NCBI GenBank assembly: GCA_963664825.1
Contig: OY761614.1
Location: forward strand, 3,410,697 to 3,474,696
Source: an uncultured Holophaga sp.
GTDB lineage: Bacteria; Acidobacteriota; Holophagae; Holophagales; Holophagaceae
Reading direction: 5' to 3'
Length of the DNA: 64,000 nucleotides
The translations under genes were made by a program, and so were the position numbers. Shown piece after piece: positions 1-64,000 of the stretch. The notes under the pieces were generated by a model. That model saw only the letters and a program-made list of their open reading frames with translations. It had not been told where the DNA came from and ran no database searches. The first letter of the stretch is position 1. Each line of letters starts with the position of its first letter.

Positions 1-1595
1 ACCCGCACAAGACCTGCCACGTGGGGCACCACATAGGGGAAGAAGGCGAAGCGGGCGGGCTTGATGATGACGTCGTCACCGCCCCAGGAATAGGCACCGT
101 GATCCATGCCCAGTTCGAATTCGGCGGCCGTGATCCTGCCCTCGGAATCGCAGGCGAGGCGGCCATTGGAATACGAAGGGCAGCGCTTCCCGGAGAAGTG
201 CTGGTGTTCTTCATAGGTCATGGAGAGGGCCACGGGCATCCCCGTGACCACAGTGGCCGCCCCGGCCAGCACCAGGTCGCCGGCGTTGGTGGACCATCCG
301 AAGCTCGCGCCGGTGGGGTTCATGATGATCCGCAGTTTGTCCTTGGGGCACAAGCAATTGCCGATGCGGCCCAGGGCGGAATAGACGCCCTGGCTCTTGC
401 ACTGGATGGCCAGGTTGCCATCCTCGTCGAAGTAGGACTGGACCGTGCAGCCTTCGATGGAGAGATGGGGTTCCCGGGTGGAGTGGAAGCTGCCCGCCAC
501 GCGATGGGCGGAACCCTCGATCAGGTCGGCCACCCGGCTGGGCTCTTCCAGGGCCACGCCCTTGAGCACGGGCTGTTCGGAAAAGATATTGGGGGTGTCG
601 GCGTGGATGCGCATGGCGTCCGGCATGACCGCATCCAGGTAGTTGAGGTACTCGGGCAGCTTCTCGATCTCCACCTTCACCTTGGCGGCGGCGGCCCGGG
701 CGTGGGCCTTGGTATCGGCCACGGCCACGGCCACCACGTCGCCGTAGCGGTAGATCTTGTCATCGCAGATCGCCTTGCGACTGGGCACCAGCACCGTCGT
801 GCGCTCGTGGAACTGGCCCTCGGACATGATATTGGTGCCACCGGCGGCGATGAGGTCCTGGGCGGTGACGATCTTCACCACGCCGGGCATCTGCTCGGCT
901 TCGCGGGTGTCGATCTTGAGGATCTTGGCGTGGTGAGCGAGCTTGGGCTGCACGATGGCGGCGTGGAGGCTCTCGGCGGGCATCTTCAGTTCCTGGTCAT
1001 CGCCATAGTCGGCAAGACCACAGACCTTGGCCAAGGCCGTGGGCCGCACCACGGGCTTCCCGTAGTACTCGCCATCCTTGGGGTTCTGGAAGGAGATCTC
1101 CTCGAGGGTGGCCTCCCCGCGCATCACCTTGGCGGCCGCCATCACGGCGTCGATGATCTGCACGTAGCCGGTGCAGCGGCAGACATTCTTGTGCTTCTGG
1201 AACCAGTCGCGCGCCTCCTCACGAGTCGGGCTGGGGTTCTCCTGCAGCAGGGCGTAGGTGGAGACGATGAAGCCCGGAACGCAGAAGCCGCACTGCACCG
1301 CCCCCAGGTTCATCCAGGCCACCTGGATGGGATGCAGGTGGGTGGGGGTGCCGATGCCCTCGATGGTCAGCACCTTGCTGTACTCGGGGATGGACCGGAT
1401 CCGGCGGACGCAGGATCGCACCAGCTTGCCATCCAGGATCACCGTGCAGGCGCCGCAGACGCCCTTGCCGCAACCAACCTTGGTGCCCGTCAGCCCCATC
1501 CGCCGCACAACGTCGGCCAGCGTGTCCTTCTCGGGATCGCAGATGAACATGCGATTGGCGCCATTGATATTGAGCCACATCTTCCTGAGCTGCAT
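1..1595 (-). CDS. Molybdopterin-dependent aldehyde oxidoreductase (xanthine oxidase family), 3' end outside window
   Basis: Manual translation MQLRKMWLNINGANRMFICDPEKDTLADVVRRMGLTGTKVGCGKGVCGACTV...QCGFC...CRCTGY: two 2Fe-2S motifs followed by the Mo-binding region; GGAGG RBS upstream; absent from ORF track because it runs off the window. Confidence 0.92.
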   Translation of the reverse strand, partial: MQLRKMWLNINGANRMFICDPEKDTLADVVRRMGLTGTKVGCGKGVCGACTVILDGKLVRSCVRRIRSIPEYSKVLTIEGIGTPTHLHPIQVAWMNLGAVQCGFCVPGFIVSTYALLQENPSPTREEARDWFQKHKNVCRCTGYVQIIDAVMAAAKVMRGEATLEEISFQNPKDGEYYGKPVVRPTALAKVCGLADYGDDQELKMPAESLHAAIVQPKLAHHAKILKIDTREAEQMPGVVKIVTAQDLIAAGGTNIMSEGQFHERTTVLVPSRKAICDDKIYRYGDVVAVAVADTKAHARAAAAKVKVEIEKLPEYLNYLDAVMPDAMRIHADTPNIFSEQPVLKGVALEEPSRVADLIEGSAHRVAGSFHSTREPHLSIEGCTVQSYFDEDGNLAIQCKSQGVYSALGRIGNCLCPKDKLRIIMNPTGASFGWSTNAGDLVLAGAATVVTGMPVALSMTYEEHQHFSGKRCPSYSNGRLACDSEGRITAAEFELGMDHGAYSWGGDDVIIKPARFAFFPYVVPHVAGLVR

Positions 1596-1623
1596 GGGGA
1601 CCTCCGTGGGTGGGAAAATTCGG

Positions 1624-2028
1624 TCAATCGAATGTGTAGCCGTAGCTTTCCAGAATGGCCTTCATCTGGACATAGGTCGCCTCCACCACGGCCCCGCAGC
1701 GCGCGGGCCTATTCAGGGGCTCCCCGGCGAGGATCTCGGCGCAATTGGCGCCCCCGTAGGTGGGGCCCAGGGTGTGGACGAACCACTCCGAGAGCTCCGG
1801 CACGCAGGCCTTGGCCCGTTCCGGATCCAGCACGTGCATGGCGCAGGCCGCGCCCGTAAGCGCGCCGCAGAGGAGGCCGCCCTGGACGCCACCGCAGAGG
1901 CCGCGCATGGCCTGCAGGAGTTGGTCGTTGCGCTGGCCCTTGGATTCCAGGGCCATCCGCACGAGCGCCACCGCGCAGCACTCCCCTCCGCGCAGGAGAT
2001 CATGGAGGCGATTAACGTCATTGAGCAT
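1624..2028 (-). CDS. C-GCAxxG-C-C family putative redox protein
   Basis: CCA...LCGALTGAAC...NCAEIL...RCGAVV cysteine pattern; typical neighbour of Mo-hydroxylase genes. Confidence 0.8.
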   Translation of the reverse strand: MLNDVNRLHDLLRGGECCAVALVRMALESKGQRNDQLLQAMRGLCGGVQGGLLCGALTGAACAMHVLDPERAKACVPELSEWFVHTLGPTYGGANCAEILAGEPLNRPARCGAVVEATYVQMKAILESYGYTFD

Positions 2029-2398
2029 GGTGCGCGCAAGACCCAGAAAACACGTGAACCCCATCCTGTGGTGAGAGGTGACCCGATGCGAATACCGCAA
2101 ATCCAGTGGATCGGCCGGTGGGAACTGGACCGATATTCCCAGAGGAACCTCGTGCATCACAAGATTTTTGAGGGGGGAAAAAAGACCCCAATCCGGGCCT
2201 ACCCCAGCCCCATCACGCATTCTCGTGATTCAACTAGAGATAGACAGGGCAATGCCCACCCCAAAAAAACGTTCTTCCGTGCGCTGTATTTGAGGACAAC
2301 TTTCGACTCGTCAAAAGACCCGACCCACGCTTCGGCATGGGCGTTGGGAGAAAGAGAGGCCTGTGCCATCTTCATCCTGGACTACACTCGGTAGGATC

Positions 2399-2779
2399 AT
2401 GAGCCAACCAGGATTCGCATCCATCAAGATTCGCCTCCGCCAGGGCGATGGCTATGCCATGGGCCCCGGCAAGGCCGATCTCCTGGAAGCCATCCAGGAG
2501 ACGAAGTCCATCGCCGCCGCCGGGCGCAAACTGGGCCTCAGCTATTCGAAATCCCGGCATCTGCTGGACGAATTGAACCGCGATTTCGAATCGCCCCTGG
2601 TGATCGCCACCAAGGGCGGGAGTTCCGGAGGCGGATCCCAGTTGACCGAACAGGGGCAACAGATCCTGGTCCAGTTTCGGAGCATGGAGGCCCGGGCCCG
2701 GGAGGCCATCGCGCCCCTGGTGGAGGATTTCAAGAAATTCATGCCCGGGATGAGCCATCGCAAGGCACAGCAGACGTGA
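2399..2779 (+). CDS. ModE-family winged-helix regulator (HTH only, no TOBE domains)
   Basis: MGPGKADLLEAIQETKSIAAAGRKLGLSY...KGGSSGGGSQLT matches the ModE N-terminal domain. Confidence 0.88.
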   Translation: MSQPGFASIKIRLRQGDGYAMGPGKADLLEAIQETKSIAAAGRKLGLSYSKSRHLLDELNRDFESPLVIATKGGSSGGGSQLTEQGQQILVQFRSMEARAREAIAPLVEDFKKFMPGMSHRKAQQT

Positions 2780-2850
2780 TTCGTGAGCAGGCATGATCAG
2801 GCCTGGGATGACACGGGCCAGGTTCGGCATTCAGTTCTGGAGGCACTCCC

Positions 2851-3132
2851 ATGTTCAAGACAAACCAGTACTTCGATGGGAAGGTGACCTCCATCGCCTT
2901 CCAGACAGCCGAAGGCCCCGCCACCTTAGGCGTGATGGCTCCCGGCGAGTATGAATTCGGCACCAGCACCCTGGAGATCATGAACGTCGTCATCGGCGAA
3001 CTGGTGGTCAAGCTGCCCAATAGCGCCCACTGGAAGGCCTACCAGGCCGGAACCTCCTTCACCGTGGAGGCGAACCAGAAGTTCCAGCTCAGGGTCGCCG
3101 TCGATTCCGCCTACCTCTGCCTCTACCAGTAG
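2851..3132 (+). CDS. ppnP: Pyrimidine/purine nucleoside phosphorylase (YaiE)
   Basis: [17 protein letters not shown]...[12 protein letters not shown]...AYLCLY. Confidence 0.93.
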
Positions 3133-3144
3133 CGGCGCTGGCCC

Positions 3145-4572
3145 TCAGCGGGAGGTCCTGGGGATCTGGGACCATTCGGTGTGGATGGCGACCCCTGGGC
3201 GATCCAACCGCTCGTAGGTGTGGGCTCCGAAGTAATCCCGCTGGGCCTGGATGAGGGAGGCGCTGCCCCGGGAGACGCGGAGGCTATCGAACCAGGAGAG
3301 GGACGCCGCCAGACCGGGGATGGGCAGGCCCGAGGCCGCGGCCCCAGCGACCACGCGCCTCCAGGCGGGCAGCCGCTTTTGCAGGGCCTCCCGGAAGCCG
3401 GGGGCGAAGCAGAGGAGTTCGAGCCCGGCCTCCCGGCCGAAGGCCTCCCGGATCGTATCCAGCAGACGGGCCCGGATGATGCAGCCCCCCGTCCAGATCC
3501 GGGCCACCTCCCCCAGATCCGTGCCATAGGCCCGGGCCTCGCTGCCGGCGCGGAGCAGATCGAAGCCCTGGGCGTAGCTGGCGAGCTTGGCGGCATAGAG
3601 GGCTTCCTTCAGGTCCTGGAGCGTGACGCCCTCCAGGGGGCTCGGATTCCCTGGAAAGAGGGCCGCCGCCCTTAGGCGCCGCGGGCGCTGGGCGCTCAGG
3701 CAGCGGGCCTCCACCGCAGCTGCGATGGTGGGGATGGGCACGCCCAGTTCGGCAGCCGCCATGACGGTCCACCGCCCCGTGCCCTTCTGGCCCGCCTGAT
3801 CCAGGATGGCGTCCACCAGGGGAGATCCAGGATTTTCGGGATCCTCCGCCCGGAGGACCTCCGCGGCCACTTCCACCAGGTAGCTCTCCAGCTCCCCCTG
3901 GTTCCATCCCTCGAAGGCCTGGGCGGCCCGGTCCGCGGAGAGCCCCAGGCCCTGGCGCAGCAGCGTCACCGTCTCGGCGATGAGCTGCATGTCGCCATAC
4001 TCGATGCCGTTATGGACCATCTTCACGAAGTGGCCCGCCGATCCCTTCCCGCAATGGGTGACGCAAGCGCCCGAAGCGCTGCGGGCCGCGATGGATTCCA
4101 GGATGGGCCGCAGGCGCTCATAGGCTTCCTTGGAGCCTCCGGGCATGAGGGCCGGCCCCAGGAGCGCCCCCTCCTCTCCGCCCGAGACCCCCATGCCGAG
4201 GAAATCCCAGGGGCGGGTTCTGTTTCCCAGGCCCCGGCGCTCCGTATCCAGGTAGAGGCTATTGCCCCCATCCACCACCACGTCCCCTGCTTCCAGCAGA
4301 GGATCCAGCTGGCCCAGGACCGCGTCCACGGCCGGACCGGCCTGGACCATGACGAGGATCTTCCGGGGCCTGGCCAGGGAGCGCACGAAGACTTCCGGGT
4401 TTTCAAAAATCGCGAGGCCTGCCTCGGGATGCGCGGACTGGAGGCGCCGGGAGACTTCCGGGCTCCGGTTGTAGCCCGCCACCCGGAGCCCTCGGCTGGC
4501 CAGGTTCCGGGCCAGGCTCGCCCCCATCACGCTCAGGCCGTAGACGCCGATCTCGTTCAGGTTTTCCATCAT
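3145..4572 (-). CDS. gnd: NADP-dependent 6-phosphogluconate dehydrogenase
   Basis: GVSGGEEGA, GHFVKMVHNGIEYGDMQLI, QKGTG, QAQRDYFGAHTYER motifs. Confidence 0.97.
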   Translation of the reverse strand: MMENLNEIGVYGLSVMGASLARNLASRGLRVAGYNRSPEVSRRLQSAHPEAGLAIFENPEVFVRSLARPRKILVMVQAGPAVDAVLGQLDPLLEAGDVVVDGGNSLYLDTERRGLGNRTRPWDFLGMGVSGGEEGALLGPALMPGGSKEAYERLRPILESIAARSASGACVTHCGKGSAGHFVKMVHNGIEYGDMQLIAETVTLLRQGLGLSADRAAQAFEGWNQGELESYLVEVAAEVLRAEDPENPGSPLVDAILDQAGQKGTGRWTVMAAAELGVPIPTIAAAVEARCLSAQRPRRLRAAALFPGNPSPLEGVTLQDLKEALYAAKLASYAQGFDLLRAGSEARAYGTDLGEVARIWTGGCIIRARLLDTIREAFGREAGLELLCFAPGFREALQKRLPAWRRVVAGAAASGLPIPGLAASLSWFDSLRVSRGSASLIQAQRDYFGAHTYERLDRPGVAIHTEWSQIPRTSR

Positions 4573-5411
4573 GCACCTCTCTGCCTTAAAGGGGGGACCG
4601 CCTGCTCAATTTTGGCTCGCTTCCCGCCTATCGCAGGCTCCACTGGAGCCTGCTCCCAATCGTGCGTTGCGCGATTAGAGGCGGGCCCCTTGTCCCCCCT
4701 TTGCCCCCCACGGGGTGTCCAGGCAGAGCCCGGACACCCCGTCTGAAGTTCCAGATCCGTAATCACCGTCAGCTTTCCCAGGGAGGATCCGGGCAGGGCC
4801 GGATCCTCCTGGAGCAGCCGCTCGAGGGCCCCGCGCTTGGATTCACCGGAGACAGCCAGGATGCATTCCGCGGCCGCCAGCAAGGGCAGGCTCAGACTGA
4901 TCCGACAGGCTGGAGGCTTGGGGCTATCCTCCACGGCCTGCACCAGGGCCGACAGGGGCCTCCAGGGATGGCCTGGGAAGAGCGAGGCGATGTGGCCGTC
5001 CTCCCCCAGGCCCAGCAGCGCCAGATCGAGGCCTCCCCCGAAGGATGTCTCCAGGACCCCTTGCACCCGGGCGCAGGCCTCCTGCGGGCTTTCGCCCTCC
5101 AGGAAGAGGGGCAGTTCCAGCTCCAGAGGATCCGTCGCCTTCAGAACCCCCCGGCGGTAGGCCTCGCCCCGATTGGAATCCCGGTGGGAAAATGGGACGC
5201 AGCGCTCGTCCACCCAGGTCAGGCGAAGGCTTGCCCAATCGGTTCGCCCGAGACTTTTTCGGGCGTGGCCGAAGGCCTCCAGGGCGCTCCCCCCGGGGAT
5301 GGCCAAGCGCACGGATCCCTGGTGTAGGCAGATCCGCGCGATGGCCTCCGCGAGCCTGCCCCCGGCCTCCTCCATCACCCTTGAAGTGCGGACCCAAATG
5401 ATTTCACCCAC
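4569..5411 (-). CDS. pgl: 6-phosphogluconolactonase with ~55-aa repeat-derived C-terminal extension
   Basis: IPGGS, WVDERCVP, LGLGEDGHIASLFPG, DSPKPP motifs; GTG start at 5411 overlaps the zwf stop (start inferred). Confidence 0.9.
   Translation of the reverse strand: MGEIIWVRTSRVMEEAGGRLAEAIARICLHQGSVRLAIPGGSALEAFGHARKSLGRTDWASLRLTWVDERCVPFSHRDSNRGEAYRRGVLKATDPLELELPLFLEGESPQEACARVQGVLETSFGGGLDLALLGLGEDGHIASLFPGHPWRPLSALVQAVEDSPKPPACRISLSLPLLAAAECILAVSGESKRGALERLLQEDPALPGSSLGKLTVITDLELQTGCPGSAWTPRGGQRGDKGPASNRATHDWEQAPVEPAIGGKRAKIEQAVPPLRQRGA
4588..4745 (-). repeat. Structured palindromic repeat element, copy A (inside pgl 3' end)
   Basis: Stems ACGGGGTGTCC/GGACACCCCGT and AAAGGGGGGAC/GTCCCCCCTTT; homologous to 42284-42373. 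Confidence 0.8.
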
Positions 5412-6915
5412 GGGACCAGGCTCCCTCGCAGCCCTGGAAGAGGGCCTCGGCCTCCGGAGGGCCCCAACTGCCGGAGGGGTACTCCAGCATGGGAGTGCCC
5501 TGGCCTTCCCAGGTGGCGCGCAGGGCGTCGGCGAAGGCCCAGCTGGCCTCCACCTCGTCGGTGCGCAGGAAGAGGGTGGCATCCCCCTGCATGGCGTCCT
5601 GGAGCAGGCGCTCGTAGGCCGTGGCGCCGCTGGGGCCGAAGCGCTCCCGGTAATCGAAGGCGAGTTCGGCGGGGGCCATGGCCTGGCCGCTGCCCGGCGC
5701 CTTCACGCCAAAGCTCAGGGAAAGGGCCTCCCGGGGCTGGATGCTGAGGGTGAGCAGATTGGGGCGCAGCCGACAGACCGTTCCATCGTCCAGTGTCTGG
5801 AGGGCCCCCCCCTCCATCCGATCGAAGAGCTGGATGGGGGGCACCCGGAAATGCACCTTCACCTCCGTGAAGCGCTTCGGCAGCCGCTTCCCGTGGCGCA
5901 GGAGGAAGGGCACACCCGCCCAGCGCCAGTTCTCGATCATGGCGCGCACGGCCACGAAAGTCTCCGCGGTGGAATCTCCCGGCACGCCCTCTTCCTGGAG
6001 GTACCCGCGCAGGGGACGCCCCTGGATCTCGCCGGGGCCGTAGCGGGCCCGGACCCCCTGGCCGCCATGGGGCAGCCGCAGAGCCTTCAGGACGCCCACC
6101 TTCTGGTCCCGGATGGCCTCCGGATCCAGCGAAGACGGGGGTTCCATGGCGATGAGGGCCAGGATCTGGAGCATGTGGTTCTGGAGCATATCCCGCAGGG
6201 CGCCCACGGAATCGTAGTAGCCCGCCCGGCCCCGCTCCACCCCCAGTTCTTCGGCCACCGTGATCTCCACCAGCTCCACGTGCTGGCGGTTCCAGAGAGG
6301 TTCGAAGATGGCGTTATTGAAGCGGAAGGCGAACAGGTTCTGGACCGTATCCTTGGCCAGATAGTGATCGATTCGGTAGATCTGGTCCTCCCGCAGCCGG
6401 TCATGGAGCGCCCGGTTGAGGGCCTGGGCCGAAATCCGGTCGTGGCCGAAGGGCTTCTCGGCCACCAGCCGCCGCCATGGATCCGAAGGCTCCGTCTGCC
6501 TCAGGAGGCCGCATTCCGAAAGGCTCTCCACGGCTGGAATGAAGAGATCGGGCCGGAGGGAGAGGTAGAAGAGCCTCCCGGCCTTTTCCCCCTCGGGCAG
6601 CTGGTCCAAGCGGGACGCCAAGCGCCCCATATCCTCCGGGCTTTGCACATCCCCGGAGACGTAGTGGACGCGCTCGGCCATGGACTGGAAGGCCTCCAAC
6701 TCCTCACCCACCAGGGCATCTCCCAGCTGGAGCCGGAAGGCCTCATCGGTCATGGGCCTTCTGGATAGCCCGATGAGGCGAAAGGGGGTGCCCCCCTTGG
6801 AGAGGCGAGCCAGGGCAGGCACCAGTTTCCGAGACGTCAAATCACCACTCGCGCCAAGAATGATGATCTGAACGGGGGGCTGCATATTCACCGGGACTCC
6901 TGCAATCTCTGCCAT
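5404..6915 (-). CDS. zwf: Glucose-6-phosphate 1-dehydrogenase
   Basis: GASGDL, EKPFGHD, YRIDHYLAK, RDMLQNH, WRWAGVPF motifs; alternative start at 6885. Confidence 0.97.
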   Translation of the reverse strand: MAEIAGVPVNMQPPVQIIILGASGDLTSRKLVPALARLSKGGTPFRLIGLSRRPMTDEAFRLQLGDALVGEELEAFQSMAERVHYVSGDVQSPEDMGRLASRLDQLPEGEKAGRLFYLSLRPDLFIPAVESLSECGLLRQTEPSDPWRRLVAEKPFGHDRISAQALNRALHDRLREDQIYRIDHYLAKDTVQNLFAFRFNNAIFEPLWNRQHVELVEITVAEELGVERGRAGYYDSVGALRDMLQNHMLQILALIAMEPPSSLDPEAIRDQKVGVLKALRLPHGGQGVRARYGPGEIQGRPLRGYLQEEGVPGDSTAETFVAVRAMIENWRWAGVPFLLRHGKRLPKRFTEVKVHFRVPPIQLFDRMEGGALQTLDDGTVCRLRPNLLTLSIQPREALSLSFGVKAPGSGQAMAPAELAFDYRERFGPSGATAYERLLQDAMQGDATLFLRTDEVEASWAFADALRATWEGQGTPMLEYPSGSWGPPEAEALFQGCEGAWSRG

Positions 6916-6986
6916 TTGGATGCCGGAGCTTGACACCTGTTGCTGGGAGCCCCATGGTAGCTGCGCTTTCCTGCAGAGCCCCTTCC

Positions 6987-9629
6987 ATGGATGCCCATCC
7001 TACACCCGTCTCACCCGAGCACGCGCGCCTGAGGGACGCGGAGCGGGGCCTATGGCGGCGCTGGGGGCCCTATCTGGCCGAGCGGCAATGGGGCACGGTG
7101 CGGGAGGACTACAGCGCAGACGGGAATGCCTGGGAGTATTTCCCTCACGAGCAGGCGCGGAGCCGCGTCTACCGCTGGGGCGAGGATGGTCTCGCGGGCT
7201 TCTGCGACGACCAGCAGCGTCTTTGCCTGGCCCTGGCGCTCTGGAACGGGGCCGATCCCATCCTGAAGGAGCGCCTGTTCGGACTTTCCAATCCTGAAGG
7301 GAACCACGGCGAGGACGTCAAGGAGCTCTACTACTTCCTGGACGGCCTGCCTTCCCACGCCTACATGAAGATGCTCTACAAATACCCCCAGAGGGCCTTC
7401 CCCTACGCGCGGCTGGTAGACGAGAACAGGAGACGGAGCCGGGAGGAACCCGAGTTCGAGCTCCTGGATACGGGGATCTTCGAAGAGGACCGCTATTTCG
7501 ATGTCACCGTGGAATATGCCAAGGGAGCTCCCGAGGACATCCTGATGCGGATCACGGTCCACAACCGCGGCCCGGAGCCCGCGCCGATCCACGTGCTGCC
7601 CCAGATCTGGTTCCGCAACACCTGGGGCTGGAAGGGAGATCCCCCCGAAGCCTCCCTTCTCGCCACCTCCCAAGGATGCGTGGAGGCCCGCCATCCCACA
7701 CTCGGCGCGATGCACATCTGGACGGGGGACTGCGAACGGCTCTTCTGCGATAACGAGACGAACGCCCCACTCCTCTTCGGCGTGCCGAAAGGGGGTTCCT
7801 TCAAGGACGCCTTCCACGCCTGCCTGATCGAAGGGGATGCCTCGGCCCTGAACGCGGATCTCCGGGGCACGAAGATGGCGGCCCACCATGTGCTCGACGT
7901 GCCCGCGGGAGAGTCCAGAACCGTCCGGATGCGGCTCAGCCGCGAGGAACGGGAGCGCCCTTTCGGGGACTTCGACGGGATCGTGAAGCTCCGGTCAGAG
8001 GAATGCGAGGCCTTCTACGCCCAGCTACAGGCGGGGATCTCCTGCCCGGACGCGCGGCGGATCCAGCGCCAGGCCCTGGCGGGGCTCCTCTGGAGCAAGC
8101 AGTTCTACAGCTTCGATATCCCCCAGTGGATCGCGGGAGATCCGGCATATCCCCCTCCACCGAAGGGGAGGATGCGCAACAGGGAATGGATGCACCTCAA
8201 CAACGCCGAGGTCCTCTCCATGCCCGACACTTGGGAATACCCCTGGTACGCCGCCTGGGATCTGGCCTTCCACTGCCTGCCCCTGGCCATGGTGGACCCG
8301 GAGCTGGCCAAGGCGCAGCTGGTGCTGCTGACCCGGGAATGGTACATGCACCCTTCGGGCCAGCTTCCCGCCTACGAATGGGCCTTCGGGGACGCCAATC
8401 CCCCGGTCCACGCCTGGGCCGCCTGGCGCGTCTTCCAGATGGACCGCAAGCAGCAAAGAAAGGGTGACCTGCCCTTCCTGGAGCGCATCTTCCACAAGCT
8501 GCTCCTCAACTTCACCTGGTGGGTGAACCGCAAGGATGCCGAGGGCAACAACGTCTTCCAGGGGGGCTTCCTGGGCCTGGACAACATCGGCGTCTTCGAT
8601 CGGAGTGCGCCGCTCGATGTCGGCGATCACGTCAACCAGGCGGACGGAACCGCCTGGATGGCCATGTTCAGCCTGAACATGATGCGGATCGCCCTGGAAC
8701 TGGCCCTCCACAACCACGTCTACGAGGACATCGCCACCAAATTCTTCGAGCACTTCCTCTACATCGCCAAGGCCATGACCAGCATGGGTCACGGCGGCGT
8801 CGGCCTCTGGGACGAGGAGGACACATTCTTCTACGATGTCCTTTCCGTAGACGCTGGGCGGCAGATCCCCCTGAAGGTGCGCTCCATGGTGGGGCTCATC
8901 CCCCTCTTCGCCGTGGAGACCCTGGAGCCCGATCTGCTGGCGCAGCTGCCTGATTTCACCCGCCGCATGGAGTGGTTCCTGGAATACCGACCGGATCTGG
9001 CCGGCCTGGTTTCCCGCTGGAAGGAGCCTGGACTGGGGGACCGCCATCTGCTTTCCCTGCTACGGGGCCACCGCATGAAGTGTCTGCTCCGCAGGATGCT
9101 GGACGAGGAGGAATACCTCTCCCCCTTCGGCGTGCGCTCCTTGTCGCGCCACCACCTGGAGCACCCCTACCGCTTCACGGACGAGCAGGCGGAGCACATG
9201 TTCACCGTCCAATACCGGCCCGGGGAATCCGATTCGGGACTCTTCGGCGGCAACTCAAACTGGCGGGGCCCCGTGTGGTTTCCCGTGAACTACCTCGTGA
9301 TCGAATCCCTCCAGAAGTTCCACCACTACTACGGGGATGGCTTCCTCGTGGAGTGTCCGAAGGGCAGCGGCAGGATGCTCAGCCTCAACGGGATCGCCGA
9401 CGAGCTTCGTAGCCGCTTGGCCAGCCTATTCCTGAAGGATGAGACGGGCCGACGGGCCTTCTTTGGAGACGACAACCGCTGTCAAAAGGACTCGGCCTTC
9501 CGGGATCACCTGCTCTTCCACGAGTACTTCGACGGGGACACGGGACAGGGTCGAGGGGCCTCCCACCAGACCGGTTGGACGGCCCTCATCGCCAAGATCC
9601 TCCAGCCCAGGCCTGCGCGTCAGGGGTGA
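6987..9629 (+). CDS. GH63-like (MGH1-like) glycoside hydrolase
   Basis: WGPYLAERQWGTVREDYS, WEYPWYAAWDLAFH, GGNSNWRGPVW, FHEYFDGDTG, GASHQTGWT. Confidence 0.9.
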   Translation: MDAHPTPVSPEHARLRDAERGLWRRWGPYLAERQWGTVREDYSADGNAWEYFPHEQARSRVYRWGEDGLAGFCDDQQRLCLALALWNGADPILKERLFGLSNPEGNHGEDVKELYYFLDGLPSHAYMKMLYKYPQRAFPYARLVDENRRRSREEPEFELLDTGIFEEDRYFDVTVEYAKGAPEDILMRITVHNRGPEPAPIHVLPQIWFRNTWGWKGDPPEASLLATSQGCVEARHPTLGAMHIWTGDCERLFCDNETNAPLLFGVPKGGSFKDAFHACLIEGDASALNADLRGTKMAAHHVLDVPAGESRTVRMRLSREERERPFGDFDGIVKLRSEECEAFYAQLQAGISCPDARRIQRQALAGLLWSKQFYSFDIPQWIAGDPAYPPPPKGRMRNREWMHLNNAEVLSMPDTWEYPWYAAWDLAFHCLPLAMVDPELAKAQLVLLTREWYMHPSGQLPAYEWAFGDANPPVHAWAAWRVFQMDRKQQRKGDLPFLERIFHKLLLNFTWWVNRKDAEGNNVFQGGFLGLDNIGVFDRSAPLDVGDHVNQADGTAWMAMFSLNMMRIALELALHNHVYEDIATKFFEHFLYIAKAMTSMGHGGVGLWDEEDTFFYDVLSVDAGRQIPLKVRSMVGLIPLFAVETLEPDLLAQLPDFTRRMEWFLEYRPDLAGLVSRWKEPGLGDRHLLSLLRGHRMKCLLRRMLDEEEYLSPFGVRSLSRHHLEHPYRFTDEQAEHMFTVQYRPGESDSGLFGGNSNWRGPVWFPVNYLVIESLQKFHHYYGDGFLVECPKGSGRMLSLNGIADELRSRLASLFLKDETGRRAFFGDDNRCQKDSAFRDHLLFHEYFDGDTGQGRGASHQTGWTALIAKILQPRPARQG

Positions 9630-9657
9630 TACGGTTCCGTAATTCAAAGAACAGATG

Positions 9658-9759
9658 CACCACGGAGGCACCGAGAACACGGAGAAAGAAAGGGACAGGG
9701 CCCAGGGAAACACGTGGTTCCTCCAGCTTCATCTCCGTGCCCTCCCCGTCTCCGTGGTG
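9658..9759. repeat. REP-like inverted repeat between convergent genes
   Basis: Arms CACCACGGAGGCACCGAGAACACGGAGA (9658-9685) and TCTCCGTGCCCTCCCCGTCTCCGTGGTG (9732-9759). Confidence 0.75.
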
Positions 9760-9787
9760 AGTTTTCTTTGACTTCAACTTGGGGTGA

Positions 9788-10489
9788 TCAGCCCACGGCA
9801 GCGAAGTCCTCCTTCGTGGCCCCACAGAGGGGACAGGTCCAATCGGAAGGCAGATCCTCGAAGGAGGTGCCCGGGGGGATGTGGGCCACAGGGTCCCCAA
9901 CGCTCGGATCGTAGAGGTAGCCGCAGACGGAGCACTTGAAGCGTCCCGGGGCGGTTTCCTCCCCAGGGGCCGAGTCTCCCCGGTAGGTGGGGGCATTCTT
10001 CGGGGAATGGCCCTTCTTCACGGTCTGGTAGGTGGCGTAGGTGAGGGGCGTGCCTCGCTTCAGCACCTCCGCCCGGGTCAGCTCCACGATGAAGATGGTA
10101 TGGGTTCCGCCATCGGCGCTGGCGACCACTCGGCCCTCCAGCACGGACAGGGCGCTCTCCGTCACAAGGGGACATCCGTTGGCAGTGAGGGTGTGCGGGG
10201 TCTGGGCGAACTTATCCACATCCCGACCCGACTTGAAGCCGAAGAGCCCGATGAGGCTCATGGAGGCCTGCTCCTCCAGGATGGAGATGGCCAGCACACC
10301 GCTCTCCTGGACGTAGGCGTGGGTGAGGTTGAGTTTGTTGAGGCTCACCGCCACCCTGGGAGGCTCTGAACTCACCTGGAAGACCGTGTTCACGATCTGT
10401 CCGTTGAACCTTCCGTCGGAAACCGAGGTGACGATGTAGAGGCCGTAGCTGATATCCCACAGGGCCTTGGAATCGATGGAAACATCCAT
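9788..10489 (-). CDS. Flavin reductase-rubredoxin fusion (high-molecular-weight rubredoxin type)
   Basis: N-terminal flavin reductase ([19 protein letters not shown]) plus C-terminal [10 protein letters not shown]...WTCPLCGA. Confidence 0.93.
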
Positions 10490-10578
10490 GGGGTCTCCTT
10501 TCCCTGGCAGAGGACGGCGGCATCCGTAGGCCCCGGGGAGGAGGCGGGTTGGACCCGCCTCCCCGGTCCAAGGGTGGG

Positions 10579-11130
10579 CTACTGGTTGAAATACCTCTTC
10601 AGCAGGCCCTGGAAGGCGCTGCCGTGGCGGGCCTCATCCTTGCACATCTCGTGGACCGTGTCGTGAATGGCATCGTAGCCCAACTCTTTGGCACGCTTGG
10701 CCAGCTTGAGCTTGCCCTCGGTGGCGCCCCACTCCGCATCGGCCCGAAGGGTGAGGTTCTTGGCCGTGTCTGCGAAGACCACCTCGCCCAGCAGTTCGGC
10801 GAAGCGAGCGGCGTGATCGGCCTCCTCGAAGGCGATGCGCTTGTAGGCCTCGGCCACCTCGGGATAGCCCTCGCGATCGGCCTGGCGCGCCATGGCCAGG
10901 TACATACCCACCTCGGTGCACTCGCCCATGAAGTTGTCCTTGAGGCCCTGAACCACCTCGGCGTCGAGGCCCTGGGCCACGCCGATGCGATGTTCGTCGG
11001 CCCATACCCTGGATGTGGCCGAGGCCTTCAGCGTGAACTTCTCGGGACCTGCGCCGCACTGGGGGCACTTCGCGGGAGGCTCTTCGCCGACGTGAGTGTA
11101 GCCGCAGACGGAGCAGATGTAGGTCTTCAT
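10579..11130 (-). CDS. Reverse rubrerythrin (NADH peroxidase)
   Basis: N-terminal CSVCGY..CPQC followed by diiron domain ([19 protein letters not shown]). Confidence 0.93.
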
Positions 11131-11286
11131 GGATCCTCCTGAAGGGTGGGGTTAGAACAGGCCTCGCGAGAGGCCCATGAACATATGCTGCCAGAGCCGC
11201 CGTGAACGTTACGGATTGTTTTCGGCTGAGTTCCCGTTCCGGCGGAAGGCCCCGGAGCCCTGGACTGAATGCGGATCGCCCCTGTT

Positions 11287-12015
11287 TCAGCCCAGTCCCA
11301 GGCGCTTCTTCAGGGCTGGGGAGGCCCCGCGGCTGATCTCGAGTTCCTGGCCCCCGGCGAGGCGGGCCATGAGGCGGCCGAATTCCCCGGGGCGCACGCC
11401 CATGACGGCCTCGGGGCGCAGGAGGAGATGGCGGTGCCCTCGGATGAGGCCGCGGCCCGCCAGGGCGATCTCGGCCTCGGCCAGGCTCTTCCAGAGGGTG
11501 CGGAAGCGCTCCCCGGCATGGGCCCAGACAATTCCATCCTCGAAGGTGAAGTGGGTCGTGCGGGCCAGATCCAGGAAGATGACGCCCTCCCCGGCCTTGG
11601 CGGGGTACCGGAAGGGCCCCGCAGGCTTGGGCGCCTCGGGGCCACCATGGGCTTCGCTGGGCGTGCGCAGCCTCTGAAGGGTCTTCTCCAGACGATCGGC
11701 GGTGACGGGTTTCAGCAGGTAGTCCACCACGGCCTGCTCGAAGGCCCGGACGGCATGTTCGGCGAAGGCCGTGACGAAGACGATGGGAATAGACCTGGGC
11801 AGGTCCTCCACCACATCCATGCCCGTGAGCCCTGGCATCTGGATATCCAGGAACAGGGCATCGGCCTCCCCCCCCTTCTCCAGCCACTCCAGCACGGAGG
11901 GGCCATCCTCCAGTTCGGCCACCACCTGGCAGCCCGCCTCGCCCAGCAGGCGCACCAGCCGCCTGCGGTTGTAGGGTTCGTCCTCGGCCACCAGGATGCG
12001 CAGCGCTGCATTCAT
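11287..12015 (-). CDS. LytTR-family response regulator
   Basis: Receiver (AEDE, FLDIQMPG, VFVTAF, DYLLKP) plus LytTR domain (RGHR, LEISR). Confidence 0.93.
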   Translation of the reverse strand: MNAALRILVAEDEPYNRRRLVRLLGEAGCQVVAELEDGPSVLEWLEKGGEADALFLDIQMPGLTGMDVVEDLPRSIPIVFVTAFAEHAVRAFEQAVVDYLLKPVTADRLEKTLQRLRTPSEAHGGPEAPKPAGPFRYPAKAGEGVIFLDLARTTHFTFEDGIVWAHAGERFRTLWKSLAEAEIALAGRGLIRGHRHLLLRPEAVMGVRPGEFGRLMARLAGGQELEISRGASPALKKRLGLG

Positions 12016-13136
12016 GCCTGGCCCCTTTTCTGAAGACAGAGTTCAGCCACGGTCCATTCGCCTTCCCGATGGAGCCGCAAGGCGTCCGGGCGCTCCCCCA
12101 GGAGGGATAGCCGCTCCCGCAGGTTGCTGAGGCCGATGCCTTCGGCGGTACCCTCCAGGAGGAGCTCACCCGTATTGGCCACGCCCAGGTGCAGCCGCTC
12201 TCCCTCGGCCCGGAGGAAGATCCGGATATCGCCACCGCCCCGGTGGGGGGCAATGCCATGTTTGATGGCGTTCTCCACCAGCGGCTGCAGGAGCAGGGGT
12301 GGCAGTTCCAGACCCTCGAGGGCGTCATCCCAGTCCCAAGCCACCCTCAACCGGGCCCCCAGGCGGATGTGCTCCAGGGCCAGATACTGTTCCAGGAGCT
12401 TGCGTTCGGAAGCCAGGGGAGCCTGGGTGCGCGAACCGTTATCCAAGAGCCCCCGCAGGAGCCCCGCGAGGCTCACAAGCGCCTCTTCGGCCGCCCCAGC
12501 ATCCTCCCGCACCAGTTCCGTGAGCCCTCCGATGGCGTTGAAGAGCACATGGGGATTCATCTGGGCCTGGAGGGCCCGGGCCTTCGCGGCGGCGGCGGCC
12601 CTAACGGCGTGGGATTCCTTCTGTTCGGCCCGTTCCTTTTCCGCCAGAATCCAGCCCAGGAAGATGGCGAAACTGAGATTGGTGATGCCGATGGTCACCA
12701 TCCGGGGATGGAGGAAACGGTGATGGGGCGGGGGTTCTGGAGGTTCCACCCGCGGGGGGCGCCCCCCGCGAAGCTGGGGCTCCATCCCCGGTTCGGGCCC
12801 TCGGCGCCCCCCTTGGTGGTTGCCCCCGTGGCTCATCCCAAGGGCGAAGGAGAGCCCCACCACCCACACCAGGTTCCAGGGGATGCCCTGAAGCATGCCC
12901 CGCAGGGGCCCGGCCAGGGGCCGATGGTCTCCGGTCCACTGCCAGGGCACGGGGGAAAGGGCCAGGAAGGCGAAGGGCAGCGCGAAGGGATAGATGAATT
13001 CAGGCCAGCGGTCCGGAGGGGTGCCGAAACCCCAGCGGGTGAGGCTCCACACCAGACCGAAGGCCAGGACCGCGCCCCAGGTTGCGGGGCGCCGGGTCCG
13101 GGTCCAGGTGGTGGTGGCCAGTTCGGAAATGCGCAT
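12012..13136 (-). CDS. LytS/YehU-type sensor histidine kinase
   Basis: TM helices; LQAQMNPHVLFN, QPLVENAIKHG, GIGLSNLRERL. Confidence 0.93.
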   Translation of the reverse strand: MRISELATTTWTRTRRPATWGAVLAFGLVWSLTRWGFGTPPDRWPEFIYPFALPFAFLALSPVPWQWTGDHRPLAGPLRGMLQGIPWNLVWVVGLSFALGMSHGGNHQGGRRGPEPGMEPQLRGGRPPRVEPPEPPPHHRFLHPRMVTIGITNLSFAIFLGWILAEKERAEQKESHAVRAAAAAKARALQAQMNPHVLFNAIGGLTELVREDAGAAEEALVSLAGLLRGLLDNGSRTQAPLASERKLLEQYLALEHIRLGARLRVAWDWDDALEGLELPPLLLQPLVENAIKHGIAPHRGGGDIRIFLRAEGERLHLGVANTGELLLEGTAEGIGLSNLRERLSLLGERPDALRLHREGEWTVAELCLQKRGQA

Positions 13137-13153
13137 GGAAAGTTAGTCTAGCT

Positions 13154-13690
13154 TCACTTGGCTTCGGGAGCGGGGCCCTCGGGAGGAGCCTCGTGTCCGG
13201 GGCCTCCGTCGTGCCCGGGACCTCGGCCATGCCTGAAGCCTTCGCCGCGCCGGGGCATGCCCTTGGGGCCTTCCTTGCGCAGCTTCTCGGCCTTGGCCTT
13301 CTGCTCGGGCGTGAGGAGGGCCAGGGATTCCTGCATCATGCCTCGGCGGTCCAGGGCCAATTCGAACTGGGCCTGGGTGGCCTTCTCATGCAGGGTCTTC
13401 AGTTGGTCGGCGGAAGTGGCGGGATCCAGCATGGCCTCGTGGAAGGCCTTCATGGCCGCCATCGCCGCCTCGTGCTTGCCCTTCATGGCCTCGCGATGGG
13501 TGTCGGCGAGGGCCTTCAGGCTCTTCTTCTGGGCCTCCGTGAGATTCAAGCCCCGCATCAGCAGGGGCCCGCCCTCGGGGTGGAATCCCCTCTCGCCGGG
13601 ACGGGGACCGCCCTGGCAGTGGCACTGGGCCGCCAGAGGGGCGGCGAACATCGCCACCAGGGTGAGGGGGAGTGCGCTTCGGATGAACAT
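13154..13690 (-). CDS. Spy/CpxP-family periplasmic chaperone
   Basis: Signal peptide; two LTxxQ motifs (LNLTEAQ, LLTPEQ); GGAGG RBS. Confidence 0.88.
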   Translation of the reverse strand: MFIRSALPLTLVAMFAAPLAAQCHCQGGPRPGERGFHPEGGPLLMRGLNLTEAQKKSLKALADTHREAMKGKHEAAMAAMKAFHEAMLDPATSADQLKTLHEKATQAQFELALDRRGMMQESLALLTPEQKAKAEKLRKEGPKGMPRRGEGFRHGRGPGHDGGPGHEAPPEGPAPEAK

Positions 13691-13772
13691 GTCAGCCTCC
13701 GGAATCGCGTGGCGGGGGAATCCCGCTGCACAACCCAGTAGATGCCCTGGGCCGGGAAAAGGCTTATCCAAT

Positions 13773-13804
13773 TCCTGAACAGCCATTCCGGGGTCCTGAA
13801 CGAC
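13773..13804 (-). promoter_or_regulatory. Candidate LytTR-binding direct repeat
   Basis: GTTCAGGA twice with a 21-bp period (+ strand TCCTGAAC at 13773 and 13794) upstream of the spy-HK-LytTR operon. Confidence 0.6.
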
Positions 13805-13886
13805 AGAAGCCCGGCCTCCGCGTGCAACCCTCCCATGAGGGGAGAAATGCTCCCATAATCGGAAGGAACCCCAAGCCGGAGACACC

Positions 13887-15209
13887 ATGGATCTCAAAGT
13901 TCTCTTCAATGCCCACCTTCACGAGCGGCTCGCCTACGCCGAAAAGGCCCTGGCAACCCATGGATTCGAGGCCCTCGTCATCTCCAGCGGCGAAGCCCAT
14001 ACCTACTTCGCCGACGACGAGGACGCGCCCTTCCGGGCCACGCCCCACTTCCGGCACTACTGCCCCCTCACGGGACCCCACCACGTGCTGGTGATCCGCC
14101 CCGGCCGAAAGCCCCTGCTGATCCGCTATGCCCCCGAGGACTACTGGTACGAACAGCTGAGCCTGGAGACCATCTGGAAGGGCAGCCCCTTCTGGCTGGA
14201 AGGCTTCGAGCTCATCGAGGCCCCGAGCCTGGAGGCCGTCTGGGAGGCCGTCGGCCGCCCCGCCAAGGCCGCCTACATCGGCAACGAGACGGGCCTAGCC
14301 GAAGCCGCCGGATTGAAGGCCAACCCCGCCCAGCTCATGGCCTTCCTGGACTGGGGCCGCGCCTACAAGAGCGACTACGAGATCCAGTGCCTCGAGGAGG
14401 CCACGGTGCTCGGCGCCAAGGGCCATCTGGCGGGCCGAAAGGCCTTCCTGGCCGGCGCTTCCGAGCTGGAGATCCATCAGGCCTTCACCCAGGCCGTGGG
14501 CTGCCTGGACCACGAACTGGCCTTTTCCTCCATCGTGGCCCTCAACGAGAAGGGCGCCACCCTCCACTACGAGAGCAAGCGGAGCCTCAAGCACGGCCAT
14601 TCCATGGTCCTGGACTGCGGCGCCCGGGTGCGGGACTACGCCTCCGATATCACCCGCACCGTGACCTCCCCCAGCTGCGATGGCCGCTTCGTGGCCCTGG
14701 TGAAGGGCGTGGAAAAGCTCCAACTGGAACTCTGCGCAGGGGTCAAACCCGGGCTCCCCTTCGGCGAGCTCCATAACCAGGCCCACCTGAAGATCGCCAC
14801 CCTGCTCCAGGAAGCGGGCATCCTCAAGGTCCATCCCGAAGAGGCCGTGGCCAAGGGATTCTCCCGGCCCTTCCTGCCCCACGGCCTGGGTCACCATCTG
14901 GGCATCCAGGTCCATGATGTCGGCGGCAGATTGGCCAATGCCGAAGGCACCTTCCAGGCTCCCCCGCCGGAATATCCCAGCCTGCGCACCACGCGCACCC
15001 TGGAACCCCGACAGGTGCTCACCATCGAGCCGGGCCTCTACTTCATCCCCATGCTCCTGCGGCCCTACCGCGAAGGGGCCTACCAGAACCGCTTCGACTG
15101 GAAGCTCATCGACGAACTGAGCCCCATGGGCGGCATCCGCATCGAAGACAATATGCTGGTCACCCCAGGCGCACCGCGGAACCTCACCCGCAAGCACCTG
15201 CCGGACTGA
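13887..15209 (+). CDS. pepQ: Xaa-Pro dipeptidase (prolidase)
   Basis: YASDITRT, PHGLGHHLGIQVHDVG, TIEPGLYF, GGIRIEDN. Confidence 0.93.
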   Translation: MDLKVLFNAHLHERLAYAEKALATHGFEALVISSGEAHTYFADDEDAPFRATPHFRHYCPLTGPHHVLVIRPGRKPLLIRYAPEDYWYEQLSLETIWKGSPFWLEGFELIEAPSLEAVWEAVGRPAKAAYIGNETGLAEAAGLKANPAQLMAFLDWGRAYKSDYEIQCLEEATVLGAKGHLAGRKAFLAGASELEIHQAFTQAVGCLDHELAFSSIVALNEKGATLHYESKRSLKHGHSMVLDCGARVRDYASDITRTVTSPSCDGRFVALVKGVEKLQLELCAGVKPGLPFGELHNQAHLKIATLLQEAGILKVHPEEAVAKGFSRPFLPHGLGHHLGIQVHDVGGRLANAEGTFQAPPPEYPSLRTTRTLEPRQVLTIEPGLYFIPMLLRPYREGAYQNRFDWKLIDELSPMGGIRIEDNMLVTPGAPRNLTRKHLPD

Positions 15210-15223
15210 CGCACCCCAAGGCA

Positions 15224-15254
15224 GCGGGAAAGGGCTCCAGGAGCCCCTTCCCGC
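15224..15254. repeat. Intergenic hairpin (REP-like or terminator)
   Basis: GCGGGAAAGGGCTCC-A-GGAGCCCCTTCCCGC, one mismatch. Confidence 0.5.
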
Positions 15255-15339
15255 AGTTCCCTGACGGGCTCAACAGCCCCCCGAGGCCTGGGAGGATAGC
15301 CTCGCGTTGCGACATACTAAGGGCTCCCTTGGAGTCCCC

Positions 15340-17496
15340 ATGCGCTTGGCCCCCTACCTGATTCCCGCCCTGGTGGCCTCCCCGTTGCTGGCCCAGGGGC
15401 TCAGCCTGGAGAGCCTCTTCCACCCGCAGCTGAAGGTGAATTACCTGGCGGAGCCCGCCTCCCAGCTCTCATGGCTTCCGGACGGACAACTGCTGGAGAA
15501 TCGCCAAGGGGAGCTCTCCCGCCGGGATCCCCGGACCTGGAAGGCCGAGCCCTTCCTTTCGTCCTGCGCGCTCAAAGAAGCCCTCCTGAAGGCCGGCATC
15601 ACCGAAGCTGCGGCCCAGACGGCGTCCACAAAGGGTCCGACCCTCTGGACGAAGGCCATGGACGCCTTCCTGGTGAATCTCCAGGGGGACTTCTTCTATG
15701 TGAAGCTGGACGGGCTCACCCTGCGCCGCCTGAGCTCCGACGGCGCCCCCAAGGACGCGCCCACCTTCAGCCCGGATGGAACCCGGCTCGCCTACCTACG
15801 GGGCAACGATCTCTACGCCGTCGAACTCGCCACCGCCCGGGAGACCCGCCTCACCCAAGGAGGCAGCGAGACGCGCCTCAATGGCCGCCTGGATTGGGTC
15901 TACGACGAGGAGATCTACGGCCGGGGCGGCCACAAGGCCTTCTGGTGGTCGCCGGATTCCCGCCGCCTGGCCTACCTCAGCCTGGATGTGAGCCGGGAGC
16001 CCGTCCACATGCTGCTCGATGATCGCGCCGACCCTCAGAAGCAGCTGCCCCATCGCTATCCCCAACCGGGGGACCCCAATGCCGAATTGAAACTGGGGGT
16101 GGTGGACCTGCAGGGACACACCACTTGGATGGAGGAACCCCAGGTCGGCCAGGAGAAGCTGATCGTGCAGGTGGGATGGGATCCCCAGGGCCGGCTGCTG
16201 GCCAGCTACCAGGACCGCATCCAGACCTGGCTGGAGCTGCGGCGCTTCCAGGGCACCTCCAGCAGGCTCCTGCTGCGGGAGCAGAGCCCGGCCTGGCAGG
16301 ACCGCCTGCCCCTGCCCTGTTTCCTGAAGGACGGGAGTTTCCTCTGGCTCTCCGATCGCACGGGCTTTCGCCATCTCTACCACTGCGACGCCGAAGGCCG
16401 GGTGCTGGGCGCACTCACCGCCGGTGCCTGGGATGTGCGAACGCTGCACGGCGTCGATGAAGTCAGGGGCCAGGTCTTTTTCAGCGGCACGGAGCGCAGC
16501 CCCATCGGCCTGGACGCCTATTCCGTGGCCCTAAGCGGCCAGGGACCCAACACCCAGCTCAAGCGCCTCACCCAAGAGGCCGGGACCCACGGTGTCCAGT
16601 TCAACCCCAGGCACACGGCCTTCCTGGATCGCTGGAGCGATGCCAATACCCCGGCCCGCCTTTCCCTTTGCGAGACCTCCGCCAAGCCTCGCCTCATCGA
16701 GGATGCCGCGACCGAAGCCCTCAAGGCCCTCAAGCTCGGCACCGTGAAGTTCCAGCAGGTGAAGAACCGGGAGGGTTTCCCCATGGAATCCATGCTGATC
16801 CTGCCTCCGGATTTCGACCCTGCCAAGAAATACCCCGTCTTCCAGGAGATCTATGGCGGCCCCCACGCGCCCACCGTGCGCAATGCCTGGGGCCGCACCC
16901 AGCTCTGGTGGCACTTCCTCGCCCAGCAGGGCTATGTCGTCTGGGTCTGCGATAACCGCAGCGCCTCCAACAAGGGCCCGGCCAGTGCCTATGGTGCCTA
17001 CAAGCGCCTGGGCCAGACCGAACTGAAGGACCAGCTCGATGGCCTGGCCTGGCTCCAGCAGCAGGGCTGGGCCGATATGCAGCGCGTGGCCATCGAGGGC
17101 TGGAGCTACGGCGGATTCATGAGCGCCTACGCCCTCACCCACAGCCAGGCCTGGAAGATCGGCATCGCAGGGGCGCCCGTGACGGACTACCGCCTCTACG
17201 ACAGCCTCTACACTGAGCGCTACATGGGCCTGCCCAAGGACAACCCCGAGGGCTACGAAGGCACGAGCCTGATGAAGGCGGCCAAGAATCTGGAGGGCCG
17301 CCTGCTGCTCTTCCACGGCACCCTCGATGACAACGTGCATCCCCAAAACACCCTCCAGTTCATCGACGCCCTCCAGACCGCGGGCAAGGACTTCGAACTG
17401 GTGCTCCTCCCCGGCAGCGGCCATGGCCCCCGCACCCCCGAGCAGATCTGGTTCCGCTATTGGAAGACCTGGCGGTTCCTGAAAGGAAACCTATAG
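15340..17496 (+). CDS. S9B dipeptidyl peptidase IV-family peptidase, exported
   Basis: Signal peptide; DWVYDEE, GWSYGG, HGTLDDNVH catalytic motifs. Confidence 0.95.
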   Translation: MRLAPYLIPALVASPLLAQGLSLESLFHPQLKVNYLAEPASQLSWLPDGQLLENRQGELSRRDPRTWKAEPFLSSCALKEALLKAGITEAAAQTASTKGPTLWTKAMDAFLVNLQGDFFYVKLDGLTLRRLSSDGAPKDAPTFSPDGTRLAYLRGNDLYAVELATARETRLTQGGSETRLNGRLDWVYDEEIYGRGGHKAFWWSPDSRRLAYLSLDVSREPVHMLLDDRADPQKQLPHRYPQPGDPNAELKLGVVDLQGHTTWMEEPQVGQEKLIVQVGWDPQGRLLASYQDRIQTWLELRRFQGTSSRLLLREQSPAWQDRLPLPCFLKDGSFLWLSDRTGFRHLYHCDAEGRVLGALTAGAWDVRTLHGVDEVRGQVFFSGTERSPIGLDAYSVALSGQGPNTQLKRLTQEAGTHGVQFNPRHTAFLDRWSDANTPARLSLCETSAKPRLIEDAATEALKALKLGTVKFQQVKNREGFPMESMLILPPDFDPAKKYPVFQEIYGGPHAPTVRNAWGRTQLWWHFLAQQGYVVWVCDNRSASNKGPASAYGAYKRLGQTELKDQLDGLAWLQQQGWADMQRVAIEGWSYGGFMSAYALTHSQAWKIGIAGAPVTDYRLYDSLYTERYMGLPKDNPEGYEGTSLMKAAKNLEGRLLLFHGTLDDNVHPQNTLQFIDALQTAGKDFELVLLPGSGHGPRTPEQIWFRYWKTWRFLKGNL

Positions 17497-17543
17497 CGCC
17501 CCACCCCGCTCTGGGATGGCGGGAGAGGGCTATGCTCTTGGCC

Positions 17544-17939
17544 ATGACAGATTCGAGTCTTGATTCGAGCACCCGAGGTCGCCGAGCCCGCGCCGCTGGC
17601 CGCCGGGCCGAGCGGGCCACCCTGTGGCTGCTGTGGCTGCGGGGCTGGGACCTGGTGGCCGAGAACCTCCAGCTGGGCCGCTTCGAGCTGGACCTGCTCA
17701 TGACCCGGGGCCTGGAGCTGCGCCTATTGGAAGTGAAGGCGCGGCGCCCCGGCGCGTGGACGGCAGCCGACACGGCCCTCTCCTATGAGCAGCGCCGGAG
17801 GCTCCAACTCGCCCTGCGCGCCTACCTGGAGAGCGTTCCCTGGCCGGGCCAGATCACCTTCCAGAGGGTTAGCTGGGCGGGTTGGAGGTGGTGCTTCCAC
17901 ATCCCTGAGCGATGGGACAGCTTGAAGATCCCGCGCTGA
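17544..17939 (+). CDS. YraN (UPF0102) family protein
   Basis: GRRAE...ELDLL...LEVKAR PD-(D/E)xK-like pattern; start could be 17532. Confidence 0.85.
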   Translation: MTDSSLDSSTRGRRARAAGRRAERATLWLLWLRGWDLVAENLQLGRFELDLLMTRGLELRLLEVKARRPGAWTAADTALSYEQRRRLQLALRAYLESVPWPGQITFQRVSWAGWRWCFHIPERWDSLKIPR

Positions 17940-17981
17940 CCCCTCGCCCGGGTCCCTGCATGAGGTGAATGGGCGAGGACG

Positions 17982-18068
17982 TTGACGGTGAGTGCCTGGT
18001 GCTGGGAGAATGGATCCACCGAGTTGCAGTGATGCGTAAATCCAGGGCACTGGATTTACGCATTTTTT
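17982..18068 (+). promoter_or_regulatory. Sigma70-type promoter followed by a leader with an intrinsic terminator (candidate riboswitch/attenuator)
   Basis: TTGACG-N18-GAGAAT, then perfect 14-bp hairpin ATGCGTAAATCCAG/CTGGATTTACGCAT plus T-tract ~50 nt before the next start codon. Confidence 0.65.
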
Positions 18069-18118
18069 CTATTCGAGGGCCTTTTCCAGAAGGCTCACGA
18101 GATCTCCCGAGGACGCCC

Positions 18119-18601
18119 ATGCCAAGGACCACATTCCAGAAGGCCATATTCGGAATCCTGATGGCGCTGGCCATGGTCTATGGCATGGAGGTCTACAACG
18201 CCGCCCTCCGCCACGGCGGAGTCTCCAATTCCAGCTTCGCGATCCCCATCCTCGAAATGGTGTTGCTCAGCGCCATCGTGATCGCGCTGGAGACCCTTTT
18301 CGCTCGTCCCCTGGCGAAGAGACTGGCACTCAAGCTCGTGGACCCCCACAAAGACAGACCCATCGCGGTGATCCTGGTATTTTCTGTTCTCACCGTCTGC
18401 TGCATGTGCCCGATGATGAGCCTCGTGGCCGTCCTCCTGTTCAAGAGATCCGAAGGCGAATGGATCGCCAAATGGATTCAGACCGTCGCGCTCAACTTCC
18501 CCATGGCCCTTTGCTGGCAGTTGTTCATCGCCGGTCCCCTCGTGCGCCTGGTCTTCAGGAAGATGTTTGCAGTGCAGCTTCAGCCATCCATCCCGGCATG
18601 A
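18119..18601 (+). CDS. DUF2798-like membrane protein
   Basis: Four hydrophobic helices; MVYGMEVYN, MCPMMS, NFPMALCWQLFIAGPLVR. Confidence 0.8.
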   Translation: MPRTTFQKAIFGILMALAMVYGMEVYNAALRHGGVSNSSFAIPILEMVLLSAIVIALETLFARPLAKRLALKLVDPHKDRPIAVILVFSVLTVCCMCPMMSLVAVLLFKRSEGEWIAKWIQTVALNFPMALCWQLFIAGPLVRLVFRKMFAVQLQPSIPA

Positions 18602-18848
18602 ATCTCATGGCTCAAAAAGGGGGTCTTCGCGTTTTTCCGGGGACACCTCAGCCAGGGCTGGACGGAAAGGAATGGACGGGCATGGGGATGAAAGCGCTCC
18701 TGGGCACGGCCCTGGCGGGGGCGAAGAACCGGGTTTTCGCACAGTGATCAACCCAGATGCACGCCAGCTGGCCCTGGCCCTGAACGATCCCACTGTTGAA
18801 CTCCCCCGCCCTTCCATGCCAGGATTCCCCTCCATCCAAGGAGCGACC

Positions 18849-19358
18849 ATGCCCATGCGCGAAATCCTGCTGCCCGAATTCGATCAGGAAATGGCCACCA
18901 CACGGCGATTGCTGGAGCGCGTCCCGGAGGATCGCCTGGACTGGACGCCTCATGCCAAGTCCTTCACCCTCCAGGCTCTGCTCAGCCATGTGGTGGACCT
19001 CCCCGGCTGGATCCCCATGACCCTGGACCAGGACGCGCTGGACGTGGCCCCCGAGGGCCAGGAACCCTGGAAGACGCCCCAGATGGAGACCCAGGCAGCC
19101 TGGCTGGCAGCCTTCGACGCCAACGTCGCTGCGGGCCGCGCCAGCCTTGAGCAGCTCGAGGATGCCCGATTGGCCGATATCTGGGCCATGAAGGCCGGTG
19201 CCCGGGTCCTCTTCAGCGCCCCCAAGGGCGCCGTACTGCGGGGCTTCGTCTTCAATCACCTGGTCCATCACCGGGCCCAGCTGGGCGTCTATCTGCGCCT
19301 CCTGGACGTGCCCCTGCCGGGTTCCTACGGACCTACCGCCGACGAACGGATGATGTGA
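18849..19358 (+). CDS. DinB-family protein
   Basis: EMATTRRLLERVP, WTPHAKS, NHLVHHRAQLGVYLR, YGPTAD. Confidence 0.9.
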   Translation: MPMREILLPEFDQEMATTRRLLERVPEDRLDWTPHAKSFTLQALLSHVVDLPGWIPMTLDQDALDVAPEGQEPWKTPQMETQAAWLAAFDANVAAGRASLEQLEDARLADIWAMKAGARVLFSAPKGAVLRGFVFNHLVHHRAQLGVYLRLLDVPLPGSYGPTADERMM

Positions 19359-19416
19359 ACCCAGAGCCCTGGGCTGCGAGGGACTGAAGGTGCCCCCCGG
19401 CGTTCAGTCGGGGGGC

Positions 19417-21078
19417 CTAGGGCTCCTTGATCGAGGAGGCCGCCTTCGGTTCCGGCTTCAGGTTCGCCCCGGCCTTCTCCAGGCGTTTTTCCGAACTCTC
19501 GCGCTGGGTGGCGATCTGATCGGAATCCTCGATCAGGGTGGGCGTGATGAAGATCGCCAGTTCCGTGGTGGCCTTGGCCTTCTCCTTTTTCGTGAAGAGG
19601 TTGCCCAGGATGGGGATCTTGCGGATCCAAGGCACGCCGCGATCATCCACGGCCTCCTTGCTACGGATGATGCCGGCCAGCACGAGCGTCTCGCCGCTCC
19701 GCAGCCGCACCACCGCATCCAGATCCCGCCGGTCCACCACGGGCAGGGTGGCGGAGGCGCCGCCGGAATTGCCCACGCCCTGGACCACCAGGCTGCGCAC
19801 GGTGACGATCTCGGAAATGCTCGGATTCACCGCCAGGGTCACGGTGTTGTCGTCGGAGATCTGGGGCAGGATATCGAGCACGATGCCCACGGGCACGATC
19901 ATGGGGGTGATATTGACGGTGGTGGAAAAGCCCCCGGCGCCCCCGGTACCCGTGGTCTGGCTGTTCTGCAGGAAGAAGGCCTCCTCCCGCACCACCCTCA
20001 GGATGGCCTTCTGGTTGTTCATGGTGGAAATGCGGGGAGCGCTGAGCACCTGAAGGCGCCCCTCGCTGGCCAGGGCCGAAAGGGTGGCCGAGATGCGGGC
20101 GTTCTGGATCACCAGCTTGGCCAGGCCCTGGGTGCTGGAATCCACATTGGCGTTATTGGTGGCGCCGGTGGCGAAGGTGCCCAGGATATTCGTGCCGCTC
20201 CCCCCGGAGGCCGCGCCCTTGCTCAGCACGCTATTCCAGTCCACGCCGATCTGGCTATCGTTGCTCAGCGTCACTTCCACGATGCGCGCTTCCAGCAGCA
20301 CCTGGCGATGGTTCCGGCGGCGGAGTTCCTGCAGGTAGGATTCCACCCGCTTTTGGGTTCCGGGATCGGCCCCCACCACCACCAGCCCGGAATCGGGATG
20401 GATCATGAGCGTCTTCCCGCCCCGGGAGAAGGCCAAAGAATTGGGACCCTTGATCGCCGTTCCCCCCTCGGTAGCGCTCTCGGGGCCGAGGGTTTCCCCG
20501 AAGACCAGGGTGGTGAGACCCGAGCGGATCTCCTCCCAGGGATCGAAACCGTTGCCGGTCTTCAGCGTGGAGGTATAGGCCGAGGAACTGCCGGATCCCT
20601 CCCCGCCGCCTCCGCCTCCCGTGCCTCCGCTCCCCCCTGCACTGCCGCCCGTGGAGCCGCCGCCTGTGGACTGGATGAGCTGGCCCGAGGCGTTCACCAT
20701 GAATTCCTTGGAACCCATCCGCCGCATGGCCAGGTGATCCACCTGGTAGAAGCGGAGGCCCCCTTCGGATTTCTGGATGTGGATGGTGCGTCCGGTCTTC
20801 ACGTAGCCCAGGCCCAGGTTCGGCAGGATCTGATCGAGGATCTCCTGGAGGGTGACCCCCTTGAGGTCCAGCCCCTTGATGCGCGTCTCGATATCGGCCT
20901 CGAAGGTGAGGTTGAAATCCGTGTCCTCGGCGGCAGCCCGCAGCAGATCCTTCAGATCGGCGTCCCGCACGGAGAGCGTGACCCGGCGCGGCGAAGCCGG
21001 GGTCCCGCTGGGCGCCTTCTGAGAGGCCAGGGGCATCCCGCAGAGGAGGGGCAGGAGGAAGAGGGCGAGCTGTTTCAT
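19417..21078 (-). CDS. Secretin (MshL/PilQ/GspD-like) with Gly/Ser-rich linker
   Basis: Signal peptide, STN-like N-domain, QVLLEARIVEV, LSAPRISTMNNQKA, GVPWIRKIPILGNLF, ELAIFITP. Confidence 0.93.
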   Translation of the reverse strand: MKQLALFLLPLLCGMPLASQKAPSGTPASPRRVTLSVRDADLKDLLRAAAEDTDFNLTFEADIETRIKGLDLKGVTLQEILDQILPNLGLGYVKTGRTIHIQKSEGGLRFYQVDHLAMRRMGSKEFMVNASGQLIQSTGGGSTGGSAGGSGGTGGGGGGEGSGSSSAYTSTLKTGNGFDPWEEIRSGLTTLVFGETLGPESATEGGTAIKGPNSLAFSRGGKTLMIHPDSGLVVVGADPGTQKRVESYLQELRRRNHRQVLLEARIVEVTLSNDSQIGVDWNSVLSKGAASGGSGTNILGTFATGATNNANVDSSTQGLAKLVIQNARISATLSALASEGRLQVLSAPRISTMNNQKAILRVVREEAFFLQNSQTTGTGGAGGFSTTVNITPMIVPVGIVLDILPQISDDNTVTLAVNPSISEIVTVRSLVVQGVGNSGGASATLPVVDRRDLDAVVRLRSGETLVLAGIIRSKEAVDDRGVPWIRKIPILGNLFTKKEKAKATTELAIFITPTLIEDSDQIATQRESSEKRLEKAGANLKPEPKAASSIKEP

Positions 21079-21686
21079 GGGGCCTCCACGGCGGATCGGG
21101 TCGAGGGCCCGGAATGATGGAGCGGATTGGTGGAGAGGATGGTCTTGCCCTTGGGGCCCTGAAGCTCGACGGAGGTGGACCCGATGGCCCCCACCTTGAG
21201 CGGCTGGCCGGGGACGTTTTCACCGGAACGATAGGGACGGCCATCGAGCCAGGCCCTGGACCCCGCGGGACCCCGGATCAGGAAATCGAGCCCCGGGGCC
21301 GGGCCCGTGGGAGTCGCGGCCACTAGCGATTTCGGTTTTGGATCGGCCGTGGGCCGGGGCTCATGCACGCCCGCAGGGGCGGGGAGCGCCACGTCCAGGG
21401 TGGGGCTCGGAAGGGCGCTGGCGGTGGAACGCCGGGCCTGATCCCGGAAACCATTCTCGTCGGCCAGGGCGGGAGGAGGCGCGGCGAATTTCCGCAGATC
21501 CTCCCAGAGATCGGCGCCCTCGGTTTTGGTTTGAACGGGAGGCGCTTCGGCCGCAGGCGGGGCCTCCGGGGCCACGGGCGCGGGCGCCGGTGCCGTGCGC
21601 AGATTCAGGTAGACCACGCCCAGGGCCGCCACACCGAGGAGCGGCAGGATCCAGGCCTTGTTTTTCTCGATGAAGGACACGCTCAC
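21075..21686 (-). CDS. Membrane-anchored Pro-rich pilus assembly protein (MshK/PilP-like position)
   Basis: N-terminal TM helix, Pro/Ala linker, small beta domain; translationally coupled within the operon. Confidence 0.6.
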   Translation of the reverse strand: MSVSFIEKNKAWILPLLGVAALGVVYLNLRTAPAPAPVAPEAPPAAEAPPVQTKTEGADLWEDLRKFAAPPPALADENGFRDQARRSTASALPSPTLDVALPAPAGVHEPRPTADPKPKSLVAATPTGPAPGLDFLIRGPAGSRAWLDGRPYRSGENVPGQPLKVGAIGSTSVELQGPKGKTILSTNPLHHSGPSTRSAVEAP

Positions 21687-21687
21687 C

Positions 21688-22296
21688 TCAAGGGGCTAAG
21701 ACGAGATTTCGCAGGAGGAGATACTGCCGCAGGCCCTTGGGATCGGCCTCCCAGCGCAGGCCAATGGGCTCCAGCAGGGGCTCCATGCGGGGCACATCCT
21801 CCAGGGCCCGGAAGAGCTGGGGTGTCGGCCCCTCCACCCGGGCCTCCAGCACCCAGCCCTGAAGCCGCCCCTGGCTGCCTCCCACCCTGGACAGGGAGGG
21901 ACCGGAAGCCAAGAGGGCAGGCAGTGTGAAGCTGCCCTGGATGGGATCCCAGGAGGAGCGCACCCCCGCCAGGCTGATCCCGGAGCGCCGACAGGTCTGC
22001 TGGAGTTCCGTGATCACCCGGTGGTAGTGGCCGAGGCGAGCCCCGTCCTGGGCCACCAGGGGAATCCGGCGCTGCCAAGGGGCCTCGGGATCCTCGAGGA
22101 CCCTGCGTTCCTCGGCATTCAGGGGTTGGACGGCGGGCAGTTCCTGAACGCGCTGATCGGCCACCCGCTGCCGCTCCAGGTAGGCGCGATCCCGCTTGAG
22201 GGAAGGCAGCAGGAATAGCCCGATGAAGAGGGCGGGGACGGCGCCGAACACGGCGACGAGGATGGCCCATTCCCTGGACCGGCCGTTCTGCTTCAT
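21688..22296 (-). CDS. PilO/GspM-like inner-membrane assembly protein
   Basis: Single N-terminal TM helix plus coiled coil; operon position. Confidence 0.55.
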   Translation of the reverse strand: MKQNGRSREWAILVAVFGAVPALFIGLFLLPSLKRDRAYLERQRVADQRVQELPAVQPLNAEERRVLEDPEAPWQRRIPLVAQDGARLGHYHRVITELQQTCRRSGISLAGVRSSWDPIQGSFTLPALLASGPSLSRVGGSQGRLQGWVLEARVEGPTPQLFRALEDVPRMEPLLEPIGLRWEADPKGLRQYLLLRNLVLAP

Positions 22297-23699
22297 GGCG
22301 CCGTGCCCTCCAGCTTGAAGCGCGTGACGGCCCTCTGCTCGGGCTTGTCCGTGCTGGGATCCACGCGATCGGAAACACTCATTTCCGAGAGGGGCGCCAG
22401 GACCAGCCCCGGCTCATGGGCCAGGGCGCCGACATACTGGGCCAGGGGCCCCACGGAGAAGGCCTTCTCCGTGAAGGCCAGGCCCGTCACGGTGAAGCGA
22501 TGTCCCACCCGGTCCCCGGGGATTTCGAAGACTTCCACCTTCTCGAGCTGGATATCCTTGGGCGCTTCCAGCAGGAGGACCCCGAGGCGAGCCAGCGTCC
22601 GGGCGGCCTCCAGCTGCCGACGCTCGGCCGCCCGCAGGCGCAGCAGGGGAATCCGGGCCTGGATGATGCGCCCTTCCTCGGTGGTCCGGGCCTCACGCTC
22701 CGCCAACCGCTGTTCCGCGTCTTCGGCGGCCTTCCGGAAATGCTTCTCCTGGGCCGAGAGGAAAAATCCCCCGGCCAGGATCAGCGTACCCATGAGGCTG
22801 GCCGCGATCCAGACCGTGCCCTGGAAGATCCGCAGCCGGATGGCATCCTGGATCTCCTGGGGCACCAGATTGAGACCCTCCCGCCGCCCCCGCTCCAGGC
22901 GAATGCCCTGTTGCAGCACAGGCCACAGCTCGGGCGCGAGCACCTGCACCGCCAGCCTCAGGCCCCCCTGCAGGCGGCTGCTGAGCGCCGCGTCCAGCGC
23001 CGGCACCCCCAGCACCCAGAGGGTTTCGAAGGTGGCGCCCCGCTGCTTCTGCTTGTGGAACTGCAGCAGGCGGCTGACCTCCTCGAAGATCAATTCCGCG
23101 GCCTCTTCACTCGTTTCAGGCAGGCGGAATTTCCGCACCAGCACCAGCGCGCGGCCCCGGAAGATGAGGATATGGCCCTCCACCCCGGGCTCCAGGGCCA
23201 GCACCAGGCGGTTGGGAGGCAGGGCGCCGCAGGACTCCATGCCGCAGAGCAGGGCCCGCTGGAGGGGAATGGCATGGACCAGCTGGAGGCCCGCAGCCCC
23301 CAGGGCGCCCGCCCAATCGTAGAGATCGGCCTGGGGCACCATCGCCACCCACAGGGAATGGCCGCCCTCCGCGGCCGGGTCTCCATCCAGGGCGGCGGCC
23401 GAAGCCAGGGCCTGACCTTCGACCATGGCGGTGCGCGCCGCGACATCCCGCTGTTCGCGGCGGCTGAGATAGGGCGCGTCCTGGCATTCCACCGTGACGC
23501 TCTGCTGCCCCAGCAGGAGCTGCACCTCGGCGCCAGGGGCGGCCAGCTCCCGGAGGGCCGAGGCCCAGGCCGCCCGGCGTTCGGGGCCAGGCTTCGCTTC
23601 CGGAAGCGTGCCCAGGACCTTGCCATCGGGAGCCCGCAGCAGGGCCCCCCGATCATCGATCTGGAGCGTGAGGGCGGATTTGGGGGGGCGAGGAGACAT
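22293..23699 (-). CDS. PilM-PilN/GspL-like fusion protein
   Basis: Cytoplasmic N-domain (EEVSRLLQF), one TM helix, periplasmic coiled coil and PilN-like domain; operon position. Confidence 0.55.
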   Translation of the reverse strand: MSPRPPKSALTLQIDDRGALLRAPDGKVLGTLPEAKPGPERRAAWASALRELAAPGAEVQLLLGQQSVTVECQDAPYLSRREQRDVAARTAMVEGQALASAAALDGDPAAEGGHSLWVAMVPQADLYDWAGALGAAGLQLVHAIPLQRALLCGMESCGALPPNRLVLALEPGVEGHILIFRGRALVLVRKFRLPETSEEAAELIFEEVSRLLQFHKQKQRGATFETLWVLGVPALDAALSSRLQGGLRLAVQVLAPELWPVLQQGIRLERGRREGLNLVPQEIQDAIRLRIFQGTVWIAASLMGTLILAGGFFLSAQEKHFRKAAEDAEQRLAEREARTTEEGRIIQARIPLLRLRAAERRQLEAARTLARLGVLLLEAPKDIQLEKVEVFEIPGDRVGHRFTVTGLAFTEKAFSVGPLAQYVGALAHEPGLVLAPLSEMSVSDRVDPSTDKPEQRAVTRFKLEGTAP

Positions 23700-23702
23700 G
23701 GG

Positions 23703-24497
23703 TCAGAAGTAGAAGGTCAGGGTTTGGGTTGAGCCAGGAGGCATGTAGAGAGACTGGTACTGATCCGGCTTACTTGGAACCGTCACTTTCACCAGGACTT
23801 GGCCGGGAGGAATCGTGCTTGTAAATGTGTATAGCTGCGCGACAGAAGTAGAAGGCGAGATGGATCTCACCGCTAGATAGTCCGGCACCAAGGCCACCAC
23901 GGTGGCCGTGGGCGGAAGGGCTGGTGGCACAGCATTGACGTTCACGCTAAGGGTTCCATTTGAGAAGCCAACGGCCGGAACCGGATAGGCCAGATCGTCC
24001 CCAAGAATGGCGGCACTGTTGTTCGTGTTGTTTACACCATTCGAACCCAAACAAAGAATTTGCCAACCCTGGGCCGGGGCGTTCCGAATGATGTAGGGAC
24101 GTCCCCAGGGATCGGTCGGTTGCCCCGCTGCGCTCACGTTTCCGGACCAGTAAGGCCCGCGCCAGCCTCCGCTTAGCATGTCATACGGAGGCGCATAGGC
24201 CGCATAGGCTCTCACCCTAGCGGGTCGACGCACCAACCATCCGAGGGTGTTGAGGGCACCGGCATACCCAAAATCCGTCCTCATGCACGGGCTCGAAGGG
24301 TCCGCACTCCCGAACAGGGCCGAGTAGATCAGCTTCATTTCACTGCGAGCGCGTTGCTCCCTCTGCTGATTGAGCGCCTTCAGCACGAGGGGCGCGGCGG
24401 CGGAGGCCAGGATGGCGATGATGGCGATGGCCACGGCCGCTTCGATGAGCGAGAAGCCCTCCGCCATCCTGCTTGTGTTCCTACTTGGCCGAGGCAT
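23703..24497 (-). CDS. Type IV pilin/pseudopilin (GspG-like with C-terminal extension)
   Basis: G|FSLIE prepilin site, hydrophobic helix, WRGPY and DPWGRPY motifs. Confidence 0.88.
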   Translation of the reverse strand: MPRPSRNTSRMAEGFSLIEAAVAIAIIAILASAAAPLVLKALNQQREQRARSEMKLIYSALFGSADPSSPCMRTDFGYAGALNTLGWLVRRPARVRAYAAYAPPYDMLSGGWRGPYWSGNVSAAGQPTDPWGRPYIIRNAPAQGWQILCLGSNGVNNTNNSAAILGDDLAYPVPAVGFSNGTLSVNVNAVPPALPPTATVVALVPDYLAVRSISPSTSVAQLYTFTSTIPPGQVLVKVTVPSKPDQYQSLYMPPGSTQTLTFYF

Positions 24498-25695
24498 TGA
24501 CGCTCCCAATCAGGGTGTAGATGGGCAGGAGGATGCTCATGGCCACGAATACGAGCACACCGGCCAGAACCACCAGGATGAGGGGCTCCAGGAGCTGGAA
24601 GAAGCGCTTGATGCCGCTTCTCACCTCGGCGTCGAAGTAGGTGCTCACCTTGCCGAGGGTGGCCTCCAGGTTGCCCGCCTCTTCGCCGATGGCCAGCATG
24701 CGCACCACCAGGGCCGGGAAATAGCCCACGGAGGCCGCCATCACAGCCAGGCGCTCGCCGGCTTCCACCCCTTCGCGGATGCGCCGCACGCAGAGGCCCA
24801 GGCGCGCGTTGCCGGTGATCTCCTGGCATTCCCTCAGCACCTGGACGATGGGGATGCCCGCCCGGTACTGACCGGCGAAAAAGGTGGCGAAGCGGGAGAG
24901 GCCCATGCGGGTGATGAGCGCGCCCAGCAGGGGCATGTGGAGCAGCCGGGTATCCCACCAGAGGCGGAAATCCGGTTTACGGAGGGCCACCTTCATCCCG
25001 AAAAATCCGCCGACGCCCAGCGCCGCCACCAGCCATCCCCAGGTGGCGATGCCCTGCCCCAACAGGATGAAGATCCGCGTGGGCAGCGGCATGGGGACAT
25101 TGAGCTCCTGGAGCATCTTGAGGATCACCGGCAGGGCGAAGGTGCTGACCACCAGCACCACCAGGCCCACCACCCCCAGCACGATCATGGGATAGGTGGC
25201 GGCCTGCTTGACCTGGCCGCTGAAGTCCTCCTCCCATTCCACCAGATGGATCACCTCCCGAATGGATTCGTCCAGACGGCCACTGCTTTCCCCGGCGCGG
25301 ATCATGCTCACCTGCAGCGGCTTGAAGAGGCTGGGATAGGTCCCCAGGGCGTCGGAGAGGGTCGACCCGCCTTCGATGCGCCGCCGGATATCCTGGATGG
25401 CGGCGTCCACCGCCGGATGTTCGGGCACGCGATAGTCCTCCAGGGCCGCCAGCAGGGGCACACCCGCCTCCACGTAGGATCCGAGGTGCATGAAGAAGGC
25501 GATGAGCTCCTTCCGCTTGACCTTGGGCCCCCGGAAACCCGAAGAGGTTCCAATCTCCTGGACCAGCTCGGCCTTCACCAGGAAAACCCCGGCCTGGGCC
25601 AGTTCCCGCGCCAGGGCAGCGGGCCCCTCGGCCACCTGGATGCCCCGGAGGCGCTTCCCGTCCGCGCCGCGAGCCTGGTAGGCGAAGGAGGGCAT
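24481..25695 (-). CDS. PilC/GspF platform protein
   Basis: MPSFAYQA start, AGVPLL, GESSGRL, YPMIV, IGEEAGNL, LLEP. Confidence 0.93.
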   Translation of the reverse strand: MPSFAYQARGADGKRLRGIQVAEGPAALARELAQAGVFLVKAELVQEIGTSSGFRGPKVKRKELIAFFMHLGSYVEAGVPLLAALEDYRVPEHPAVDAAIQDIRRRIEGGSTLSDALGTYPSLFKPLQVSMIRAGESSGRLDESIREVIHLVEWEEDFSGQVKQAATYPMIVLGVVGLVVLVVSTFALPVILKMLQELNVPMPLPTRIFILLGQGIATWGWLVAALGVGGFFGMKVALRKPDFRLWWDTRLLHMPLLGALITRMGLSRFATFFAGQYRAGIPIVQVLRECQEITGNARLGLCVRRIREGVEAGERLAVMAASVGYFPALVVRMLAIGEEAGNLEATLGKVSTYFDAEVRSGIKRFFQLLEPLILVVLAGVLVFVAMSILLPIYTLIGSVNASAK

Positions 25696-27362
25696 CAGCC
25701 TTCCTCGGCCATGGTGGCCTGGAGGGATTCTTCGAGAGTGGTGAGGCCCTGCTGGGCCAGGGAGAGGGCGTGTTCGAAGAGGCTGGTCTTGCCTTCCTTC
25801 CGGGCCAGGGCCTCGATCTCGGCGAGGCCGGCCCCGGAGGCGATGAGTTCCCGGATGGAGGGGCTGACGAAGAGGAGATCGTGGATAGGACGACGGCCCC
25901 GGATGCCCGTATGGCCGCAGAGTTCGCAGCCCTGCCCCTTTTCCCACGTGCCCACGCGCTGGTGGGGCTTGAGCCGGGCCAGGGATTCCGGGTCGGGCTC
26001 GTAGGGCTGGGAACAGGCCTGGCAGTTCACCCGCAGCAGCCGCTGGGCGAGAACGCCCTGGAGCGCCGCCGCCAGCTCAAGCCGGGAAAGGCCCATGTCC
26101 TGGAGCCGCGGCAGGCTGGCCACGGGATCGTTGGTATGGAGGGTGGAGAGCACCATGTGTCCGGTCATGGCCGCCCGCACGGCGATGGAGGCGGTCTCCC
26201 CGTCGCGAATCTCGCCGATGAGGATGATATCGGGGTCCTGGCGCAGGATGGAGCGCAGCCCGGCGGCGAAGGTGAGGCCCGATTTCACGTTCACCTGCAC
26301 CTGAGTGATGAGGGGGAGTTCGTACTCGACGGGGTCCTCGATGGTCACGATGCAGCGATCGGAGCCATTGATGCTATTGAGGGCCGAATAGAGGGTGGTG
26401 GTCTTGCCGCTGCCCGTGGGCCCGGTCACCAAGATCACGCCATGGGGCCGGGTGAGCAGGGTGCGGAACTGGTTGAAGACCCATTCGGGCATGCCGAGCT
26501 GATCGAGGCCCAGCACGAGTTTGGTCTTATCCAAGAGGCGCAGCACCACCTTCTCGCCGTGGGTATTGGGCAGGAAGCTGGCGCGCACATCGAAGCGGCG
26601 CCTGCCGAAGGCGTACTGGAACTTGCCGTCCTGGGGCAGCCGGGTCTCGGCGATATTGACTTCGGCCAGGATCTTGAGTCGCGCCGTGACGGAAGCCTGC
26701 ACGGCCTTGGGCAGCGAAGGCCCCTGCTGGAGGGTGCCATCCACCCGGAAGCGCGTGAGCACGGTGCGTTCCCCGGGCTGCACATGGAGATCGGTGGCGC
26801 GATCCCGGGCGGCCTTGAGCAGGAGCTGGTCCACGAGGCGCACCACGGGCAGCTCCGCCTGGGCGTCCTTGGCGTCCCCCACGGCGGCCTGGATGGCCTC
26901 CTCGATGACTTCCTCGATGGACTTCCGTTCGCCGTAGGCCTCGTTGATCTTGGTCTGGATATCGTCCTCGGCGGCCCCCTTCACCTTCACTCGCAGGCGC
27001 GTCAGGCTCTCGATCTCGGAGATCGCATCGATATCGTAGATATTGCCCATGGCCACCAGCAGATCCCCATCCTCCCGGGATATGGGCAGCACCGAGAGGC
27101 GGCGGGCCACGGATTCGTGGACCAGGGCCAGCACCTCCGGATCGATCTCCAGCTCGGAGAGTTCCACATAGGAAACGCCACCCTGCTCGGCCAGCACGGC
27201 CGAAAGGGTCTGGGCCGTCAGGAGCCCCAGCTGGGTGAGGATCTCCCCCAGCATGGCCCCTGTGCGCTTCTGCTCGCGCACCGCCAGTTCCAGCTGGCGC
27301 TCGGTGAGGACGCCCCGTTCCACCAGGCGCTCGCCCAGCATTCTGCGGGGAGGTTCAGCCAT
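25695..27362 (-). CDS. PilB/GspE/MshE assembly ATPase with MshEN-like N-terminus
   Basis: GPTGSGKTTT, TIEDPVEY, LRQDPDIILIGEIRD, STLHTN, CxxC...CxxC. Confidence 0.95.
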   Translation of the reverse strand: MAEPPRRMLGERLVERGVLTERQLELAVREQKRTGAMLGEILTQLGLLTAQTLSAVLAEQGGVSYVELSELEIDPEVLALVHESVARRLSVLPISREDGDLLVAMGNIYDIDAISEIESLTRLRVKVKGAAEDDIQTKINEAYGERKSIEEVIEEAIQAAVGDAKDAQAELPVVRLVDQLLLKAARDRATDLHVQPGERTVLTRFRVDGTLQQGPSLPKAVQASVTARLKILAEVNIAETRLPQDGKFQYAFGRRRFDVRASFLPNTHGEKVVLRLLDKTKLVLGLDQLGMPEWVFNQFRTLLTRPHGVILVTGPTGSGKTTTLYSALNSINGSDRCIVTIEDPVEYELPLITQVQVNVKSGLTFAAGLRSILRQDPDIILIGEIRDGETASIAVRAAMTGHMVLSTLHTNDPVASLPRLQDMGLSRLELAAALQGVLAQRLLRVNCQACSQPYEPDPESLARLKPHQRVGTWEKGQGCELCGHTGIRGRRPIHDLLFVSPSIRELIASGAGLAEIEALARKEGKTSLFEHALSLAQQGLTTLEESLQATMAEEG

Positions 27363-27395
27363 CCAACGTCTCCTGAATATACTTCACGATACAAC

Positions 27396-27420
27396 AAAGG
27401 CCCGCGTCGCACGGGCCTTT
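27396..27420 (-). terminator. Rho-independent terminator after the major pilin gene
   Basis: AAAGGCCCG-N7-CGGGCCTTT followed by GTTGT on the minus strand. Confidence 0.65.
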
Positions 27421-27438
27421 GAGACGAAGAGAGCGCCG

Positions 27439-28095
27439 TTAGTTCACGCGGACGACGATATCGTCCTGGGAGAGCGCCACATTGGCATTCCATCCCGTCG
27501 TGGCGATGGGGCCGAGGCCGCCGTTCCAATTGGCGGTCGCGATGGAACCGTCAGGCCCTGCGCAGAGCACATAGATGGGCAGGCTGCCCGTCTGGCCCGC
27601 GTTGTTGTAGCCCAGGATCAGATAGCGAAAGCCCCAGGGATCGAGTTTGGCGGTCACGTCCTGGGCCAGATAGGGGCCCTTGTAAGCGAATTCGCTTCCC
27701 ACCGTCACACCCGCACCCGCCCCGAAGAAGAGGGCCTGGGTCTGGGCCACTGTGCCGGCGTAGGTGAACAGGTTGGTGAAGGTGTTGGCGGCCACTGATC
27801 CGGTCGCGTTGGTGGGGAATGAGACCAGGGTGGCAGGTCCCGAGGCCCAAACCTGGCCTGCGGCGGCGGTGGCGCCGTTGGGACCGTTCGCAGCGAAGGG
27901 CCGACGGCCCGTGTCCTTGAGCTGGCTGGCGATGGCGCCTGCGATCACCTGGATATCGTTGCGGGCGCGGGCCACGCGGGCGTCATTGAGATTCTTGACC
28001 ACCAGGGGCACGATGATGCCCGAGAGGATGGCTACGACCGCGATGGCCACAGCGGCCTCGATGAGGGTGAAGCCCTGAGTTTTGGTTCGAGTCAT
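27439..28095 (-). CDS. Major type IV pilin/pseudopilin
   Basis: MTRTKTQG|FTLIE prepilin motif; YKGPYL, DPWGFRY; own promoter and terminator. Confidence 0.9.
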   Translation of the reverse strand: MTRTKTQGFTLIEAAVAIAVVAILSGIIVPLVVKNLNDARVARARNDIQVIAGAIASQLKDTGRRPFAANGPNGATAAAGQVWASGPATLVSFPTNATGSVAANTFTNLFTYAGTVAQTQALFFGAGAGVTVGSEFAYKGPYLAQDVTAKLDPWGFRYLILGYNNAGQTGSLPIYVLCAGPDGSIATANWNGGLGPIATTGWNANVALSQDDIVVRVN

Positions 28096-28120
28096 GAAAG
28101 TGCCTCCGAGGGAGTGCCGA

Positions 28121-28136
28121 AGCAACATGGATACCA
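28121..28136 (-). promoter_or_regulatory. Sigma54 (-24/-12) promoter of the pilin gene
   Basis: Minus strand TGGTATCCATGTTGCT = GG-N10-GC with TTGC. Confidence 0.7.
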
Positions 28137-28242
28137 AAGGAATCGGCTCAAAGGGAGAATGCCTTGAGCCCAAGGTCCGGTTCCCGCCGGAGGCCCTGGA
28201 TAAATTTCCCTGCCCCAGCTACCATAATCCTTGCGATCCACC

Positions 28243-28317
28243 GCGGGCGTAGTTCAGTGGTAGAACGTCAGCTTCCCAAGCTGAATGTCGACGGTTCAAT
28301 CCCGTTCGCCCGCTCCA
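28243..28317 (+). tRNA. tRNA-Gly (CCC)
   Basis: Cloverleaf: acceptor GCGGGCG/CGCCCGC, anticodon arm TCAGC-TTCCCAA-GCTGA, GGTTCAATCC T-loop, encoded CCA. Confidence 0.97.
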
Positions 28318-28323
28318 ATAGGC

Positions 28324-28345
28324 AAGGCCCCCTTTCGGGGGCCTT
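28324..28345 (+). terminator. Hairpin downstream of tRNA-Gly
   Basis: AAGGCCCCC-TTTC-GGGGGCCTT. Confidence 0.65.
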
Positions 28346-28551
28346 CGACGTTTGGGCGAACGGGATTGAAATCGCTGAGAGGCTGGGGGGCTGGCTCGGA
28401 CCTTCGGTCCTCGCCCCTACGGGGCCGCAATCCGTGGTCCTATCCTCCCTTCGCTGCGCTGTGGTCGGATGGTGACACCCCCGGACCAGTGGCCTGCCAG
28501 CGATGCGCGCGGCGGAGGAATCCCCTTCGCCTTGATTCGGAACAAGGCAAC

Positions 28552-29181
28552 CTAGAAGCGAAGGCCAGCGTTCAGGGAGATCTGGGACTTGGGGTTGAGG
28601 TTCTGGGCAATGTCGAGTTCGGAAACCATCGCGGTCTCCTTCTTCGCCAGGGGCAGGTTGAATTCCACACCCAGGAAGGGCTTCATCTTGCCGGTCTGGA
28701 AGGTATAGCCGCCGCGCAGGGAGAGCCAGGGGCGAGTGAGATCCTGGCCATACACCCCCCCCTTTCCCCCCTGCTCGACCTGAAGGGCATTGCCCTCGTG
28801 GCGCAGTTCCAGGGCGGCCCCGAAATCCACCACCTTGGTCCAGGCCAAGGAGAGACCCAGGCCCATGTATTCATGACGGTAATGGAGGCTCCCCTTGCCG
28901 CCGCCAAAGAGTTGGCCATCCACGAGCAGGTCCTGGCCACCGGTCTTGGGCATCCAGGTGCCCTCGAAGGCCAGACGGGCATCCCCCAGGGGTGAGAGGG
29001 TCAGAATGTCCTGGCTGTAGCGGAGGGCCAAGCCCTTGCTTTTGTCCACGGAGAGCACATCGCCCTCCGCGTTGACATCCCGGGAGGTAATCTGGCTGTA
29101 GAGGAGGCTGACGCTCCGCCCCTGGGCCATGGCCGGGAGAGCGCAAAGGGCGAGGGGGGCGAGGAATATTGCCTTTTTCAT
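28552..29181 (-). CDS. Outer-membrane beta-barrel protein
   Basis: Signal peptide (AMA|Q), amphipathic strands, C-terminal GLRF. Confidence 0.8.
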   Translation of the reverse strand: MKKAIFLAPLALCALPAMAQGRSVSLLYSQITSRDVNAEGDVLSVDKSKGLALRYSQDILTLSPLGDARLAFEGTWMPKTGGQDLLVDGQLFGGGKGSLHYRHEYMGLGLSLAWTKVVDFGAALELRHEGNALQVEQGGKGGVYGQDLTRPWLSLRGGYTFQTGKMKPFLGVEFNLPLAKKETAMVSELDIAQNLNPKSQISLNAGLRF

Positions 29182-29321
29182 TCTTTCTCCAAATTCCGCA
29201 CTGCCGCGGTTCAATCAGACTAAGAAGGAACAGGCCCCGTCCCACAACCGGTTCCGGGATTTCCCGTCAACCAGTCAAAAAACGGGGTTCCTGTTTCATT
29301 CCGGACCCGGCTCGGGGGCGC

Positions 29322-29337
29322 TGGCATCCCTTTCGCC
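29322..29337 (+). promoter_or_regulatory. Candidate sigma54 promoter of the flhA operon
   Basis: TGGCATCCCTTTCGC = GG-N10-GC; would give a very short leader. Confidence 0.45.
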
Positions 29338-29358
29338 CTTTACCCGGCGGGTGTCAGA

Positions 29359-31452
29359 ATGCTGACCTTCTTGGATCGTCTATTGCCGTATTTTGCCCGC
29401 TTGTCCAAGCGGGTGGATCTGGCTGCGCCCATTTTCGTGGTCATCGTGATGATCGTGATGATCATGCCGGTGCCGGCCTGGGTGCTGGATCTCCTGATCG
29501 TCCTCAATATCACCCTTTCCCTGCTGATCCTCATGGTCGGCATGTACGTGGCCCGGCCCCAGGAGTTCAACGCCTACCCGTCGATCCTCCTCATGGTGAC
29601 GCTCTTCCGCCTCAGCCTGAACGTGGCGGCCACCCGGCGCATCCTCCTCTTCGGGGGCGAGCAGGGAGCGGATGCCGCGGGCAACATGATCAAGGCCTTC
29701 GGCAACTTCGTGGTGGGCGGCAGCTACATCATCGGCCTGGTGGTCTTCCTCATCCTGCTGGCCATCCAGTTCATCGTCATCAACCACGGCGCCGGGCGCA
29801 TCGCCGAAGTGACGGCGCGCTTCACCCTGGACGCCATGCCCGGCAAACAGATGGCCATCGACGCAGATCTGAACGCGGGCTACATCGATGAGAACGAGGC
29901 CCGGAAGCGCCGCAAGGACCTGACCGAAGAGGCCAATTTCTATGGCGCCATGGATGGCGCCGTGAAGTTCACCCAGCGGGATTCCATCGCGGCGCTCCTC
30001 ATCCTGGTGGTCAATATCATCGCCGGCATTCTCATCGGCATCGTCAAATACGATATGCCGGTGATGCAGGCCCTGCAGACCTTCACGCTCCTGACGGTAG
30101 GCGACGGACTGGTGACGGCCATCCCCAGTCTGCTCATCAGCGTGGGCGGCGCCATTCTCACCACCCGCAGCGGCAGCGCTTCCCTCAATCTGGGCTCGGA
30201 AGTGGTGGGCCAATTGGGCGGATATCCCAAGCCCCTGGCCATCGCAGCGGTGGTGCTGATGCTCTTCGGCGCGGCTCCGGGCCTGCCCCTGGTGCCCTTC
30301 TGGTTCATGGGCCTGCTCTTCGGAATCATGGCCTACGCGGCCTGGAAGATGGGGGATCGCAGGAAGGCCGATAAGACCCTGGCGGAGGCCAAGGAGAAGC
30401 TCAAGCCCGCCGAGGGCCCGGAACGGGTGGAGACCCTCCTCAAGGTGGACCCCCTGGGACTGGAAGTCGGCTACGGGCTGATCCCCCTGCTGGACGCGGG
30501 CCAGGGCGGCACGGTGCTAGAACGCATCAAGGCCCTGCGCCGCCAGATGGCCCAGGAACTGGGCATCGTGGTGCCGCCCATCCGCATCCGCGATAACCTC
30601 CAGCTCCCGGCCAACACCTACCGCCTCCTCCTGCGGGGCGAAGAGGTGACCCGCGGGGAGATCCTCCCGGGCATGTTCCTGGCCATGAACCCCGGCACAG
30701 CCACCGAAGAGATCGAGGGCACCTCCACCACCGAACCCGCCTTCGGCCTGCCTGCCTATTGGATCCAGGACAACCAGCGGGATCGCGCCCAGCTCCTGGG
30801 CTACACGGTAGTCGACGGCGCCACCGTGCTCACCACCCACCTTTCGGAAGTCATCAAGCAGCAGGCCCCAGAACTCCTGGGCCGCCCCGAAGTACAGAAC
30901 CTGCTGGATGCCCTCAAGGAGCAGAGCCCCAAGCTGGTGGAGGAATTGGTGCCCAACGTGGTGCCCGTCACCTCTCTCCAGAAGGTGCTCCAGAACCTGC
31001 TCCGGGAGCGCGTCTCCGTCCGCGATCTGGGCCGCATCCTGGAAGCCGTCGCCGATGCCGCAGCCATCACCCGGGACCCGGTCATGCTCACGGAATACGT
31101 GCGCCAGCACCTGGGCCGCGCCCTCACCAGCCCGCACCTCAGCGAGCACAACGAGCTGGGCGTGCTGGTGCTGGATCCCCAGCTGGAGCAGACCCTCCAG
31201 GGGGGCATCGAATCCACGGACCGGGGGAGTTTCCTGGCCCTGGACCCCGCCCGCATCCAGGAGCTGCTCAACCGCATCGCCTCGGGCATCGCGAACCTGT
31301 TGCCCGGCGCTCAGCCCGTCATCCTCACCAACCCGGTGGTGCGCCCCCATCTGCGGCGCCTGCTGGAACGCACCCTGCCCCACCTCGTCGTGCTGAGCCA
31401 CTCGGAGATCCCCACGGATGTGCGGGTGGTCAACCTCGGAACCGTGTCATGA
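29359..31452 (+). CDS. flhA: Flagellar export protein FlhA
   Basis: AEVTARFTLDAMPGKQMAIDADLNAG, FYGAMDGA (FHIPEP signature). Confidence 0.98.
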   Translation: MLTFLDRLLPYFARLSKRVDLAAPIFVVIVMIVMIMPVPAWVLDLLIVLNITLSLLILMVGMYVARPQEFNAYPSILLMVTLFRLSLNVAATRRILLFGGEQGADAAGNMIKAFGNFVVGGSYIIGLVVFLILLAIQFIVINHGAGRIAEVTARFTLDAMPGKQMAIDADLNAGYIDENEARKRRKDLTEEANFYGAMDGAVKFTQRDSIAALLILVVNIIAGILIGIVKYDMPVMQALQTFTLLTVGDGLVTAIPSLLISVGGAILTTRSGSASLNLGSEVVGQLGGYPKPLAIAAVVLMLFGAAPGLPLVPFWFMGLLFGIMAYAAWKMGDRRKADKTLAEAKEKLKPAEGPERVETLLKVDPLGLEVGYGLIPLLDAGQGGTVLERIKALRRQMAQELGIVVPPIRIRDNLQLPANTYRLLLRGEEVTRGEILPGMFLAMNPGTATEEIEGTSTTEPAFGLPAYWIQDNQRDRAQLLGYTVVDGATVLTTHLSEVIKQQAPELLGRPEVQNLLDALKEQSPKLVEELVPNVVPVTSLQKVLQNLLRERVSVRDLGRILEAVADAAAITRDPVMLTEYVRQHLGRALTSPHLSEHNELGVLVLDPQLEQTLQGGIESTDRGSFLALDPARIQELLNRIASGIANLLPGAQPVILTNPVVRPHLRRLLERTLPHLVVLSHSEIPTDVRVVNLGTVS

Positions 31453-31465
31453 GCCTCGGTGAACT

Positions 31466-32752
31466 ATGCGCGTGAAGACCTTCGAAGCCGCCTCCATGCA
31501 GGAGGCCCTCACCGTCATCAAGCAGGAGATGGGCGAAGAGGCCTTCATCCTCTCCACCAAGACCAAGCAGGGGCGCGGCCCCCTGGGCCTGGGCGGCGAG
31601 GCAATCATCGAGGTGACCGCAGCGGTGGATGACGCCGAACAGGCGCCCCTGCCCGTCAGCGGAGGCACCTACGGATTGCGGCCCCCCTTGGCCCACAGGC
31701 CTCCCGAGATGCCCCTCTCCGTCCGCACGGAGGCCAGGCCCGCAGTCGCCCCGCCCAAGGCCCCCCCGCCCCCCCCCATGGACCTGCAGCCCCTGAGGCG
31801 GGAGCTCCTGGAGATCAAGGGCGCCGTCGAGGCCCTGAAGGACCAGGAGACCCGGAACCTCACCATCCTGCGGGAGCTGGACCTGATGAAGGCGCTGCTC
31901 TCGCGCATCCAGCGCCAGGGCATGCCGGCCACCCAGATCCAGCTGCCCCCCAGCCTCCTGGAGCTCTACGGCGGCCTGGTGGCCAATGACGTGGACCCCA
32001 TGATCGCGTTGCGGCTCTGCGAATACACCCAGCGGGCCCTCACCGAGGAAGGCGACGCGGAGATCGTGGACCCCGAAAGGGCCCGGCTCTTCATGCGCCG
32101 GGTCATCGCCAATTTCATCCCGGTGGCCTCCCCCATCCAGATCGAGCCCGGCAAGCTGCGGGTGGCCGCCCTGGTGGGCCCCACGGGGGTAGGCAAGACC
32201 ACTACCATCGCCAAGCTGGCGGCCTACGCCAAGCTGGAGCTCAAGCAGAAGGTGGCCCTCCTCACCCTGGATACCTTCCGCCTGGGCGCCGTGGACCAGT
32301 TGCAGCAGTACGCCCAGATCCTGCAGGTGCCCATGCATGTGGCGCTGACGGTGGAGGATCTGCGTTCAGCCCTGCGCTTCTACCAGGACCGCACCCTGGT
32401 GCTCATCGATACCCCCGGCCACAACCCCAAGGACACCGAGGTGCTCGATCAGCTCCGGCACTTCCTGGAGGAGCTGCCGGACGTGGAGACCCACCTCGTG
32501 CTCTCGGCCACCACCAAGCCCAAGGATCTCTCGGATATCGCCTTGCGCTTCGAGCCCCTCAAGCCGAGCCGCCTCATCTTCACCAAGCTCGATGAGACCT
32601 CCACCTACGGGCCCATTCTGTCGACCCTGGTGCGGGTGAAGCGCCCCCTCTCGTATCTCGGCACCGGCCAGGAAGTGCCCCAGGATCTGGAACTGGCCAC
32701 CAGCCGCCGGGTGGCGGATCTCATCCTTCCCATTCCGCAGGTACTCGCATGA
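31466..32752 (+). CDS. flhF: Flagellar SRP-like GTPase FlhF
   Basis: MRVKTF, GPTGVGKTTTIAKLA, DTPG, TKLDET, GQEVPQDL. Confidence 0.96.
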   Translation: MRVKTFEAASMQEALTVIKQEMGEEAFILSTKTKQGRGPLGLGGEAIIEVTAAVDDAEQAPLPVSGGTYGLRPPLAHRPPEMPLSVRTEARPAVAPPKAPPPPPMDLQPLRRELLEIKGAVEALKDQETRNLTILRELDLMKALLSRIQRQGMPATQIQLPPSLLELYGGLVANDVDPMIALRLCEYTQRALTEEGDAEIVDPERARLFMRRVIANFIPVASPIQIEPGKLRVAALVGPTGVGKTTTIAKLAAYAKLELKQKVALLTLDTFRLGAVDQLQQYAQILQVPMHVALTVEDLRSALRFYQDRTLVLIDTPGHNPKDTEVLDQLRHFLEELPDVETHLVLSATTKPKDLSDIALRFEPLKPSRLIFTKLDETSTYGPILSTLVRVKRPLSYLGTGQEVPQDLELATSRRVADLILPIPQVLA

Positions 32753-32880
32753 TCACCGTGCCCCCCTTCCCCATCGCTCAGGAATCACTCCCCGGTGATT
32801 CCCTCCTCGCCGGGGGACCCGACTCCACGGAGTCCGCCGGACTCCGCTCCGTCACCCGGCGGTCGGGAGGTGCCGCATGA
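32749..32880 (+). other. Palindromic element that also reads as a 43-aa ORF coupling flhF to flhG
   Basis: ATGA overlaps at both ends; MITVPPFPIAQESLPGDSLLAGGPDSTESAGLRSVTRRSGGAA; internal hairpins GGAATCAC/GTGATTCC and CGGAGTCC/GGACTCCG. Confidence 0.6.
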
Positions 32881-33740
32881 CGGACCAAGCCTCTCGTCTC
32901 CGGGCCATGGCCCGCCAACAGGTGCCCGAAGCGACCCTCTTCAGCTCCCGGGTCATGGCCATCACATCAGGCAAGGGAGGAGTCGGGAAAACGAACGTGG
33001 TCGCCGGATTGGCCATGTCACTGACCCAGACCGGTCAGCGGGTGGTGGTGCTGGATGCCGATTTCGGCCTGGCCAACCTGGATATCCTGCTGGGCCTCAG
33101 CCCCACCTACACCCTGGAACATGTCCTCCGGGGGGACAAGGTGCTGGAGGAGATCATCCTCGACGGCCCCATGGGCATCCGCATGATCCCGGCCTCCAGC
33201 GGCATCCAGGAACTCACCCGCCTGGATACCGGCGCCGAGCTGCGACTCATCCAGGGCCTCCAGCGGGTCTCGGAGACCACGGACTGGATGCTCATCGATA
33301 CGGCTGCGGGCATCCACGATTCAGTTATCAAGCTCCTCCTGGCTGCCCAGGAAGTGCTGCTGGTGACCACACCGGAGCCCACCTCCCTGGTGGACGCCTA
33401 CGCCATGGTCAAGGTGATCCACCTGCGGGATCCCCATAAACCCATCTGGCTGCTGGTGAACAACGCCCAAAGCGAAGACGAGGCCGAGGAGACCATCGAA
33501 CAGCTCCAGGCCGCCACCCTGCGCTTCCTGGGTCGGGAGCTCAAGGTCCTCGGCATGATCCCCGCCGATCCCTGCCTGCTCCAGTCCGTGCGGGAACAGC
33601 GGGGCGTGGTGGAACGTTTCCCCAGGAGCCCCTCGGCCCTGGCCTTCCGCCAGATCGCCGATCAAATCAAGAAAAAGGTGCCCTTACAAAAAGACGGATT
33701 TGCTTCATTCTGGAAGCAACTAAGCCTTGGGGACCTATGA
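32877..33740 (+). CDS. flhG: MinD-like ATPase FlhG/FleN
   Basis: DQASRLR, SGKGGVGKT, DADFGLANLD. Confidence 0.95.
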   Translation: MTDQASRLRAMARQQVPEATLFSSRVMAITSGKGGVGKTNVVAGLAMSLTQTGQRVVVLDADFGLANLDILLGLSPTYTLEHVLRGDKVLEEIILDGPMGIRMIPASSGIQELTRLDTGAELRLIQGLQRVSETTDWMLIDTAAGIHDSVIKLLLAAQEVLLVTTPEPTSLVDAYAMVKVIHLRDPHKPIWLLVNNAQSEDEAEETIEQLQAATLRFLGRELKVLGMIPADPCLLQSVREQRGVVERFPRSPSALAFRQIADQIKKKVPLQKDGFASFWKQLSLGDL

Positions 33741-34639
33741 ATCCGACGAAGAAGGCTATCCCTTCGCCGCCGAAGCTATCGGCGCCCCCCCAAGGTGCGC
33801 CCAAATCCGTTGTCGGCCGGGCAGCGGCGGCGGCTTATCAGAAGTCGGCCGCCCTGCCACCCTATGAAGAGCTTCCGGTGGCCGAGCCAAATCAGCACTC
33901 CCGGCCTGAGTTTTCCGAGGACCTGGATGTCTTCCAGGACCGGGAGACCCTCATCACCGAGTGCCTGCCCCTGGTCAAGTTCGTGGCCCACCGGATCTCG
34001 GCCCGCCTGCCCGCCCACGTGGAACTGGACGATCTCATCCACTCCGGGATCCTGGGCCTGATGGACGCCCTCAAGAAATTCGAGCCCGGCCGCAACGTGA
34101 AATTCAAGACCTACGCCGAGCAGCGCATCCGGGGCGCCATCCTGGATGGTCTCCGGGATCTGGACTGGATACCGCGCTCCCTGCGCCGCAAGAAGAAGGA
34201 CATCGAGGGTGCCTACCACGCCCTGGAACAACAATTCGGAAGGGCCGCCACGGATGAGGAGGTGGCCAAACACCTGGAGATGCCCCTCGAGGAGCTCCAC
34301 AAGTCCCTGGACGAACTCAAGGGCATCACCCTGGGCGCCTTCATGGACGCGGGGGAGGATGGCGAAGGGGAAAACCTCATCAGCTTCGTCCCCGATCCCG
34401 ATGCGGAGGACCCCTCCATCACCCTTCAGGCCCGGGAACTCCGGGCGATGTTGAAGCTGGCCGTGGATCTGCTGCCCACCAAGGAACGTTTCGTGGTCCA
34501 GCTCTACTACTTCGACGAGCTAACCATGAAGGAAATCGGCACCCTCCTCAATATCACCGAGAGTCGGGTATCGCAATTGCATACTAAGTCCATGCTCCGA
34601 CTCCGGGGCAAGCTCAAAGAACGCCAGATCCACAGTTGA
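33737..34639 (+). CDS. fliA: Flagellar sigma factor (sigma-28) with Pro/Ala-rich N-terminal extension
   Basis: RIRGAILDGLRDLDW, TESRVSQLH. Confidence 0.95.
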   Translation: MNPTKKAIPSPPKLSAPPQGAPKSVVGRAAAAAYQKSAALPPYEELPVAEPNQHSRPEFSEDLDVFQDRETLITECLPLVKFVAHRISARLPAHVELDDLIHSGILGLMDALKKFEPGRNVKFKTYAEQRIRGAILDGLRDLDWIPRSLRRKKKDIEGAYHALEQQFGRAATDEEVAKHLEMPLEELHKSLDELKGITLGAFMDAGEDGEGENLISFVPDPDAEDPSITLQARELRAMLKLAVDLLPTKERFVVQLYYFDELTMKEIGTLLNITESRVSQLHTKSMLRLRGKLKERQIHS

Positions 34640-34654
34640 TTTCCAGGTGCCTTG

Positions 34655-35674
34655 ATGGCCAAGATCCTCAGCCAGGAAGAGGTTGATGCCCTTCTGAAGT
34701 CCCACACCAAGGGGCCCAAGGCGGCCTCTGCCCCCAGTGCAGCCCCCGAAAAGGGCGGTCAGAGTCAGAAGGCAAAAAAAGCCCAGCTACAGAAAAAAGT
34801 CAGCCTCTACAACTTCCGCCGCCCGGACCGGGTCAGCCGGGAGCAGATGCGAACCCTGCATTTCATGCACGATCGCTTCGCCCGGAACTTCTCCAGTTCC
34901 CTATCGGCCTACCTGCGGACCATCACCGAAGTGAACCTGGTGAGTGTGGAGCAGCTCTCCTACCAGGAATTCCTCCTCTCGGTGCCCGACCCCACCTGCT
35001 TCAACGCCATCAGCATCCGGCCCCTGGAGGGCGCCTTCGCCCTCGAGGTCAATCCCCAGCTGGTCTTCCCCATCATCGACAAGATGCTGGGCGGTCCGGG
35101 GGAGGCCCTCAAGCAGATCCGCACCATGACCGACATCGAGCAGAGCATCTTCGAAGGCGTGCTCAAGCTCCTGCTGGAGGACCTCCGGGAGGCGTGGCGG
35201 GGCATCATCGATCTGGACTTCAAGATCCAGGCCCGGGAGACCAGCCCCCAGCTCATCCAGATCGTGGCCCCCAACGAGGTGGTGCTGCTGGTGGTCTTCG
35301 AGGTGAAGATGGGCACCGTGGTGGGCATGGTCAACCTGGCCATCCCCTCCATCATCCTGGAGCCCGTGGCCAACAAGTTCGACCAGGAGATGTATACCGG
35401 CTACAAGAAGTCCAGCACCTTCGAGGAGGCCAAGCTCCTCATCGAAAGCGTCAAGCACTGCGACATGACGGTCTGCGCCGAGATCCGAGGCACCTCCCTG
35501 CGTCTGAGGGATGTGCTGGCCCTTCAGGGCGGGGACCTCATTCCCCTGACCAAGCGCTTCGATGCGGTCCTGGATCTCACCGTGGACGGCATCCCGCGCT
35601 GTCAGGGCTACATCGCACTCAATGCCAACCAGAAGCGCGTATTCCAAGTCACTTCCACCAGACAGGAGGGATGA
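34655..35674 (+). CDS. fliM: Flagellar motor switch protein FliM
   Basis: ILSQEEVDALL CheY-binding peptide; YNFRRPDR. Confidence 0.96.
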   Translation: MAKILSQEEVDALLKSHTKGPKAASAPSAAPEKGGQSQKAKKAQLQKKVSLYNFRRPDRVSREQMRTLHFMHDRFARNFSSSLSAYLRTITEVNLVSVEQLSYQEFLLSVPDPTCFNAISIRPLEGAFALEVNPQLVFPIIDKMLGGPGEALKQIRTMTDIEQSIFEGVLKLLLEDLREAWRGIIDLDFKIQARETSPQLIQIVAPNEVVLLVVFEVKMGTVVGMVNLAIPSIILEPVANKFDQEMYTGYKKSSTFEEAKLLIESVKHCDMTVCAEIRGTSLRLRDVLALQGGDLIPLTKRFDAVLDLTVDGIPRCQGYIALNANQKRVFQVTSTRQEG

Positions 35675-35675
35675 G

Positions 35676-36626
35676 ATGGATCCCGCGACGGCCCAACTCC
35701 TCCAGAAGATCGGTCCCAACTTCGCCGAAAGCATGGGCTCCGTGTTCTCCATGCTCACAGGGCGCGAGTTCGCCGTTGCCTTCACGGTCGGCGAGACCCT
35801 CGATCACGATGCCATCGCCAAGCTCCAGACCGGCGTCACCGTATTCGTGAAGGCCCACTACACCAAGGGCATCACAGGCACCCTCGTCTTTTGTCTTCCG
35901 CTCAAGGAAGGCACCATGCTGGTCGACCTCATGCTCGGCGGAGAGGGCACGCCCTCCACGGAACTGGCCGGGGATTCCCGGGACGCGCTGGCGGAAACCT
36001 TCAACCAGATCCTCGGCAGCGCCAACCAGGCCCTTTCCGATCTGGCAGGAGAGACCCTTTCCATCTCCAACGTGGAGATCTTCTCCATCGAAACCGCCGA
36101 TGAGGCGGGCCTCCAGGAGCTGCTCGGCGCGGGGCCCTTCGATTCTGCGGCCCTGGCCACCACCCAGGAGACCCTCAACACCACCATCCACCTCCTCATC
36201 CCCGATCTGCTCTCGGAGCAGCTCAAGCGCAAGCTGGGCATGGGCCAACCCATCGCCCCCCCCGCCTCCGTTCCACCCTCCACGCCCTCCCCTTCCGCCC
36301 CCGCCCCCCAGGCCCCCGCGGCCCCGGGTCCTGTGTCCACGGGGACACGACAGGCCTCCGTGGATACGGGCAACCTCGATCTCCTGTTGGATATCGAACT
36401 ACCCGTCATGGTGCGCATGGGCCAGACGGAGATGCAGCTGGGCGAGCTCCTGAAGCTCACACCCGGCTCCATCCTCGAACTCAACCGCGCCGCCGACGCC
36501 CCCGTGGAGCTGCTGGTGAATGGCAAGCAGATCGCCAAGGGCGAAGTGGTGGTGGTGGACGGCAACTTCGCCTTCCGCATCACGGAAATCGAGAGCACCG
36601 ATACCCGGATACGCAGCCTAGCCTGA
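35676..36626 (+). CDS. fliN: FliN/FliY-type switch protein (CheC-like domain plus SpoA domain)
   Basis: C-terminal NLDLLLDI...GEVVVVDGNFAFRI; N-terminal CheC-like fold with ETFN. Confidence 0.88.
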   Translation: MDPATAQLLQKIGPNFAESMGSVFSMLTGREFAVAFTVGETLDHDAIAKLQTGVTVFVKAHYTKGITGTLVFCLPLKEGTMLVDLMLGGEGTPSTELAGDSRDALAETFNQILGSANQALSDLAGETLSISNVEIFSIETADEAGLQELLGAGPFDSAALATTQETLNTTIHLLIPDLLSEQLKRKLGMGQPIAPPASVPPSTPSPSAPAPQAPAAPGPVSTGTRQASVDTGNLDLLLDIELPVMVRMGQTEMQLGELLKLTPGSILELNRAADAPVELLVNGKQIAKGEVVVVDGNFAFRITEIESTDTRIRSLA

Positions 36627-36638
36627 ACCCAAGTCGTA

Positions 36639-37088
36639 TCAGGATCCGAGCCCTTCGTGGGCGGGCAAGTGCCTTGCGAGGGCCCGCTGCTGGGCGATGC
36701 GCAGCTGCGCTCGGGCGGCATCGAGGTCCCTGAGGCTTGCGAATTCATCCTCCGTCGCGCAGACGATCCGATCGATGATGGTCACGGACTGAAAGGCGAT
36801 GCCGTAGGCCTCCAGGATGGGGATGGCACGTCGGCTCAGGGTGCCCGTCCACAGATGACGGATGCCGAGGCTCGCGACGAGGAATGCGGCGGCCGCACCC
36901 GTGACCCGGTCGATCAGAAGGGCCTCCTGAAGACCTGGGATGGGTTGAACCTCTTGGAGGGCCTCCAGTTCGAAGAGGGGGTGCAGCCAGTGTCGGCGAC
37001 TGGAAAAGACCGTCGCTTCACCCACCAGGAGTCGCAGGGTCAGGCCCTCGCCCAGGCGCTGTTGGAAGGTGGCGTCCTCCAGGTTCAT
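36639..37088 (-). CDS. DUF1893-like protein
   Basis: FSS..WLHPLFEL, DRVTGAAAA, LSRRA, DRIVCATE. Confidence 0.75.
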   Translation of the reverse strand: MNLEDATFQQRLGEGLTLRLLVGEATVFSSRRHWLHPLFELEALQEVQPIPGLQEALLIDRVTGAAAAFLVASLGIRHLWTGTLSRRAIPILEAYGIAFQSVTIIDRIVCATEDEFASLRDLDAARAQLRIAQQRALARHLPAHEGLGS

Positions 37089-37630
37089 CAGGGCCTTACC
37101 CGTGGGGCCCTGAGACCTTCCAGGAGCCTGAGGGCCGCCCATCCGCCGAGGATCTGGATCAGGATTCCAGGAACCCGGAAGGCGAGCCCGTGCAGGGCGG
37201 GAATCGCGCCCATCGTAAGGCACGCCATTGAAGTCACCAGGGCTTGGTGGACCAGAACGGCCAGGGCCAGGAAGAACACGCTGGTCCTGGAGCATCGCCT
37301 GGAGATCGCTGCCGCCACCGCACCCAGCGCCACGGAGCTGAGGATGACGCCCGTGAGCACCGAGGTTTGAGGCATGCCCGTGAGGCCATGGCTGATGAGC
37401 GGCGAGAGGGTGGCCGTGAACATGGCCGCCGAAAGCCCGAATTCCCACCCCGCGATCAAGGTGAAAAAGAAGATGGGCATCAGGGCGGGGCCCCCCATGG
37501 GTATGCGGTGGACCAGGATGGGAAGGATCACGTTCCCCGCGATCAAGATCGAGCTGATGAGGTAGAGGGATGGGTCGGCCAATCCCAGGGAACGGTCGGC
37601 CAGCATCGGGTTTTCGTGTGCGTGCGACAT
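37088..37630 (-). CDS. ECF transporter S-component-like membrane protein
   Basis: Multiple TM helices; GGPALMPIFFF, SPLISHGLTGMP. Confidence 0.75.
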   Translation of the reverse strand: MSHAHENPMLADRSLGLADPSLYLISSILIAGNVILPILVHRIPMGGPALMPIFFFTLIAGWEFGLSAAMFTATLSPLISHGLTGMPQTSVLTGVILSSVALGAVAAAISRRCSRTSVFFLALAVLVHQALVTSMACLTMGAIPALHGLAFRVPGILIQILGGWAALRLLEGLRAPRVRP

Positions 37631-37677
37631 GGTTCCCCTTCAACCTAGGTGCGTCGGCATAGCCACAGCGCAGCGCC

Positions 37678-39159
37678 TCAAACGGTTCGATGCCTCTCAT
37701 GTCCCTCGACGTGGATGGCACTTAGAGGCCGCGACGGACAAAGGAATTCGCAAGCCCCGCAGCCGATGCAGCGTTCAGCGTCGATCACCGGGATCTTGGG
37801 CGATGCAAGGTTATCGGGGTCCCGAGGGGCCATGAAAATGGCCCCGGTCGGGCAATGGCGGGCGCAGTTGTTGCACTTGGCGCCGTCGCGATTGACGATG
37901 CACATTGCCGGGTTCAGGACGGCATGACCGATCTGGATGGCCGATTTTTCGGCGCGGGTAATGCGCCGGATCGCTCCGGTGGGGCAGACCTCGGAGCACC
38001 GGGTGCATTCCGGACGGCAGTAGCCGCGTTCGAAGGACATCTCCGGCTGCACCAGGCTGCCTGGCGCATCGGAAGGGCGCAGGACATGGTTCGGGCAGGC
38101 CGTGACGCAGAGCTGGCAGGCCGTACAGTGCCGGGAAAAGTCCCGCAGGCTACGGGCTCCCGCGGGCTTGATCCGAGTCCCACGCCTGGGAGCCTTCTTG
38201 GGAACAATGGGTGCAAGCCCCCCGTCGACCTTGTGCTCTTGAGCCCAGAGGACGCCCCCGGCAGCCAACAGGGTGGAAAGGGTGAGGAAGCGCCTCCGGG
38301 AAGGGCTGCCTTCGGAAGAGACTGGGGTCGGCTCGTCAGGTGTTCGGCGCATGGTGTATGTGAGGGATCCCTTGGGGCAATGCCCGAGGCAATCAAGGCA
38401 CATGACACACCGGGAATGGTCGATCTTGCGGGTGGCCGGATCGATGCACGAGGCCTTGCAGCCCCGCGCGCAGACGCCGCAGCCCGCACACGTGTCCGCA
38501 TCGATACGGAGCCGGAAGAGCGAGAAGCGGGCGCAAATCCCCAGGACCGTGCCCACGGGACAGATCGTGTTGCAGTAGGTCCGTCCATTCCTCCAGGCGA
38601 GCACCACCAGGAGGAGGAAGGTCGCGCCCGCCACCGCGAGCACGCCCACACCACAGAAACCGGCCTCCACCCCGTAGAACGCGAAGCTGCCGGATCGCTC
38701 GGCAAATCTCGCGAGCAGGTTGTTGCCCATCCCATAGAGCGGCCCGAGCAGGGAGGAGACCATGCGCCCGTACGCACTATACGGGGCGAGCAGGGCGAAC
38801 AAGGGCCCGAGCCCCAGGAGCACCAACGCAACGAAGACGGCCAGCACGCCATAGCGCAGGGGCGTGAGCGCAGGCGAAGGCCGGAACCGGTCCGGACGCT
38901 TCCGGGCGGCGATCCAGGAGATGACATCCTGGAAAACGCCCAGGGGGCAGAGCACGGAACAGTAGATCCTCCCGAAAAGCAGGGTGAGGAGCAGGAGCGC
39001 GGCAACGACCACCAGGTTCAAGGCCAGCACCGCCGGGAGGAACTGGACCCTGGCCAGCCAGCCGAACCAGTGCTGCGCCGTTCCCGTGAAATCCAGGAAA
39101 AGCAGAGTCACCAGAACAAGGCAGAGGAGAGCGGCGAAGATTCGTGACTTCCGTACCAT
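37678..39159 (-). CDS. Membrane polyferredoxin (NapH/MauN plus NapG/MauM-like 4Fe-4S protein)
   Basis: GRIYCSVLCPLG, GRTYCNTICPVG, multiple CxxCxxCxxxCP motifs. Confidence 0.9.
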   Translation of the reverse strand: MVRKSRIFAALLCLVLVTLLFLDFTGTAQHWFGWLARVQFLPAVLALNLVVVAALLLLTLLFGRIYCSVLCPLGVFQDVISWIAARKRPDRFRPSPALTPLRYGVLAVFVALVLLGLGPLFALLAPYSAYGRMVSSLLGPLYGMGNNLLARFAERSGSFAFYGVEAGFCGVGVLAVAGATFLLLVVLAWRNGRTYCNTICPVGTVLGICARFSLFRLRIDADTCAGCGVCARGCKASCIDPATRKIDHSRCVMCLDCLGHCPKGSLTYTMRRTPDEPTPVSSEGSPSRRRFLTLSTLLAAGGVLWAQEHKVDGGLAPIVPKKAPRRGTRIKPAGARSLRDFSRHCTACQLCVTACPNHVLRPSDAPGSLVQPEMSFERGYCRPECTRCSEVCPTGAIRRITRAEKSAIQIGHAVLNPAMCIVNRDGAKCNNCARHCPTGAIFMAPRDPDNLASPKIPVIDAERCIGCGACEFLCPSRPLSAIHVEGHERHRTV

Positions 39160-39171
39160 GATGCCGCCCCC

Positions 39172-40542
39172 TCAGCCCGTGACCCTGATGCGCTCGATGA
39201 ACCGATCGATCTTCTGCATCTCGCGCGGGATGTTGATGGATTGCGGGCAGTCCTTGGTGCATCTCCCGCATCCGGTGCAGTGCTGCGCCTGCCTCAGCCT
39301 CGGGACACTCCGGTCGAGGCCGATCAGGAAGGCGCGCCGGGCCTTGCGGTAATTGGCGTCCTGGGCGTCGTCGGGGAAGTTGCCTTCATCGAGACAGCGG
39401 TTGTAGTGGCGGAAGATCCCGGGGATATCGATGCCGTAGGGACAGGGCATGCAGTACTGACAGCCGGTGCAGTTGATATTCTGATATTCGAGCATCATCT
39501 GGGCGATGCGCTCGAGCATGGCGTCATCCGATGCCTTCAGGGGCCTCAGCGGCGCGAAGGTGCGGATGTTCTCCTGCAGGTTCTCCATGTAGGTCATGCC
39601 ACTGAGCACGGTCAGGACATCGGGCTTCGAACCCACGAACCGGAAGGCCCAGGAGGCGATGCTGGCGCGAGGATCGGCCTGCTTGAGCACAGCCTGTGCC
39701 TTGTAGGGTAGTCGGGCGAGACGTCCACCGAGCAGCGGCTCCATGATGACCGCGGGCACCTGCAGGCGGGCCAGTTCGTCATACAAGTATTTCGCGTTGA
39801 CGTCGCTGCTGCCGAGGGACGTATCCCAATCAAAGTAGTTCGCCTGGATCTGGACGAAGTCCCATTTCACGCCGCTGGACATCATGTAGTCGAAGAACGC
39901 ACGTTCCCCGTGGAAGGACCACCCGAGGTTGCGAATGCGGCCCGCCTCGCGCTCCTTGAGCAGGAAATCCAGAACGCCATTGTCCAAGAATCGTTCCTTG
40001 TACCCATCGTACGTGCCCACCGCGTGGATCAGGTAGTAGTCGAAGTATTCCAGCCGCAGGTCCTTCATCGACTGGCGATACATCGCCAGGGAGTCCTCGC
40101 GGCTCTTGGCCGCGAAGTTCGACATCTTCGTGGCGATGAGATAGCTGTCCCGGGGATGGCGGCTGAGTGCCAGGCCCATGGCCCGTTCGGACATGCCCTT
40201 GCAGTAGCGCGGAGAGGTATCGAAGTAGTTGATGCCATGGACCAGCGCATACTCCACCGAAGCATTCACGGCTTCCTGGTCGATCGGTTCGGTGTCGCCC
40301 GTGGTTCCGACCTTGGGACGTCTCGGCAGGCGCATGCAGCCGTATCCGAGCAAGGATACCCGTTTCCCCGTGTGGGGATCGACCCGGTAGGTCATTCGGT
40401 CGGTCGGCACATCGGGTTGCTCTCCCAGGGACTGGCTTCGCCTGTGACCGCAACCCACAAGGGCGGCCGCCGAGACCGCCGCGCCCGCACCGAGCAGGCC
40501 TAGGAATCCCCGGCGTCCCCTGGCTCCATCATGGTCTTCCAT
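39172..40542 (-). CDS. Aldo/keto reductase with C-terminal 4Fe-4S clusters and Tat/lipoprotein signal
   Basis: RRGFL...LVGC; LGYGCMRLP, YFDTSPRY; CTGCQYCMPCP, CTGCGRCTKDCP. Confidence 0.9.
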   Translation of the reverse strand: MEDHDGARGRRGFLGLLGAGAAVSAAALVGCGHRRSQSLGEQPDVPTDRMTYRVDPHTGKRVSLLGYGCMRLPRRPKVGTTGDTEPIDQEAVNASVEYALVHGINYFDTSPRYCKGMSERAMGLALSRHPRDSYLIATKMSNFAAKSREDSLAMYRQSMKDLRLEYFDYYLIHAVGTYDGYKERFLDNGVLDFLLKEREAGRIRNLGWSFHGERAFFDYMMSSGVKWDFVQIQANYFDWDTSLGSSDVNAKYLYDELARLQVPAVIMEPLLGGRLARLPYKAQAVLKQADPRASIASWAFRFVGSKPDVLTVLSGMTYMENLQENIRTFAPLRPLKASDDAMLERIAQMMLEYQNINCTGCQYCMPCPYGIDIPGIFRHYNRCLDEGNFPDDAQDANYRKARRAFLIGLDRSVPRLRQAQHCTGCGRCTKDCPQSINIPREMQKIDRFIERIRVTG

Positions 40543-40554
40543 CGCCCGCAGCTC

Positions 40555-41118
40555 CTATTTGAGGAGTTTGAGTTCGCGCATCCATCCGCGAACCTCGCTC
40601 CCGGCCTCCTGGACATTGTCTCCCAAGAAAGACCGCCCCTCCATTACGGTAGCTCCAGGGGCCAGTTTTCGCACATCCCCCACGCTCTTCCCCATCTGGC
40701 TGCCCCCGTGGGTGATGAACGGGATGATCCGCTTCCCTGCGAAATTGTGGGAGGCAAGATAGGTCATCACCGGAGGCGCGACAGTACCCCACCAGTTCGG
40801 CGAACCAATGAAGATCGTCTCGTAGCGCGAGAGATCCGGCCCCGAAGACTTGAGAGGGGGGCGGTAGCCCGCGGCAAGTTCCCGCTTGGCCTGGTCCACG
40901 ACGGCCTTGTAGGCGGTCGGATAGGGGGAGACCGGCACGATTTCGAAGATATCGGCGCCAGCCGCCTCCTGGATCTGGCGGGCGATCACACGGGTATTGC
41001 CGCTGTGGGAGAAATAGACAACGAGCACCTTTGGGGCCGGGGCAGCCGGCTTGGAATTCGCATCCAGAGCGATTGGAATGGAGAGGAACAGGGCGAAGAT
41101 TGCGAAGAACCGTTTCAT
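40555..41118 (-). CDS. Exported flavodoxin
   Basis: Signal peptide; YFSHSGNT, GSPNWWGT, THGGS. Confidence 0.9.
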   Translation of the reverse strand: MKRFFAIFALFLSIPIALDANSKPAAPAPKVLVVYFSHSGNTRVIARQIQEAAGADIFEIVPVSPYPTAYKAVVDQAKRELAAGYRPPLKSSGPDLSRYETIFIGSPNWWGTVAPPVMTYLASHNFAGKRIIPFITHGGSQMGKSVGDVRKLAPGATVMEGRSFLGDNVQEAGSEVRGWMRELKLLK

Positions 41119-41174
41119 GGTATCCCTCGAGAGAAAAGGAGTCGTGGTTGAGATGGGCAGTCCGGAAGGCTGGA

Positions 41175-42122
41175 TCAGGCTTCACCACCCTCGCGCAACC
41201 TCGCGATATCCCTGGAGGGTGGATTCCCGAAATACCGGCCATATTCCCGGCTGAACTGGGAGGAGCTGAGATAGCCCACCTGCCGGGCCGCCATCCCCGC
41301 ATCCATCATCTTCGACAGCATGAGTCGCCTCGCCTCCTGGAGCCGAATGACCTTCTGGTACTGCAGGGGGCTCATGGAAGTGACCGACTTGAAGTGCTGG
41401 TGGAAGGAGGATGCGCTCATGTGGACCAAGACGGCCAAGCGTTCGACATCCAGGGGCTGGTCGAAATGGGTCTGCACCCAGGACACAGCCTTGGAAACAC
41501 GCTGGAGCCTGGACTCCTCCTGTCCAATCAGGGCCACCCGTCCGCCGACGGGGCTGCGGAGCAGGCGGATCAGGATTTCGTCCATGGCGAGCGAGGCCAG
41601 CAATTCCACGTCCTCGGGCTGCGCCATCAGCCCCATCAGCCTGGAGACCGCTTCCAGAATGCTCGGCTCGGCCGCGCAGATGTAGACGGCACGATCCTTC
41701 CGGACCTGGGGGAGGCCGTCGGGGTAAACCTTCAGGACCAGTTCGGTGATCCGCCGCGGATCGAGATCGAGTTTGAGACAGAGAAAGGGCTCGGAGGGGC
41801 TGGCCTTGGTGATCTGCGCGGCCACAGGCACATCCACGGAGGAGACAAGCATATGCGACCCGTCGTAGTCAAAGGTATCCGGCCCGAGGATGACGCGCTT
41901 GGCCCCTTGAGCCACGATGCACAGGGCTGCCCGATGGACGCCGTGCATCAATTCCTTGTGCGTGTGAGAAGCCCGCAGGAGCGTCACGCCAGGAATGCGG
42001 AGTTCGAAGCTGCCGTCGTAGGGCGCATGCGCGAGGATCAGGCCGCCCAGCCTAGCCAGTGCCCGTGGCAAGGCCTCCGGGTCCGAAGCATAGGGATAGA
42101 GTGGGGTGTGTTCCTGAGCCAT
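41175..42122 (-). CDS. AraC-family regulator (YqhC-like)
   Basis: [40 protein letters not shown]. Confidence 0.93.
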
Positions 42123-42283
42123 GAGCAATTCTCGCCTCCGCCGCCGATTTGTTAAACCTGATGGACAAAATTTCGACCGATCCCCGAAGTCTCTCCCTTT
42201 TCGAGGTTTCGCGCTCCGCCGGAGGTGGGATGGGCGTGACCACATGGCATCCGTCCTTCCGGTTCAGGCCAGGCCGGGATCAC

Positions 42284-42373
42284 CAGACGTGGTGTCCGGG
42301 CTTCGCCTGGAGACCACGTGGGGGTCAAAGTGGGGACGCAGAGCGAGCTCGAACGAGCGGGCGGCCCCCCTTT
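42284..42373 (+). repeat. Structured palindromic repeat element, copy B
   Basis: CAGACGTGGTGTCCGGGCTTCGCCTGGAGACCACGTGGGGGTCAAAGTGGGGAC...GCGAGC...GAGCGGGCGGCCCCCCTTT aligns to the reverse complement of 4588-4745. Confidence 0.8.
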
Positions 42374-43138
42374 TCATGGCAGGGCCCTTTCCGGCTCGAC
42401 CTCGTTGAGGCAATGGAGGGCATTGAGCGTTCTCGGATAGCCCATATAGGGCAACAGCTGGGTGATGACCCCCAACAGCGTGCTCCTGTCGTTCCCGAGA
42501 TTGAGGTTGCCCCGGATATGCCCCTTGAGCTGGGACTCGCACCCGCGCAGCGCCAGGAGCATGGAGAACGTCAGCAGTTCGCGCGTTTTCGTGTCGAGCC
42601 CCGCCCGAGTGACGTAGTCGCCGAAGCAGTTGTCCGAGAGATACGTATTGATGTGCGCCTGGTTCAAAGGCGTCTGCTGGTGCATCACCTCGATCATTCC
42701 GCCGAAGATCGCCTTCTGCAGCGCCAGCCCCTTCTCGAAGCGCGTTGCGGGATTCGTGGTGGACTGGCCCTCAAGCGGAAGCTGGACGCCCCGGCTCTCC
42801 AGGATCTCGTTGGTGGCGTGGAGGAAGTCGAAGACAATGGCGATGCCGCAGTACGGCACGGCCTGGTACACGATCTCCTTCGCCTCGATCGGCGTGATGC
42901 CGATGTTCAGGGCTCCGGAAAGCATGGCCTTGTATTCGGCAAGCGATTGGCTGGCGATCAGGGCCGCCAGGATGACCATGAGGCGTGTCCTGTCGTCCAG
43001 ATCCCCATAGGCAAGCACTTCATCGAAGGCGAAATTGTCGAAGACCTCGATGAATTCTGGGTCCGTGACCTTCAGGGTCGACGTGTAATTAGGGAACAGT
43101 TTTTCGTGGTTCCTGTTCGCTATTTCCGAGATGCTCAT
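42374..43138 (-). CDS. Carboxymuconolactone decarboxylase family protein (two CMD domains)
   Basis: TDPEFIEVFDNFAFDEV, YQAVPYCG, NCFGDY, PYMGYPRTLNA. Confidence 0.9.
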   Translation of the reverse strand: MSISEIANRNHEKLFPNYTSTLKVTDPEFIEVFDNFAFDEVLAYGDLDDRTRLMVILAALIASQSLAEYKAMLSGALNIGITPIEAKEIVYQAVPYCGIAIVFDFLHATNEILESRGVQLPLEGQSTTNPATRFEKGLALQKAIFGGMIEVMHQQTPLNQAHINTYLSDNCFGDYVTRAGLDTKTRELLTFSMLLALRGCESQLKGHIRGNLNLGNDRSTLLGVITQLLPYMGYPRTLNALHCLNEVEPERALP

Positions 43139-43193
43139 GCCTTCATCCTTTCCCTTCAATTCATCGCGTTCGGCTGGCGACATGCGCAGGCCG

Positions 43194-43724
43194 TCAATCG
43201 ATCACGCCCGATTTCCGGAGCCAGGCCGAGATAGCGTTCCCCGCCCCCTGGACGTTTCCGCCCTTGATGGGCAGTCCCTTCATCACCTTGGCGCCGGGAC
43301 AGAGCCTCTTGATATCGCGCTCGCTGTGCCCCATGCCGCTGCCTTCATGGGTGCAGAGCGGAAGGATGGTCTTCCCTGAGAAATCGTACGATTCCAGGAA
43401 CGTGAACACCGCCATGGGCATCGCGCTCCACCAGTTCGGGTAGCCCAGAATGACCACGTCGTAGCCGTCCAGGTTGTCCACGCGGCCCGCAAGCTCCGGT
43501 CTGGCGTTCTGGTCCAACTCCTGTCGGGCGACCTCGGTGGTCTCCTGATAGTCCGCAGGATAGCCCTGGACGGTCTCGATCTTGAACACATCGCCGCCCG
43601 TCAACTTCTGGATCATGGCGGCAGCCACTTCGGTGTTGCCGACCGGGAGGTCGACGATGCTGCCGCCGACGTAGTTGGCGCCCTTGCGGGAATAGCAGGC
43701 AATCAGGATCTTGGTTTCTCTCAT
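43194..43724 (-). CDS. Flavodoxin
   Basis: GNTEVAA, GYPNWW, CTHEGSG. Confidence 0.92.
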   Translation of the reverse strand: MRETKILIACYSRKGANYVGGSIVDLPVGNTEVAAAMIQKLTGGDVFKIETVQGYPADYQETTEVARQELDQNARPELAGRVDNLDGYDVVILGYPNWWSAMPMAVFTFLESYDFSGKTILPLCTHEGSGMGHSERDIKRLCPGAKVMKGLPIKGGNVQGAGNAISAWLRKSGVID

Positions 43725-43788
43725 GGTCTCATCCGCCTTTCACGTGGCTGGTCCGTGGCCCCTTCCCCCTCTGGGACCTGCGGCACAC

Positions 43789-44802
<1,014 letters not shown>

Positions 44803-44847
44803 TCATCGGTGTTGAAACCAGCTCACGACGTTTTTCTGCTAGACCCT

Positions 44848-45933
<1,086 letters not shown>

Positions 45934-45945
45934 TCAGGTGAAGCC

Positions 45946-47576
<1,631 letters not shown>

Positions 47577-47591
47577 GGGCGGTCTTCCTCC

Positions 47592-48647
47592 TCAGGCCTT
47601 CAGAGAGGCCATGTCGATCACGAAGCGGTACTTCACATCGCTCTTCAGCATCCGGTCAAAGGCCTCGTTGATGTCCTGGATCCGGATGACTTCGATATCG
47701 GACGTGATGTTGTGTTGCCCACAGAAATCGAGCATCTCCTGGGTCTCCGCAATGCCACCGATGAGGGATCCCGCCACGGACTTCCGGCCCAGGATCATGG
47801 GCGTGGTGTTGAGGAAGGGATCCAGGGGCCCCAGGTAGCCCACCAGTACGATCGTGCCTGCGATGGCCAGGGCCGGGATGTAGGGGTTCAGGTCATGGAT
47901 GTAGGGGACCGTATCGATGATCAGGTCGAAGCGTCCCCCGGCGGCGGCCATCTGGGCAGCGTCGGTGGAGAGCACGATGTGGTCGGCCCCCAGGCGACGG
48001 GCATCGGCCTCCTTGCCCTTGGAACGGGTGAACAGAGTCACCTCCGCCCCCAAGGCCTTGGCCAATTTCAAGGCCATGTGGCCGAGGCCGCCCAGGCCCA
48101 CGACCGCCACCTTGCTGCCCTTTCCGACCTTCCAATGGCGCAGCGGCGACCAGGTGGTGATGCCCGCGCAAAGCAGGGGCGCGGCCCCCTTCAGGTCCAA
48201 CCCGTCCGGGATTCCCAGCACGAATTTCTCGGACACGACGACCCTTTCCGAATAGCCCCCCTGGGTCGGCCTGTGGTCGTGGCGGTCGACCCCGCCATAG
48301 GTGTACGTGGCACCCTCTGAGCAATACTGCTCCAGGCCCCTCTCGCAGGGATCACAGTGCTGGCAGGAATCGACCATGCACCCGACGCCGACGTGGTCCC
48401 CTGGACGGAAGCGGGTCACGCCCTGGCCCACTTCGACCACGCGGCCAATGATTTCGTGGCCGGGGACGATGGGGTACGTGGTCCACCCCCAGTCGTTCCG
48501 GACCGTGTGCAGATCCGAATGGCATACCCCGCAGTACAGGATTTCGATCACCACATCGTCGGGACGCGGGTCCCGCCGATCGAAGCGGAAGGGTGCCAAG
48601 GCGCCCTTCGCCGAATGCGCCGCGTAGCCAAGCACGTTCACAGCCAT
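47592..48647 (-). CDS. Zn-dependent NADP alcohol/aldehyde dehydrogenase (YahK/CAD-like)
   Basis: CGVCHSDLH, GHE, GVGCMVDSC, GLGGLGH, DVKYRFVID. Confidence 0.95.
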   Translation of the reverse strand: MAVNVLGYAAHSAKGALAPFRFDRRDPRPDDVVIEILYCGVCHSDLHTVRNDWGWTTYPIVPGHEIIGRVVEVGQGVTRFRPGDHVGVGCMVDSCQHCDPCERGLEQYCSEGATYTYGGVDRHDHRPTQGGYSERVVVSEKFVLGIPDGLDLKGAAPLLCAGITTWSPLRHWKVGKGSKVAVVGLGGLGHMALKLAKALGAEVTLFTRSKGKEADARRLGADHIVLSTDAAQMAAAGGRFDLIIDTVPYIHDLNPYIPALAIAGTIVLVGYLGPLDPFLNTTPMILGRKSVAGSLIGGIAETQEMLDFCGQHNITSDIEVIRIQDINEAFDRMLKSDVKYRFVIDMASLKA

Positions 48648-48781
48648 TTTCCCCTCCATCGTTTTACGGAATGTTCACCGCTCCAGGAAGCTTCCCTGAA
48701 ACAGCCCGCCTCTTATTCACCCAAGACCGCCGCTTGCATCGCGGGAACATCTGGAAGTTTAGGAATCAACGCCCCGCAAGG

Positions 48782-48816
48782 CTTGCCCATAGCTCCAGAC
48801 TTTTTGCTCAATCCTG
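48782..48816 (-). promoter_or_regulatory. Candidate AraC (YqhC-type) tandem binding site
   Basis: Minus strand CAGGATTGAGCAA...GAGCTATGGGCAAG, GCAA cores 21 bp apart, upstream of the ADH/AKR operon. Confidence 0.4.
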
Positions 48817-48893
48817 TGGGCCGCGATGTGCCAACTGCAGAGGAACGCGGACGCTTCATTGCGGCGATGGGGGGGAAGGCCGAGTGGTCTAGC

Positions 48894-49105
48894 TGTGATC
48901 CGTCGAAATAATTCGCATGACGACCGATTCGGGCACATGGCCTAAAAGCCAACAAGGGCGGGGCTTTGTGGGTGATCTAGAGACCTGAAAATCCGTCAAT
49001 AAGTTTGGGACGGATGACGCGTAACGAAGCGGAAATCCGTCAAAAAGGGTGCACGAATCCTGCGGGTAAGCTTCGGATCCTGCGCGAGGCTTCTAAATCC
49101 GTCAA
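48894..49105 (+). mobile_element. Probable left end of a Mu-like transposable prophage
   Basis: Starts TGTG; ATCCGTC motif at 48898, 48991, 49009 (inverted), 49035 and 49097; directly followed by a leftward repressor and rightward Ner-like gene. Confidence 0.55.
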
Positions 49106-49124
49106 TATGGTTGGAACGAGTCGC

Positions 49125-49919
49125 CTACCAGTTCCGCTCTGGGCGCTCGTCCTTCACCACACTGCGGGCGATCCAACAGACGCGGCCGAGGATGAGGCGC
49201 TGGATCGGGATACCATCCACATTGATCGCGATTGTCTTGAATCCAGAGGCGTCTGAGGCGAAACAAATTCGATCATCCTTAACGTGGACACGCTTAATTC
49301 GGGCATCTACGCTGGTCGGGTCTGTGCGTACCAGATAGAGCGCGTCCCGTTCTGGTTCCACGCGCAGTTCCAACGCGGTGTTTATCAGCACCAAGTCTCC
49401 TGGGTGGAGCGTTGGACGCATGGACTCACCTGTGCATTCCACAACGTAGCAATCCGCTGCGGTGCCCCCTCCACATTCGCGGAGTAGCTCCTGGAGGAAG
49501 TCTTTGCGGAAGGGAAGGCGGTAAGCCGAAGGTCCTGGATCTGCAATTTCGCCACCAGGCCCACAAGAGGCGGCTCCAGGGATTACTGGGCGATATTCGG
49601 TCTCGGCATCATCTAGCGGAGCTAGGGTTGCTGGAACCCATATCGGTTCTTCACCCCTCAGGATCCAAGCGGCCGAGATGCCGTGGAAGTGCTCCATGGC
49701 TCCCGCTTCGAGAGCAGTGAGGCTTATCTGGTCCGTCTCCCATCGTGAAATCGCAGCACGTGAACGTTCCATTGGCGCGCCAAAAGATTCCAGAGTTTTA
49801 CCCAGCGCGGTCCTTGCGCGTCTAACCCTTTTGCCTGGAGTCTGAATTTCAGCTTTGCTCACGATGCGCAACAACCTCTTGACGTGTTTCCTATCGAGAC
49901 TTACTGTTCTCCTGTTCAC
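49125..49919 (-). CDS. Phage CI-like repressor (XRE HTH plus S24 peptidase)
   Basis: RVRRAR...SRAAISRWE HTH; GESMRPTL (Ser) and IKRV (Lys) S24 dyad; start uncertain. Confidence 0.9.
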   Translation of the reverse strand: MNRRTVSLDRKHVKRLLRIVSKAEIQTPGKRVRRARTALGKTLESFGAPMERSRAAISRWETDQISLTALEAGAMEHFHGISAAWILRGEEPIWVPATLAPLDDAETEYRPVIPGAASCGPGGEIADPGPSAYRLPFRKDFLQELLRECGGGTAADCYVVECTGESMRPTLHPGDLVLINTALELRVEPERDALYLVRTDPTSVDARIKRVHVKDDRICFASDASGFKTIAINVDGIPIQRLILGRVCWIARSVVKDERPERNW

Positions 49920-50045
49920 ACTTCGTGAACTAAGTAATCGGAGACTTGAATGCTACCCGAAAAAGCCCCGCGCAAGAGGGCGGCCTATGGCCTGCCTCCA
50001 AGCACCCAAGCCATCCTAGCCACGGCTTCGGATGTTCAACATCTC

Positions 50046-50282
50046 ATGTCGAATGGCATCAATCTGGATGGCAGCCTGAAACCGGAAGCCGTCCGAGCCC
50101 TCCTGAAGCTCAAAGGTATCAATGTCCGTGTGCTAGCCGAGACGCACGGGTACACGGACCCTTACTTCCATCAGGTTATCAACCGGGACTGTCGTGACGT
50201 GGTGGTGGAAGACGTCCTGGCAGAAACCTTAGGGCTCGAAGCTGACCGCATCTGGGGGCGGCTCCGGAAAGAAATCGCGTAG
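50046..50282 (+). CDS. Ner/Cro-like phage DNA-binding protein
   Basis: Small HTH divergent from the repressor; VRALLKLKGI...LAETLGLEADRIW resembles Mu Ner; start may be 49950. Confidence 0.7.
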   Translation: MSNGINLDGSLKPEAVRALLKLKGINVRVLAETHGYTDPYFHQVINRDCRDVVVEDVLAETLGLEADRIWGRLRKEIA

Positions 50283-50351
50283 AAGCGATTATGCAGATCT
50301 CACCTCAACATATCCCCTCGCGACAACCCAAAGTTGTCACGGTTGTCACGC

Positions 50352-50524
50352 TCCACCGAGGATGATGGGTTCACACAGCGGGCCAACGTCAAAGCGGGCC
50401 TGCGGATGAAGGAGTCCATCACCATCAAGCCTCGCGTGGCCCTAGCACCCTTCCGGACCTTCCCCGAGATCGAGCAGCCCATCTCCGAGTTCGTCTTTCG
50501 GGCCAGGTGCACCGGTGAGGGGAC
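50352..50524 (+). pseudogene. Internal fragment of a conserved phage protein, cut by IS66
   Basis: EDDGFTQRANVKAG...LAPFRTFPEIEQPISEFVFR resembles a conserved phage protein C-terminal region (from recall); no start codon, ends at the IS IR. Confidence 0.55.
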
Positions 50525-52152
50525 GTATCGATTCACCCCCCTTGTCCCTGTGACCACGTAAGCCGGTGGCAGGCAGCCATGATGGGCTGGTGATGTCCCG
50601 CTTGCCCTGGCAGCCTCAGGCTGGTTCCAGTGCCGGTAGGGGCTGGTTGGATCGGGCGGAGTGGAGGGCCCTGAGCAGCCAGTCGAAGTAGGGGACGCCG
50701 CGGATGCGGGCGGTGGTGCCCAGGCTCAGGAGGCGTTCGAAGAATCGCTTTCCGTCCGCGCTGGGCAGTCGCTGGAAGATCCGCTTGAGGATCACGAGGG
50801 GGCGCAGGGCCCGCTCGGCCGCATTGTTCGTCGGCTCCACGCCCTCGACCTTCAGGAACACCCAGAGCTTGTCCCATTTCCGGAGGAGGTCCTTCCCGAG
50901 GTTTCGGGCGGCCTTGTGATCCATCGCGCTGGCCTGGATCAGACCGCGTTTGAGCCGCGCCAGATTGATGGCGGTGCAGGCCCGGAGCTCTTTCCGGCTG
51001 ATGTCGCCCGCCCGGAAGGTGTGCCACAGCGCAAAGATCTCCTCCTGCTCGGCGAGCAGTCGCTTTCCCAGTGCGGCCACCTCGGGCTTCTGGGATTCGC
51101 TCAGGGCGACGAACTCGCGGCGCAAATGGGCCCAGCAGAACTGGCGAACGGCAGATTTTAAGGCGTTGTAGGCGCCGTAGCGGTCCGTGCCAATCACGCC
51201 TTGGAAGTCCTCGGGAAGTATCGCCTTTAGGGCCCTCGCCCCACGGGTGTCACTGAAGTGGAAGAGGGCCGTACGGGCGGAAAGGGCCACCCAGATCCAG
51301 TCCCGGTCCTTCCGGCCGAAGCCGGTCTCGTCGAGGTTGAGCACATCCGCCGTACGGATCTGCTGGGAGAGGTCCTCCCAGGCGGGGAGTAGGTGGCTCC
51401 CCAGCGCCACACCGCTCTCGTGCAGCCAACCGCGTGAGACCGCTACGCCCGTCACCTCCGAGAGGAAACGCTGGAGCGGCGTCAGGCTCATGCGGCCCTC
51501 TGTGCGCAGATAGGCCGCCGCAGCCTGAAGGCGCGGGCCGATCCCGCCCGGCGCAGCCTCTGGGGGAAGCGGCGCCTGCACCTTCCTCTGGCAGTGCGGG
51601 CAGATCCCCTCCTCCAGCGCGTAGGCGATGACTTCTGTGAGGCGCTGAGCCAGATCCACCACCCGGTGCAGGCGCGTCCCGGTGATGGCCCCTGAAGGAA
51701 CCTCGCCTCGGCAGTGGGGGCAACAGGCGAGGGGCACCGAAACCGTACGGTCCTCGCTGCCTTCCGGCAGCATCACCCGAGCGGATCCCTTCCGTCCCGG
51801 TTGGCCGCCGCGCTTGCGCCCCGTGGGCGGCGCCGGTGGCTTGGGTGGCGCCGCGGGTCCGTCCGAACTGGGGGGCTTGCTGCTGTTGCGACTGTCCTTC
51901 CCGAGGCGATCCTGGAGCGACTCCAGCAATTTTTCCAGGCGTTCCATCGCCTCCCGCAGGCAGACCATTTCCGCACGCAGTTCCCCGTTCTCGGCAGCCA
52001 GGGCCAGATAACGCGGATCAGTCAGAACAGGATCAAGCTCCATCCTTCAGAATCTGACTGGTTTGAGACCAAAGTACAAGCGAATTATTCACTTGCGGTG
52101 ATTTTATCCTCAATCACGAGTTGAGCCTGCATGGGGGGGGGTGAATCGATAC
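50525..52152 (-). mobile_element. IS66-family element (single-ORF, ISBst12-like), 1628 bp, copy 1
   Basis: Terminal IRs GTATCGATTCACCCCCC / GGGGGGTGAATCGATAC; flanks are not duplicated. Confidence 0.93.
50616..52043 (-). CDS. IS66-family transposase
   Basis: DSRNSSKPPSSD, GGQPG, Zn finger, DET, TDRYGAY, CWAHLRR, PTNNAAERALR. Confidence 0.97.
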   Translation of the reverse strand: MELDPVLTDPRYLALAAENGELRAEMVCLREAMERLEKLLESLQDRLGKDSRNSSKPPSSDGPAAPPKPPAPPTGRKRGGQPGRKGSARVMLPEGSEDRTVSVPLACCPHCRGEVPSGAITGTRLHRVVDLAQRLTEVIAYALEEGICPHCQRKVQAPLPPEAAPGGIGPRLQAAAAYLRTEGRMSLTPLQRFLSEVTGVAVSRGWLHESGVALGSHLLPAWEDLSQQIRTADVLNLDETGFGRKDRDWIWVALSARTALFHFSDTRGARALKAILPEDFQGVIGTDRYGAYNALKSAVRQFCWAHLRREFVALSESQKPEVAALGKRLLAEQEEIFALWHTFRAGDISRKELRACTAINLARLKRGLIQASAMDHKAARNLGKDLLRKWDKLWVFLKVEGVEPTNNAAERALRPLVILKRIFQRLPSADGKRFFERLLSLGTTARIRGVPYFDWLLRALHSARSNQPLPALEPA

Positions 52153-52566
52153 GAACCATGTCCCGTAGTCCGGTTTGAGCTAGTGTAGCGCGGCAAAATG
52201 AATCGTCGGGAATCCGTCAGAAAGATTGGTAGCTTTCAATCATTTTGACGGATTTGGCCTATCGGCCTCAGGTTCCGCAACAGAAGCGGAATCTGTTGCG
52301 GAAACGCCACCTCCCCGTTCCCCAACTTCAATACCTTGCTCATCCCATTTCCTTCCCCGCCCCAACAGAAGACTCTGAAGTGTCTCCTGTCTCAAAAAGC
52401 TTGGCGCGGGGGGTACCGCGATTGGGGTGTCCCTGCACGAATGTCCTAAAAATGGTGGTTTTGATTTGGCGGATATTTTATCATTAGACGATGATCTCAT
52501 CCTCTGAAACCCAATTCCTTTCCTTGGGTTCATCTTGTGGCCAAATTTTGTTTCTGGAGAGCGGTC

Positions 52567-55500
52567 ATGGCTCTATCTGACGTAGGTCTATTGGTGCCTC
52601 GGTTCATTCGCGAATTAGTGGCAGCACTTCTGCTGCTTTCCTGGGGCTCCCTTTTTGCTCAAAGCTATCAGACAAATTTTGCGGAAGTCCAGCATGACCG
52701 AACGAAGGCTCCTTCGACTTTCCACGGTGGGGTTGATGTTGAGGCTTCAACAGGTGCTGTCAATGTGAATGTCCCTCTTGGGCCTGGGATAGGGGCTCGT
52801 GGAGCTGTATTCCGGCCCGTGCTTCATGGCCGTTTTGCTCCAGCAATAATGAATGTTTTGACTTCTGACATAATTACAATAAATAATGTGGCGTATCTAT
52901 TTGCCTTAACCAAGGGGCAGATCACTAGCCCTGACGGTTTTACGCTAAGCGCGGGTGATTTGAGGATCCCTCTAGGAAATAGGGGCGATCAGCTTTACGG
53001 GGCGTGGGGCTACACGCTCCCTGATGGAAGCGCGGGCAGCCTCAACCCTGTGACACAGCAGCTTCCGCAAGGGGCAGAGATTGATCCCAAGCATTTGGCC
53101 TCTCGTTTCGGTTTTGGGTCTGAGTGGTCAGGTCCATCATCTATCATGCCCCAATACCGTGGGGGGGGGCAGGGGGAACTCGGAGTGCCGCTCTGCAGTG
53201 TTCAGAAACCTCAGATCGTTCGCCCTACCTCAATCATGAATGACGAGAGCACCCCTGTAGATGACCCGGATGGCTTGCCTGGCCAAATCACTGCACCTTC
53301 CGTTGTGCTGATCGTGAAGGCGGAGGTGGCTTATGAATACAGTTTCCAAGAATTTGTTTATCATCGACGTAAACGTCGTCCAGATGATAATAAAACCGAG
53401 TACCCAGCCAAGTATTATGACAGTAACGGCGAACTGCTTATTTTTGATAGCAAACTTGCTTACTACCGTTTGACCCGAATTATCAACCGTCTTGGGGAAT
53501 CGATTACTATCACCTACAATAGCGGGCCTGGGGCCTTCACGGCGACTTGGTCGGTGGATCAATCTCAAACGATAACGGTTGCAAGCGGTGCCCAAAGCTG
53601 TGTAACATACAACGCATTTGGGACTGACTTCAACTACACTATAGTCAAAGAAACCTATCCTGGATCCCAATACGGGAACCCTCTTTTTAATGATCATTTG
53701 AATTACCGGAGTTCCAATTTGGAGGGACAGATCTATATTGGGTCTGAAAGCTATACCCCGCCTCTTTGGGTGAGCCAGGTTACTCAGGATTCAACCCAGG
53801 AAAACATTGGATTCACTTACGACAACCAGCAAAGCATTCGTTTGGATATTTTGGATGACCGCGCTCGTGGGTGTAAAACCGTCGTACTTCGCTCCGTCTC
53901 ATTCCCTGGGCGAACGGTGGGTTTCGATTGGGCACGCTACCCATATCGTCGCAATGTGTATGATTCCCTGGATGCTGGAGGCTGGAAAGGCTATGCGGGA
54001 CAATTTGGAGACGCTCCTGTGGGCATGCTGGAGCTGGTCCCAGGTGGTTGGCAGCAGGCTTTTTTAGGTGTTTCCAAGATCACAGAAACGGACCAAGCCA
54101 GTGGTCAGGTGCGGATCACCACCCATGACCGCGTCGTCCCTATCCCGGATACCACGACTCCCTGTCAGTGGCTGAGCACCGAATTCAAAGACAATATCAC
54201 TTATCCTGACGGCAGCTCGTCCTTGCTGCAATTCGTGGGTCCCATCAATAATGGGCATACCGGAGGAAGCCAAGGAAGCACCCTCGACGAGCAGATGCAG
54301 ACGTTGGCTCACCTGAAACACCAACTGGCAGCACAACTCGACCAAGGGAAAGCCGCTCCTGGGCGTGGAGGGATGCTTCGGCGGGCAGTTGCTTATGATC
54401 GATGGGATGTGCGGAGCATTGCGAATGCCTCCGGTTCCATCCTGACAACCAGTGTTCCTTACCCTACCCGTATCAGAGTTTATGACTATCTTGCAGGCCA
54501 GGGAATGGGAACTGAACAATTAGAATGGGACGCTACGAACCTTGGTTGGACCTGGACGCTTCAGGCGAGCTTCACTGATCCATCCCGAGCATTTGGGGGT
54601 AGCAATTCTGAGATTTGCAGTCTTGCACAGCGTGGAGCAGGTAATCCGGCCGCACCAAGCGATGCCGCTTATCAGAAGGACACCCGTCGCGTCTTTTCCT
54701 CAGTACCTAAGGAGTGGATTTTTAATCGAGTAGATTCCGAACAGAGCACCATCAAAGATCAAACCGAGGGGCATGATGTTTCGACGCCAGCCAGCCTTAC
54801 TCTTCCTCGTCAGAGCACAGCTTGGGATCCCGCAGTCAGCTTTTTGAGTCGTCCAACAACAACGACCCTTGTATCAGCAGATGTTGGGAGCTTCACAACT
54901 TCATACAGCTATCTGGGTACCGAGGGTGCCAAAGCGACACAGATTCAGGGCATTACTGTAGTAAATAATTCTTTGGTAATGGGTAACGGAGAAATCGGCA
55001 TCCAAAAATATGAATACAACCCACGAGGATCGCTCTGTCTCATCCAGAACAGAGGAATGAACTGGAACATGCAGCAGACCAGCGATGCCCTTGGTCGTCC
55101 TATTGATCAGACGGATCCTAGTGGGCTTGTGACCCAGATTCAGTGGGGTCCGGCGGGTCGCCTCAAATCTGTCCAGCCCTCCAGCGAAAAGGGGATATCC
55201 CTCGTTTGGGACGACGACAATCTGGGGGTTGTGATGAACCGGGGCGTTCAGAGCACCCATCTGCGTTACAACGGTTTCGGAGATCTGATTTGCGAAACCA
55301 GGAACAATCCCGGCGGTACTCAATCCCATCGTAGCTATGGATATGATGCCTCAGGGCGTAAAACATGGGAAAGTCTTTGGCTTCGGGGGCCTGGCGCGGA
55401 CACGTTTTGGACACAGGCTACGCCGGAAGGAGGAATGGGTTGGGTCTATACATATGATGAATTCGGACGCGTGACCCGCTCAGTGGACCCTAACGGTTCC

Positions 55501-58500
55501 ATCACAGATACGGCCTACAGTGTGGATGGCAACCCACGCGTAAACATTCAGAAGGTCTATCCATCCCCCACTAAAGAACTGGTGACCACCTTCACCCACG
55601 ATCTATTAGGGCGCCTTGTTGGGGTTAAAGATCCCAAAAATCAGACAACGACCTATGCTTTCAATGCGCGGGGTCAGCGCACTCGCGTTGATCAGGTAGG
55701 GGATAGCAAGGAGCAACTTCGAATCTGGACTTACAATGATGTTGGTTGGCTGACGTCGTTGGCGCAGCCGGAGAGTGGCATTACCCGTTTCGAACAATTC
55801 ACCGTGGTGGGAAAGCCAACTTTAACTACCTACGCAGGGGACGGGAGCACTCCGGCGCGACAGGTTCAGACCACGTTTGATAGTATTATGCGAGTCCTTC
55901 GTGTGGCCGCTGCAGATGGATCGGTGGATCAGACCTTTACCTATGATGAGGCGAACCATGGTGCCGCTAATAACAAACTGACAACAGACATGGACTTAGG
56001 TGTAAGTAGAAGCTATACCTACGATGCCGCTTTCAACGGACGGTTAAGTCGGTTGGAGACGAATTTCCCAGGGGTTGGAACCCCCTTGGCCCAGACTTTT
56101 ACTTACAATACTTACGGGCTACGCACAAGCGCTGTGACCGATCAGCGCAGTGTTTCCACGACCTTTACCGAGGAAACAGGGCTGCCGAGTTCCGTAGGTT
56201 ATCAGGGGAATCAAATCGCAGTGACGGCATACTACCAGGATCCCAGGACCCTGGCCAATCTGAGTTATCAGGGCGCGGCGAGCGTTGCCAGTTTCTTTAC
56301 TTACGCTGATGACCAAATTCGTCTTAAAACGCTTTCCCACACATTCGCCGACCAAACGGTGGCCCAGCCCTCCTGGGTCTATCGGTATGATGGTGCCGGG
56401 CGATTGCTAACGGACGGAGACGATAGTTACGAGTATGATGATTTGGATCGCCTACAAAAGGCCACGATCCGTTGCCTGGATGGTAGTCAACTCATACAAA
56501 ACTTTGACTTTGACGCTTTTGGCAACTTGCTGTCCATCCAAAATAGCAGGGACGACATTGGCTTAAAGGGGAATTTCACGCATCTACCGTCGGACCCAGA
56601 TATGGCAAACCTTGCCAGTCGGAATCGCCTGCCCCGCAATGATAAGACGGGTGCTGTGTACGACGGACAGGGGAACCTGACTCAAGTCTTTGCGACCTTT
56701 AGCGAGGCAAATGATGCCCGGAGTCTTACCTACGATGCCCTGGGACGCGTGACGAGTCTGGGGGATTCCAGTCTGGGCGTATCTGAGCGCTACCGGTACA
56801 CAGCCGATGGCCTGCGGGCTGTTATTGAAGTGCGTCAAGGGACCACACTCAAGGAACGGCGCTATTGTATCTACAATGACGCGCGTCAATTGGTGAGCCA
56901 GTATTTGGAAAACTTACAGGGTGGAACTGTTCCCACTTCAGGAGGGATGCTTAAGGCTAAGCTAGCTGTGAAAAATATGGCGGCAACCAAACCCAAAGCC
57001 GGAGCAGTGATCGACACCCCTTCAACCGATATCACTGTGAAGGTGGGAAACAACATTTGGTTTCATGGGTCATCCTGCCATGCAGATATGGGCAACTGGG
57101 CTTTCGGGGATGGTACGCAAGGCGGACATGCTTCGGACGACGGCGTGTTTTCTGCCACGCACGCTTATGCGACTCCAGGTGTTTACACTGTGACTCTCAA
57201 GGTAAGCGACAGTCAGTTGATTTATGGTTCCGACTCCGCCACACGAAAGGTGACCGTTCTGGCAAGTCCTCCAGTGATTCAAAGTTTCACGACCAGTGCT
57301 ACGACGATTCGCATTGGAGAGAGCGTGACTCTGGCCTGGTCTGCTTCCGCCACCACGATCACCGTTGCCGGCAGCGCAGTATCTGCTATTGGAAGCCAAT
57401 CCGTGAGCCCCACTGTGAACACTACGTATACCCTAGTGGCCATGAATCCAGCAGGGACAGTGAGCCAATCCGTTACTGTTGTGGTTGTGCAATCACCAAC
57501 GATTTCAGGTTTCTATGCAAATCCAGTTAACATTTTCCAGGGGGATGGCACGACGTTGGCATGGAGCGTCAGTGGAGCCACTAGCCTTAGCATGGATAAT
57601 GGAATTGGGGATGTGACCGGGAAGAGTGAGTATGGGGTGAGCCCTAGCGGGGGGACAACCTATGTGCTGACGGCGACCAACACGCTGAATGGCCTGAGTG
57701 TGAGCCGGAGCTCGAGCCTGGGTGTGAGTGTCAACCCTAGGCCCACAGTACCAAACATTCTTACGTTTGCTGCAGATGCGACCAGCGTCAATGAGGGTGA
57801 GGGAACGTATTTGCGGTGGAACGTGACGAATGGGGTGGGAACCGTGAGTGTGACGTTCAGCGGTGCTGCGGTCGCAGCCAGTGGGACACGATGGGTTACC
57901 CCATCGAATACAACCAGCTTCCGACTAGTGGCCACCAATGATTTGGACGCCAGTAAACTTGTAAGTTCCGATGTGACAGTGAAAGTAATTCCAAAACCTG
58001 TCGTAAAAGCTCCTGTTATACAGACATTTAGTGGGCCGTCATGGGTGCCAGAAGGGAACAATGGAACCTTGAGTTGGAGTGTGGTCAACGATCCGACTTC
58101 CGTTGTAATTACTCCAAATATTGGTTTAGTTGGGGCTTCTGGTCAAATAAGTGTGACTATTTTGAAGGATACAACTTATACAATTACTGCCACCAACTCG
58201 GCTGGTTCTGATAGCATCAGCTTTTCGATAGGGGTTATTCCGACACAACTCGTGATCAAGACTTTTAAAGCAGATGTTGGCACAATTACTCTAGGCCGGA
58301 GCACGACGTTGAGTTGGGATGTACCTGGTGCCACGAGTTTTAAAATAAATGGTATAGATGTGAGCGGGAACAGCGTGGTGGTGGCACCTGGGAGCAGTAC
58401 GGATTACACATTGGTGGCGTCAAATGGCAGCCAGAATGTAGAAAGTCCGACTGTGCATGTGACGGTGCAGGTAGCCGGAAGCCTGTTATGGAAGCGTGAT

Positions 58501-59469
58501 ATCGTTTACATGGGTGGTAAGGAAATCGCGGAATTCGATAACCAAGGGATGCATGTCACCCTGGTGGACCATCTTGGTAGTCCTAGGTTTTTGGTTCAGC
58601 CTGGAGGTAGGGTGTTGCAGCAAAAGTTTACTCCATTTGGAGAATCTTTGATAAGTACAGACACTTCTGACAAATTTGGCAAAGGATTCACGAACCACGA
58701 GCAGACTGACACATCAGGGCTCATTTACATGCAGGCTCGCATGTACTTGCCCGCCTATGGGCGCTTTGCAAGCCCCGATCCGGCCAAGGATCAGCATCCA
58801 GATGACCCGCAAAGTTGGAATCTGTATAGCTACTGCACTAATAACCCGGTCTCGAAGACCGATCCCACTGGAATGTGGGAATGGCCTGAATGGGCGCAAA
58901 AGGTAAGTAGTCTTGCGGCCTATGGGAAATGGCAGACGTTCGATCAAAACACGAAAAACGTTGTCTATTCTCAAACCCCCATTGGGCCTGATGGTCGTCG
59001 TCAAATCGACACAACCTGGGGTGTGAACGTCAACGGCGAATACATTAAGCAATACGACCATCGAGCCATTCAGGATGACAGCGGTAGTTTGCTTGTGTTG
59101 GCTGGCGCTGCAAAGCTGACCGGAAGCCTCGCGAGAGCTGGTACAGAAGCATTGACAAGAGAAGCTGGATCTGCTGCAGCAAGCACTCAAGAGACCACTG
59201 TTATTGGAAGAGTCAGAGACCTTCAGGCGCTACAGTCTGGGGAACGATCCTTGTTAGATCGCCTTCCAGATCAAGGAAGCCCACAGGCAAACTGGGCGCA
59301 AAACTCGGGAGTGCTTAGACAAGAGTTATCGCGAGGGCTACCCATTAGAGATGCGTCACCAGGTGATGTGAGTGGTCAATTCTTAAATGCTGAGCGAAAT
59401 TTGTTGAGAGATCGTGGCTGGACATTTGATTCGAAGAGCAACTTTTGGAATCCTCCGGTGGAGAAATGA
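52567..59469 (+). CDS. Rhs/YD-repeat polymorphic toxin with signal peptide and internal PKD plus five Ig-like domains
   Basis: Signal LFA|QSYQ; many YD repeats; core DHLGSPR, GFTNHEQ, YMQARMY, NNPVSKTDPTG; starts at 52537/52594 also possible. Confidence 0.95.
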   Translation: MALSDVGLLVPRFIRELVAALLLLSWGSLFAQSYQTNFAEVQHDRTKAPSTFHGGVDVEASTGAVNVNVPLGPGIGARGAVFRPVLHGRFAPAIMNVLTSDIITINNVAYLFALTKGQITSPDGFTLSAGDLRIPLGNRGDQLYGAWGYTLPDGSAGSLNPVTQQLPQGAEIDPKHLASRFGFGSEWSGPSSIMPQYRGGGQGELGVPLCSVQKPQIVRPTSIMNDESTPVDDPDGLPGQITAPSVVLIVKAEVAYEYSFQEFVYHRRKRRPDDNKTEYPAKYYDSNGELLIFDSKLAYYRLTRIINRLGESITITYNSGPGAFTATWSVDQSQTITVASGAQSCVTYNAFGTDFNYTIVKETYPGSQYGNPLFNDHLNYRSSNLEGQIYIGSESYTPPLWVSQVTQDSTQENIGFTYDNQQSIRLDILDDRARGCKTVVLRSVSFPGRTVGFDWARYPYRRNVYDSLDAGGWKGYAGQFGDAPVGMLELVPGGWQQAFLGVSKITETDQASGQVRITTHDRVVPIPDTTTPCQWLSTEFKDNITYPDGSSSLLQFVGPINNGHTGGSQGSTLDEQMQTLAHLKHQLAAQLDQGKAAPGRGGMLRRAVAYDRWDVRSIANASGSILTTSVPYPTRIRVYDYLAGQGMGTEQLEWDATNLGWTWTLQASFTDPSRAFGGSNSEICSLAQRGAGNPAAPSDAAYQKDTRRVFSSVPKEWIFNRVDSEQSTIKDQTEGHDVSTPASLTLPRQSTAWDPAVSFLSRPTTTTLVSADVGSFTTSYSYLGTEGAKATQIQGITVVNNSLVMGNGEIGIQKYEYNPRGSLCLIQNRGMNWNMQQTSDALGRPIDQTDPSGLVTQIQWGPAGRLKSVQPSSEKGISLVWDDDNLGVVMNRGVQSTHLRYNGFGDLICETRNNPGGTQSHRSYGYDASGRKTWESLWLRGPGADTFWTQATPEGGMGWVYTYDEFGRVTRSVDPNGSITDTAYSVDGNPRVNIQKVYPSPTKELVTTFTHDLLGRLVGVKDPKNQTTTYAFNARGQRTRVDQVGDSKEQLRIWTYNDVGWLTSLAQPESGITRFEQFTVVGKPTLTTYAGDGSTPARQVQTTFDSIMRVLRVAAADGSVDQTFTYDEANHGAANNKLTTDMDLGVSRSYTYDAAFNGRLSRLETNFPGVGTPLAQTFTYNTYGLRTSAVTDQRSVSTTFTEETGLPSSVGYQGNQIAVTAYYQDPRTLANLSYQGAASVASFFTYADDQIRLKTLSHTFADQTVAQPSWVYRYDGAGRLLTDGDDSYEYDDLDRLQKATIRCLDGSQLIQNFDFDAFGNLLSIQNSRDDIGLKGNFTHLPSDPDMANLASRNRLPRNDKTGAVYDGQGNLTQVFATFSEANDARSLTYDALGRVTSLGDSSLGVSERYRYTADGLRAVIEVRQGTTLKERRYCIYNDARQLVSQYLENLQGGTVPTSGGMLKAKLAVKNMAATKPKAGAVIDTPSTDITVKVGNNIWFHGSSCHADMGNWAFGDGTQGGHASDDGVFSATHAYATPGVYTVTLKVSDSQLIYGSDSATRKVTVLASPPVIQSFTTSATTIRIGESVTLAWSASATTITVAGSAVSAIGSQSVSPTVNTTYTLVAMNPAGTVSQSVTVVVVQSPTISGFYANPVNIFQGDGTTLAWSVSGATSLSMDNGIGDVTGKSEYGVSPSGGTTYVLTATNTLNGLSVSRSSSLGVSVNPRPTVPNILTFAADATSVNEGEGTYLRWNVTNGVGTVSVTFSGAAVAASGTRWVTPSNTTSFRLVATNDLDASKLVSSDVTVKVIPKPVVKAPVIQTFSGPSWVPEGNNGTLSWSVVNDPTSVVITPNIGLVGASGQISVTILKDTTYTITATNSAGSDSISFSIGVIPTQLVIKTFKADVGTITLGRSTTLSWDVPGATSFKINGIDVSGNSVVVAPGSSTDYTLVASNGSQNVESPTVHVTVQVAGSLLWKRDIVYMGGKEIAEFDNQGMHVTLVDHLGSPRFLVQPGGRVLQQKFTPFGESLISTDTSDKFGKGFTNHEQTDTSGLIYMQARMYLPAYGRFASPDPAKDQHPDDPQSWNLYSYCTNNPVSKTDPTGMWEWPEWAQKVSSLAAYGKWQTFDQNTKNVVYSQTPIGPDGRRQIDTTWGVNVNGEYIKQYDHRAIQDDSGSLLVLAGAAKLTGSLARAGTEALTREAGSAAASTQETTVIGRVRDLQALQSGERSLLDRLPDQGSPQANWAQNSGVLRQELSRGLPIRDASPGDVSGQFLNAERNLLRDRGWTFDSKSNFWNPPVEK

Positions 59470-60053
59470 AAAGGAAAATTGCAACAGTGTATCCAGGAAA
59501 TGAAGCTATTGACTTGAAAGAGATTGCTCAAGAATCGTTGCCATTTATTACTGAATTAGGCTTCATTGTCGTTGAGTCATCGCCAAATATCGTTCGTTAT
59601 CAACGGAATGGAATTGAGATCGAGGTATATCACGAGCACATTTCGCACGAAATTGGACTCGGAGTCAGATGTTTAGGTGTTCGTTATTCCTTGTCGGATG
59701 TCATCCGGGCTGTAAATCCAATTGCGGCAAAAGAGTTTCGTGATGCAGCTGCGACTACACCTGAAGAAATGGTGGTCGGCCTGAAGGCGGCGGGACAGAT
59801 GCTTCTGCGTTATGGAAGTTCTGTGATGAAGGGTGATTTGGAATCTTGTGAAGCGCTAGCAGTTCAGCGAAAGGCATGGGGTGAAGAATATGCTCTCGAT
59901 GTCCTCACCAATCAATTACGGCCACAAGCGGAAGAAGCCTTTCGGGGTGAAAATTATTTGAAGGTAGTTGAACTCTACACCCGCATCTATCCTCGATTGA
60001 GCCCATCAGAAATCAAGAAGCTTGCGATTGCTAAAGAGCGTAGTAAGGGCTAA
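59466..60053 (+). CDS. Putative cognate immunity protein
   Basis: ATGA overlap with the Rhs stop; AT-rich, 195 aa. Confidence 0.75.
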   Translation: MKRKIATVYPGNEAIDLKEIAQESLPFITELGFIVVESSPNIVRYQRNGIEIEVYHEHISHEIGLGVRCLGVRYSLSDVIRAVNPIAAKEFRDAAATTPEEMVVGLKAAGQMLLRYGSSVMKGDLESCEALAVQRKAWGEEYALDVLTNQLRPQAEEAFRGENYLKVVELYTRIYPRLSPSEIKKLAIAKERSKG

Positions 60054-60121
60054 TCGATAATTTTTTCAGATGACAGACTGCCAGAGTTCAGGAGAAGACC
60101 CCTCCCGTTTTTCGGCAGTTT

Positions 60122-60336
60122 CAGAAAGGGCCTCGCGGCCCTTTCTGCTTTTCACCTCTGCCGTGTGTCCCGGTCGTGAGCCCCCCGCAGGGGGATGGGG
60201 CTCATGGCCGGGTGCAAGCGTTCTACTTGTTTGTGCGGTCTTTGATACTTGGATGACCCGAATACTTCCACGGACACCCCGCGATCCGGGAGCGTGCCAG
60301 GCACATTTCCTGGCGCGATTCCGGAGGGGTGGGCCG
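60122..60336 (+). other. Structured non-coding element (multiple hairpins)
   Basis: CAGAAAGGGCC/GGCCCTTTCTG; CCCGGTCGTGAGCCCC/GGGGCTCATGGCCGGG; CGTGCCAGG/CCTGGCGCG. Confidence 0.55.
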
Positions 60337-60486
60337 GGTGATGCGTTCCCGATGGACTCTTTTTGGCTGCAACAGGTCAAGCCAAAGTGGAAACAAGGGC
60401 GCTCGAAGAGCGTCCGCCAGTTTCCCGTTTTGAGTCGCAATGGATGCGTTTCTGAGGTGGTATTGATGGCCAAAGACCATCCCCGA

Positions 60487-60640
60487 TAGGGTAATGCCCG
60501 CAACAGAACAATATCCCAACGGCTACTGGAAGCTTGAGAAGCCTATGTCCAATGGGAGTTGGCAGCCGATTGATCCATCGACAATGAAGCCTGGGGGTCG
60601 CCCTCAAACCCATGTCCCATTGCCGGGAGCGGAGGATTGA
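60487..60640 (+). pseudogene. 5'-truncated orphan toxin tip
   Basis: [14 protein letters not shown]...[10 protein letters not shown], identical to the end of 61004-61486. Confidence 0.8.
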
Positions 60641-60643
60641 ACC

Positions 60644-61000
60644 ATGTATGGACTACCTAAGGATTTGGATCTGTCGGTTTTTATCAATAAGGAAATTGAA
60701 GAAATAACATTCACTGTTAATACGATCGTGTTTTGTTTCGGCATTGGGCTCTCTATTACCACAGAATCAATTGTGGAATTCTTCTATCTGAAAGATGGAT
60801 CTTGCTGTTGTGTCGAGCCACCTGTTGAATCATCGAACCTGATGATGTTGTTGGGGAAAAAGATAGTTAATGCTATCGCCAACCCTAACGGGAAGTTGGA
60901 GCTTGCATTTGATGATGGAATGAAGCTTGGATTTTTAGATGATAGTTCTCAATACGAATCGTATCGAATCAATATTGACGGAAAAGAAATTGTTGTTTAA
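60644..61000 (+). CDS. DUF6188-like putative immunity protein, copy 1
   Basis: MYGLP...LLGKKI...LELAFDDG...DDSSQYESY; follows a toxin tip. Confidence 0.75.
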   Translation: MYGLPKDLDLSVFINKEIEEITFTVNTIVFCFGIGLSITTESIVEFFYLKDGSCCCVEPPVESSNLMMLLGKKIVNAIANPNGKLELAFDDGMKLGFLDDSSQYESYRINIDGKEIVV

Positions 61001-61003
61001 CTG

Positions 61004-61486
61004 TTGTCGCAAACAAAAAAAGACACCTATCAAAGCAAATCTGGTGAGGTTGTTGAACGCGCTCTGAAAGGCGACTTTAAGGGTGCATTCAAGAGTCTGA
61101 TGCAGGCTTGGGGATTGGCGGTCAAAGATCCCGAATGGGTCGCAACTGCGGTTGTCGCGACTGCGGCACCATTTGTTGCCGGAGAAGGCGCTGCTGCAAG
61201 AGGTGCTGCTGAAGCCGGGGGTGCCGAATCAAGCCTGACCCCGAAAGGGGCACCAAAGCCGTCGCCGAAATTCCAGGCTCCGACGAATCCTGCGCAATTG
61301 CCCCCTGAAACGGTTCCGCAGGGTTGGCGCGTTAGGGTAATGCCCGCAACAGAACAATATCCCAACGGCTACTGGAAGCTTGAGAAGCCTATGTCCAATG
61401 GGAGTTGGCAGCCGATTGATCCATCGACAATGAAGCCTGGGGGTCGCCCTCAAACCCATGTCCCATTGCCGGGAGCGGAGGATTGA
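61004..61486 (+). pseudogene. Orphan Rhs C-terminal toxin fragment
   Basis: TTG start with no clear RBS; Ala/Gly-rich helices, then PTNPAQLPP...YPNGYW...THVP. Confidence 0.7.
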
Positions 61487-61859
61487 ACCATGTATGGACT
61501 ACCTAAGGATTTGGATCTGTCGGTTTTTATCAATAAGGAAATTGAAGAAATAACATTCACTGTTAATACGATCGTGTTTTGTTTCGGCATTGGGCTCTCT
61601 ATTACCACAGAATCAATTGTGGAATTCTTCTATCTGAAAGATGGATCTTGCTGTTGTGTCGAGCCACCTGTTGAATCATCGAACCTGATGATGTTGTTGG
61701 GGAAAAAGATAGTTAATGCTATCGCCAACCCTAACTGGAAGTTGGAGCTTGCATTTGATGATGGAATGAAGCTTGGATTTTTAGATGATAGTTCTCAATA
61801 CGAATCGTATCGAATCAATATTGACGGAAAAGAAATTGTTGTTTAACTGTTGTCGCAAA
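61333..61859 (+). repeat. 527-bp direct repeat, copy 2
   Basis: Offset 846 bp from copy 1. Confidence 0.95.
61490..61846 (+). CDS. DUF6188-like putative immunity protein, copy 2 (G->W)
   Basis: Identical to 60644-61000 except NPNGK vs NPNWK. Confidence 0.75.
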   Translation: MYGLPKDLDLSVFINKEIEEITFTVNTIVFCFGIGLSITTESIVEFFYLKDGSCCCVEPPVESSNLMMLLGKKIVNAIANPNWKLELAFDDGMKLGFLDDSSQYESYRINIDGKEIVV

Positions 61860-62179
61860 TAGTAAATGTTACAGAAATGACGAGAGCATTAGATAGTGGT
61901 CCAGCAAGAACACTGGCCACGGAGAGGGGTTTTCATTCTGGAACAATTATTTATGATGGCAAATCATATAACTTGGTAGAGGTTGAAAGAAAAGATGGTA
62001 ATGCTGTCGCCCAGAATCGCTCCTTCAAATCAATGGATGAAGCGGTCAAAGCATTCGGACATGGTCCTGAATCTGGGAAGGATTTCGCGGTAACTATTAA
62101 ATCTACTGTTCAAATCAAGTTGGTTGTCCCTGTTGACAAAGTTGCAGAAAATCTAGTCAACAAATGGAACGCAAAATGA
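61850..62179 (+). pseudogene. Second orphan toxin-tip-like fragment
   Basis: AT-rich ORF fused at the same CTGTTGTCGCAAA junction; ends in an ATGA overlap. Confidence 0.5.
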
Positions 62180-62293
62180 ATTGGCTATCCAATGATAGGA
62201 ATGTATCCAGGAAAGGGTGAAGGCAACTGCCATTCATTTACGCACTATACTGCGGAGGTACTGCGAATTCCTCATCCAGAGAAAGCAACCCGT

Positions 62294-62816
62294 TTTCCCT
62301 AGCCAAAACCTCATCGTAGGGGTGAAGGGCCGCTGCGAAGGCACCGAAGTCCATCGGTTGCGGCCCATCTGAAGGCCCCACTCTGAAGGTTTTTGGCTTT
62401 CATGGCGGGGCACCGCCTGAACTTCAGCTTCTGAGCATTCTCCGGGCAGGCTCACGCCTGCCCGATCCATGTCGGGCCAGCAGGACCCTTCGCAGCTTCA
62501 GGCGGTCATCCTCCACTCGTACCTGTGGTGCAGTCCGCCGCATCGAGGCAGGGCCACCACGTTGGTCGGTCCTTTTGGGGTAGGGCTGGCGCGGCCTGGA
62601 ACCGGGCTCTCCTTGCCCAATGCAAGGTGAGTCCGATCCTTGTGGTAATAGCTGAGGTAGCCCTTCAGAAGCCGCATCAGGTGTTGCTCGTCCAGCACAA
62701 TGACATGGTCGAGCAGCTCACGCCTCAGGGTTCCGATGAAACGCTCGCAGACGCCGTTCTGCCATGGGCTTCGGAAGCTGGTCTGCTTGGGGATGATGCC
62801 CAGAGACTGGATGAAC
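62294..62816 (-). mobile_element. 3' part of an integrase-core (rve) transposase element, interrupted by IS66
   Basis: Minus frame ending at 62498: FIQSLGIIPKQTSFRSPWQNGVCERFIGTLRRELLDHV...YYH..RTHLAL..GGLHHRY; element end approximate. Confidence 0.85.
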
Positions 62817-62972
62817 GTATCGATTCACCCCCCTTGTCCCTGTGACCACGTAAGCCGGTGGCAGGCAGCCATGATGGGCTGGTGATGTCCCGCTTGCCCT
62901 GGCAGCCTCAGGCTGGTTCCAGTGCCGGTAGGGGCTGGTTGGATCGGGCGGAGTGGAGGGCCCTGAGCAGCC
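62817..62972 (-). mobile_element. IS66 copy 2, terminal 156 bp (same orientation as copy 1), interrupted by copy 3
   Basis: Identical to 50525-50680. Confidence 0.92.
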
Positions 62973-64000
62973 GTATCGATTCACCCCCCCCCCATGCAGG
63001 CTCAACTCGTGATTGAGGATAAAATCACCGCAAGTGAATAATTCGCTTGTACTTTGGTCTCAAACCAGTCAGATTCTGAAGGATGGAGCTTGATCCTGTT
63101 CTGACTGATCCGCGTTATCTGGCCCTGGCTGCCGAGAACGGGGAACTGCGTGCGGAAATGGTCTGCCTGCGGGAGGCGATGGAACGCCTGGAAAAATTGC
63201 TGGAGTCGCTCCAGGATCGCCTCGGGAAGGACAGTCGCAACAGCAGCAAGCCCCCCAGTTCGGACGGACCCGCGGCGCCACCCAAGCCACCGGCGCCGCC
63301 CACGGGGCGCAAGCGCGGCGGCCAACCGGGACGGAAGGGATCCGCTCGGGTGATGCTGCCGGAAGGCAGCGAGGACCGTACGGTTTCGGTGCCCCTCGCC
63401 TGTTGCCCCCACTGCCGAGGCGAGGTTCCTTCAGGGGCCATCACCGGGACGCGCCTGCACCGGGTGGTGGATCTGGCTCAGCGCCTCACAGAAGTCATCG
63501 CCTACGCGCTGGAGGAGGGGATCTGCCCGCACTGCCAGAGGAAGGTGCAGGCGCCGCTTCCCCCAGAGGCTGCGCCGGGCGGGATCGGCCCGCGCCTTCA
63601 GGCTGCGGCGGCCTATCTGCGCACAGAGGGCCGCATGAGCCTGACGCCGCTCCAGCGTTTCCTCTCGGAGGTGACGGGCGTAGCGGTCTCACGCGGTTGG
63701 CTGCACGAGAGCGGTGTGGCGCTGGGGAGCCACCTACTCCCCGCCTGGGAGGACCTCTCCCAGCAGATCCGTACGGCGGATGTGCTCAACCTCGACGAGA
63801 CCGGCTTCGGCCGGAAGGACCGGGACTGGATCTGGGTGGCCCTTTCCGCCCGTACGGCCCTCTTCCACTTCAGTGACACCCGTGGGGCGAGGGCCCTAAA
63901 GGCGATACTTCCCGAGGACTTCCAAGGCGTGATTGGCACGGACCGCTACGGCGCCTACAACGCCTTAAAATCTGCCGTTCGCCAGTTCTGCTGGGCCCAT
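62973..64000 (+). mobile_element. IS66 copy 3 (opposite orientation), runs off the window
   Basis: IR GTATCGATTCACCCC at 62973; reverse complement of copy 1. Confidence 0.95.
63083..64000 (+). CDS. IS66 transposase, partial at window edge
   Basis: MELDPVLTDPRYLALAAENG..., same as copy 1. Confidence 0.95.
   Translation, partial: MELDPVLTDPRYLALAAENGELRAEMVCLREAMERLEKLLESLQDRLGKDSRNSSKPPSSDGPAAPPKPPAPPTGRKRGGQPGRKGSARVMLPEGSEDRTVSVPLACCPHCRGEVPSGAITGTRLHRVVDLAQRLTEVIAYALEEGICPHCQRKVQAPLPPEAAPGGIGPRLQAAAAYLRTEGRMSLTPLQRFLSEVTGVAVSRGWLHESGVALGSHLLPAWEDLSQQIRTADVLNLDETGFGRKDRDWIWVALSARTALFHFSDTRGARALKAILPEDFQGVIGTDRYGAYNALKSAVRQFCWAH

Follow-up and report, generated by a model that had tools for sequence, protein, structure and literature searches.

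What does a chain of six folded domains do when it is inserted into the shell of an Rhs toxin, in a genome that shows no sign of a T6SS? The gene that raises this question lies in a 64,000-nt stretch of DNA from an uncultured Holophaga sp. (contig OY761614.1; this whole stretch is hereafter the window), where a single open frame on the forward strand (52537–59469) encodes an Rhs/YD protein of 2310 aa. RHS repeats (Pfam PF05593) and YD repeats (NCBIfam TIGR01643 and YD_repeat_2x) were found, as well as a Rhs_assc_core match at residues 2032–2113 (TIGR03696, E = 3.2e-18), and the RHS/YD matches and the core flank the insert. The insert consists of residues 1459–1982 (56911–58482), exactly the 524 aa between VSQYLE, which ends at residue 1458, and LLWKRD, which starts at residue 1983; a paralog in the same genome (L001:5543-11221, 1892 aa) has 5–6 residues at this site, bearing out the sequence-only reading that the insert separates consecutive shell strands. 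The main shell and its N-terminal closure (residues 42–1458; 52660–56910), in which RHS_repeat/YD matches and a model of residues 42–1230 revealed no accessory domain, precede the insert. It is followed by the lid (residues 1983–2113; 58483–58875), which comprises the last shell strands and the Rhs-associated core, and by the C-terminal tail (58876–59469); the core match and the autoprotease motifs PDPA at 2080 and DPTG at 2109 (identified as motifs only) agree with the claim that the core protease and toxin tip are intact. In each of two runs, a public contig of 8133 bases (which may be the source data) covers 52384–60516 with zero differences. Because this contig covers the whole gene and 21 other proteins have an insert at the same turn, the insert is not an assembly artifact. 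The Rhs gene of the window is real and intact, its architecture is conserved, and its product belongs among the Rhs polymorphic toxins. An upstream scan for promoters and terminators found nothing, and no RNA holder is listed for the locus.

The first 41 residues (52537–52659, with a start at GTG 52537 or ATG 52567) resemble a signal peptide in sequence and hydropathy, as had been claimed: judged by eye, basic residues lead into a hydrophobic stretch (~26–35) with an LFA end before QSY, and the homolog consensus after the hydrophobic stretch reads AQSY. In agreement with the initial reading, PAAR, VgrG, and WXG families had zero matches in the Rhs protein (Pfam and NCBIfam). Searches of the window genome (G000; 96.55% complete, one contig) for VipA, VgrG (Phage_base_V), and PAAR likewise returned zero matches, with positive controls, which supports the proposed T6SS independence. 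Three secretins occur in this genome, one of them in a T2SSE/T2SSF cluster within the window.

The insert (hereafter, the arm) had been read as a linker, a PKD domain, and five repeats of ~80 aa, and this composition is recovered by Pfam for the PKD domain and by a homolog-built profile for the repeats. A basic linker of 31 residues (1459–1489; 56911–57003), modeled with low confidence (pLDDT <50 for residues 1467–1485), leads into the PKD domain (residues 1490–1575; 57004–57261), which matches PF18911 (E = 1.9e-08) and PF00801 above the curated cut-offs (Pfam span 1520–1574) and, as modeled, aligns with the PKD domain of ColG (4tn9) over 81 residues (Z 12.3, rmsd 1.5). The five Ig-like repeats (residues 1577–1981; 57265–57489, 57490–57744, 57745–57999, 58000–58239, and 58240–58482) are 75–85 residues long, all-beta in the model, and match solved Ig arrays. 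The linker-PKD-Ig order is kept in 27 distinct arms from two shell clades that are ~30% identical, and 25 of these 27 have a net basic linker. Repeats of the same type also occur in ordinary secreted or surface proteins of the window genome and are abundant in these genomes.

One such domain spans ~35–40 Å. Five-repeat arms have linkers of only 24–43 residues, for which a straight chain of six domains is too long, so that a fused arm must either bend back or be cut. Cutting of the linker is favored by its net basic character, its low confidence, and its position, which in the window gene is that of the stop codon and the new signal peptide in split relatives (see below). A closed loop is favored by a weak rise in linker length with arm length (rho 0.44–0.56, among kin that are not independent), and by the split arms, which are often longer than any fused one. 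An internal translation start in the linker was also considered and rejected: AGGAGG lies one base before an ATG, which is closer than a normal ribosome site would be, and most other linkers lack this Met.

The beta-turn from which the arm emerges lies ~127 residues ahead of the DPxG site, close to the C-terminal rim of the shell. When 43 insert-free sequences were combined into a profile, it matched 41 distinct solved sequences, and the alignments with TLP and RhsP show a short connector here. Residues 930–2115 were modeled with AlphaFold2 (36 sequences; pLDDT 81.6, pTM 0.62), and the model, in which the path of the arm is uncertain, superposes on the T6SS Rhs protein 8qja_D with Z 31.6 and rmsd 2.9 Å over 577 residues (model 1–1184 vs. 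8qja_D 450–1076). Since only 529 model residues precede the arm and 577 are aligned, a single rigid fit takes in both shell and lid. The model thus supports a shell that would close across the arm and, together with the alignments to solved structures, upholds the claim that the insert is a loop in a shell that can still close. The arm itself has a mass of 53 kDa and a volume of about 64,000 cubic Å, compared with ~78,000 cubic Å (by arithmetic, from ~30 × 110 Å) for the larger chamber of SGS1, and the tail of 197 residues needs housing as well; arm and tail would therefore not fit in the lumen. We infer from the rigid fit and the size of the arm that it would sit outside the shell, so that of the predicted outward loop on a closed cage, closure is supported by the model and the exterior position by these two considerations. 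A second AlphaFold2 model, of residues 42–1230 (pLDDT 82, pTM 0.80), has many low-confidence loops in the N-terminal shell and superposes on 8qjb over 729 residues (Z 15.9, rmsd 3.3), with shell from the mature N-terminus onward. Because the mature N-terminus is already shell in this model, the arm is the only evident accessory part.

The relatives of the window protein are named Geothrix, Holophaga, Mesoterricola, and Holophagaceae. A search with the lid found matches in 47 of the 133 genomes of the window's family. Of 120 proteins listed among 145 homologs (obtained with a query that included the arm, which favors armed forms), 53 matched the lid: 21 have an insert at the turn, 13 are empty, 2 are without shell, and 17 more distant ones were left unscored. 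Among genome loci, 32 of 77 were scorable (9 fused, 9 split, and 14 empty), and the first 43 of 78 metagenome loci contributed 10 fused genes, 11 empty genes, and 4 split loci; the protein, genome, and metagenome sets overlap in part. The alignment of homologs at this loop, therefore, finds the insert present, absent, or variable. The empty genes look intact, and since they account for 14 of the 32 scored genome loci, a gene can be complete without the arm. The inserts are 148–703 residues long, and mostly consist of a linker, a PKD domain, and one to five repeats, with some other Ig types; P0032 and L071 instead carry unrelated, paired CBM-like repeats at the turn (identified by eye, with no Pfam hit), and F5/8 and N_BRCA1_IG domains occur as cargo at this turn or at neighboring ones. 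In these sequences the turn near the shell rim, probably a permissive display site, is empty, carries a PKD/Ig arm or other beta-sandwich cargo, or serves as a split point.

The last of these states was found in 16 loci (L042–L047, L051, L058, L075, L119, L120, L132, L140, L033, L228, and L232), in which the shell gene ends at the insert turn. In these loci the product of a second gene has its own signal-like N-terminus, followed by PKD/Ig domains, lid, core, and toxin tip. One more split locus, L032, is excluded from the count so that nothing is counted twice. Three of the loci are in named strains (Geothrix rubra, G. limicola, and G. terrae), and three, additional to the nine genome and four metagenome loci given above, are in G016, G163, and G496. 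All 16 second genes start with a hydrophobic, signal-like stretch (by eye) and keep the arm, with both halves at full length. The second chain supplies ~130 shell residues, and the split arms comprise 376–1605 residues (14 measured). The shell genes all terminate at the same strand, give or take a few residues; the exception is L140 (of the other shell clade), where the basic linker is retained on the shell gene. Among the ten junctions examined, five are in frame, with an in-frame TAG, and five are frame-changed; stop read-through or a single base error was rejected as the cause of the split, because half of the junctions are out of frame.

These loci could be broken genes or assembly errors, with an insert that disables the shell or lies inside it, and it is the case that many of them are on MAG contigs and that five of the ten junctions are an in-frame TAG. 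Such an explanation is nevertheless largely refuted, and we give it very little credence: the other five junctions change frame, the stops lie near the same strand (except in L140), and every one of the second genes has a signal-like start, including those of the three named Geothrix strains, with both halves full length. Moreover, public contigs cover the window gene without a break, and the volume of the arm argues against the lumen. On the evidence of the gene sequences, the insert turn is a native gene split point in these relatives.

Split and fused members occur together in G163, along with orphan cassettes that start inside the arm, and in G016 a second arm-lid gene with a different tip lies behind a shell remnant. 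A further possibility, which we advance tentatively and consider rather less than probable, is a two-part system in which a generic shell and an arm-lid-toxin cartridge would be Sec-exported separately and join in the periplasm. The window gene would then be the one-chain form, its linker possibly cut after export, which would free the PKD tip. This reading is favored by the occurrence of 16 split loci in two shell clades, by the second, differently tipped cartridge gene in G016, and by the linkers of only 24–43 residues on five-repeat arms. It is disfavored by the weak rise of linker length with arm length (rho 0.44–0.56) and by the fact that many split arms (up to 1605 residues) exceed the fused inserts (up to 703 residues) in length, as would be expected of an uncut loop. 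If true, aim and payload would travel together, and could be changed without touching the shell.

To place these states in a history, a shell tree was obtained by a quick search from the 720 shell residues that precede the turn (64 rows, with L083 and four duplicates excluded). The turn states are interleaved on this tree: they need 11 changes, where the minimum is 3 and shuffling gives a mean of 28.5, and the direction of change is unreadable. A single clade of split genes is rejected (p 0.0005), as is a single clade of fused genes within a 45-row subgroup chosen after viewing the tree; the window protein groups with P0008 among eight fused genes and one split gene. In the 11 five-repeat proteins compared, the arms are 40–58% identical between the two shell clades vs. 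28–34% for the shells, although low complexity inflates the arm figure. Lateral transfer of the arm alone is not claimed here: the arm tree mixes the two shell clades, but the AU test is not significant (p 0.235, 15 arms).

Another explanation is that the arm is a tolerated passenger or an aid to folding or secretion: DNA encoding Ig repeats would recombine into a turn that permits it, and cells would be neither chosen nor held by means of the arm. The common occurrence of intact, empty genes and the abundance of the repeat in these genomes would fit this explanation, and the orphan cassettes starting inside the arm show that the arm serves as recombination homology. We consider it quite improbable, given that the linker-PKD-Ig order is kept in all 27 distinct arms across shell clades of such low identity, that arms are more similar across clades than shells are (with the same inflation by low complexity), and that 16 of 16 split second genes keep the arm behind a new signal peptide (by eye).

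At the other end of the lid, the last ~95 residues of the tail are a polymorphic-toxin module with 921 relatives, and RHS repeats were found in 25 of 31 scanned carriers (chosen mostly by length). This module lies at the C-terminus of unrelated Rhs proteins, as is characteristic of an interchangeable toxin domain. No Pfam family is shared among 37 members, a profile search of the PDB gave one chance-level match (E = 0.87), and a search of the Atlas with a homolog of the tip found unnamed clusters only. Other tails in this Rhs family include phage lysozyme and TreTu_C, which is consistent with antibacterial use. The gene downstream (59466–60053, forward strand; 195 aa, 46 homologs) overlaps the Rhs stop (ATGA) and has no signal-like N-terminus; its homolog follows the same tip module in G050 (E = 1e-49) and does not in G212, that is, in one of two other loci. 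This is probably the cognate immunity gene, and the tip and the downstream gene would then make up a toxin-immunity pair that is widespread and to which the libraries searched assign no family name. Orphan cassettes of toxin tip and DUF6188, with an exact 300-nt duplication, lie farther downstream (60484–61846, forward strand; Pfam and sequence comparison). The low-GC Rhs locus (GC about 0.50 vs. 0.637 for the genome) is flanked by inverted copies of IS66, with a transposase at 50616–52043 on the reverse strand (NF033517) to the left and, to the right, a second copy recognized by sequence comparison at 63083–64000 on the forward strand, which runs off the window.

The explanation that we favor, and that as a whole we consider moderately probable, is a Sec-exported antibacterial Rhs toxin, of a Holophagaceae-type family, with a target-binding arm at a permissive turn, and exit by a secretin. 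As in established Rhs biology, the protein would be exported by Sec, fold outside the cytoplasm, and cleave itself after DPTG, with the tail kept inside the shell. Given that no T6SS was found, exit might occur through a T2SS-like secretin system, and the arm might project from the lid end to bind the surface of the target cell, in which case it could do the job of PAAR/VgrG or of N-terminal adhesion domains in other Rhs systems. The toxin would act in the target cytoplasm, the compartment in which the downstream gene would protect the producer, and the arm would be optional, having been repeatedly gained, lost, and resized. Receptor targeting by the arm is plausible. The favored explanation is supported by precedents for exterior, inserted binding domains (SGS1; Zhang, 2012), and by the Tse5 protrusion one turn on. 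It is weakened by the presence of the arm repeat in ordinary secreted proteins, such that it may be a mere spacer, by a toxin-immunity adjacency in one of two other loci, and by the recognition of signal peptides by eye.

Alternatively, the arm may be a spacer that holds the toxin-loaded shell on the surface or matrix of its own producer, for display that depends on contact, with recognition residing elsewhere (e.g., in variable N-terminal shell loops; many loops there are modeled with low confidence). Adhesion modules of bacterial TLPs have been proposed to govern display on the producer surface (PMC13018210), the same repeats are present in the window genome's own secreted or surface proteins, and the split arms of 376–1605 residues (14 measured) are stalk-like. 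However, there was no match to a lipobox, a membrane anchor, or a wall-binding family; the arm of a fused gene is joined to the shell at each end, and would make a poor stalk unless the linker is cut; and the discoidin-type cargo at neighboring turns belongs to a class proposed for target contact (PMC3482391). We therefore regard tethering as unlikely, and prefer binding of the target cell by the arm. Natural empty, fused, and split versions exist at one turn, some in cultured Geothrix and several within the genome G163, and such versions at one defined turn make the role of the arm, as well as the order of shell assembly and loading, testable. How Rhs toxins without a T6SS locate their targets and hold on to them, and at what stage the toxin enters the shell, are open questions. 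In their available text, PMC13018210 and 10.1101/2024.02.26.582050 leave delivery and release unresolved.

How far this architecture is new depends on the comparison with known systems. Binding domains inside Rhs repeats are a concept with precedent, and are not new. Sec/T2SS-exported Rhs toxins have been described in which adhesion domains lie within the repeat region or close to the toxin and are proposed to aid target contact (Zhang, 2012; PMC3482391), and these share with the window protein the signal peptide, RHS repeats, variable tip, and immunity gene. The same article names RicinB, discoidin, and bulb lectin and treats the RHS repeats as a filament; the term "PKD," a defined shell turn, and a gene split were not found in its available text, and its large additional file may list such an architecture. 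In SGS1 of the mosquito (PDB 8fjp; PMC9935623), Ig-like beta-sandwiches (CBM, lectin-CRD) and further domains are inserted in the YD repeats outside a closed shell, as putative receptor domains. The window protein likewise is predicted to have Ig-like domains within its YD repeats and an intact shell, at a different position, whereas SGS1 is eukaryotic, with single domains mid-shell and, in the available description, no tandem arm and no split (PMC9935623); it runs through the turn of the window insert without a large insert (2495–2732 vs. profile 128–352). The claim that this architecture is undescribed consequently stands in part: Rhs repeats with embedded binding domains have been published (Zhang, 2012; SGS1), and a literature search of titles and abstract openings, with a scope largely outside subscription journals and supplements, found no description of the insert site, of a PKD/Ig arm in it, or of the lid-level split, nor were the insert site or the split in the available text of PMC7259588, 10.1101/2024.02.26.582050, and PMC10792529. 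Matches to "PKD" in PMC3486870 proved to be plasmid names.

T6SS Rhs effectors (8qja, RhsA 7q97, Tse5 8cp6, and Tse15) are the best structural matches for the shell and core, but the window protein has no PAAR or VgrG and its genome has no T6SS markers. In Tse5, a surface protrusion, Helical Region 2 (1031–1062), makes membrane contact in simulation (PMC10684867) and maps to the turn next to the window insert, although it is a short helix and the arm has six folded domains. The bacterial TLP (PDB 9ifo; PMC13018210), also present in Acidobacteriota, is likewise targeted to Sec and holds its toxin in a YD shell; it has an immunity gene, and its adhesion domains vary. These domains are N-terminal in the TLP, which also has an FN-plug and an NHL propeller (PMC13018210), whereas the mature N-terminus of the window protein is already shell; the NHL family had no match in this protein at E 0.1, and the window model aligns end to end with propeller-less T6SS Rhs proteins.

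A likeness to the split relatives is found in the Tc toxins TcB-TcC and YenB-YenC2 (6h6g, 4igl, and 6l7i), where one shell is made of two polypeptides, the second of which has the core protease and toxin (fold match Z about 25), and where TcB carries a propeller for TcA binding (PMC9935623). SpvB, FG-GAP, and TcdB families had no Pfam match in the window protein, and the N-terminus of the model aligns with SpvB-N over 217 residues (Z 9.5, rmsd 4.4) and with TcdB2-TccC3 over 890 residues (Z 10.9, rmsd 3.9). TcC contributes ~660 shell residues, the start of TccC2 falling near window residue 1008, in contrast to a break at ~1458 and ~130 residues in the split relatives, and both chains of the latter have signal-like N-termini, unlike TcB-TcC in this comparison. 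The Rhs protein of the window is thus neither a T6SS effector nor a TLP, and is not split in the manner of Tc BC. What appears to be new, as judged from gene sequences, is the defined site that occurs empty, fused, or split, and above all the two-gene form, which recurs and has a signal-like N-terminus on each of its two products; if its shell is indeed finished by a separately exported lid of 130 residues, two-chain Rhs cocoons would have arisen by a second route, independent of that of TcB-TcC.

The Rhs protein of the window ends in a toxin module of approximately 95 residues that carries no family name, and this module, together with its partner gene, occupies positions 59164-60053. The module has 921 relatives and includes invariant N, W, R, and D residues; the 195-residue partner belongs to a family with 46 homologues, and the two also adjoin as a pair in a second genome (G050). 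Further downstream, an exact 300-nt duplication (60484-61846) covers the final part of an orphan toxin tip along with the first part of a DUF6188 gene. A tip resembling this orphan tip forms the C-terminus of a full-length fused Rhs protein at another locus (L229).

The fused and split forms of these proteins can occur together: one genome (G163; loci L228-L231 and L234) harbors one split member, four members in which a single gene has a long insert, and orphan cassettes that start mid-arm and continue into the lid and a different tip. The split locus L140:1-9518 belongs to the other of the two shell clades. Its shell gene retains the basic linker as a tail of ∼84 residues, and its second gene begins with its own signal-like stretch, followed by the Ig repeats. 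At eight other split junctions (L043, L045, L046, L047, L058, L119, L120, and L132), the shell gene ends in GGAGTAG, with an ATG 2-3 bases on. Because the GGAG contributed by the last codons of the shell gene resembles a ribosome site ahead of the second gene, the junction sequences suggest that the two halves may be translationally coupled.

The Rhs locus (50616-64000) has a GC content of about 0.50, versus 0.64 for the genome, and is framed by two IS66 copies in inverted orientation, an arrangement like that of a composite transposon. In a public sequencing run (X2), one contig connects position 52254 to 62303, although this join is weak, its short side comprising just 30 letters. Adjoining IS66, a divergent pair made up of an HTH/Peptidase_S24 repressor gene and a small HTH gene (49125-50282) resembles the control region of a mobile element such as a prophage. 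Outside the Rhs family, the arm's Ig-like repeat is also encoded by secreted-type or lipoprotein-like genes in the window's own genome (G000:C1:362379-364694 and 288225-291644), which are a possible donor pool. A cluster encoding a secretin, T2SSF, T2SSE/MshEN, and prepilin (19417-28173, minus strand), of the type II secretion or type IV pilus kind, is a candidate exit route for the toxin; it is followed by FlhA, FlhF-like, MinD-like, and sigma-factor genes (29359-34639). Three near-alike, tandem aldo/keto reductase genes lie within an oxidoreductase cluster (43789-46953, minus strand).

Additional elaborations occur within the arms and shells of relatives. In many arms (including P0002, P0047, L046, L047, and L051), the PKD domain contains a cysteine-paired loop, C..[WG].D..G...C..W, and the shells of many relatives have a similar one in the loop near residue 960 of the window protein (alignments A2 and A5); the window protein itself has it in neither its PKD domain nor its shell loop. 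Large inserts occupy other turns. One turn ahead of the arm site, L083:4797-12872 carries an insert of several hundred residues with an F5/8 domain, and large inserts in earlier turns contain two LamG-like domains in P0101 and a PPC-like domain in P0119. In unrelated Rhs proteins (P0095, L090, and the Blastocatellia/Pyrinomonadaceae records L099, L101, and L102), F5/8, N_BRCA1_IG, or other beta-sandwich domains are inserted in the turn after the arm site, on the same edge and immediately N-terminal to the DHLG strand. The last shell turns look like a general display platform, and the turn used by these five proteins is the same one that bears Helical Region 2, the surface protrusion of the T6SS effector Tse5.
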